DNA of 64,000 nt from assembly GCF_044704955.1 (NCBI RefSeq), contig NC_091980.1, positions 128,464,001 through 128,528,000 of the forward strand, in the 5' to 3' direction. Positions 1 through 64,000 of this stretch are shown here, in pieces. Numbering within the stretch: the stretch's first letter is position 1; each line of letters begins with the position of its first letter. The DNA is from Pristiophorus japonicus (lineage: Eukaryota). The notes beneath the pieces are model-generated. The model saw nothing but the letters and a program-made list of their open reading frames with translations. It was not told the DNA's origin and made no database searches. The translations under genes and the position numbers were made by a program.

Positions 1-461
1 TGCTTGATTCAGAGAGCCTGCCTTTGATGGACATTTTCATGGAAACAATCTTTTGATACCCTTACCCAATGAGAAATCAAGGCTTTGATGCTGAGCCAAG
101 GTGTGTGTGGTGGGGCAGTGCTTGGAGGAAGAGAGGACAAAGGAGTTAGATTTTCACCACCTTTGCAGGAAAGACTTCCTGACTTCCCTCCGAAATGGCC
201 TGACTAATTTTAAGATTACATCCCCTCATTGAAAAAGGCAAGGTAAAGGAAGTCCATGGAGTGATTGAGAATGAGGATACAAATTCTGAATTCCATGCAT
301 TGAGTGCAGAATGTATTCAGAATAAACTTCAAGCTCAAAAGAGCTCCAGAATAAGTCATTATTAAAGATAGGCAGAATAGATAGACTGGGTACAGCACAG
401 AATTTAGTAAATTCACATTACATCATCTCCATTGTGAAGTGGTCTAAAATGCAAAACTCAC

Positions 462-563
462 CATAGAGAGATAAACATAGGAGGAATAGAGCTCCATGTT
501 GATCTGCTTGTTGACAGCATCCTCACAGTCCTGGTGGTAGTTCTGACACACTTGAGAAGCCAT
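462..563 (-). CDS. fth1: Ferritin heavy/middle subunit-like, copy 1, exon 1 only (exons 2-4 lie left of the window)
   Basis: 102 nt encoding [34 protein letters not shown] followed by a GTGAGT donor; near-identical to exon 1 of the four other copies. The symbol denotes the family; orthology is not established. Confidence 0.9.
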
Positions 564-580
564 CTAGATTCTTTTTCACA

Positions 581-800
581 AATCAAAACTTTGTGGAAGC
601 AACAAACTCTTGTAAAGATTCAACCAACCACATATGCCTGTATTTATACTGCTGGATAATCCAGGGTGTGGCAGCCTGCAGGATGATTGACAGTCCTCAA
701 TAATCAATCAGAAGTTGCAGCCTCTCAGAGCACCAATCAAGTAATGGGAGGAGGGGAGATGGACTCCTAGATCTTTGAAGAATGAGCATCATTGGCTGAC
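581..800 (-). promoter_or_regulatory. Ferritin copy 1 promoter: TATA box, CCAAT boxes, degenerate IRE
   Basis: TATAAATA at 648-641; CCAAT/ATTGG near 733 and 791; IRE remnant GTTGCTTCCACAAAGTTTTGA within 610-581; block conserved in all five copies. Confidence 0.7.
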
Positions 801-964
801 AACTCAATGAGGATCTCAATTGTCCTAACTTTCCTCAAACACAGTTCAAATATCCAGAATCACAGGTTAAAATGAATCCTCTATGATTTAGGCTAATCAA
901 TTGGGAAAAACTTAAAAAGTAAGTGCTCCCTTCCAAGCATAACAAAACTAACCTAAACACTCAT

Positions 965-1175
965 CAATTTATAGTTTAGTTCCCTGTATCCACGCTACAC
1001 TCCAGACACTCTGGCGCCCACCGGTCATTGGAGGCCTCAAGCATACCGGCAGACACTGCGTGCTCCCTCTGCAGAGACACCCGGACACGGACATAGTTGC
1101 GGAAGAGAAGCAGGCAGCCGGAGAGAACACCCCATCGACTGTGCCCTGCCTGGACCAGTTAATGGCCACCTTGAA
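965..1175 (-). mobile_element. Old Tx1-like (L1 clade) LINE 3' remnant upstream of the ferritin promoter; paralogs ~23520-23790, 35897-36178, 49185-49460, 59775-60026
   Basis: Decayed KVAINWSRQ.../...FRDRWAP C-terminal ORF2 sequence matching the longer Tx1 at 60136-61234; same position in all five units. Confidence 0.65.
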
Positions 1176-1489
1176 AGGTTCATTAAATCCTCTGTTGTTT
1201 GCGAGTCAGTATATTTTTAATAGTTCTGGATTGTTCAGTGGGTTGGTCATTTTCAGGTATCCGCGGGTTTGATGCAACATCCAAAAAGATCGGTGACTGT
1301 GCAAAGCAAACAAAAGTGGGTCAGATGAATGCAAATTGCTTGTGATCAATGTGTCAAACACAAATACTCAGATACTCCATCACTTACAAGTTTAGCTCAA
1401 ATGTGGAGAGGACAATGCGATGTTCAGTTCTTGTTTTTTATCATGACATTTTGGAAACAATGAAACAGACTGCAGTCCAAAAATAAAGA

Positions 1490-1937
1490 CAAGCATTTAC
1501 ATAACGCCTTTCACAACCTCAGGAAATCCCTGAGAATTTTACAGCCAATAAGGTACTTTTTAAAGTGCAGTCACTTTTGTAATATAGGAAATGTGGCAGC
1601 CAATTTGCACATGGCAAAACTCCAGAAACAACAAGGTGAACATGACCACATTATTTGTTTTCAGTGACATTTGTTGAGGAATAAAAATTGGCCAGGTCAC
1701 AGGGGATACCTCCCCTGTTCTTCTTCAAAGTAGTGCTCTGAGATCTTTTATGTCCAACTCAGAGGGCAGTCAGCACCACGGTTGACCATCGCATCCAAAA
1801 GATGACAACTGCGACAGTGCAGCACCCCCTCATAACTGCACTGTAGTGTCAGCCGAGATTCTGTATTCACGTCTATGTCGTGGGGACTTGAACCCACTAC
1901 CTTCTGACTCAGAGGCGAGAGTGCTACCCACTGAGTT
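1490..1937 (-). mobile_element. tRNA-derived SINE (DeuSINE/SacSINE1-like); paralogs ~38358-38802, 49795-50206, 61455-61905
   Basis: Minus-strand head with A-box (CTCAGTGGGTAG) and B-box (GGTTCAAGTCC), ~450 bp body; family name from recall. Confidence 0.65.
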
Positions 1938-2267
1938 CATCTGACTGATCTCCGGAACTTAAAACTCTCAGTTACCCACTACGCCAATATCTATCTCAAT
2001 CATCTGTGAAATCTCCACGTTATCAGCCTCCGGTATTCCCAGACTCAGCTCTTGTGTTAGAACGCGTGTTAGAGCTGAGCGCACAGAGAGGCTGGGAAAT
2101 ATAAAACAAGATTGAAACAAACAGCAGGAGCTTGAGCCAAGTGCTGCACAGCAAGGGGAAGACAGGCTGAAGAGATGGAGAAAGCAGCCAGGTAACTATA
2201 GGAGGAACTACTGGAGATTTGGTCTCATTGCTCAGCGCTTCATCTGAGTTTGCAACATGCCCAAGTT

Positions 2268-2668
2268 TGGATGTCACTGGCAAGGCCGACATTTATTGCC
2301 CATCCCTAGTTGCCCTGAGAAACCACTGGTGAGACTCCTTCTTGAACCATGTTCAGGTGCTCAATGGTTGAGAGACGCCTTGCTCGGTCACTTCAGAGGG
2401 CAGGTAAGAATCAACCACATTACTGTGCAAATAGAGTCACATATAAGCCGGACGAGGTAAGGGTGGCAGGTTTCCTTCCCTAAAAGGAAATTAGTGAGCC
2501 AATTGAATTTTTACAACAATCCTAAAAGTCCATGGTTACTGATATCAATTTGTTTTAAATTTTAAACTGAATCCAAATGATGGTGGGATTTGAACTCACA
2601 TTCCGTGTATTATTGATCCAAGCCTCTGCATTACCAATCCAGTAACATAACCACTGCACTATTGTACC
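2268..2668 (-). mobile_element. tRNA-head SINE with LINE-derived 3' tail; paralogs 39118-39503 and 50527-52180 (split by a CR1)
   Basis: Head AGTGGTTATGTTACTGGA...GAGTTCAAATCCCACCA; tail GGGCAACTAGGGATGGGCAATAAATG matches the LINE end at ~28945-29000. Confidence 0.65.
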
Positions 2669-5325
2669 GCTAACATACAGCTTGAAAAAAGGTTGAACCT
2701 CCTTTATTTATTATCTATGGAAATTGGCCTAGTTCACAGAGGCTGGTAGTTATGTCCAATGTATATATTAGCAGTTTACATTAAGATCCCCAACTATGTT
2801 ACCAATTTTTCCTTTCCATACGCAAATTTAGTGAGGCCTTATCCCATGTTCCTTGTGCTTTGGATCAATACCTGCTTCAGCGAACACTTTCCTGTGTTCC
2901 CAAAATAGAAAGACATTCAGCAGTAATTCTTGGGGGTTGTTTATTCAGAAGGTACAGACTCTGTACTGTAACAGCACATCCTTGGTAAAGTGGTTCAAAC
3001 ATGAGGGGCGAGTTCTTACCGTGACCAGATTACACTGAAATCTCTTTCTCCAGTTCATCCAAATTTAAAACCAGTTAAAGGCTAAGATTAGACTTGTAGC
3101 TATGACCATCTTAGGCTACCATTGAACCAAAGTCATTAGTCTGGAGGGGAAGAGATTAAAACAGCCACATGCCCAAGCAAATCAGGTTTGATCAAGATCA
3201 CAACCAATTTGTCAGCAGAAGTAGTTCTTGTTCAATGCAAGGTCACACGACATTGATCTGAAAATGCGCTCAGTTACTTAAAAGAAGAAAAGGAACAAAA
3301 GCAAAATACTGCGGGTGCTAGAAATCTGAAATAAAAACAGAAAATGCTGGAAATACACAATAGGTCAGGCAGCATCAATGGAGAGAGAAACAGAGTTAAC
3401 ATTTCAGGTCAATGACCTTGCGTCAGAAATGGAAAAAGTTAGTGATGTAACTGATTTTAAGTAAATGCAGAGCACGGAAAGGGGTGTGGGAGGGGAGGAA
3501 AGAACAAAAGGGAACGTTTGTTGTTATGTATGTATGTAAACATTACCAAAATGTAAGACTTGCCACGAGAGGGCACACTTGTGGGAGACCTAAGGGTCAC
3601 CTGTGCACCCTGGGTCAAGCAGGTATAAAAAGGAATCTGCCTTGCTGCATCCTCACTCAGGAGTCTGAATAAAGAGACCAACAGTTTGAGCTTGCGACAT
3701 AGTCCTATGGATTTATTCTGAACATAACAAATTAGCAACGAGTAACGGATCACGAACTTTCATGTGATAATGGCTGCCGTTGGTATTCTTGAGTGATTTG
3801 TTGAGGGTGGTGATTGGGAAGCCTTTGTTGAGGGCCTCGACCAGTACTTTGTGGCCAATGAATTGGACACGACTGAAAAGAGATCAAATGCAGGGCGATT
3901 CTCCTCACCGTATGTGGGTCATCGATATATGGCCTCCTTAAAAATTTGTTGCCACCAGTCAAACTAACGGACAAATCTTACGCAGAGCTGTGTACGCTGG
4001 CTAATGAACATCTCAAGTGAAAGGAGAGCATCCTGATGGCCAGGTACCGCTTTTAGACGCACCGTCGCTCTGAGGACCAGAATGTGGCGAGTTCTGTCAC
4101 CGACCTAAGACACCTTGCGGGGCAGTGCAACTTGCAGGATCCTTGGGGGGAAATGTTGCAGGACGTTTTCGTGCTTGGAATTGGCCATGAGGTCATCCTT
4201 CGCAAACTGTTGTCTGCCGAATCCCTAGATCTGAGCAAGGCCATCACGATAGCACATCCTTCATATCCACGAGCGATAACACGAAAGAGATATCCTCATA
4301 TAATCGAAGCTCACCGGCAAGCACCGTGCATAAAATAATGTTTTCAGCAGGCAGAACGGCACAGGGCAGGGTCCACACAATTGCAGAGGCCAGACCTAGG
4401 CCTAGAGTGACTCAGAGTCCACCGTGTGGCGTGAATGTGTATCCATTTGCACCATGTTGGCGCTGCGGGGGCAGCCAGACTGCTCATCAATGTCGATTCA
4501 AACCCTATGTGTGCAAGGGCTGTGGAACAATGGGGCACCTCCAGCGAATGTGCAAACGATCTCTGACTCACCACGTGGCAGAGTCAGGAGAGGATGATGG
4601 ATCCAGCGAGGATTACGATGAACAAGCAGGAGAGGCAACCTGAGAATGAAGAGGAAGTATATGGGATACACATCTTCACCACCAAAAGCCCTCCGATAAT
4701 GTTAGAAGTTCAACTTAACGGCACTCCAATCTCAATGGAACTAGACACGTGGGCGAGTCAATCAGTTATGAGCCAGAAAGCATTCAAGAGGCTGTGGGGC
4801 GACAAAGCACAGCGACCTAAGCTGATCCCGAATCAGGCAAAGCTGCGCACCGACACCAAGGAACTGATACCAGTTATTGGTAGTGCAGACATAAGGGTAT
4901 TCCATGAGGGAGCAGTGCACGATTTACCACTGTGGATTGTTTCAGGTGATGGGCCAACACTGCTTGGCAGGAGGTGGATGGGGAAGATTCGATGGAACTG
5001 GGAAGACCTCTGCCTACCGTCTCCGGCGAATGGAGTCTCCCCTTCTCAAAGGCAGAGCAAACCCCCACCTTCAGCTGAACCAGGCATTTGCTGATCCCCA
5101 AGGCACAGGCCGCTCCTCACAACCACGAGGAGGTAAAGTTCAACCGAGCAGCGGTACCCACAACCCAAAACCGACGACCTCATCGCGATGATGGAAGAGG
5201 CTCCAGATCGACCATGCGGAGTGGGACTCCGGCCGAAACGATCCAAATGCGTCTTCCCGACGCCAGAGGTAAAATACCTGGGGAGGAAGATCACAGCAAT
5301 CGATATCACGGACACGGATGAGAAT

Positions 5326-5445
5326 GCGTCCAGACCACTGGACGAGATTGCGTCCAGACCATGGGACGAGAAGACATCCAGACCACGGGACGATAGAGCA
5401 TCCAGACCACAGGACAATAGAGTGTCCAGACCATGGGAGCACGCC
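5326..5445 (+). repeat. 24-bp tandem repeat x5 inside element A
   Basis: Units share core TCCAGACCA; in frame they read ASRPLDEI/ASRPWDEK/TSRPRDDR/ASRPQDNR/VSRPWEHA. Confidence 0.85.
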
Positions 5446-6271
5446 ACAACGGAATGGAAGAATTGTCGCACAGCAAATAAGACGAATGGGTTTGGGGCAA
5501 AGGTAAAGGAGCGGCAGCTGTGAAGGCCAGGCACCCACTCTGCTCCAATAAATTGTGTGCACTATGTAACCCTTGTGAGCGGTCTTTCGCGGCCAATGAT
5601 GTGCGATTATATAGGGTTGGGGGTACCTTATAACAAGCCAAAGTAGCCAACTGGTCATATATGTATCTGACAAAGTACTCATAACAAGTGATGTGTTAAT
5701 GCACAGGGTCGTGTGTGTTGTACAGCAAGCCAAAGTAGTGTGCAAACCCCAACCAGTTGTACATGTATCCAACAAAGTATTTATACCAAGTGAGATGTTA
5801 CCGCATGGGGTCAGGAGTGTTGTGCAGCAAGCCCCAAACGATTGAACATGTATTCAATAAGTTAAACAAAGCATCAGCCTGTATTCATGGGACTAAAGAG
5901 ATGTAGCAAAGAGTGTCCCAATATGTGCTCGAGTTAGACAAGCTGCTCATCCCACAAGCTTGGGAAGCAGAGGCACCATTATCGATGCATTGCTTCAAGA
6001 ATGTCTAACTCTGTCTGTGCACTGTAACATGATCCGCCACGGGCCAGGCACTGAGAGTGGCACTAATGCCCTCAGTTGGCTACAGTTGCCCACAACCAGG
6101 ATGGAAGCAGCACAGTCTGCACACCCACTCACGGTCATGGAAGTCCTAGAAAGCAAGGGCTCAACCGTAATGGCCCCCCAGCCTAGGACCTGGACATGCC
6201 AGGATCCCAGGTTACCAGTTGCCAAAGGTGAACTGCTAGACGGGATGTGGCAACCTAGCCATCGCAGAGAC

Positions 6272-9200
6272 TGTTATATCGGTATACTTGTATATGCTCT
6301 GTACAGCCACTAGAGGGCTCATCCCCTGGAGTCTCAAGGGATCCCATAATCCCTTGGGAGCACAGGTATTTAAGGAGGCCTCACAGGTTCGAGAGGCACT
6401 CTGGAGACATGAAATAGAAGACTAAGGTTGCACTTTATTTTAAGCTCACAGTGTTCAGTCTGACACTTTCTCCAGACATAACAACTGGCGACGAGATACA
6501 GATAGTGAACCCAAAGATGCAGAGAACAGTGGGCATCCTGGAGAAATTCTCGGAGGGATATGATTGGGAAACTTATGTGGAGCGACTCGACCAATAATTC
6601 GGAGCCAACGAGCTAGATGGAGATGAGAACACTGCCAAACGACATATGGCCTCATGAAAAATTTGCTTACTCCAGCGAAACACATGGAGAAATCATAAGA
6701 TGATTTGTGCACACTGGTCTCTGAGCATTTGAACCCAAAGGTAAGTGTTCTAATGGCGAGGTACCCGTTCAACACCGACAAAAGTTCTGAAGGTCAGGAA
6801 GTGGCGAGTTATGCCGCCGAGCTAAGACGTCTTGCAGGACATTGCGAATTTGAAGGACATTTGGAGCACATGCTCAGAAACTTTTTTGTACTTGGCATTG
6901 GCCACGAAACCATACTTCGCAAACTTTTGACTGTCGAGACCCCAACCTTGAACAAGGCCATCGCGATAGCCCAGGCGTTAATTGCCACCAGTGACAATAC
7001 TAAGCAAATCTCTCAGCACATGAGTGCTGCTACAAGTACTGTGAACAAAGTGATGCTGTTTTCAAATTGCAACGTACAGGGCATGTCACACATGCTTGCA
7101 GCTGCACGTCCGCCGATGTCTCCACCATCAAGGGTGATGAATGCTAGTCCATTAACACCTTGTTGGCGCTGCGGGGGTGATCATCATTTCCATTCATGCC
7201 AATTCATAGGGTACGTTTTCATGGGCTGTGGAACAATGGGACATCTCCAACGTATGTGCAGGAGAGCTGCAAATCCTGTTAATCCTGCAAACCACCATGT
7301 TGTAGATAAGGACAGATCCACGGAGGATCACGATGAACCAGAGCCCCAGACCGAGGAGACAGAGGTACATGCGATGCACACATTCACTACAAAGTGTCCC
7401 CCACAAATGCTGAATGTTGAACTAAATGGACTCCCGGTGTAAATGGAGCTGGACACAGGCGCGAGCCAGTCCCACATGGGAAAAAAGACTTTCGAAAGAT
7501 TGTGGTGCAGTAAGGTCTCAAGGCCAGTCTTAATTCCAGTTTGCACGAAACTAAGAACTGATTCCTGTAATCGGCAGTGCTACCATAAAGGTCTCCAATG
7601 GTGGAGCGGTGCATAAGCTACCACTGTGGGTGGTACCGGGGCGATGGTCCCACGCTGCTCAGCAGGAGCTGGCTGGGAAAGATACGCTGGAACTGGGACA
7701 ACGTCCGAGCACTATTGCCCACTGATGACACTTCGTGTGCCCAGGTCTTAAACAAATTTCCTTCGCTGTTCGAACCAGGCATCGAGAAATTCCAAGGAAC
7801 AAAAATGCAGATCCACCTAATTTCGGGGGCGCAACCCATCCATCACAAGGCAAGTGCAGTACCGCACCTGATGAGAGAAAGGGGAGAGATTGAGCTAGAC
7901 CAGCTGCAAAGAGAGGGTGTCATTTCACCAATCGAGTTCAACGAGTGGGCCAGTCCGATTGTCCCAGTCCTCAAGGGAGACGGCACCGTCAGAATCTGTG
8001 GCGATTACAAAGTAACTATTAATTATTTCTCCCCGCAGGACTAATACCCACTACCAAAAGGCCGACGACCTCTTTGCAACGCTGGCGGGAGGAAAGCTGT
8101 TCACAAAGCTGGATCTGACTTCAGCCTATATGATGTAGGAACTGGAGGAATCATCTAAGGGCCTCACCTGCATCAACACGCACAATGGTCTTTTTATTTA
8201 TAATTGATGCCCGTTTGGAATTCGATCAGCTGCGGCGATATTCCAGAAAAACATGGAAAGCTTACTGAAGTCGGTCCTGCACATCGTGGTCGTCCAGGAC
8301 GACATCTTGGTCACAGGTTGGGACACAGTCGAGCATCTGCAGAACCTGTAGAATGTTCTTACTCAACTCAACCGCATGGGCTCAGGTTAAAACACTAGAA
8401 GTGCATTTTCCTGCAGCCTGAAGTGGAGTTCTTACGAAGCAGGATTGCGGCGGATGGCATCAGGCCCACCAACTCAAAGAAGGGGGCAATCGAGAAGAAC
8501 CGAGGCCACAGAACATGACAGAGCTGCGGTCGTTTCTAGGACTCCTGAACTACTTTGGTAACTTCTTTTCGGGTCTCAGCACACTGTTAGAACCAATGTA
8601 TGTCTTACTGTGAAAAGGGGATTAATGGGCATGTGGCAAAAGCCAAGAAAATGCCTTCGTAAAAACTAGAAAATTGTTATGCTCAAACAAATTGCTTGTG
8701 TTATATATTTCATGTAAGCGTTTGGTACTAGCATGTGATGCGTCATCATATGGCGTCGAGTGTGTATTGCAACAAGCTAATGATTTTGGGAAACTGCAAC
8801 TGGTTGCTTACACATCCAGGAGTCTGTCGAAGGCTGAGCGAGTCGACAGCATGATTGAAAAAGAAACATTAGCGTATGTCTATGGGGTAAAGAAAATGCA
8901 TCAATATCTGTTTGGGCTAAAATTCGAATTGGTAATTGACCATAAGCCACTCATATCCCTATTTTCCGAGAGTAAGGGATAAATACGATTGCATCGGCCT
9001 GCGTCCAGCGATGGGTGCTCACATTGTCCGCATAAAACTACGCCATCCGCCACAGGCAAGGCAAAGACAAATGCGCTGATGCTCTCAGCAGACTGCCATT
9101 GCCCACCACGGGGATGGAAATGGCGCGGCCCGCAGATTTAGCCATGATTATGGAAGCAGTTGAGAGTGAGCATTCACCCGTCACTGCCCAGCAGATCAAA

Positions 9201-10768
9201 ACCTGCACGAGCGAGGATCCCCTATTGTTCCTCGTCAAAAACTGTGTGCTTCATGGGAGCAGGTCCAGTGTCCCTGTAGAAATGCAGGAAGAAATAAAGC
9301 CAATCCAGCGGGCAAAGATGAAATGTCTATACAGGCAGACTGCCTTCTGTGGGGCGATCATGTAGTGGTACCCAAGAAGTGCAGAGACACCTTCATCAGT
9401 TACCTGCACAGTACTCACCCAAGCATTGTAATGATGAAAGCGATAGCCAGATCCCACGTGTGGTGGGCTGGTATTGATGCGGACTTGAGTCCTGCGTGCA
9501 CAGATGTAATACACGGTCGCAGTTAAGCAAAGTACCTAGGGAGGTGCTGCTCAGTTTATGGTCTTGGCTCTCCAAACCGTGGTCTGGTGTACATGTCGAC
9601 TATGCAGACCCGTTCTTAGCTAAAATGATCCTTGTCGTTGTAGATGCGTACTCCAAATGGATTGAATGTGAGACAATGTCGGCTAGCACGTCCGCTGCCA
9701 CTAATGAAAGCCCACGCGCCATGTTTGCCACACACGGCCTACCCGATATGCTGGTGAGCGACAACGGGCCATGTTTTACCAGTGCTGAGTTCAAAGAATT
9801 CATGACCCGCAAGGGATCAAACATGTCACATCTGCTGCGTTTAAACCAATGTCCAATGATCAGGCAGAGAGAGCAGTGCAAACCATCAAGCAGGGCTTGA
9901 AGATGGTAACGGAAGGCTCACTGCAGACTTGCCTATCCCGAGTCCTGCTTAGCTACTGCCAGAGACCCCACTCGCTCACTGGGATCCCACCTGTTGAACT
10001 GCTCAAGAAAAGAGCACTTAAGACATGGCTCTCGTTAGTTCATCCTGATCTACATGAACAGGTAGAGACCAGGCGGCTTCAACAAAGTGCATACCATGAA
10101 TGTGTCATGCGAAATTGAAATCAATGGTCCTGTATTTGTATTGAATTATGGACAAGATCCCAAGTGGCTTCCCGCCACTGTTGTGGCCAAAGAGGGAAGC
10201 AGGGTGTTTCGGGTCAAACTTTCAAATGGACTCATTCACCGGAAACACTTGGACCAAATAAAACTCAGATTCACGGACTATCCTGAGCAATCCACTTTGG
10301 ACCCTACCTTCTTTGACCCCCCAACATACACACCAGTGCCAACCAGCACCACGGTTGACCACGAAGCAGAACCCATCATTCACAGCAGCCCAACAGGAAC
10401 GACCACATTAGGCAGCCCAGCAAGGCCAGCTGCATGGCAGACCAGCGAGGGCCCAACAATTGATTCTCTAACACCAGCTTTCACACCGAGACGATCAACC
10501 AGGGCAAGAAGAGCCCCAGATCGACTCACATTGTAAACAGTTACACTGTTGGCTTTGGGGGAGAGTGTTGTTATATATGTATACTTGTATATGCTCTGTA
10601 CAGCCATCAGAGGGCTCATCCCCTGGATCCCATAATACCTTGGGAGCACAGGTATTTAGGAGGCCTCACAGGTTGGGGAGGCACTCTGGAGACCTGCAAT
10701 AAAAAACTAAGTTCACACAATACTTTAAGCTCACAGTGTTCAGTCTGACTCTTTCTCCAAACAGAACA
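6272..10768 (+). mobile_element. Gypsy (Mag-like) LTR element B, full length but decayed, nested in A
   Basis: LTRs 6272-6483 and 10569-10768; TSD GAGAC/GAGAA; PBS TGGCGACGAG (complement of tRNA-Ser(GCU) 3' end); gag, protease, RT (WASPIVPVLK..VRICGDYK, VQDD), RNase H (LACDASSYG), integrase (VHVDYA, VSDNG) with stops and frameshifts. Confidence 0.92.
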
Positions 10769-12093
10769 GAGAAGAAAGACCCATCCCAACGTTGCACAGT
10801 CAGGCAGGGTGGCTACACACAGTCGGTGGTCCGGGGCCCCCATATTACGGCCGAAGTTCCACGGGGACCACTAGGCCCCGCGCCTCTACCAAAAGTCTCA
10901 AGGCCATTGTGGCCATCCTGGGCTTGCCAGACCTCAGGGACAGCGAAAATAGCTTGTAGGAGGCAGCCCAAATCACTAAACCTAGCACCACGCGTGTCAC
11001 GGTAGACTCCCTATGGACACGGCTAGCCTGGGTGCAACGCAGTCACCAGACAGAATCACTCAGAACCGAGCCTTCTATGTGCAATCATCAGAGAATGCAC
11101 CATAATTGCACGGCCCCTCCACGCGACATCAGATTAAGTGATGTAGACCATGTTCAGAGCCCCAGTTGGGCCGCTAGCACCGCTTTAGCCAAGTGGGTGA
11201 ACAGAGTGTATGTGATGAAAACGGAGTCGTTTATTATGAAACCATGTACCACGCTAATGAGTAAAGCATTTGGACAAGCCCAAACTGCGAACTACAGATA
11301 ACCAGGAACCATTGTGAAAGAACCTGGCCCCCATCGACCCACTAACACCATCAACTTCACCATCGATGAACCCGCCACATCAGGACTTCAACCCAGGTGA
11401 TCGACCCGGGGACGTGGGGCGCCAGATCGTCTCAACTTACAAATAACTTGTACATAAGACTTTGGGGGGAGTGATGTTATGTGTGTATGTAAACCTTACC
11501 AAAATATAAGACTTGCCATGAGGCAGCACACCTGTGGGAGACCTAAGGGTCACCTGTGCACCCTGGGCCAAGCGGTTATAAAAGGGGATTCACCATGCTG
11601 CATCCTCAGTCTGGAGTCTGAATAAAGAGACCAAGGTCACAACAGTTTGAGCTTACAATGCAGTCCTGTGGATTTATTGTGGACATAACATTTATGATAG
11701 GGTGGAAGGCCGAAGTGATTAAATGACAAAAGGTATGAAAGTACAAAGCAAAAGGAGGTGGTAATGGGACAAGTAAAGGAACAAAAGATGGGTCTAGAAG
11801 AGGTGTAAATGGTTGCAACAGGATCATCAACAGCTGCCATCTGAAAAAGATAGGGACAGAGGTTTTGGTCTGAAATTGTTGAACTCGATGCTGAGTCCAG
11901 AAGGCTATAACGTGCCTAATAGAAAGCTGAGGAGCTTATGTTGAGCTTTGTTGGAACAGAGTAAGAGGCCGATGACAGAGAGGTCAGAGTGGGAGGGGAG
12001 TGGAGAATTAATGTGCCAGGCGACTGGAAGTGTGCAGAATGAACAGAAGTGTTTTGCAAAGCGGTCACCCAATCTGCATTTGGTCTCCCCAAT

Positions 12094-12477
12094 GCCTCCT
12101 GTAAACAAGGGCAGACATCAACGACGAGGTCCAACACCGCCTTCAGTGCAGCTTTCGGTCACCTGAGGAACAGGGTGTTTGAAGACCAGGACCTCAAACC
12201 CGGCACCAAGCTCATGGTCTACAGAGCAGTGGTAATACCTGCCCTCCGATATGCCTCAGAGATATGGACTATATACAGCAGACACCTTAAAACACTGGAG
12301 AAGTACCACCAACGTTTAATCCGCAAGATCCTGCAAATCTACTGGGAGGATAGGCACACCAACATCAGTGTCCTCGCTCAGGCCTCCAACCCCAGCATCG
12401 AAGCATTGACCACGCTCGATGAGCTCCGCTGGATGGGCCACATCGTCCGCATGACTGACACATGACTTCCAAAAAAG
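12094..12477 (+). mobile_element. RTE-type LINE internal fragment with 16-bp TSD
   Basis: TKLMVYRAVVIPALRYASEIWT...LRWMGHIVRM; ATTTGGTCTCCCCAAT at 12078-12093 and 12478-12493. Confidence 0.85.
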
Positions 12478-13442
12478 ATTTGGTCTCCCCAATTTAGAGG
12501 AGACCACATTGTGAGCAGCGAACAGTATACTAAATTGCAAGAAGTACAAGTAAATTGCTGTTTAATCTGGAAGGAGTGTTTGATGCTCTGAACAGTGGGA
12601 AAGGAGGAGGTAAATGGGCAGGTGTTGCATCTCCAGCACTTTTGCGGGAATGTGCTGTCGGAAAGGGAGTGAGTGCTGTAGGTGATTCAGGAGTGGACCA
12701 GAGTGTCACGGAAGGAGAGGTCCCTTCTAATGCTGAAAGATGAGGGAAAGGGAAGAGGTGTTTGCTAGTAGGATCGCTCTGAAGGTGGCAAAAATGAAGA
12801 AGGATGAACCGTTCAACGTGGAGGCTGGTGGTGTGGAAGGTGAGGACAAGAGGAACTGTATCGTGGTTCTGCGAGTGAGGGAAAGGGCTTAGAGCAGAAG
12901 TGCGGGAAATGGAACGCACATGGTCAAGGGCCATGTCAATCATGGAGAGGATATGAGGCTGAAATCTCAGCTCAGGGTCAAATGGCCTGGAAGAGGGATG
13001 GAGTCGGTGGCTAGGGAATGCAGTTTGTGGTGGTGAAGTTAATTTTAAAAATAAGTGCCTGATTCATGTTGGTAAGACTTTTGTAAAATAGATTTAAGCT
13101 GAGCTGATCGCACTCGACAAATGTTACAGAATAGTGCAAGACATTAACCTATTGTGACACCATATTCTAGAATGCTAATACTCACTGAACCATGGGACAT
13201 TAGGAGGTTAAATATACCGAGTGTAAGAGACAAGATGGGTCTATACTCAACATGGATATTTTCTCTTTCCTTGTTTTGGCCTCATTGGCCTATGTGGAAG
13301 AACGTGAGACAGAAGCAGCTGAGATGACTATGTAGGGGTAAAGCAGTCTATGAGCTCACACTGAGTGTCGAGTAAATGGAGGGTGCAAGTAATGTCAGAG
13401 GTAGTGGTTAGCACTGGAGAAAAGCAGTTTGGATTCGTTCTT

Positions 13443-16400
13443 AGAATCATTGAAATTTACAGCACGAAAGGGGGCCATTTTGGCCCATCGTGTCAGCGCC
13501 GGCCGACCAAGAGCTATTCAGCCTAATCCTATTTTCCAGCTCTTGGTCCATAGCCCTGTAGGTTACAGCATTTTAAAGTGCACATCCAAGTCTTTTTTAA
13601 ATGTGGTGAGGCTTTCTGCCTCTGCCACTCTTTCAGGCAATGAGTTCCTGACCCCCACCATCCTCTGGGTGAAGAAATTTCCACTCATATCTCCTCTAAA
13701 CCACCCCGCCAATTACTTTAAATCTATGTCCTCCTGGTTGTTGACCCCTCTGCCAAGGAAAACAAGTCTGTCCTATCGACTCTATCCAGGCCCCTCAAAT
13801 TTATACACCTCAATCAGCTCCTCCCTCAGCCTCCTCTGATCCAGAGAAAACAGACCCAGCATCTCCAATCTTTCCTCATAGCCAAAATTGTCCAGCATTC
13901 TTGTAAATGTCCTCTGCATCCTTTCCAGTACAATCACATTTTTCCTGTAATGTGGTGACCAGAACTGCACACAGTACTCCAGCTGCCGCCTAACCAGTGT
14001 TTTATACAGGTCAAGCATAACCTCCTTGCTCTTGTATTCCATGCCTCGACTATTAAAGGTAAATATTCCATATGCCTTCTTAGCCACCTTAGCTACCTGG
14101 TCTGCTACCTTCAGGGATCTGTGGACCTGCACTCCTAGGTCCCAATTTTCCTCTGCACTTTTCAGTGTTGTACATTTAAAGTGTATTACTTCCCTTGTTA
14201 GACCTCCATTAATGCATTACCTCACACTTATCTGGATTGAATTCCATTTGCCACTGTTCTGTCCACCTGACCAGTACATTGATATCTTCCTGCAGTCTGC
14301 AGCTTTCTTCTGCTTTATCAACCCCACAGCCTATTTTAGTTTCACTTGAAAATGTTTTCATCATACCTCCAACATTCAAGTCCAAGTCACTGATATATAT
14401 CACAAAAAGCAAGGGACCCAGCACTGAGCCCTGCGGAACCTCACTGGATACAGCCTTCCAGTCACAAAAACACCCATCAACCATGTAGGATGTTTGTTTT
14501 TTCACTCTATCCTGATTCCTGGACCTCGGAACTTATAGTGGGAAAGGACAACACATAGTACAACATTTTAGGCTTAACCCAGTGTCAATTTTCTTATGCA
14601 ACAAAAACTAACTAAAACTACAGAACTAGACATACAATCACCAAAGATTCGTGGTCCTTGATTCCGTGGCCTGCTGTTTCTTCTTCCAGCTTTTCTCTGC
14701 AGTTTCTGTTCCTTTTCTGCTGCTTCTTCTTGTGTTGCCTGTCCGTCTTCTGTTGCCTGTCCTTCTTCAGTTGTCTGTCCTCCTTCTTGTGAGCTGCTTT
14801 TTGCTCGCATATTTTTCCAGGTTTTGAATAAGTTCCCCACTGGGCCGAGATCTGATTATCGATATGGTGATCTGTTTAACTGTTTGTGGTGATGTGTTTG
14901 AATGGCTACTAATTTGCACACGGAGTCGACAATGCAAAAGATATTTCCTTATGCTGAATGCTGATATCCAAAAATTGGCATTCCATGGGGTCCTTTGTCG
15001 TCCGGTCTTTTTACAGACTCGATGTCTCCAGTGGCTGTTTTCCCCACCCAAGGTCAATCAAGTTCAAAGCATCACGTAACAACTCCATTGTTGTTATGCA
15101 TGAAGTTAGTTTTATGTCCTTGACCACAGAATGACCTTAATTGTCCAGATTCATTCAAATACTTGGATCAATAAATTTTTAGTTCATGGTCTGTGTTTTT
15201 TTTGAAGATTAGTAAACCATCAGCCATTGTTTCCTGTTCCTGAACCAATTTTGGATCCAACTTGCCTCTTTGCCCTGGATCACATGGGTTTTTACTTTTA
15301 TGACCAATCTGTCACGTGGGACCTTATCAAAAACTTTGCTAAAATTCATATGCACCATATCATATGTACTACCCTCATCGACCCTCCTGGTTATCTCCTC
15401 GAAAAATTGTATCAAGTTACAGACACGACCTTCCCTTAAAGAATCCAAGCTGACTGCCCTTGATTAATCCATGTCTTTCCAAGTGAAGATTTCTTCTGTC
15501 CCTCAGGATTTTTTCCAATAACATTCCCACCACTGAAGTTGGAACAAAGAGCTTCATCTGGTGGACTACTGCTCCACCTAGTGGACTACTGTGGTAATGC
15601 AGCCATTGCTGGAACTACAATAAAAGCATCAGGTGACAGGTCACCTGACAAGTTCCTGTGTTGAACCATCTTGTAAGTGTGTGTTTGTGATGTTGTAGAG
15701 AATATACCACATTGGCGATGAAGGATCAGATTCCTGGATACCCCAGCTGAAATTTTTGTTGGTGGATGATTTCAGCCAAACAGCAGAGAGACTAGAGAGG
15801 TCCTTTGTGTTAACAGCTAAACATACAAGGTAAATTACAAGCACACTTGGATGAAATGAAGAGTCCAGATGGCTGCGCCGATAGGAATAATAGGTCACTT
15901 GGGTGGATTTCATTAAGACCAAGAGACTTTTGGAATGTATGTGGAGCGGCTAGAAATGTTTTTTTACTGCAAATAGTATCATCGAAGTCCGCGAGGATGA
16001 AAACCATAACCGGGTTGTTTTAGAAAGAAAACAGGATATTTTCCTGACTGAAGCAAGCCCCGAGGTGTATGAAACCCTGAAAATGTTGCTTCTTCCCGTC
16101 AAGCCATAGGACGTATCAATTACGGAGATTAGCACTGCAGTCCAGAGCCACTGGAAATTGCTGAAAGTTACCGTTTTGGGAAACAAGATCAATTCATTGA
16201 CGAAAGTATCAGTGAGTACATTGTAGCATTAAAAAAGCTATCCATTTACTGTCATTTCAGAAACTTTCAGGACCGAGCATTGCGTTACCACTTTGTTTGT
16301 GGCATGAAAAATGAAGTGATCAGAAGAAAGTTGTTGACAACCCCTAACTTGTCAGACAGCTATGTCAATGGATATGGCCAGCCAATATTCACGAGAATTT

Positions 16401-19400
16401 TGTACCATTTCCAGTTGTCGGACAACTGAGGGTGAAACACTTACAGGTTAAAAGTGAAAGGCAGTTGGGCCCCAACGCCTCAGCAACTGGCCAAGTTAAC
16501 AAAGCATTGAAATCATGCTATCGGTGCCTGGGAGAACACATTGATCAAAGTTGTCTGTATGTGAAGGCAGAGTGTTTCTTCTGCAAGAAAACTGTGCATC
16601 TTGCAAAGGCATGCTGACTGAAGAGTACATCAACTTTCAAGGCAATAAGTAAAAATCCCCAGAGACTACAGAGAATTGAAGAAAAGCAACAGGATGAAGA
16701 GAAACATGTCATCAGGGGCATGAGGATATCTAACAGCGATTCGGGAAGTATCCTCATCCAAGTAGACATTACAGGAACCAGGATACCCATGGAAATCGAC
16801 ACTGGTGAATCCGTGATGTAGTACCGGAATCGCTAAATCTTTACAAGTTGAGTGATTTTCTACAAAGATAGAGCTGAAAGGCTAATCAGGAGAGAAAATC
16901 CCTGCGGTAGGACGTATCAACATACCGGTGAAATATAAGGATCAATTTCAGAGCTTCCCTCTATTTGTAGAGGCAGGAGACAAACCTGCCTTACTAGGTA
17001 GAAATTCGTTGGGATCACTGAAGTTGGATTGGAATGAGATTTTCTTATTGAAACGAGATTTGCATTCAAGGAAGGTGTTTTGTGAAACAGGCAGTCCGGT
17101 CCATGATCTCAAGGCAAGTGTCAGGGTACAGAAGGACGCGAGACCAGTTTACTGCAAACTATGTCCCATCCCATACGCACTCAAGGAGAAAGTTGAGCAA
17201 GAACTCAAAAGACAAGAAATTGAGACCATTATCTCTAAGGTCGATCTATGTAATTGGGCTACACCATTGTTGTTCTACCGAAGTCAGATGGTAAGGTGAG
17301 GTTGTGCGGTGATTATAAAGTAACGGTAAACCAGGTTTTCGAAGGTAAGCTCCCAAATTCATTGCCAAATGTAGAAGATTTGTTCACAATGCTGACAGAT
17401 GATCAGATCTTCTCAAAGTTAGATCTCACAAATGCCTACATACAACGTGAACTCGATGAGGAGTCCAAGTCATGGTTGATTATAAATACTCATCCAAGCC
17501 TAGATCAATTTAATAGGCTACCATTTGGAGTGTCTTCTGCCCCCACCACATTCCAAGGAGTGATGAACCAGATTTTGCAAGGCATTGAAGAGGTAGTATG
17601 TTATTAAGATGACATACTCATTTCAGCAACAAACAGGCAAATCTATAACGTATTGAATGAAGTGCTCAAATGGCTAGAGAAGCACAGAGTACGAGTGACT
17701 GAGCACAAGTGTGAGTTATTTCAAAACTCAGTGGCGCACTTAGGGCACAGAGTTGACAAAGATGGTTTATATGAAACCAAGGGAAAGCTGGATGCAATTA
17801 GAAATGCACCCACACCCAAGAATGTCACTGAACTGCGATCATTTTTGGGTCTTTTTAACTATTATGGAAAGTTCGTACCAAATTTGGCTACAGTGTTACA
17901 TCCACTGAATGAGCTGTTCGCTCACTATGCCGTATCTAAGGAGATCAAATGAGCATATGATGCCTCTCAGTATGGAGTTTGGACAGTGATCTCTCATGTA
18001 CTACACAGTGGGGCGGAGAGACCAATTGCTTTTGCTTCATGCATTCTTTGTGCCAGTGAGCGTAAATATGCGCTAAATCGAAAGGGAAGTTTTGGCATGA
18101 ATTTCTGGTGTCAAGAAGCACCACAAATACTTGTATGTTCGTAAGTTTAGCATTGTTACAGACCATAAGCCTCTGATAGTGATCCTCCATCCAAAGTCCC
18201 CAATTCCAACCTTAGCTGCAGCCCGAATGCAGAGATGGGCTATGATTCTGTCAGCAGATATGTATGACATTGAATACAGACGATCAGCTGATCACAATAG
18301 TGCTGATTCGATGTCTAGATTGCCTTCCCCATCAGAAGTTACAGCCAATAGGGAAGAAGTGTTCTATATTTCATACATTGATGAAGTGAAATTCACAGCT
18401 GAAGAGACTGGTAGAGCAACCAAACGTGTCCCAGTTATGTCAAAGTTGTATGATTACATCGCAACTGGCTGGCCAAACCATGTATTCATCCATACTTCGT
18501 TTGCAGGAATATATTATCAGTGGATAAAGATTGTATCATGTGGGGCACAAGAGCGAATATACCAAATAAATTCAGGTCCAGATCATTAGGAGATCTTCAT
18601 GATCAGCACCTGGGAATGTGCTTGACCAAGAGTTTTGCACGCAGTTATTTATGGTGGCCAGATCTAGATAAAGATATAGAGTACATCATTAGTCAGTTTA
18701 CAACATGTCAATCGGTAAGCATGAAACCACCATCAGTACTATTACAGCGAAGGAAATGGCCTCCCAGGGTGTGGCAAAGGTTCCATATCGATTTTGCTGA
18801 GCTAGAAGGAGAGCAATTGTTCATTGTGATTGAAAGCCATTCGAAGCAGGTCGAGGTATTTCCAATGTGTAAAATAACAATAAAACAGTAGACAATTTGC
18901 AAATATAATTTTCTTCTTATGGCCTCCCAGAAGAAATTGTGTCTGATAATGCACCACAATTTTGTTTAGAAGAATTTGCAGAGTGCACGAGCAGAAATGG
19001 TGTGAAATATATCAATGTTCCACCATACCACCGTGCTTCAAATGGTGCAGCAGAGCGCACATTACAAATTGTAAAATGTGCCCTCATCAAACAAATGTTT
19101 TATTCAAATCCAAACAAACAGTAGCTGTCGTTGGACCACAAATTGGCTAATTTTCTAATTACTTATTGTAATACTCCTCATCCAACTACTGGTAGAACAC
19201 CAACAAAGTTGTTTCTCAAACGACAACAAAGAACCAGGTTCTCGTTGTTAAAGCCAAACTTGGTACAGTCAGTAGAAGAGAAACAATTAAGACAGAAAGA
19301 GCATCATGATAGAGGTAGAGTAGGAGAGAGAAGTGTGAAATTAAATCAGAAGGTGAGAGTGAAGAACCATCACCATAAATGGTTAAAGTGGTTACCAGAA

Positions 19401-20190
19401 AGAGTGGTGAAGATATGTGGTCCTCGCACATATTTGATAAAGATTTTTGATCATGGAAAGGTTAGGTTTTGTCACCTTGATCGTACTGTACCTACAGATA
19501 TGGAAGCAGTTGAAAGTTGGAATGATTTGATTAATTCCGACTCATCGGATTGTTTTGTTACAAGTAGAATACCAATAGCAAATCCTACATCAGATGTACT
19601 GGAAACAAGCCCAAGAGAAAATCAGAATCTGAGTCAGGCAGACAAACAGTCTGAAGTTGTCGAGTTCAAATGTAGATCAAGGGCATCCCTTGGAGGAAAA
19701 CTTTCCTCCGGCTCAGCCTGGAATGAATCTAAGTTCGACACCATGTTTGCTAAGTTCTGTTCGAGAAACAGGTATCCTCTTCAAAACCGAGAACAAGTGA
19801 AGTTCGATTTGTAAATATGGCAAAATAAGTCAATATCTTTTGTTATGTATAACTATGCAAGTTATGTACGATGATGATTTTGTTATGATTACTTCTTCAT
19901 TAAAGGAGGGAGAAATGTAATAAAGAGCTCCATCAAGTGGACTACTGTGGTAATGCAGCCATTGCTAGAAATACAATAAAAGCAACAGGTGGCAGGTCAC
20001 CTGACAAGTTGCTGTGTTGAAGCCATCTTCTAAGTATGTGTTTGTGATGTTGTAGAGAAGATACCACAGAGATTAGGCTGACTGGCCTGTAATTACTCGG
20101 TCAATCCATTTCTTTCCTTTTAAACAGATGTACATTAGCAGTCCTCCAGTACTTTGTCATCACACCTGTAGCCAGAGAGGAGTGGAAAAT
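13443..20190 (-). mobile_element. CR1 LINE 3' portion (13443-14483, 15217-15539, 20069-20190), split by an unknown insert and LTR element C
   Basis: ORF2 motifs FSKVFDKVP, VPQGSVLGPLLF, YKTLVRRQLEYCVQFWSPH. Confidence 0.85.
15540..20068 (+). mobile_element. Gypsy (Mag-like) LTR element C, decayed
   Basis: LTRs 15540-15711 and 19916-20068; TSD GAAGT/GAGAT; PBS TGGCGATGAAGGAT; PPT AAAGGAGGGAGAAA; zinc knuckle CYRCLGEH..CFFCKK, RT VRLCGDYK, integrase HIDFA/SDNAPQF; many stops. Confidence 0.9.
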
Positions 20191-21278
20191 GATGATCTTA
20201 TCTAGGATGAGCTTTAATTAATAGTATTTCTCCATGGAGGAGAGATGGACCCCCTTGCCATGGACAGCAGGTTAAAATCAGGCTGCATCTTTGAATAGGA
20301 CAGCAATTATTTTGACTTTAAAAAAAAAAAAAAAAAATTGATGCAAGGGTTTGGAAATTTACAAATGAGATGCCCCTTAAATTTAGTTTTCACACTCCAC
20401 TGACAGGCTGTGGGCACATTCCTCAGTTGCTGTAGCCCTTCATTGCTTATTCCTCCTTGTATTGTGAATGAATACATTTGGAAGGGGAATGATAATTTGA
20501 GCTTCCATACATACATACGGGTGAGTAGCGCAGTGTTTCCTATAGTTGGAGCAGTGTTGCAAATCCACCTGTGTACTTTCATCCAAATTGCCCCATTGCA
20601 CACACACTGATGGGGATATTTGTGTGTGTAAATTGGCCACTAAAAAAAAAAAAAGTTGCCTGAACAGCAAAAGAACTTCAATGGCTATGACGTCCTTTGG
20701 GCTGTCCTGTATGAAAGGCGTCAAATCAAGGCAAAATTTGATTAACCTTGACTCAGGCGCTCACACACTTGTCTCTGCAGTTGTCAGTCAACTATGATCT
20801 TATGGAATGGTGGAACAGGCAAAAGGTGCAATTGGGCATGCTCCTACTTCAGTTTTTAGGTATTAGCATGGAGTGGGGTGAACATTGACCCAATATATTT
20901 AGGTGATTATCTATATAAACAGTTAACCATTAGCACAGTCCTAAGTTCAGAGCGAGGAACACATGTATGAGTATCCATGGATATACACCAGAGGAAAAAT
21001 AAATTTCATCGGACTTAATCTATAAAAAAAAACCTGTTACAAAACTCAGTGTAATTCTTGTTTGATGTAAACCACATTATGTTAATTGAAAAATAAGCAA
21101 CCACCTCAAATATACAAGATGACAAAATCCAGTCCAATGTTGAACATTTTATTGACAGCTATGTTACATTTCACATCAAGCACACAGCTCTTTGTACAAA
21201 GTCATAAGCCTTAATTGCCGACAGGACAGGAGTCTAAATTTTAGGAATACAAGAACTAAACAAATCCCGTCAGTCAAT

Positions 21279-23161
<1,883 letters not shown>

Positions 23162-23180
23162 CTTGATTCTTTAATACAAA

Positions 23181-23400
23181 TCTAAACTTTGTTGAAACAA
23201 CAAACTGGGATGTAACTTACCTTAAAAGCCTGTATTTATGCTTCAGTATAATCCAGGGTGTGGCAGTTGAGATCATGAGTGACAGCCCTCAATACCCAAT
23301 CAGAAGTTGCAGCCTCTCAGAGCACCAATCAACTAAAGGGATAGGGGAGATGGACTCCCAGAGCCAGTCAGATCTTTGAAGAATGAGCATCATTGGCTGA
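23181..23400 (-). promoter_or_regulatory. Ferritin copy 2 promoter with variant TATA (CATAAATA) and degenerate IRE
   Basis: CATAAATA at 23240-23233; three CCAAT boxes; IRE remnant TTGTTTCAACAAAGTTTAGA within 23206-23181. Confidence 0.65.
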
Positions 23401-23940
23401 CAACTCAATGAGGATCGAAATTGTCCTAACTTTCCTCAAACACAGTTCAGATATCCAGAATCACAGGTTTAAATGAATCCCCTACTCTTTAGGCAAATCA
23501 ATTGGGAAAATCTTAAACCATAAGTGCCCTCTTTATAAAGGGGAATGAACAATAAGTTCAAATGTGACAAAAGTAACATAAAAACTTTTCAAATTATAAT
23601 TTAGTTCCCTGTATCCACCCTGCACTCCAGTCCCTCTGGTGCGCACCTGTCACGGAAAGCCTCCAACATACCAGCAGACAATCCTCCATGGACAGCCGGG
23701 GCATGGATATAGCTGTGAAGAGAGGCAGGCAGACGGAGCGAACTCCCCATCGACCGTGCTCTGCCTGGACCAGGTAATTGCTACCTTGAAAGGTTAATTG
23801 AATCCTCTGTTGTTTATGAGTCAGTGTCTTTTTAATAGTTCTGGATGCTTCAGTGCGTGTATGAGGATCACCATCGTTCATTGGGTTGGTCATGTGCAGG
23901 TATCTATGGGTTTGTTGTAACATAAAAACATAGTGGTTGT

Positions 23941-25155
23941 GGGCCCAATTTTGACAATGATTTGCATCAATTTTTTTGGAGTAAGTTGTTTTTTCTGGCG
24001 TAAGTTAAAACATGCCATTTTCCCCCCAAAATTTGCTCCAGAGTAAGTCAGTTAGGTGCGATTTTTTTGAGTTCAGTTTTTTTTTCAAAAGGTGGCGTTC
24101 CCAGACACTTACACCATTTATTCCACTTTGGCCAGCAAAAACTTACTCCAAATCGACTTAGGTCAGCATATGTGGCCAGCTCTGAAAAACATTGCGGGCA
24201 GTTAAGAAATCGGTGCAGGTAAGTACATTTAAAGCACCAAGATTTACAAAGCACTAAACAAATCACAAAAAGTAATAAGCAATCAATCAACAACAAATTT
24301 TTATGCCTTTATGACAGAATCAAGTTTTTTTTTTAAAGTTCACCCCGCCGCCATCAAAACACTCTTTCTTCTCCCCCCGGCCATCGAAACACTCTTTCTC
24401 CACCCCCGCCCACACCCCCATCAAAACACTCTTTCTCCCTTTCTGCGCCCCGATCAAAACACTCTTTCTCTCCCCTCCCCGATCAAAACACTCTTTCTCC
24501 CTTTCTGCGCCCCTATCAAAACACTCTTTCTCTCCCTCCCCGATCAAAACACTCTTTCTCCCCCCACCTCCCACTTCAAAATCCTCTTTCTCTCCGCCGC
24601 CCCCATCAAAACACTCTTTCTCCCCCACAGCCCCGCATCAAAACACGCTTTCTCCCCCCGCCCCCAAACGTTCTTTTTCCCCCCCCGCCAAAAAAACTCT
24701 CCTTCTCTTCCCCCTCCCACCAATGAAAACTCTCAAGCACAACTATCAATAAATAAAAAATAAAACCAAGTCCTACCTCGCCCGCGAACAAAGCGGGCCG
24801 GCCGGCCGGTGTGGGAGGCCACTCGGCCGGGGATAGGGTCCGACGAGATCAGGCCGTCCCTTTGGCCGGGGATAGGGGCTGCGAACATCAAGTCCAGCTC
24901 ACAGCCCGCAGGACAGGCTGGGATGGCAGGAGCATGCGTGCAGACTTCACTGCGCATGCGCGCAGCTGCCGGCAATGCTTTCTGCGCTGGCCTGTTGGTC
25001 CGCCCCCCATTGTACAATGCACGCCACGCTGGGACTCCGGGGACTCGGAAGAGCGGCCAGGATGGGGCGAATTTTTTCCGGCGCCGTTTCCAGCGTGCAA
25101 AGTCGCCGCATTTAAGGTAAGTGCGCCAAAAAACGGGTTGGGCAAAATTGAGCCC
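23941..25155. mobile_element. Non-autonomous TIR DNA element (MITE, possibly PIF/Harbinger-like)
   Basis: Termini GGGCCCAATTTTG...CAAAATTGAGCCC; degenerate 3-bp TSD; splits the AGTGGTTATGTTACTGG head of the neighbouring LINE; related copy at 47756-48638. Confidence 0.75.
24345..24730. repeat. ~30-bp minisatellite (ATCAAAACACTCTTTCTC plus C-rich spacer), about 12 units
   Basis: Repeated core visible directly; gives spurious IKTLFL/DQNTLS ORFs. Confidence 0.85.
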
Positions 25156-28100
25156 CATGTTACTGGACTAATAATCCAGAGACCTCGACTAATGTTTAAT
25201 CCCACCACAGCAGCTGGGGAATTTAAATTCAGTTAATTAAATAAAAATCTGGAATAAAAAGCTGGTATCAGTAATGTTGACCAGGAAGCTATCGGATTTT
25301 CATAAAATCCCATCTGATTCACTAATGTCCTTTAGGGAAGGAAATCTGCCACCCTTCCCCGGTCTGGCCTGTATATGACTCCAAACCCACAGCAATGTGG
25401 TTGACTCTTAATTGCCCTCTGAAATGGCCTAGCAAGCCACTCAATTTTTAACAAACCGCTATGAGAAACAATAATAAGAATAAAACAGGACGAGCCACCT
25501 GGCATCGGCCACAGTACACCCAGCCCAGTCGATCCTGCAAAGTCCTCCTCACTACTGTCTGGCGAATTGTGTCAAAATTGGGAGAGCTGTCCTACAGACT
25601 AGTCAAGCAACAGCCTGACATAGTCATACTCACAGTATCATACATTTCAGCCAATGTCTCAGCTTCCTCCATCACCATCCCTGGGTATGTCCTGCCCCAC
25701 CATCAGGGCAGAAACATCAGAGGTTGTGGTAAAGTGGTATACAATCGGTAAGGAGTTTCCCTGGAAGTCCTCAACATTGACTCGAGATCGCATGAAGTCT
25801 CATGGGTTCAGATAAAGCATGAGCATAGCTGAGAGACATAGCTGCCAGATTGGGCCTGCGACAAGTGGTGAGAGAACCAATGGAAGGGAAAAAGCTATTT
25901 GAACTTGTCTTCCTCAATCTACCTGTCGCAGATGCACCTGTCCATTACAGCATTGGTAGTGGTGACCACCAGACTGTTCTTATGGAGATGAAGTCCGGTC
26001 TTCACACTGAGGACACTCCCCATCTTGCTGTGTGGCACTACCACTGTGCTAAATGGAATCAATTCTGAACAGATCTAGCATCTCAAAACTGGGCATCCAG
26101 GAGGTGCTGTGGGCAATCAGCAGCCGCAGAATTGAATTCCACCAAAATCTGTAACCTTATGGTCGGCATATTGTTCACTCATTACCATCAAGGCAAGGGA
26201 CCAAACCTGGTTCAAGGAGGAGTGCAGAAGAGAATGCCAGGAACAACACCAGTTGTACCTAAATAGAGGTGCCAATCTGGGGAAGTTGCAACACAGGAAT
26301 ATATGCATGCTGAACAACAGAAGCAGCATGCTATAGACAGAGCTAAATAATCCCACAATCAATGGCTCAAATCAAAACTCTGCAGTCCTGCCACATCCAG
26401 TCGTGAATATTGATGGACCATTAAACAACTAACGGGAGGAGGAGGCTCCATGGATATCACTGTCCTCAATGATGGAGGAGCCCAGCTCGTCACTGCAAAA
26501 GACAAGGCTGAAGCGTTTGCAATCATCATCAGCCAGAATTGCCTCATAGATGATCCATCTCAGCCTCCTGCTGTGGTCCCCACCATCATCGAGGTCAGTC
26601 TACAGCCAATTCAATTCACGTCACGTGATATCAAGAAATGGCTGAGTGCACTGGAGATAGAAAAGATTATGGGCTGCGACAACATTCCGGTTGTCGTGCT
26701 GAAGACTTGTGCTCCAGAACTAGCCGTGCCTCGAGCCAAGCTGTTCCAGTACAGCTACAACACTGGCATTTACCCGACTAAGTGGAAAACTGCCCAGGTA
26801 TGTCCTGTCCGCAAAAATCAGGACAAAGCAAATTCGGCCAAATACTTCCCCGATCAGTCTGCTCCCAATTATCAGCAAAGTGATGTAAGGTGTCATCAAT
26901 TGTGCTAACAAAGTGTTATTTACTCACCAATAACCCGATCACTGATGCTCATTTGGGTTCTGCCAGGACCACTCAGCTCCAGACCTCATTACAGCATTGG
27001 TCCAAACATGGACAAAAGAGCTAAATTCCAGGGAGAGGCCATACGGCCCATCGAATCTGTGTCCGCTCATTCAACTATTGAATCTGTTTCCACCACCCTA
27101 TCAGGCAGAGCATTCCATATCCTAAATCACTCGTTGAGTTAAAAAATGTTTCTTCATGTCGCCTCTGGTTCTTTTGCTAATCACCTTAATTCTGTGCCTT
27201 CTAATAATTGACCTTTCAGCCATTGGAAATAGTTTCTGTTGATTGACTGAGCTAAGCGATCCCACAATTAACGGATCAGATCAAAGCTTTGCATTCCTGC
27301 CACATCCAGTTATGAATGATGGTGGATAATTAAACAACTAACTGGAGGAAAAAGCTTCATTAATATCCCCATCCTCAATGATGGCGGAGCCCAGCACGAG
27401 TGCAAAAGACAAGCTTGAAGCACTTGCGACGACCTTCAGCCGGAAGTGCCTCATGGATGATCCATTTCAGCCTCCTGCTGAGGTCCCCACCATCACAGAA
27501 GCCAATCTTCAGACCATTCAATTCACTTCATGCGATATCAAGAAACGGCTGAGCTCACTAGATGCAGCAAGAACGAACCGTGCCTCTAGCCAAGCTGTTC
27601 CAAGTACAGCTGCAACACTGACATCTACCCGACAATGAGTAAAACTGTCCAGGTATGTCTTGCCCAAAATAGCCAGGACAAATCTAATCCAGCCAATTAC
27701 TGCCCCATCAGTCTACTCTCACCCATCAGCAAAGTGATGGAAGGTGTAGTCGACAGTGTTATCAAGCAGTACTTACTCACTAATATTCTGTACACTGATG
27801 CTCAGTTTAGGTTCGCCCAGGACCACTCATCTGCAGTACTCATTACAGCCTTGGTTCAAACACGGACAAAAGAGCAGAATTATATGTGAGGTGAGAGTGA
27901 CTGTCCTTGACATCAAGACAGCATTTGACCGTGTGTGGCATCAAGGATCCTTGGTAAAATTGAAGTCAATGGGAATCAGGGCGAAAACTCTCCACTGGCT
28001 GGAGTCATACCTAACACCAAGGAAGATGGTTGTCAATTATCTCAGCCACAGGACATCACTGCAGGAGTTTCTCAGGGCAGTGTCCGAGGCCCAACCATCT

Positions 28101-29017
28101 GCAACTGCTTCATCAATGACCATCCCTCCTTCATAAGGTCAGAAGTGGAGATGTTTGTTGATGATTGCAGTGTTCAGTTACATTCGCAACTCCTCAGAAA
28201 ATGAAGCAGTCCATGGCAAATGCAGCAACCTGGATGAGATTCAGTGTGGGGCTGATACATGTCAAGTAACATTTGCACCACACAAGGTTCAGGCAATGAC
28301 TATCTCCAACAAGCGAGAGTCTAACCATCTGCCCTTAACATTGAAGAGCATTACTATCACAGAATCGCCCACCATCAACACCTGGGAGTCACCATTGACC
28401 AGAAACGTACCTGGACCAGTCACATAAATACTGTGGTAACAAGAGCGGGTCAGAGGCTGTGAATTTTATGGCAAGTGTTTCACCACCTGACTCCCCAAAG
28501 CCTTTCCACCATCTGCAAGGCACAAGTCAGAAGTGTGATGGAATACTCTCCACTTGCCTGGATGATTGTAGCTACTACAAAACTTAAGAAGCTCAACACC
28601 ATCCATGACAAGTAGCCCACGTGATTGGCACATTCAACATTTACTGCCTCCACCACCAGCGTACCATGGCTGCACCATCTGCAAGCTGCAATGCAGGAAT
28701 CACCAAGGTTTCTTCAGCAGCACCTGCGAACCCGCGAACTCTAACAACTAGAAGGACAAGGGCAGCAGGCGCATGGGAACACCGTATTTCCATCCAAGTT
28801 ACAAACCATCCTGACTTGGAAATATATCGCCATTCCTTCATCGTCGCTGGTACAAAATCATGGAACTCTCTCCCAACTGCACTGTAGGAGTACCTTCACC
28901 ACAAGGACTGTAGTGGTTCAAGAAGGCGGCTCAACACAACCTTCTCAACGGCAATTAGTGATGAGCAATAAAAGCTGGCCTTGCCAGTGATGTCCACATT
29001 CCGCAATGAATAAAAAA
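25156..29017 (+). mobile_element. Decayed CR1/L2-group LINE (APE + RT) with SINE-like 5' head and an internal duplication (~26340-27030 vs ~27250-27890)
   Basis: KLGELSYRLVKQQPDIVILT (endonuclease start), ANYCPISLLS, LDIKTAFDRVWH, QGSVRGP, FVDD; A-rich end at ~29010. Confidence 0.75.
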
Positions 29018-29539
29018 GACATTAACATGGAAAGACTAAAGGAGACAATTTTATTGCACCCAGTGCAGTTCTCAATAAAGTTCCTTAATTAACTTGTAAA
29101 CACTGGATTGTTGCAGCTCCAGCATTAACAACATTTGAATCCATTCATGGACGAGAAGGGGACAAATGGAGATCCAGTAGGATTTGGAAAGGATGATTGC
29201 TTATGGTATGAAATGCACAACAGGATGAAATACAAATGGATACATTTATGGTGGAGCTGCTGGTATTGGGTTATAAATTGATGGAATAGGCATGGTTGGG
29301 GACAACAGGGGGAAGGCTTTCAGGAGAAGTATCTATTTAATTTGGGTGTTTTCCTTTATGCATTTAATCCTTGCCTAATTCCTTATTCATGTGGGAGCCG
29401 AGTCACTGAGTGTTGGCAGATTAGTCAACCATGAGGTGCACTGGGATGGGTCCCAGCAACAAGAACAATAGGGTACCGATGTGGGATATGGTAGAATCGT
29501 GGTTATGCTACTGGATAAATAGGTAGGAAAAATAAAAAA

Positions 29540-31165
29540 TCAAATTATTATTTAAATAGGGAGGGATTACAAAATGCTGCAATACAGAGGAATTTGGGGG
29601 TCCTTGTACATGAAACTTACAAAGTTAGTATGCAGGTACAGCATTTAATTGGGAAAGCAATGGAATGTAGTCTTTGATTTCAAAGGGGACAGAATATAAA
29701 AGTAAGCAAGTCCTGCTACAACTGTACAGGACGTTGGTGAGACCACACCTGGAGTACGACATACAGCTTTGATTTCCTTATTTAAGGAGGGATATACTTG
29801 CAATGGAGGCAGTTCACAGAAGGTCCACGAGGTCGAGTCCTGAGATGAAGGTGTTGTCACATGGAGAAAGGATAAGCAGGTTGGGCCTATACTCATTGGA
29901 GTTTAGAAGACTGAAAGGTGATCTTATTGAAACATATAAGATTCTGAAGTGTCTTGACAGGGTAGATGCAGAGAGGATGTTTCCCCTCATGGGGGAACTG
30001 GACCTAGGGGGCATAGTTTCAGAATAAGGGGACGCACATTTAAAACAGAAATGAGGAAGAATTTCTTCTCTCAGAGGGTTGTGAATCTTTGGAATTCTCT
30101 ACCCCAGATATCTGTGGAGACTGGGTCACTGAATATATGTCATCATCATCATCATAGGCAGTCATTCGGAATCGAGGAAGACTTGCTTCCACTCTTAAAA
30201 TGAGTTCTTGGGTGGATGAACATTCGAATTCGAGAGCCACAGACTCTGTCACAGGTGGAACAGATAGTAGTTGAGGGAAGGGGTGGGTGGGGCAGGTTTG
30301 CCGCACGCTCTTCCCGCTGCCTGCGCTTGATTTCTGCATGCTCACCGCCCTCCCGGATGCTCCTCCACTTCGGGTGATCTTTGAACAGGTGTCAGTAGGG
30401 ATGTCTCACTTTATCAGGTTGCTTTGAGGGTGTCCGTGTAACGCTTCTGCTGTTCACCTTTGCTCATTTGCCATTAAGGAGTTTCGAGTAGACTACTTGC
30501 TTTGGGAGTCTCGTGTCTGGCATGCGAACTATATGGCCTGTCCAGCAGAGCTGATCAACTGTGGTCGGTGCTTCAATGTTGGGGATGTTGGTCTGGTTGA
30601 GGACGCTAATTTTGGTGCATCTCTCCTCCCAGGGGATTTGTAGGATCTTGCGGAGACATCGTTGGTGATATTTCTCCAGCGACTCGATGTGTCTACTATA
30701 CATGGTCCATATCTCTGAGCCATGCAGGAGGGCAGGTATTACTACAGCCCTGTTGACCATGAGCTTGGTGGCAGTTCTGAGGGCCTGGTCTTCAAACACT
30801 CTTTTCCTCAGGCGGCCGAAGGCTGCACTGGCACACTGGCGGTGTTGGATCTCGTCATTAATGCCTGCTCTTGATGATAGGAGGCTCCCAAGATATGCTG
30901 TCCTCACTGCACAGCACTGCCCCCCCATGTTATCAACGTCCACGGCGCGGCCCTGGACAACGTGAACCACTTCCCATATATCAGGAGCCTGAATATATGA
31001 AAGGTGGAGATTTCTGAACGATAAGGGAGGCCAGGGTTGTGAGGAGTGGGCAGGGAAGTGGAGTTGAGGCCATGATCAGATCAGCCATGATCTTATTGAA
31101 TGGCAGAGCAGACTCGAGGGGCCAAATGAGCTACTCCTGCTCTTATTTTATATGATCTTATATAA
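29540..31165 (+). mobile_element. CR1 LINE 3' fragment interrupted by an RTE
   Basis: LGLYSLEFRRLKGDLIETYKIL motif and CR1 3' UTR. Confidence 0.8.
30140..30988 (-). mobile_element. RTE LINE 3' fragment with (TGA)n tail and 11-bp TSD
   Basis: YLGS..SAAFGRLRKRVF..RMPDTRLPKQ; TSD CTGAATATATG at 30129-30139 and 30989-30999. Confidence 0.85.
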
Positions 31166-31199
31166 GTAATCCAGAGGCCTGGACTAATGATCCAGAGTC

Positions 31200-32125
31200 A
31201 AAAATGAGGATGACTTGCTTCCACTCTAAAAGTGAGTTCTCAGGTGGCTGAAGAGACCAATGTGGGACCTGTCACAAGTCGGCCAGAAAGTAATTGAAGG
31301 AAAGCGGGGCTGGGGAGCCTGGGTTGACACACGCTCCTTCTGCTGTCTGCGCTTGGTTTCTGCTTGCTCTCTGCGATGAGACTCCTCGAGGTGCTCAGCG
31401 CTCTCTCGGATGCTGTTCCTCCACTTTGGGTTGTCTTCGACCAGTGACTCCCAGGTGCCGGTGGGGATGTTGCACTTTATCAAGTAGGCTTTGAGGGTGT
31501 CCTTGAAGCGTTTCCTCTGCCCACCTAGAGCTAACCTTCTGTGACGAAGCTCAGAGTTGAGCGCTTGCTTTGGGAGTCTCGTGTCACGCATGCGGACAAT
31601 GTGACCGGCCCAACGGAGCTGATTGAGCATGGTCAGTGCTTCGATGCAGGGGGGATGTTGGCCTAAGCAACAACAGAGATTTTGGTGCGTCTTTGCTCCA
31701 AATGGATTTGCAGGATCTTGCTAAGGCAGTGCTGGTGGTACTTCTCCAGTGTTTTGAGCTGGTTTCTCTATGTCGTCCATGTCGCTGAGCCACATAGGAG
31801 GGCGGCTATCATTACAGCCCTGTAGACCACAAGCTTGATGCCAGTTTTGAAGTTCTGGTCTTCAAATATTCCTTTCCTCAGACGACCGAAGGAAACGCTG
31901 GCGCACTGGAGCCGGTGTTGGACCGCATCATCGATGTCTGCCCTTGCTGACAGTAGGCTCCCGGTCCATGTTGTCCCAGGCCGTGTGGGCGATTTTAATG
32001 ACCAGGGGGAGTGCTGTGTGGTGGGGTCAGGTTGGTGGAGGATCTTTATCTTACAGATGGTTAGCGTAAGGTTAATACTTTTGTTCGCCTCGGTGAGGGT
32101 GTTGACGATGGCTTGGAGTTCAGCA
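31200..32125 (-). mobile_element. RTE LINE 3' fragment
   Basis: QLRWAGHIVRM..RLPKQ..GGQRKRFKDTLK..IGLFSHLRTH. Confidence 0.85.
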
Positions 32126-33361
32126 TTAACATTTGAATCTATTCACAGGGGTGAAGCAATAAAATGGAGATCCACTGGGATTTGGACAGGATTGATTGCT
32201 ATTTGGTATGAAATGCACAATGGGAGCAAATGCAACTGGACACATTGGGTTGATGAATTCAGGTATTTGGCATTGAGGCTCAGGATGGGGCAAATGTTTT
32301 TCCAGAGCCTTGTGTTTAAAATCTTGGGCCTCTTGCTTTCTGCATTTAAAGAAATACATTTACTGTTTCTTCCAGCAGGATTATATTTTGTTGGACTGTA
32401 ATCCTTCAGTACCTTTTTCACGTGAGCATAGATCATGTTGGCAAGTGATTCGATCATGATGGGAGCAGGCGGAAGAGAATCTGTCCCAGAACCACCACGC
32501 TCGGGTATCCACACTAAACAATGAAGCTATGACATCAAGCTGATGCCACCTGTTGCTTTCCCTGCTCACCCAATTGTAGTTCCCAACATTCAATGCACTC
32601 AGACATTACTGGTCTGTACAGTAATTGCTGCTTTGCATACAAAGCCTACAGCAGCAGTCAGTTCAGTTACTGAACAAACTGCAATAATAACTGAATAGGA
32701 TCTGCTCCAAATATTGAACACAAACTGTTAATTCCAGGGCTAATATTAAAGAGGATGTTAATCCAGGTCACTTTTTTTCCATAGACTGAAAGAGTGAAAC
32801 TCTGATTTACTGGAAAATGCTGCCACTGTTTAGTGTGTTACAACAACTTGTATTTTGTTAAATTAAAAGTAAATATATATAATAGCCAAGAGAATATTCA
32901 CTAGAGGGAACAGCTCTTTTTATACATCTCTGAAGCTTAAGCTCTGCCATTCTGTCTCTAAACCTATTTAAGACATTCCCTAAAACTTACTTCTGACCAT
33001 GCTGTATCCCTCAGTCAACATCTCATGAATGTGTTCAGACCATTAACATCTCCTTGAACATTTTTAGGCCTTGCAATACATTTCTGAATAACCAAACTCA
33101 ATACTTCAACATATCAGCAAACCAAATTTGATTTGACAATCCCATAACATTGTTCCATAATTCAGTGTAATTCTGCTTAATTGAAAGATACACAACCACT
33201 CATACATACAAGGAGACAAAACCCAGTCCAATATGGAACAGTTTATTTACACAGTTATGTTACATTTCACATCTTAGCTCTTTGTACAAAGTCATAAGCC
33301 ATCATTATATAATTAGGACCCCAGTCCTGTAGGCAAATACAATAAGCTTGAAACAGTCAGT

Positions 33362-35514
<2,153 letters not shown>

Positions 35515-35533
35515 CTAGATTCTTTTTCACAAA

Positions 35534-35780
35534 TCTAAACTTTGTAGAAGCAACAAACTGAAACATAGCCAACCTCAAACACCTGTAGAAATTCAACCAT
35601 CCGCAAATGCCAGTATTTATACTGCTGAACAACCCAGGGTGTGGCACACTGCAGGATGAGTGACAGTCCTCAATACCCAATCAGAACTTGCAGCCTCTCA
35701 GAGCACCAATCAAGGAATGGGAGGAGGGGAGATGGACTCCCAGAGCCAGTCAGATCTTTGAAGGACGAACATCATTGGTT
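35534..35780 (-). promoter_or_regulatory. Ferritin copy 3 promoter and degenerate IRE
   Basis: TATAAATA at 35621-35614; CCAAT boxes; IRE remnant TTGCTTCTACAAAGTTTAGA within 35559-35534. Confidence 0.6.
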
Positions 35781-36425
35781 GACAACTTAATGAGGATCTG
35801 AATTGTGTAAACTTTCCTCAAACACAGTTCAGATATCCAGAATCACAGGTTTAAATGAATCCTCTATTCTTTCGGCATTGGGAAAAACTTAAACCATAAG
35901 TGTCCCCTTTATAAGGGGGAATAAACAATAAGTTCCAAACATGACAAAACTAACATAAGCACTTTTCAATTTATCATTTAGTTCTCTGTATCCACGCTGC
36001 ACTCCAGTCCCTCTGGCGCCCACCGGTCACGGAAAGCCTTAAGCATACCGGCAGACACCGCGTGCTCCCTCTCCAGGGATACCCGGGCACGGATATAGCC
36101 GCGGAAGAGAGTCAGGCACACGGAGAGAACACCCCATTGACCGTGCTCTGCCTGGACCAGTTAATGGCCACCTTGAAAGGTTAATTGAATTCTCTGTTGT
36201 TTGCGAGTCAGTGTCTTTTTAATAGTTCTGGATGGTTCTGTGCGTTGGTCATTTGAAGGTATCTACGGGTTTGATGCAACATCCAAACAGATCAGTGAGT
36301 GTGCAAATCAACCAAAAGTGGGTCAGATGAATGCAAATTGCTGGTGATCAATGTGTCAAACATAAATACTCAGATACTCCATCACTTCCAAGTTTAGTGA
36401 GCACCTGTACACACATCAGCTAGAA

Positions 36426-38294
36426 TGTGGAGGGGACCTTTAGTGTCCCCCTCCCCTTTTATAGGGGGCACTTGTAAATTATATGATTTTATTGCCCAAA
36501 AAAAATCACAAAAGGAAAAAAAAAAATACCAAAAAAAACCCCCCAAAAAACAACAAAAAAAAAGAGGGCAGGTATAAGTGTCTGGAGTGTCCCCCAGATC
36601 GGGGGGCACTCGATGCAATGTTATTTTGTACTCCCCAAAAAGAGTTGTGGAGGGGACCTGAGCACGCGGTGTCCACCCGTATGCTCACGGCCTTCCGCGA
36701 GAGGTGGGCACCGGAGGTACTGGAGTGCATTGTCACCCCCGGCAACCAAATTTTAATGTTTTAAAGTTTAATTTGTTTTAATTGCCGGATTTTAAGTGTC
36801 CCTCTCCCCTTTTATAGGGGGCACTTGGAAAACAACTATGATTTTAGTGCCCCAAAAAAACCCACAAAAATAACCAAAGGAAACCAAAAAAAAACAAAAA
36901 AAATGACACGTGAAAAGTGTTTGGAGTGTCCCCCAGATCGGGGGGCACTTGATTTAATTGATTATGTTTTCCTCAAAAAGAGTGGTGGAGGGGACCTTTA
37001 GTGTCCCCCTCCCCTTTTATAGGGGGCACTTGTAAATTATATGATTTTAATGCCCCAAAAAAAATCACAAAAGGAAAAAAACACAAAAAAAATATAACAA
37101 AAAAAAAACAAAAAAAAACAACAAAAAATAAAGAGGGCAGGTATAAGTGTCTGGAGTGCCCCCCAGATCGGGGGGCACTCGATCTAATGTTATTTTGTAC
37201 TCCCCAAAAAGAGTTGTGGAGTGGACCTGAGCACGTGGTGTCCACCCGTACGCTCAGGGCCTTCCGCGAGAGGTGGGCACCGGAGGGACTGGAGTGCATT
37301 GTCACCACCGGCAACCAAATTTTAATTTGATTTTATGTTTTAAAGTTTAATTTGTTTTAATTGCCGGGTTTTTAGTGTCTCCCTCCCCTTTTATAGGGGG
37401 CACTTGTAAATTATGGCTTTAGAGCCCAAAAAAGAACACAAAACAAACCTACAAAAATACAAAAAAAAAGGCCTTGGGAAATGTTTGGACTGTCCCCCAG
37501 ATCGGGGGGCACGATTTAATGTTTATGATTTAATGTTTATTGTTAACTCCAAAAGAGTTGTGGACGGGACCTGAGCACGCGGTGTCCACCCGTACGCTCA
37601 CGGTCTTCCGCGAGAGGTGGGCACCGGAGGGACTGGAGTGCATTGTCGCCCCCGGCAACCAAATTTTAATTTGATTTTATGTTTTAAAGTTTAATTTGTT
37701 TTAATTGCCGTGTTTTAATGTCCCCCTCCCCTTTTATAGGGGGCACTTGTAAATTATATGATTTTAATGCCCCCAAAAAATCACAAAAAAACCCCACAAA
37801 AACCCCCCAAAAAAACCCAAAAAAAACATTTATTAAAAAAAAGGGCAGTTAAGTGTCTGGAGTGTCCCCCAGATCGGGGAGCACTTGATCTCACGTTTAT
37901 TTTGTTCCCACCCAAAAGAGTTGTGGAGGGGACCTGAGCACGCGGTGTCCACCGGTACGCTCGCGGCCTTCCGCGAGAGGTGGGCACCGGAGGAACTGGA
38001 GTGCATCATCACCCCCGGCAACCAAATTTTAATTTGATTTTATGTTTTAAAGTTGAATTTGTTTTAATTTCCGTGTTTTAATGTCCCCCTCCCCTTTTAT
38101 AGGGGGCACTTGTAAATTATATGATTTTAATGCCCCCAAAAAAATCACAAAAAAAAACACAAAAAAAACCCAAAAAACAAAAAAATAAAAAATGAGGGCA
38201 GTTAAAAGTGTCTGGATGGAGTGTCCCCCAGATCGGGGGGCACTCGATCTAATGTTTATTTTGTCTCCCCCAAAAAAGAGTTGTGGAGGGGACC
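36426..38294 (+). mobile_element. Tandem array of six 5'-truncated Tx1-like 3' ends separated by seven copies of a 13-bp target
   Basis: TGTGGAGGGGACC (0-1 mismatch) at 36426, 36646, 36984, 37215, 37559, 37922, 38282; long units encode EHAVST.TL.AFRERWAPEGLECI.TPGNQILI*; single empty site at 49708-49720. Confidence 0.85.
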
Positions 38295-40014
38295 ATGGGA
38301 TGTTCAGTTCATGAAATTTTGGACACAATGAAATAGACTGCAGGCCAAAAAGAAAGATGTGTGTTTATATCACGTCTTTCACAACCTCAGGATGTCCCTG
38401 AGTGCTTTACAGCAAATGAAGTACTTTTTGAAGCACAGTCACTGTTGTAATGTAGGAAGTGTGGCAGCCAATTTGTACACAGCAAGGCTCCACAAACAGC
38501 AAGGTGAACATGATCACATTATCTGTTTTCAGTGACATTGTTTGAGGAATAAATATTGACCAGGTCACCTGGGATAATTCCCCTGCTGCTCTTCAAAGTA
38601 GTGCCACGGGATCATTTATGTCCAGCTCGGAGGACAGACGGGGCAACGGTTTTACATCTCATCCGAAAGACAACTCTGACAGTGCAGCACTCTCTCATTA
38701 CTGCACTGTAGTGTCAGCCGAGATTCTGTGCTCACGTCTCTGGAGTGAGGACTTGAACCCACAACCTTCTGACTCAGAGATGAGAATGCTACCCACTGAG
38801 TCTCTGACTGATCCTGGAAACTAAAAGCTCTCTGTTACCCATTACGCTAATATCTATCTCAATAATCTGTGAAATCTCCACGCTATCTGCCTCCGGTGTT
38901 CCCAGACTCATCTCCCATGTTAGAACACGTGTTAGAGCTGAGTGCAGAGAGAGGCTGGGAATTACAAAACAGAATTAAAACAAACAGCAGGAGCTTGAGC
39001 CAAGTGCTGCACAGCAAGGGGAAGACAGACTGAAGAGATGGAGAAAGTAGCCAGGTAACTATAGGAGGAACTACTGGAGATTAGAACTTCATCTGAGTTT
39101 GGAACATGCCCAAGTTTGGATATCGCTGGCAAGGCCGACATTTATTGCCTATCCCTAGTTGCCCTGAGAAGGCGCTGGTGAGACTCCTTCTTGAACTATA
39201 TTCAGGTGCTCAATTTGCCCGGTCACTTCAGAGGGCAGGTAAGAATCAACCACATTACTGTGCAAATGGAGTCACATATAAGCCAGACTGGGTAAGGACG
39301 ACAGGTTTCCTTCCCGAAAAGGAAATTAGTGAGCCAGTTGTATCTTGACAGCAATCCTAAAAGTCCATGGTTACTGATATTAGTTTGTTTTAAATTTTAA
39401 ACTGAATCCGAATGATGGTGGGATTTGAACTCACATTCTGTATATTATTGGTCTAGACCTCTGGATTACTAGTCCAGTGACATAACCACTGTACTATTGT
39501 ACCCCTAACATACAGCTTGAAAAAAAGCTGACTCTCCACTTTTCAATCTCCATGAACATTGGCCTAGTTCACAGAGGCTGGTAATTATGTCCAGTGTATT
39601 TATTAGCAGTTTACGTTAAGATACCCAACTATGTTCCCAATTTTTCCTTTCCACACGATAGATAAATTTAGTGAGGCCTCATCGGACGTTCCTTGTGCTT
39701 TGGATCGGAACCTGCTTCAGCGAACACGTTCCTAGTGTTCCCAAAATTGAAAGACTCTCAGCAGTAATTCTTGGGGGTTGTCTATTCAGAAGGTGCAGAC
39801 TCTGTACTGTAACAGCACGCCCTTGGCAAAGTGGTTCAAACATGAGGGGCAAGGTCTTACCGTAACCAGATTACATTTAAATCTCTTTCTCCAGTACACC
39901 CAACTTTAAAACCAGTTAAACACTAAGATTAGACTTGCAGCTATGACCATCTTAGGCCACCACTGAACCAAAGTCAGTATTCTGGAGGGGAAGAGATTAA
40001 AATAGCCACATGCC

Positions 40015-43000
40015 TGTAAAGTCCTGTCCCCTCAGTACGGATTCACACGAGGCATATAGTGAAGTCAAGGTCACTCTGGACCTGCACCTTTATTTCACAG
40101 CTCCGGAATGCTGCACTTGCCTGAGACCTGTCCTTATATACCTGCCTCTTGCAAGTGCACCCCTGGTGGTAAGGTATGCTGGTGGTTACAGGTCATATCT
40201 TATTACAGTCATGTATAACATGTTAGGATACAGTTATATATAATAATGTAAGATACATGACATCACCCTCCCCCAAGGTCTTATTGTCTTTATAGGTTCA
40301 GTCTCTCAGGTGGTCTACGCTCTTGCTTGGAGCGTCTGAGTTGTGGTTCAGTTGTTTGCCTTGGTGTCTGTTTTTCTTTGGGTGTGGTTGCTGGTATCTC
40401 GCTTGGGCTGTCTGTTTCGATTGGTGTGATTGTTGTTGACTCGCCTGGGCTGTCTGTTGGGATTGCCCTTTCCTCAGGTTGTCCCCTCTGTCTGTCCACC
40501 AGGTGTGGTGTGAGTTCCACATTGTAGTCTGCCTCTGGTTCCGCAGTGTTGTTGGTAAATCTGCTTTTGACTTGGTCTACATGCCTCTGGCAGGTTTTGC
40601 CATTGGCCATTTGTACTACCAGTAGCCTGTTTCCTTCCTTGCCCGTTACTGTCCCTGCAAGCCATTTGGGACCCCTGCTATAGTTTAGTACAAACACTTT
40701 GTCCCCAATCTCATTCCATCTCCCCCTCGAATTTCTGTCATGGTACTCAGTCAGCTTACGGCGCTTTGCCTCAAAGATTTCGTGCATGCCTGGGAGGATT
40801 AATGAGAGCCATGTTTTTAAAGTCCTTTTCATCAACAGTTGCGCGGGGGGGATCACAGTCAGTGAGTGCGGACGAGATCTGCATGCCAGTAGCAGTCATG
40901 ACAGGCGACCCTGCAGCGTGGGACCTTGGATTTTAAGCATGCCTTGTTTAATGATTTGCACTGCTCTCTTCGCCTGGCCGTTGGAGACCGGCTAGAACGG
41001 TGCCGTCTTGACATGATTTATGCCGTGGTCAATTATAAAGTCTTGGAATTCTGCGCTGGTGAAGCACGGACCATTGCCACTGACCAATATGTCAGGGATT
41101 CCGTGCGTTGCAAACATGGTTGCGAGGCTCTCCACAGTGGTGGAGGTTGTGCTCGAGTTTAAAATGGTGCACTCGATCCACTTTGAAAATGCATCTATAA
41201 CTACGAGGAACATTTTGCTCATGAATGGGCCCGCATAGTCTACGTGCACCCTCGACCACGGTTTGGTAGGCCAGGGGCTCAATGGAGCCTCCCTGGGGGC
41301 ATTGCTGAGTTGGGCACAAATGGTGCACCTTCGGATGCAGAGCTCCAAGTTTGTGTCAATACCAGGTCACCAGACGTGGGATCTGGCCATGGTCTTCATG
41401 AGAACGATCTACGGGTGCTCGCGGTGGAGCTCCCGGACAAATGCCTCTCTGCCTCGCAGGGGCATGACTACTCGGCTGCCCCACATCAGGCAGTCTGCTT
41501 TTAGTGATAGCTCATGCATGCGTCTGTGAAAGGGTTTTAATTCCTCGGGGCAGGCATCGCGAGCCTCTGCCCAGTCATCGGTTAGGACACATCTTTTTAC
41601 GAAGGATAACGTGGGGTCACTGGCCGTCCAGGCTCTGATTTGGCGAGCCTGTGGACTCAAAGGCATTGATTGCCATGACTATCACACAGTTCTGTTCATC
41701 AGACCCTTCCGTGGTCACCAGGGGTAGCCTGCTGAGCGCGTCGGCACAGTTGTCTGTGCCTGGTCTGTACCTTATGGTATAGTCGTAGGACGCCAGAATG
41801 AGTGCCCACCGTTGAATTCGCGCCGTGGCGTTGGCGTTTATTGCCTTGCTCTCAGATAGGAGGGATGTGAGGGGCTTGTGGTTGGTTTTTAATGCGAACT
41901 CAGCCCCGAGAAAGTATTGGTGCATCTTTTTGACACCGTACACGCACGCGAGCGCTTCCTTCTCTACCATTCCGTACCCGCGCTCTGCCCACGAAAGTGA
42001 CCTGGAGGCATAAGCTATGGGTTGTAATTTGCCCGCACTATTGACATGTTGCAAAACGCACCCGACCCAATACGCTGAAACATCGCATGTGAGAACTAGC
42101 TTTTTACCTGGGTCATAGAAAGTCAGAACACTGTTGGAACACAGAAGGTTGCGTGCCTTATTGAAGGCGCGTTCCTGGGCGTCCCCCCAAAACCAATCGC
42201 ACCCCTTCCTGAGTAGCACATGGAGAGGCTCCAGCAGCGTGCTTAAGTTCTGCATAAAGTTTGCAAAGTAATTGATTAGCCCGAAAAAGGCATGCAGTTC
42301 TGAGACATTCCGGGGCCTGGGTGCTAGGCAAATTGCTTCTGTTTTGGACTCTGTTGGGCGGATTCCATCAGCGGCAATCCTTCTGCCCAAAAATTCAACC
42401 TCGGGTGCAAGAAACAGGCATTTGGATTTCTTGACTCGTAGGCCTACCCGATCCAACTGCTTTAGTACTTCCTCTAAATTACGGAGATGGGAGTCGGTAT
42501 CCCTGATCGTGATAAGTATGTCGTCTTGAAATACAACCGTCCCCGGGATGGACTTGAGCAAACTCTCCATATTGCGCTGGAATATAGAGCTGCCGACCTG
42601 ATGCCGAATGGGCATCGATTGTACATGAAAAGGCCTCGATGTGTGTTGATGGTGGTGAGTAGCTTGGATTCCTCGGTCAATTCTTGCGTCATATACACAG
42701 ATGTGAGGTCTAATTTTGAGAAAAGTTTACCTCCAGCCAATGTGGCAAATAAGTCCTCCGCTCTCGGCAGCGGGTACTGGTCCTGTAGGGAGACTCTGTT
42801 TATGGTAGATTTGTAGTCCCCACAGATTCGTATGGATCCATCAGGCTTCATGACTGGGACGATGGGACTTGCCCAGTCGCTAAATTCCACAGGTGATATA
42901 ATGTCTTCCCGCAGAAGCCTGTCTAGTTCGTGTTCAATCTTTTCCCTCATCACATAGGGTACAGCTCTGGCCTTGTGATGGACCGGTCTAGCATCTTGTG

Positions 43001-44711
43001 TGATATAGATTTTGACTTTGGCCCCTTTGAAAGTGCCCACACCTGGTGAAAGAGATGTTCAAATCGCTTTATAACTGTTGAGCAGGAGGTCCGTTCCTCT
43101 AGTGACATGGCATGGACATCATCCCATTTCCAGTTTAGTTTTGCCAGCCAGCTTCTCCCCAGCAGTGCTGGGGGGTCTCTGGGGACAATCCACAGGAGAA
43201 GTCGGTTTACTGTCCCTTTGTGTGTGACAGAGAGCATGGCGCTGCTGAGGGCTGGTACGATTTCTTTGGTATAGGTCCTTAATTTGGTGTCGACCCTTGT
43301 GAGTTTTGGTCTGTCTCTTTTATGCGGTCACAGTTGTTCAAATTGTTGAGCTCCCATGAGAGATTGACTCGCTCCCGTATCCAGCTCCATGTTAACAGAT
43401 ATCCCGTTGAGTAGGACCCTCATCATTATAGGAGGCGTCCTGTTGTAGGAGCAGCAGCCATTGATCCTGTTGACCCGCTGTACATCGGTGTCCCGGGTAC
43501 TGTCCCCACCATCTTCTGGTCCGCTTTCCGACCCATCTGATTCGTATACCAGCCGAGCTGCCGTTTTCTTGCACATGCGGGCCAAATGCCCTGTATATTT
43601 ACAATTTCTGCAAACAGCCTGCCGAAATCGACATCCCCTTGATGAGTGCCCACCCCCACACCGCCAGCACAGACCTGTTCTGCGTCTGGCTGATCTCTCT
43701 TGAGCTTCTCTCAGTTTGTAGTTGATTGCTCGCATTGTGGGTTGATGAGGTGTGAACGGCCGTTCCTGTGGCCCTTGATGGCTTCTGCCTGCTGTCGAGA
43801 GCCTGTTCTCCCGGTTTTGTCTGTGTGTGTGGGTAGCAGCTTGTTTAGTGCTGTGAACTTCTTGTTCCGATATTTTGTTAGTTGTCGTACCTGCATTGTA
43901 AATCAACCTCGTTTCTTCTTCCTCTACCAAGAATGTCTGTGCAACCAGTGCTGCTGCCTCTAAGGTCAGGTTCTTGGTCTCTATGAGCTTTAAGAATATG
44001 TCTGCGTGGCCTATTCCTTCAATGAAAAAATCTCTCAGCATTTCTCTCCTCAGTTCATCGGAGAACTCACATAAACTAGCCAACCTCCGAAGTTCTGCCA
44101 CGAAGTCGGGTATGCTCTGGCCCACACAGCGTCTGTAGTTGTAGAACCTGTGTCTGGCCATGTGTAGGCTGCTCGCTGGCTTCAGGTGGTCTCTTACCAG
44201 TGTGCTCAATTCTTCAAACGACTTGCTTGCTGGTTTCTCGGGTGCCAACAGATCCTTCATTAAAGCAGATGTTTTCGAGCCACAGCTGGTCAAGAGATGG
44301 GCTCTTCTCTTGTCTGCCTTATCGTTGCCTAACCAGTCTTTGCTTACAAAGCTTTGCTGGAGCCTTTCTATAAAGTCCTCCCAATTGTCTCCCGCATTGT
44401 ACTTTTAATCTGATCCATTGTTCGCCATTCTGTGGATTCTGTAATCCCGTAACTCGTTGCCACTGTAAAGTCCTGTCCACTCAGTACAGATTCACACGAG
44501 GCATATAGTGAAGTCAAGGTCACTCTGGACCTGCACCTTTATTTCACAGCTCTGGAATGCTGCACTTGCCTCAGACCTGTCCTTATATACCTGTCTCTTG
44601 CCAGTGCACCCCTGGTGGTAAGGTATGCTGGTGGTTACAGGTCATATCTTATTATAGTCATGTATAGCATGTTAGGATACAGTTATATATAATAATGTAC
44701 GATACATGACA
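40015..44711 (-). mobile_element. Gypsy (Mag-like) LTR element D, youngest in window but disrupted
   Basis: LTRs 40015-40262 and 44464-44711 (9 differences in ~248 bp by eye); PBS TGGCAACGAG; PPT GGGGGAGGGTGA; gag-protease (ELDTGAS), RT (FQDD), RNase H, integrase split by frameshifts; no TSD. Confidence 0.92.
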
Positions 44712-46137
44712 TCAAGCAGCGAAAACAATATACTAAATTGCAAGGAGTACAATTAATTTGCTGTTTAAACTGGAAGGAGTGTTTGGTGCTCTGAACAGTG
44801 GGAAGAGGAGCATCCTATTCAATAAGTATCTCCTGCATTTAAACAGGAATGTACCGTGGGAAAGGAAGGGGGTCTTTTGGGTGATTGAGGACCAGAGTGT
44901 CACGGCCAGACAGGTCACTTCACAATGCTGAAAGGGGAGGGAAAGGGAAGATGTGTTAGCGAGTAGGGTTGCCCGAGGTGGCAGAAAAGGCAGAGGATGA
45001 TTCGTTGAATGTGGACGCTCCTGGTAAGGAAGGTGAGGACAAGGGGAACTGCATCGTGGATCTGCGAGTGAGGGAAAGGGGTTGGAGTATAACGATGGGA
45101 AATGGAGTCCAGCGGCACTGGCAGGCATTCATGTGAGCATTGATCAGGAGGCCAAGTTATTCGGTCATGATCGGAGCGGGCAGAAGAGAAGCTGTCCCAG
45201 AACCACCACACGAGGGTATCCACACTAACCAATGAAGCTGTGACAGCAAGCTGATACCAATTATTGCTTTCCCTCCTCATCCAATTGTCCCCGGGGTTCA
45301 ATGCACTCGGACACTGGTGGTCTGTACAGCAGCTGCTAGTCTGCATACAAAGCTTAACAGGAAGTCTACAGCAGCAATGGTGAGTTCAGTTACTAAACAA
45401 CCTGCAATAATAACTGAACAGGATCTACAGCAGTGACTGAATACAAACTGCTAATTCCAGGGCCAATATACTTATTTAATAAGATGCTAATCCTGGACTT
45501 TTTCCTTTACTGATCTGAAATGGTAAGACTGATTGAGCAGGAAATATTGCTGGTGTTTAACTTATGTTACAGCAACCTTTATTTTGTGGTATGGAGTTAT
45601 CAGTTATGTAATGGTAGAGAGAATGTTCACTCGTGGGAACAGGTATTTTTAATCTGCTGACTAAATACCACGCTCTGCCATTCCCTCTCTGAACCTATTT
45701 AAGACACTCCCTAAAACCTACCTCTGACCATGATTTGTCTCTCCTCAGTCAATATCTTATGTGGCTGTTAACAGTCTGAACACACCCTCAACCATTTCAC
45801 ACCCTGCAACAAGTGTCTGAATATACAACTCAAACCCCAGAGGAAAAACAAATTTCATACAACTGAAACCCATAACACTGTTGCACAACTCAGTGTAATT
45901 CTTGTCTGATGTCAGTCATGTTATTTTTAATTTAACAACCACTCAAACATACAAGGAGACAAAACCCAGTCCAATGTTGAACAGTTTATTTACAGTAATG
46001 TTACATTTCACACGAAGAGCCTCAGTCTCAGATCTTTGTCCAACATCACAAGCCATCATTCCTTACAGAACAGGGGTCCCAGTTATTATACATCCAAGTA
46101 CTAAACACAATAATCTTGATCCAGTCAGTCAGACAGT

Positions 46138-48824
<2,687 letters not shown>

Positions 48825-48842
48825 CTTGATACTTTTTCCCAA

Positions 48843-49062
48843 AACAAAGTTTGTTGAAGCACCAAACTAAGATTTAACCAACCGCAAACTCCTGTATTTA
48901 TACTGCTGGATAATCCAGGGTGTGGCAGGTGAGATGATAAATGACATTCCTCATTACCCAATCAGATATTGCAGCCTCTCAGAGCACCAATCAACTAAAG
49001 GGAGGAGGGGAGCTGGACTCCCAGAGCCAGTCAGATCTTTGATGAATTAGCATCATTGGTTG
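48843..49062 (-). promoter_or_regulatory. Ferritin copy 4 promoter and degenerate IRE
   Basis: TATAAATA at 48902-48895; CCAAT boxes; IRE remnant GTGCTTCAACAAACTTTG within 48868-48843. Confidence 0.68.
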
Positions 49063-50658
49063 ACAACTCAATGAGGATCTCAACTGTCCTAACTTTCCTC
49101 AAACACAGTTCAAATATTCAGAATCACAGGTTGAAAGGAATCCTCTACTCTTTAGGCTAATCAATTGGGAAAAAATTAAAACATGTGTCCCCTTTATAAG
49201 GATGAATAAACAATAAGTTCCAAATATGACAAAACTAACAAGCACTTTTCAAATTATAATTTAGTTCCCTGTATCCACGCTGCACTCCAGTCCCTCTGGT
49301 GCCCACCGTTCATGGAAAGCCTCCAACATACCGGCAGACACCGAGTGGTCCCTCTCCAGGGACACACGGGCACGGACATAGCCGCAGAAGAGAGACAGGC
49401 AGACGGAGAGAACACCCCATCGACCGTGCTCTGCCTGGACCAGTTAATGGCCACCTTGAAAGGTTCATTGAATCCTCTGTTGTTTGCGAGTTAGTGTCTT
49501 TTTAATAGTTCTGGATGGTTGTGTGGATTGGTCATTTGAAGGTATCTGCGATTTTCTGCAACATCCAAACAGATCAGTGAGTGTGCAAAGGAACCAACAG
49601 TGGGTCAGATGAATTCAAAGTGCTCGTCATCAATGTGTCAAACACAAGTGCTCAGATATTCCATCACTTCCATGTTTCGTGAGCACCAGTACACACATCA
49701 GCTAGAATGTGGAAGGGACCATAGGATGTTCAGTTTGTGTTTTTTATCATTAAATTTTAGAAGCAATGAAATAGACTGCAGGCCAAAACGGAAGACTTGC
49801 ATTTATATAGCACCTTTCACAATCTCAGGCTGACCCTGACCGCTTCACAGCCAATGAAGTACATTTTGAAGCACAGTGACTGTTGTAATGTAGGAAATAT
49901 GGCAGCCAATTTGCACGCAGCAAGGCCCCACAAACAGCAAGGTGAACATGACCACATTATCTGTTTTCAGTGACATTGGTTGAGGAATAAATATTGGGCA
50001 GGTCACCGGGGATAACTCCCCTGCTCTTCTTCAAAGTATTGCTATGGGATCTGTTATGTCCAGCTCAGAGGGCAGTCAGGGCCACGGTTGAAACTCCCTC
50101 ATGACTGCACTGTAGTGTCAGCCGAGATTCTGTGTTCACATCTCTGGAGTGGGGACTTGAACCCACAACCTTCTGACTCAGAGACGAGAGTGCTACCCAC
50201 TGAGTCCACCTGACTGATGCCCGAAACAAAAAGCTCTCAGTTACCCACTCTGCCAATAACTAACTCAATCATCTGTGAAATCTCCAATTTATCTGCCTCC
50301 GGTGATCCCAGTCTCATCTCTCGTGTTAGACTACGTGTTAGAGCTGAGCGCAGAGAGTGGTTGGGAAATATGAAACAAGATTGATACAAACAGCAGGAGC
50401 TTGAGCCAAATGCTGCACAGCAAGGGGAAGACAGGCTGAAGAGATGGAGAAAGCAGCCAGGTAACTGTAGGAGGAACTACTGGAGATTTGGTCTCATTGC
50501 TTTGAACTTCGTAACATGCCCAAGTTTGGATGTCGCTGGCAAGGCCGACATTCATTGCCTTTCCCTAGTTGCCCTGAGAAGGTGCTGGTGAGACTCCTTC
50601 TTTGAACCATGTTCAGGTACTCAATGGTTGAGAGACACCTTGCTCGGTCACTTCAGAG

Positions 50659-51916
50659 AACATTTGCTGGAATTTTTTGAGGCTGTAACAAACAGGATGG
50701 ATAAAGGGGAACCAGTGGATGTGGTGTATTTGGAATTCCAGAAGGTATTTGACAAGTTGCCACATAAAAGGTTATTGCTCAAGATAAAAGTTCACAGGGT
50801 TGGGGGTAATATATTAGCATGCATAGAGGATTGGCTAACTAACAGAAAACAGAGAGTCGAGATAAATGGTTCATTCTCTGGTTGGCAATCAGTAACTAGT
50901 GGGGTGCCGCAGTGATCAGTGCTGGGCCGCCAACTATTTACAATCTATATTAACGACTTGGCAGAAAGGACTGAGTGTAATGTAGCCAAGTTTGCTGATG
51001 ATACAAAGATGGGAGGAAAAGCAATGTGTGAGGAGGACACAAAAATACATAGACAGGCTAAGTGAATGGAGAAAATTTGACAGATGGAGTATAATGTTGG
51101 AAAGTGTGAGGTCATGTACTTTGGCAGAATAAAATCAAAGAGCAATATATTGTTTAAATGGAAAATAGATTGCAAAATGCTTCAGTACAGTGGGATCTGG
51201 GGATACTTGTGCATGAAACATAAGAGGATAGTATGCAGGTATAGCACGTGATTAGGAAGGCCAATGGAATCTTGGCCTTTATTGCAAAGGGGATGGAGTA
51301 TAAAAGCAGGGAAGTCTTACTACAGCTCTACAGGGTATTGCTGAGGCCACACCTAAAATACTGCGTACAGTTTTGGTTTCCATATTTACAAAAGGGTGTA
51401 CTTGCTTTGGAGGCAATTCAGAGAAAGTTCACTAGGTTGATTCCAGAGATGAGGGGGTTGACATATGAGGAAAGGTTGAGAAGGTTGTGCCTCTACTCAT
51501 TGGAATTCAGAAGAATGAGAGGTGATCTTATCGAAACATATAAGATTATGAGGGGGCTTGATAAGGTGGATGCAGAAGGGATGTTTCCACTGATGGGGGA
51601 GACTAGAACTAGGGAGCATGATCTTAGAATAAGGGGCTGCCCATTTAAAACTGAGATGAGGAGTAATTTCTTCTCTCAGAGGGTTGTAAATCTGAGGAAT
51701 TTGCTGCCTCAGAGAGCTGTGGAAGCTGGGACATTGAATAAACTTAAGACAGAAATAGACAGTTTCTTAAACGATAAGTGGATAAGGGGTTATGAGGAGC
51801 GGGCAGCGAAGTGGAGCTGAGTCCATGATCAGATCAGCCATGAACTTATTGAATGGTGGAGCAGGCTCGTGGGGCCATATGGTCTACTCCTGTTCCTATT
51901 TCTTATGTTCTTATGT
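50659..51916 (+). mobile_element. CR1 LINE 3' fragment inserted into a SINE
   Basis: VDVVYLEFQKVFDK, SGVPQ, FADD, YRVLLRPHLKYCVQFW; (TTCTTATG)n tail. Confidence 0.9.
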
Positions 51917-53024
51917 AAGAACCAACCACATTACTGTGCAAATGGAGTCATATATAAGCCAGACTGGGTAAGGACAGCAGGTCTCCTTCCCTAAAAGGAA
52001 ATTAGTGAGCCAGTTGGATTTTTACAACAATCCGAAAAGTCCATGGTTACTGATATCAGGTTGTTTTACATTTTAAACTGAATCCAAATGATGGTGGGAT
52101 TTAAACTCACATTCCGTGTATTATTGGTCCAGGCCTCTGGATTAATCGTCCAGTAGCATAACCACTGCACTATTCTACCTCGAACATATAGCTGAACAAA
52201 GGCTGAATCTCCTCTTTTCCTCTTTGAGTCAGGGAGGTTTAAAGGCTGCAATGAGACTGAGGTGATTCCGCACCTATTACATCCTGGTAACCACCGGTAT
52301 TTGAATTCAAACAACAGTTTAGTTAATTCATAACTGAGGGAAAGGCTCATATCCATTAATTGCAAATTCACTATTTTGGTCCATTATCGTCAATAATTAC
52401 ATTTAGATGAATATGACTGGAAGAGAATATTGCACAATGTTAAATCATTCTCTGTGATCATTGGCCTAGTTCACAGAGGCTGGTAGTATATAGATTAGCA
52501 GTTTACATTAAGATATCTAACTATGTTACCAATTCTTCCTTTCCATATGATATGTGCATTTAGTGAGGCCTCATCCAGCGTTCCTTTTGCTTTGGTTCGA
52601 CACCAGTTTCAGCGAACACTTTCCTGCTGTTCCCAAAATAGAAAGACTCTCAGCAGTAATTCTTGGGGGTTGTCTTTTCAGAAGGTGCAGACTCTGTACT
52701 GTAACAGTACGCCCTTGGCAAAGTGGTTCAAACATGAGGGGCAAGGTCTTACCGTGACCAGATTACACTGAAATCTCTTTCTCCAGTTCACCCAACTTTA
52801 AAACCAGTTAAAGGCTAAGATTAGAATTGTAGCTATGACCATCTTAGGCCACCACTGAACCAAAGGCAATATTCTGGAGGGGAAGAGATTAAAACAGCCA
52901 CATGCCCAAGCAAATCAGGTTTGATCAAGCTCACAATCAAATTCTCAGCAGTAGTAATTCTTATTTAATGCAAGGTCACACGGCATTGATCTGAAAATGT
53001 GTTCAGTTACTTAAAAGAAGAAAA

Positions 53025-54210
53025 GGAACAAAAGCAAAATACTGCGGGTGCTGGAAATCTGAAAGAAAAACAGAAAATGCTGGAAATACTCAACAGGTCA
53101 GGCAGCATCTGTGGAGAGAGAAACAGAGTTATCGTTTCAGGATGACATTTCACCAGAATTGGAAAAGGTTAGTGATGTAACAGATTTTAAGCAAGTGCAG
53201 GGGCAGGGAAAGGGGTGGGGGAGGGGAGGAAAGAACAAAAGGGAAGGTCTGTGATAGGGCGGAAGGCCGGAATGATTAAATGACAAAAGGTATGAAAGTA
53301 CAAAGCAAAAGGAGATGCAATGGGACAAGTAAAGGAACAAAAGATGGGTCTAGAAGAGGTGTAAATGGGTGCAGCAGGATCATCAACAGCTGCTATCTGA
53401 AAAACATATGGACAGAGGTTCTGATCTGAAATTGTTGAACTCGATGTTGAGTCCAGAAGGTTGTAACGTGCCTAATAAAAAGCTGAGGAGCTTATGTTGA
53501 GCTTCACTAGAACAGTGCAAGAGGCTGAGGACAGAGAGGTCAGATTGAGAGCGGAATGGAGAATTAACTTTACAGACGATTGGAAAATCTGGGTCACAAT
53601 TGCGGACTGAACAGAGGTATTTCGCAAAGCGGTCACCCAATCTGCATTTGCTCTTCCCAGTGTAGAGGAGACCACATCGTGAGCTGCGAATAGAGTATAC
53701 TAAATTGAATTGAAGTACAAGTAAATCGCTGTTTTACCTGGAAGGAGTGTTTGAGGATCTGAACAGTGGGATGGGAGGAGATAAAAGAGCAGGTGTTGCA
53801 TCTCCTTCACAGGAATGTGCTGCAGGAAAGGGAGGGAGTGTTGGAGGTGATTGAGGAGTGGACCAGGGTGTCACGGAGGGAGAGGTCCCTTAGGAATGCT
53901 GAAAGGGGAGGGGAAGGTAAGTGGTGGAAATGGTGGATGATTATCCATTGAATGTGATGGCTGGTGGGGTAAAAGTTGTGGACAAGGGGAACAGTATTGT
54001 GGTTCTGGGAGGGAGGGAAGGGGTGAGAGCAGAGCTGTGGGAAATGGACAGACATGATCAAGAGCCATGTCCACCACGGAGAGGATATGGAGTTGAAACC
54101 TCAGCTCAGGGTCAAATTGGATAGCATGGTTGTGAACAGTCTGGTTCAACCTCAGATAGTGGCCAGGAAGAGGGATGGAGTCCGTGGTTGGGGAACGGAG
54201 TTTGTGGCGG
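53025..54210 (-). mobile_element. Penelope-like element fragment
   Basis: GDRFAKYLCSVRN..QSDLSVL..FLLGTLQPSGLNIEF GIY-YIG C-terminus. Confidence 0.7.
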
Positions 54211-54403
54211 GGAAATAAATACCTGATTTTTGTTGTAATACTTTTATTGAATGGATACAACAAAGTTTGTTGTGCAGCTGACGACACTCTAGAAATATTA
54301 TAGAATAGTGCAAGAGATTGACCTGTTGTGAAACCATATTCGAGAATACTAACACTCATTAAACCATGGGGCATTAGGAGGTTAGACACACCTCGTATAA
54401 ATT

Positions 54404-56070
54404 CTGTTCCTGGGGGTGATGGTGCACTCCAGTCCCTCCGGCGTCCACCTCTCACGCAAGGCCGCGAGCGTACCGGTGGACACCCTGGCTTGAACGTAAC
54501 CATGGAATAGAGGCAGGCAGTAGGGATGAACACCACCCTCGACCACCCGCTGACTGGACCGGTTAATGGCCACCTTGGCAATGCCCAGCAGCAGTCCTAT
54601 AAGGAAGCTTTCCGACCTACCTACTCGCCTTCGCACAGAATGCCCAAAGATCAGTCGTGTGGGACTGAAGGCCAGAAATTTAACTGGACCAGCCACATAA
54701 ATACTGTGGCAACAAGACCAGTCAGAGGCTGGGTATTTGATGTTGAGTGTCTTACCTCCTGATAACCCAAAGCCTTTCCACCATCTACAAGGCACAAGTC
54801 AGGAGTGCGATGGAATACTCTCCACTTGCAGCTCCAACAATTCCCCAGAAGATCAATACCATCCCTGACAAAGCAGGGCACTTGATTGGCACCCCATCCA
54901 TCACCGTCAATAACTCTTTTTGGGGAGTACAAATAAACATTAGATCAAGTGCCCCCCGATCTGGGGGACACTCCAGACACTTATAACAGCCCTCTTTTTT
55001 TGTTTTTTTGGGGTTTTTTTTTGTATTTTTGTCGGGTTTTTTTTGTGTTTTTTTTTAGGGCATTAAAATTCAATATTTTACAAGTGCCCCTATAAAAGTG
55101 GAGGGGGACACTAAAACCCCGGCAATGAAAACAAATTAAACTTTAAAACATAAAATCAAATTAAAATTTGGTTGCCGGGGGTGATGATGCACTCCAGTCC
55201 CTCATCGCCCATCTCTCGCGGAAGGACGCGAGCGTACCAGTGGAGGCGCGTGCTCCATCTCTCTTGACACCCTGGCCCGAATGTAGGCATGGAAGAGAGG
55301 CAGGCAGTCAGGCTGAACGACCCCCTCGACCGCCCGCTGCCTGGACCAGTTAATGGTCACCTTGGCAATGCCCAGCAGACTCCTACAAGGAAGCCTTCCG
55401 ACCTACCCACTCGCCTTCGCACAGAATGCCCAAAGATCAGTAGCGTGGAACTGAAGGCCAGAAATTTAACTGGACCAGCCACATAAATACTGTGGCAACA
55501 AGACCGGTCAGAGGCTGGGTATTTTGTGTTGAGTGTCTCACCTCCTGATAACCCAAAGCCTTTCCACCATCTACAAGGCACAAGTCAGGAGTGCGATGGA
55601 ATACTCTCCACTTGCCTAGATGAGTGCAGCTCCAACAATTCCCCAGAAGCTCAACACCATCCCTGACAAAGCAGCCCACTTAATTGGCACCTCATCCATC
55701 ACCGACAACATTCACTGCCTCTACCACCGGCGTACCATGGTTGCAGTGTGTACCATTGACAGGATGCACTGCAGCAATTCAATAAGGCTTCTTCAGCAGC
55801 ATCTGCCAACCCGCGAGCTCTACCAACTAGAAGGACATGGGCACCATGTGCATGGGAACACTATCACCTGCAATTTCCCCTGCAAGTTGTAAATATATCG
55901 CCGTTGGGTCAAAATCATGATACTCCCTCCGTAACAGCACTGTGGATGTACCTTCACCACAGGACTGCAAGAAGGCAGCTTACCACCACGTTTCCATGGG
56001 CAATTAGGGAGGGGCAATAAATGCTAGCCTTTCCACTGATGCCCACAACCCACAACAAATTTTTGAAAAA
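54404..56070. mobile_element. Tx1(-)/LINE(+) composite with duplicated junction: Tx1 54404-54670, LINE 54671-54910, Tx1 54912-55456, LINE 55457-56070
   Basis: FSPT.LIFGHSVRR..AKVAINRS Tx1 frame twice; junction ACTGAAG|GCCAGAAATTTAACTGGACC twice. Confidence 0.75.
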
Positions 56071-57254
56071 AAAGACATTAACATGGATAGACGAAAGATT
56101 GCGATATAATTGCACCCAGTGCAATTCTCAGCAAAGTTGCTCAAATAACTTGCAAACACTGGAATATTGCAGCTCCAGAATCAACAACATTTGAATCCAT
56201 TCATGAATGAGAAGGGGACAAAGAGAGCCAAGGGAATTTGGAAAGGATGATTGCTGTTTGGTATGAATTGCACAACAGGACTAAATGCAAATATGGAGGA
56301 GCTGCTAGTATTGAGTTATAAGTTGATGGAACAGTTATCTATTTTAATGTCAGTGTTTTTCTTCATACATTTACTCCTTCCAGAGAATCATAATTTGATA
56401 TATCCAATGATCCAAGAGACAAAACCTACCCTGGCAGCTGCATAATTTAAATTTTGTTAAATAAAAACATCTAAAAATAAAAGCAATTATCAGTACCGGT
56501 GTTCAAGAAACCCATATCATTAATGTTTAGGAAAGGAAATCTGTCGACTTACACGGGACTCCATACCCATAGCCATGTGGTTTGATGCTTAACTGCCCAA
56601 GCAAGCCACTCAGTTGTACCAGGTGACAAACGCTCAAGGGCAATTGGAGATAGAAATAAATGCTGGCCTTAAGATCAGACATTGCTGATCTGTATGATGT
56701 CACTTGCCCTTTGCCCACATAGTTCAAGAGGAAGTTTATAGCAGCAGTGTGTTTAGTTTACTAAGCTATCCACAGTTCTCACTCTGAATGCAAAAAAGGT
56801 AAGTTAGATAAACACAGGAATAAGAAAGGAATAGAAAGATATGCTAATAGGTCCAAAACAAACACCAGTTTTCTGTGCAATTCTGAAAACACAGGCAGAT
56901 GTAAAGTTTTTGATAGTGAGAGCCAAAGACAATTTGGGAAATAGTAAGCTGTCAATCACAGGCCGACTCATGGCCAATTAATGTATGAAATTTCAAACTA
57001 AATCCTTATGCAATGCTTTTATATGAGCAAAGTCACATTAATCAAAAAATAAGTAACTGCTCAAACATACAAAAAAAAAGACAAAACCCAGTCCGATGTT
57101 GAACAGTTTATTTACAGTTATGCTACATTTCACATCAGGAGCCCAGATCTCAGAGCTCTTTGTACAAAGTCACAAGCCATCATTCCCAACAGCACAGGGG
57201 TCCCAATTATATAAATTGGGAGTACTAAACACAATAAGCTTGATCCCAATCAGT

Positions 57255-59325
<2,071 letters not shown>

Positions 59326-59348
59326 CTTATTTTTTTTAAATATTGAAG

Positions 59349-59550
59349 TCTAAACTTTGATGAAGTACCAAACTAAGATTTAATCAACCTCAAACCCTTG
59401 TATTTATACTGCTGGATAATCCAGGGCGCGGCAGCCTAGATAAATGTCCAATCAGAAGTTGCAGCCTCTCAGAGCACCAATCAAGTAAAGGGAGGAGGGA
59501 AATGGATTCTCAGAGCCAGTCAGATCTTTGACGAATGAGCATCATTGGTT
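59349..59550 (-). promoter_or_regulatory. Ferritin copy 5 promoter and degenerate IRE
   Basis: TATAAATA at 59408-59401; CCAAT boxes; IRE remnant GTACTTCATCAAAGTTTAGA within 59374-59349. Confidence 0.65.
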
Positions 59551-60135
59551 GACAACTCAATAAGGATCACAATTGTCCTGAACACAGTTCAAATATCCAG
59601 AATCACAAGTTTAATTGAATCCTCTACTCTTTAGGCAAATCAATTCACAGAATCATAGAATGGTTGCAGCAGGAAAGAAAGCCATTCGGCCCATTGAGCC
59701 TGTGCCAACTCGCAGATAGGCCCACTGCCCTAATTGGGATGATTAAATCAGCTATCGGAAACATTTAAATCATAATTGCCCCCTTTATAAGGGGGAATAA
59801 ATAATAAGTCCAACTGGTGAAAATACTAACATAAAACATTTTAGTTCCCTGTATCTACGCTGCACTCCAGTCCCTCTGGTGCCCATCGGTCACAGAAAGC
59901 CTCAAGCCTCGGCAGACACTCTCCAGGGACACCTGGGTACGAACATAGCCGTGGTAGAGAGGCAGGCAGACGGAGAGATCACCCCATCGACCGCGCTCTG
60001 ATCGGACCAGATAATGGCCACCTTGACATCCTCTGTTGTTTGCGAGTCAGTGTTTTTTCAATGGTTCTGTGGGTTGGTCATTTGCAGGTATTTGCAGGTT
60101 TGATGCAACATTCAAACAGATCAGTGAGTCTGCAA

Positions 60136-61234
60136 CTACTTTTGTGAAACAATAAATCAATTGTCCCCTTTAAAGGGGCACTAGGACTGAAAAATTAACC
60201 AATAAAACTTTCTGAACAATAAAAGGTCAAATTAAAATTGGTTGCTGGGGTGATGATGCATTCAGTCCCTCCGCTGCCCGCCTCTCGCCGAAGGCCATGA
60301 ACGTACTGGTGGACACCGCTTGCTCCATTTCCAGGGACACCCCTCACTCGAATGTAACCGCGGAAGAGAGGCAGGCAGTTGGGCTGAACGACCCTCTCAA
60401 CCGCCCGCTGCCTGGACCGGTTAATGGCCACCTTGGCCATGCCCAGCACCAGTCCTATGAGGAGTCCTTCCGACCTGCCCACTCCCTACCACACAGGATG
60501 CCCAAAGATCAGGAGCGTTGCACAGACGTGCAACCGAATTTGAGGAGCAGCCCCTTCAAATATTGAGGGAGGGACTGCAACTCATACATTTGACATAAAT
60601 ATAGAACAGGGAGTCCTCCAGACCACAGAAATTACAGGCAGCCTGGGAATCCGTGAACCGATTTAAAAATCGATTGCACGGGACTGCCCCATGCAACACC
60701 CTCCAGGTTAAGTCCCCAATAAATAAAGAGAGGACTCCGGCGTAGAGAGCACTCCATTGGAGATCCCCGCCTCCACCGGTGGCAAGATGGTGCGCCAAGG
60801 CATGTCCAGACGGCAGATGAGGATGTCAAAGTGGAGAGTGTACCAGAGCAGCCTGTACTGGAATCCCCTCCGTGCAGTACTGAAAGACGCAGAGGGGATT
60901 TCCTGAAGGAGGCTCAAGTTGTGAGGCGCCGGCTCCCGAGGGAGGTTTCGGGGCTTGCCGCTGATGAGGAATTCCGTCCGGACGGGGGTCAGTTCGGTTG
61001 GGATCGCCCCACATGCTTAGGCATCCTCGACACACCTAACGGAGTCAGGGTGCAGTGCTGCTTTTAGCGACTCGATGGCATTGGCCGCGCGCCAGACGTC
61101 GGCCCAGGATAGGCACCATGCCAGCTCCTCTGGCGCCATCCAGCCCGCTCCTCCGCCATCCAGTAGGTCCCTGGCTCTGGTCACCTTGCCAAACCCATCC
61201 CTCTTGTCCGCCTGCCACCTAAAACCGTGCTTCG
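60136..61234 (-). mobile_element. 5'-truncated Tx1-like LINE with 12-bp TSD
   Basis: zf-RVT-type WRVLHGAVPCN..CNFCGLEDSLF, AKVAINRSRQ; TSD GTGAGTCTGCAA at 60124-60135 and 61235-61246. Confidence 0.85.
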
Positions 61235-63299
61235 GTGAGTCTGCAAAGCAATCAACAATGTGTCAGGTGAATGGAAAGTGCTCGTGATCAATGTATCAAA
61301 CACAAGTTCTCAGATACACCATCACTTCTAACTTTATTGAGTACCTATACACAAATCAGCTCGAATCTGGAGGGGACCAAGGGATGTACAGTTCATGTTT
61401 TGTTACCATGAAATTGTAGAAGCAATGAGATAGACTGCAGTCCAGAAAGAAAGCCTTGCATTTATATAGCGCCGTTCATGATCGCAGGGTGTCCCAAAGC
61501 GTTTCACAGCCAATGAAGTATTTTTTGAAGTGCAGTCACTATTGTAAGAAATGCAGAGCCAATTAGCACACAGCAAGGTCCCACAAATAGCAATGTGATC
61601 ATGAACATATAATCTATTTTCAGTGATGTTGGTTGAGGAATAAATATTGGCCAGGACATCGGGGATAACTCCCCTGCTCTTCTTCGATATCGTGCCGTGG
61701 GACCATCAGATTTTTTCTGTCCACCTGAGAGGGCAGACAGAGCCACAGTTGAACATCTCATCCAAACGATGGCATCTCCAACAGTGCAGCATTCCTTCAT
61801 TTCTGCACTGTCATGCCAGCCGAGATTTTGTGCTCAATTCTCTGGAGTGGGGACTTGAACCCATAATTTTCTGACTGTGAGATGAGAGTGCTCCCCACTG
61901 AGTCCATCTGACTGATCCCTGATACTAAAAGTTCTCAGTCACCCAGTCCACCAATATCTATCTCAATCATGTGTAAAATTTCCACGCTATCCGCTTCTGG
62001 GATTCCCAGGCTCAACTCCCAAGTTGGTGGCTTGTGGCCTAGAACTATTAAGTTTATATTCCCACTGTTGATTTCCCTTCCCTAGTCTCATTCTCTTGCT
62101 TTGTCCCACATTAAATGCCATTTTCCACCAGCAGCACACCTATCCAGGTCCCTTTATATTGGGTTTGCCTCACCTCTATTATTAGATTCATGCAAACTTG
62201 AAATGATGGTTAACTGAGTGTGTTTTCTTTAATGTCTTAAATATCTGAGGAGGCACCTATTTGCACCAGTACATTCCATGTATTTTACATGTGCTGTGGT
62301 AAGTCTTGTCTATCTACAGAGGTTAAAGGGCAGGACATTTGTGTCAAGCTGAAGGGATTGGAAGGATTGTGGGAAGAGAGAGAGAAACACTGTGTGCACT
62401 GTTGGTTGTGTAGACATTGTCCCACTGGTGTGAAGGGAATATTTGTTTTTTCCTGTGTTTGGTAATGATTAATCTCTCTTGATGTTTGACTGTCCACGGG
62501 AAAAGCACAAATGGAAAGAGGCGAGGTGAATACTCTCTGTTGGAATATGTTGAGAGTTACTGATGTTTCCACAAATCTGGTCAGGGAAGGATGGTGCTGG
62601 GGCTCCATGGATATCTTTCGTTCCTCATCGGATCAGAACACTGTGGGATCAACAGGAAACAACAGGCTAAGAAAGCACATCAAAGGTGGAACACTATTGA
62701 AGGAAGAAGTCAGGAAAAGTGGGGCCGATGGACTGACACGCCCGTGTTCATGTGTTACAGGCAAGTTGCGAATAATCTCTGAATTTCAGTATGGACAAAA
62801 CTCAGATGAAGCTGAAAACACTGTGAGCAAGTCTCCAATTGTTTATTCGATAGATACTTGTCTCTATTATCCAACTCTTCAGCCAGCCAATAAGTGACAG
62901 CTTTGGAAGTTGGGATCGAGTGCAATATTGCTCCAGGCCAATGGGACTCCATGAAGAGAGTATTGAGGAGGTCATGGGGCTCAGAGCAACAACATTTTAG
63001 TGAGAGACTAGAAATCAGCAAGGGAGATCTGTGGGGTTTCCAAGATTGCAACTGAAATTGGAAGCGTTTTGAAGCCTGTCGGGTCCGGGCTGCTGGAACA
63101 TGTGTTAGAGCTGAGCACAGAGAGAGGCTGGGAAATATAAAACAAGAGTGATACAAACAGCAGGAGCTTGAGTTAAGTGCTACACAGCAAGGGGAAGACA
63201 GGCTGAAGAGATGGAGAAAACAGCCAGGTAACTATAGGAGGAACTGCTGCAGATCAAATCTCACCTTGACAATTTGGATTCAGTTTAAAATGTAAAACA

Positions 63300-64000
63300 A
63301 CCTGATTGAGCGTGGTCAATGCTTCGATGCTGGGGATGTTGACCTGAGTGAGAACACTGAAGTTGGTGCGTCTGAAGATCGAGAAGAGCGTTGGTGCGAT
63401 GACACAGCCGGGCTTGGCCCCGGTCCGAACATGGAATGGGTCTGTGATGTATCCGTTGGTCAGGATCACGGCTTGCATGTCATCGTGGAGCAGGTGGTGA
63501 AAAACTTTTGATGGTGGCCGAATCTGAGGAGGATGCTCCATAAACCCTCAGGGTTGACAGTGTTGAAGGTTTTTGTGAGGTCAAAGAAGGCCACGGACAA
63601 GGATTGGTGCTATTCCCTGCATTTCTCTTGTATCTGCCGCGCAGTGAAGATCATGTCCATTGTGCCCCTTAGTGGGCGGAATCCACATTGCGACTCTGGG
63701 AGGAGCTCTTCAGCCACAGGGAAAAGGCAATTGAGGAGGATTCTTGCGATGACTTTCCCAGTGGTCGAAAGCAGGGAGATTCCTCTGTAGTTACCGCATT
63801 CGGACTTGTGACCTTTCCTGAAAATGGTCACGATTACAGTGTCTCTGAGATCTCCTGGCATGATCTCCTCATTCCAGATAAGAGAGATGAGATCAGGAAT
63901 CCATGCCAGTAGTGCTTCTCCACAATGTTTAATGCTTCAGCGGGGATTCCATCTGCTCCTGATGTATTGTTTCTTCAGTTGTCGGATGGTCTTTTCAACC
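63300..64000 (-). mobile_element. RTE LINE RT fragment, runs off the window
   Basis: CGNYRGISLLSTTGK..ESQCGFRPLRGTMDMIFTARQIQEKCRE; GAKPGCVIAPTLF. Confidence 0.88.

Follow-up and report, generated by a model that had tools for sequence, protein, structure and literature searches.

Six LINE 3' ends stacked between copies of one 13-bp target-site duplication in Pristiophorus japonicus, possibly extended by switching of new cDNA onto resident copies

Tandem retroelement copies separated by target-site duplications (TSDs) have been described in several systems. In Drosophila, R1 is reported to form TSD-separated tandem arrays by repeated insertion, growing at the 5' TSD (PMC2718515), and many other Drosophila elements are described as double-insertion tandems that were later expanded via unequal exchange (bioRxiv 10.1101/158386). 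Tandem SINEU-3 copies are reported to be mobilised by Tx1-Mar, which is listed with Tx1L, Keno, Kibi and Koshi among the target-specific families of the Tx1 clade (PMC4494074). Work on human L1 describes a different process, in which an elongating L1 cDNA undergoes recombination, at the insertion site, with an L1 already resident there (PMC5223499, citing Gilbert 2005) or, in templated insertions, copies nearby DNA (bioRxiv 10.1101/2024.08.27.596794). The joining of the LINE cDNA 5' end to the genome is still described as poorly understood (PMC10760644). Both ingredients of the array reported here are thus known, namely TSD-separated tandems of the R1/Tx1 kind and recombination between L1 cDNA and a resident copy, and their repeated combination in a germline is apparently a new variant. 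Our literature search, which covered titles, abstract openings and few subscription journals and is weak evidence of absence, returned no germline array with a common junction and different UTRs.

The window, by which we mean the whole 64-kb stretch of DNA analysed, contains the array at 36426-38294, in the order T-A1-T-B1-T-A2-T-B2-T-B3-T-B4-T, where T is the 13-bp TSD and A and B are two kinds of LINE fragment. The seven T copies and six units, all on the plus strand, are as follows.

36426 to 36438, plus strand: T1, leftmost TSD copy and the sole copy with native upstream flank (CTAGAA)
36439 to 36645, plus strand: A1, 207 nt, confined to the LINE 3' UTR, with its truncation at the 5' foot of hairpin H1
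36646 to 36658, plus strand: T2
36659 to 36983, plus strand: B1, 325 nt, local-type ORF2 end with a 10-nt deletion, and a putatively foreign 3' UTR
36984 to 36996, plus strand: T3, one mismatch
36997 to 37214, plus strand: A2, 218 nt, duplicate of A1 (4/132 differences, A-rich tract left out)
37215 to 37227, plus strand: T4, one mismatch
37228 to 37558, plus strand: B2, 331 nt, local-type ORF2 end and a second putatively foreign 3' UTR with a 14-bp internal duplication
37559 to 37571, plus strand: T5, one mismatch
37572 to 37921, plus strand: B3, 350 nt, 5' part like that of B1 and B2, B4-like from about position 140
37922 to 37934, plus strand: T6
37935 to 38281, plus strand: B4, 347 nt, same junction, 5' part and UTR both resembling the dispersed copy near 55 kb
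38282 to 38294, plus strand: T7, followed by native downstream flank

Four of the seven T copies are exact and three carry one mismatch. All four B units begin directly after T with TGAGCACG, all six units end in AAAAGAGT, and one TSD separates adjacent units at each of the five internal junctions; every boundary in the array consists of an element 3' end plus T, and the six units have two truncation points among them. With up to two mismatches allowed, T occurs 12 times in the window against 2.04 expected by chance, these matches being the seven in the array, three paralogous empty sites (1402, 49708 and 61366) and two unrelated ones (53661 and 53852). In the self-alignment both array flanks align at each of the three paralogous sites and meet there across a single T; this identifies T as a target-site duplication and means that the array arose in situ. 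Re-reading of the interval thus bore out what the first-pass annotation had described: the stacked layout and its coordinates, the single T of the paralogous units, and the 5' junction common to all B units. The array is a real feature. A tandem region rich in homopolymers could in principle be an assembly artefact, which is scarcely credible here given the many substitutions between units, the private changes in three of the seven T copies and flanks collinear with three paralogs.

The paralogs belong to a tandem segmental cluster whose repeated segments carry minus-strand ferritin genes (Pfam Ferritin, E=3e-10 for exon 2). At least five ferritin copies lie about 10-22 kb apart, with flanks 76-86% identical and ATGs at about 560, 23158, 35511, 48821 and 59322 on the minus strand. 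The copy at 35511, beside the array, is probably a pseudogene, as its exon 1 is 2 nt short and its exon 2 contains stops; the array, 0.9 kb upstream of this broken-looking copy, implies no host function. An older insertion of the same LINE group, with a TSD of about 17 bp and an AAAGAGT end, recurs on the minus strand at 951-1177, 23484-23790, 35896-36177, 49147-49461 and 59626-60029, and predates duplication of the ferritin units because it was copied along with them. A copy from a related subfamily lies at 60136-61234 on the minus strand; it is 1.1 kb long, has a single hairpin in its UTR and a TSD of 12 bp, and in a further ferritin unit the site equivalent to T is about 130 bp away from it. 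The LINE family is represented by three separate insertions in the roughly 600 bp that precede the ferritin start region on its upstream side. Elsewhere in the window, degraded LTR-retrotransposon-like copies were recognised by eye from gag knuckle, protease, RT and integrase-like frames (about 3900-5100, 6270-10770, 16900-19800 and 40014-44714), and the segments 40014-40265 and 44463-44714, 96% identical, resemble paired LTRs. A CR1/L2-like element at 26333-27881 contains a direct duplication (26333-27027 and 27242-27881, 74% identical), and 24340-24734 is a degenerate tandem repeat of 62/31 bp.

The B units consist of the final 33 ORF codons plus the 3' UTR, whereas the A units are UTR alone, from the first hairpin onward; in B4 the C-terminal 33 codons of ORF2 are intact. 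A C-terminal CCHC zinc knuckle (zf-RVT) is common to Tx1 and L1. A representative protein library contains 46 relatives of the peptide at E<=0.001, with the CCHC knuckle visible upstream as CxxC..H..C. The longest copy in the window (61234-60136, 1.1 kb, without RT) matches zf-RVT at E=0.004 with 18.2 bits, under the cut-off of 27.5. Among the Atlas neighbours of one homolog, zf-RVT occurs in 16-75% of members with a score of 0.95-0.96 and a recognition value below threshold, and its zf-RVT neighbour clusters are mostly chordate where known, a signal that is weak by the tool's measure. Searches of longer proteins with the peptides of two dispersed copies, F54 and F60, gave 455 and 10 candidates, none at E<=0.001, and a PDB sequence search gave no match. 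A Pfam scan of 13 longer homologs found a weak RVT_1 in one, gene models of dynein/kinesin carrying the LINE peptide in two, and no domain in ten. This peptide evidence fits the ORF2 end of an L1/Tx1-group LINE, of which the units would be 5'-truncated 3' ends; Tx1 is the label that we assume for the family. A profile search found 14 family fragments in the window. The element ends in AAAGAGT with no poly(A), an end that occurs 10 times in the window, the older subfamily included, and the signature of target-primed reverse transcription is present in 5'-truncated copies, a fixed 3' end and TSDs of 13, 12 and about 17 bp. The UTR carries two GC hairpins flanking an A-rich tract, and that of B4 folds better than shuffled sequences (z=-3.6). 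By eye, the two hairpin-plus-spacer halves of the array units are alike and the older subfamilies have a single hairpin; the sequences suggest that the two-hairpin UTR of the array subfamily arose by internal duplication.

The 5' parts of the B units had been read in the first-pass annotation as inherited from a neighbouring copy, and the common junction, a Gly-to-Arg change and the absence of synonymous differences all support that claim. The first base after T is T in all four B units and G in the three dispersed lineages compared that cover it, F55 (the copy near 55 kb), F60 and O36. Four states are common to B1, B2 and B3 and absent from B4 and F55. At position 20, B1-B3 have C (Arg), whereas B4, F55, F54, F60 and the O copies have G or A; none of the dispersed window copies covering that position has C, and in eight homologs this site encodes Gly in six and Arg in none. 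The differences among B1-B3 fall at 7 sites in 32 codons, all non-synonymous and none at third positions, as expected of decay after insertion and not of divergence between active lineages. If their sources were 15-24% apart, the probability of changing 0 of 24 synonymous sites would be 0.001-0.02. The lack of synonymous differences across 32 codons, together with a change unseen in dispersed copies, marks the 5' part of B1-B3 as a local copy. Microhomology was considered as an origin of the B junction, since T resembles the element upstream of GAGCACG; the junction carries an extra CCT, and for that reason a junction formed in this way would not recur four times. Identical 5' ends would also be produced by four independent insertions if B were a short, non-autonomous element whose 5' end is fixed and whose UTR exists in several subfamilies, and sequential SINE insertions sandwiching a TSD are reported for the Tx1-mobilised SINEU-3 (PMC4494074). 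We consider this very improbable, as the tRNA scan found no tRNA gene in the 64-kb window, the Rfam scan of 33-40 kb found no credible SINE head (two bacterial sRNA matches lay far under the cut-off), dispersed copies reach further 5', and the changes common to B1-B3 resemble post-insertion damage. A bacterial promoter and terminator scan gave chance-level results.

In B1 and B2 the UTRs have diverged about three times as far as the 5' parts. In the multiple alignment B1 and B2 differ at 6/133 sites of the 5' part and, with the A tract left out, at 31/129 of the UTR; because this alignment inflates substitutions, events were recounted on optimal pairwise alignments. On these, the 5' part and UTR differ by 7/133 and 23/136 events for B1-B2 (p=0.003), by 7/133 and 23/137 for B1-B3, and by 7/142 and 23/137 for B2-B3 (p=0.002-0.003 across the three pairs); homopolymer compression weakens the contrast (p=0.22 for B1-B2, 0.043 for B1-B3 and 0.011 for B2-B3). 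Max-chi2 permutation tests over all ten pairs among B1-B4 and F55 gave p=0.0003 for B1-B2, 0.001 for B1-B3, 0.0003 for B2-B3, 0.0007 for B2-B4, 0.008 for B2-F55, 0.015 for B3-B4 and 0.035 for B1-B4, with 0.08, 0.22 and 0.40 for the other three. Terminal branches for the 5' part and UTR are 0.016 and 0.2 in B1 and 0.022 and 0.2 in B2, compared with 0.065 and 0.06 in the dispersed F55. Private changes are distributed between 5' part and UTR as 6:26 in B1 and B2 together and 15:12 in B3, B4 and F55 (p=0.006, for a grouping chosen after seeing the data). We infer a foreign-subfamily origin of the B1 and B2 UTRs from this divergence alone; no donor of either UTR type is present among the 14 family fragments in the window.

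Other B units do not share this pattern. B3 and B4 show no contrast between 5' part and UTR (9/142 and 11/139, p=0.65), and the B3 UTR (GGGCAGTTAAGTG) is of the same type as those of B4, A and the dispersed 55-kb copy. The proposal that the B UTRs derive from different sources therefore stands for B1 and B2 and fails for B3/B4, and the B3 sequence that had been quoted as a third example does not represent a separate source. By sequence, B1 and B2 are the only demonstrable mosaics among the four B units, and the B3/B4 pair may reflect plain DNA duplication. B3 nonetheless groups with B1 and B2 through position 74 and with B4 from position 140, by a rank test (p=0.013) that includes column 282 at the A-tract edge, which breaks the perfect separation of B3 sites; for the 5' part, the AU test rejects grouping B3 with B4 as a clade (p-AU 0.03). 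Supposing that B3 was the template for B2, the switch would lie between positions 75 and 139, just upstream of H1, and the A units are truncated at H1, the same place as this putative switch region. A simple unequal crossover between B2 and B4 was set aside, since it would be expected to give a middle unit with the B4 5' part and the B2 3' part, the reverse of B3.

Two further origins of the divergent UTRs bear on these data. Mosaics would result if ectopic DNA-DNA gene conversion, with dispersed copies as donors, had come after a duplication of DNA, and such copies are abundant, with 14 fragments in 64 kb. Sequence divergence of about 17% disfavours gene conversion at the DNA level, and donor and recipient would be about this far apart in the UTR; moreover, the foreign states of the B1 and B2 UTRs extend to 10 and 7 nt from the 3' end, so that tracts reaching 7-10 nt from the element end would leave hardly any homology for the second end. 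We hold gene conversion to be improbable, and still a little more so the alternative that all B units form one local clade in which B1 and B2 were hit by clustered mutation in low-complexity spacers near the A-rich tract. For the latter speak the lack of donors in the window, the effect of homopolymer compression and the near-equal transitions and transversions (9:11 and 12:13). The tree topology also permits it: neither B1-B4 nor B1-B3 is rejected as one clade by the UTR tree (support 63/62; p-AU 0.26), and the signal lies in branch lengths. The first-pass annotation had set such a single local clade against its own reading; the topology leaves room for it, whereas the branch lengths carry the contrary signal. 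The same spacers, however, are little changed in the A1/A2 control (3/73 in the spacers, 4/132 over the UTR), in B3/B4 and in the independent F55. The hairpins are spared (4/59 against 19/77 in the spacers, p=0.006), as would be expected had the B1 and B2 UTRs diverged while part of active elements, and B1 and B2 share five aligned states that are absent from the other five copies, two of them in a poorly aligned stretch.

A second locus of the family, 16 kb from the array, has the minus-strand order D, F55, D', F54 at 55710-54399.

55461 to 55710, minus strand: D, duplicated host segment, beginning at GAA/TGTTG
54913 to 55460, minus strand: F55, LINE copy with intact 3' end and the same 5' junction as F54
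54675 to 54912, minus strand: D', second copy of D, directly after the F55 3' end
54399 to 54674, minus strand: F54, presumed resident LINE copy, 3' UTR missing

D and D' are copies of a host segment of about 240-250 bp, with 12 substitutions in 238 aligned positions and one 12-nt gap, and D', the 238-bp duplication, directly adjoins the last base of the F55 3' end. Across the locus, the first 376 aligned sites contain 23 mismatches and the last 136 contain 25 (permutation p=0.0014); for the element alone, where the F54 UTR is lost, the mosaic test is not significant (p=0.12). A plain long TSD would not yield the same junction twice, and for a random duplication a boundary at the element terminus would be rare. 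Break-induced replication, which has been proposed to explain 1-10 kb duplications at L1 sites (bioRxiv 10.1101/2024.12.14.628481), is an alternative for D/D', although alone it would not give a mosaic element. This arrangement gives our strongest evidence that a new insertion and a duplication can arise in a single event, and shows that a regenerated 13-bp target is not required.

The window does not bear out the claim that T is a specific target, as four independent insertion sites in the window, spanning at least three subfamilies, have four different TSDs (TGTGGAGGGGACC; TTGCAGACTCAC; AGAGGATTCAATGAACC; TGTTGTCGG). Strict target specificity is not supported, and a preference at the subfamily level is possible. 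The F55 cut site GAA/TGTTG and the context of the left T agree at 7 of 8 positions, a post hoc comparison in which 0.07% of window positions match as well; the array and F55 elements are of the same subfamily and their sites share GAA/TGT-G. A GAA/TGT preference, found at two of the four sites, would be at most weak. Growth at the left end is favoured because the leftmost T alone keeps the GAA upstream context.

Our preferred reading, to which we assign a probability of about 0.6, is that target-primed insertion took place repeatedly at one site and that new cDNA switched to a resident copy, duplicating its 5' junction. An initial LINE insertion generated the 13-bp TSD, as the sequence shows, and the site would then have been reused, with A as a separate insertion having its own truncation point and the same TSD; derivation of A from a B unit through deletion is possible. 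At least twice, RNA of a different source lineage would have been reverse-transcribed from a nick at T. After about 200 nt the cDNA would leave the RNA, pair with the homologous stretch of a resident B copy, be extended on it through its 5' junction and T, and re-anneal, so that the array gains a unit combining the old junction with a new UTR; the mosaic structure of this product is observed, and the route to it is our proposal. Five events, all at the left T, could account for the array: B4 is inserted; B4 is duplicated to give B3; B2 is added as a new UTR on the B3 5' part; A is inserted; and B1 is added by invading B2, copying T-A-T en route and so giving A1 and A2. A mirror, rightward-growing order would likewise take five events. 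Pairwise distances (A1-A2 3.5%, B1-B2 and B2-B3 5' parts about 5%, B3-B4 about 7%) are compatible with the leftward order and too close to prove it. The same reaction, from a nick 238 bp from the resident copy, would give D-F55-D'-F54.

Gain of units and change of UTRs may also have been uncoupled. An A+B double insertion would have formed a dimer, unequal exchange or slippage would have expanded it, and later cDNAs, primed at the downstream T or the resident AAAAGAGT end and annealing to the upstream resident, would have replaced the 3' parts of B1 and B2 without copy gain. This accounts equally well for the common junctions, the A1/A2 pair, the plain B3/B4 pair and the 3'-anchored tracts, and expansion of dimers is described in Drosophila (bioRxiv 10.1101/158386); the array data fit coupled duplication with UTR change and duplication followed by replacement alike, and cannot tell them apart. 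We nevertheless regard it as unlikely, since duplication of A would require exchange within only 13 bp of T, more independent events are needed, and the start of D' at the F55 3' end is left unexplained. Switching onto a resident copy, as preferred here, develops the first-pass proposal of repeated reverse transcription at T with resolution on the adjacent copy. Local 5' copying, the 3'-anchored foreign UTRs of B1 and B2 and the second-locus duplication speak for that proposal, while different sources for all B units and a specific T are not supported. A broader reading, tentative and in our view somewhat doubtful, is that such switching onto a neighbouring copy is the routine finish of insertion in this LINE family, of which the 64 kb would contain up to three cases. 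Truncated older copies would then serve as landing pads, a site would grow and record source lineages in order, host DNA would be duplicated as a by-product, and priming and switching would be set by the non-poly(A) AAAAGAGT end and pausing at H1.

Should homology-directed resolution commonly use a resident copy in the family, its stacks would be natural records of 5' joining. On that condition they would also give the order of subfamily activity at single loci, reveal an RNA-driven source of tandem duplications otherwise scored as unequal crossover, and call for caution before tandem LINE copies are dated or classed as simple duplicates. In common with R1, double-insertion and SINEU-3 tandems, the array has copies placed head-to-tail with one TSD between each; growth of R1 at the 5' TSD fits the left-growing order, and A and B, like double insertions, have different truncation points. 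Copies in those tandems are either independent, with different 5' ends, or identical after unequal exchange, whereas four units here share a junction and two of them have unrelated UTRs, and the target is ordinary flank, not a multicopy gene or transposon. The LINE resembles target-specific Tx1 families in its putative L1/Tx1-type ORF2 C-terminus with a candidate CCHC zinc knuckle and in its 12-17 bp TSDs, but differs from them in having no fixed target. As in L1 chimeras, new cDNA and nearby homologous DNA would have combined into a chimeric element with deletion or duplication, and as in L1 templated insertions the templates lie near the site, under about 250 bp (D is 238 bp). A feature of L1-type chimeras seen here is the coincidence of the D' boundary with the F55 3' end; the mosaic divergence in B1, B2 and the F55 duplication, for which the window contains no donors, may be a second. 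The L1 chimeras and templated insertions are described as single events in human cell lines and tumours, whereas the present array is fixed in a genome, has apparently arisen by repetition at one site and belongs to an element without a poly(A) tail.
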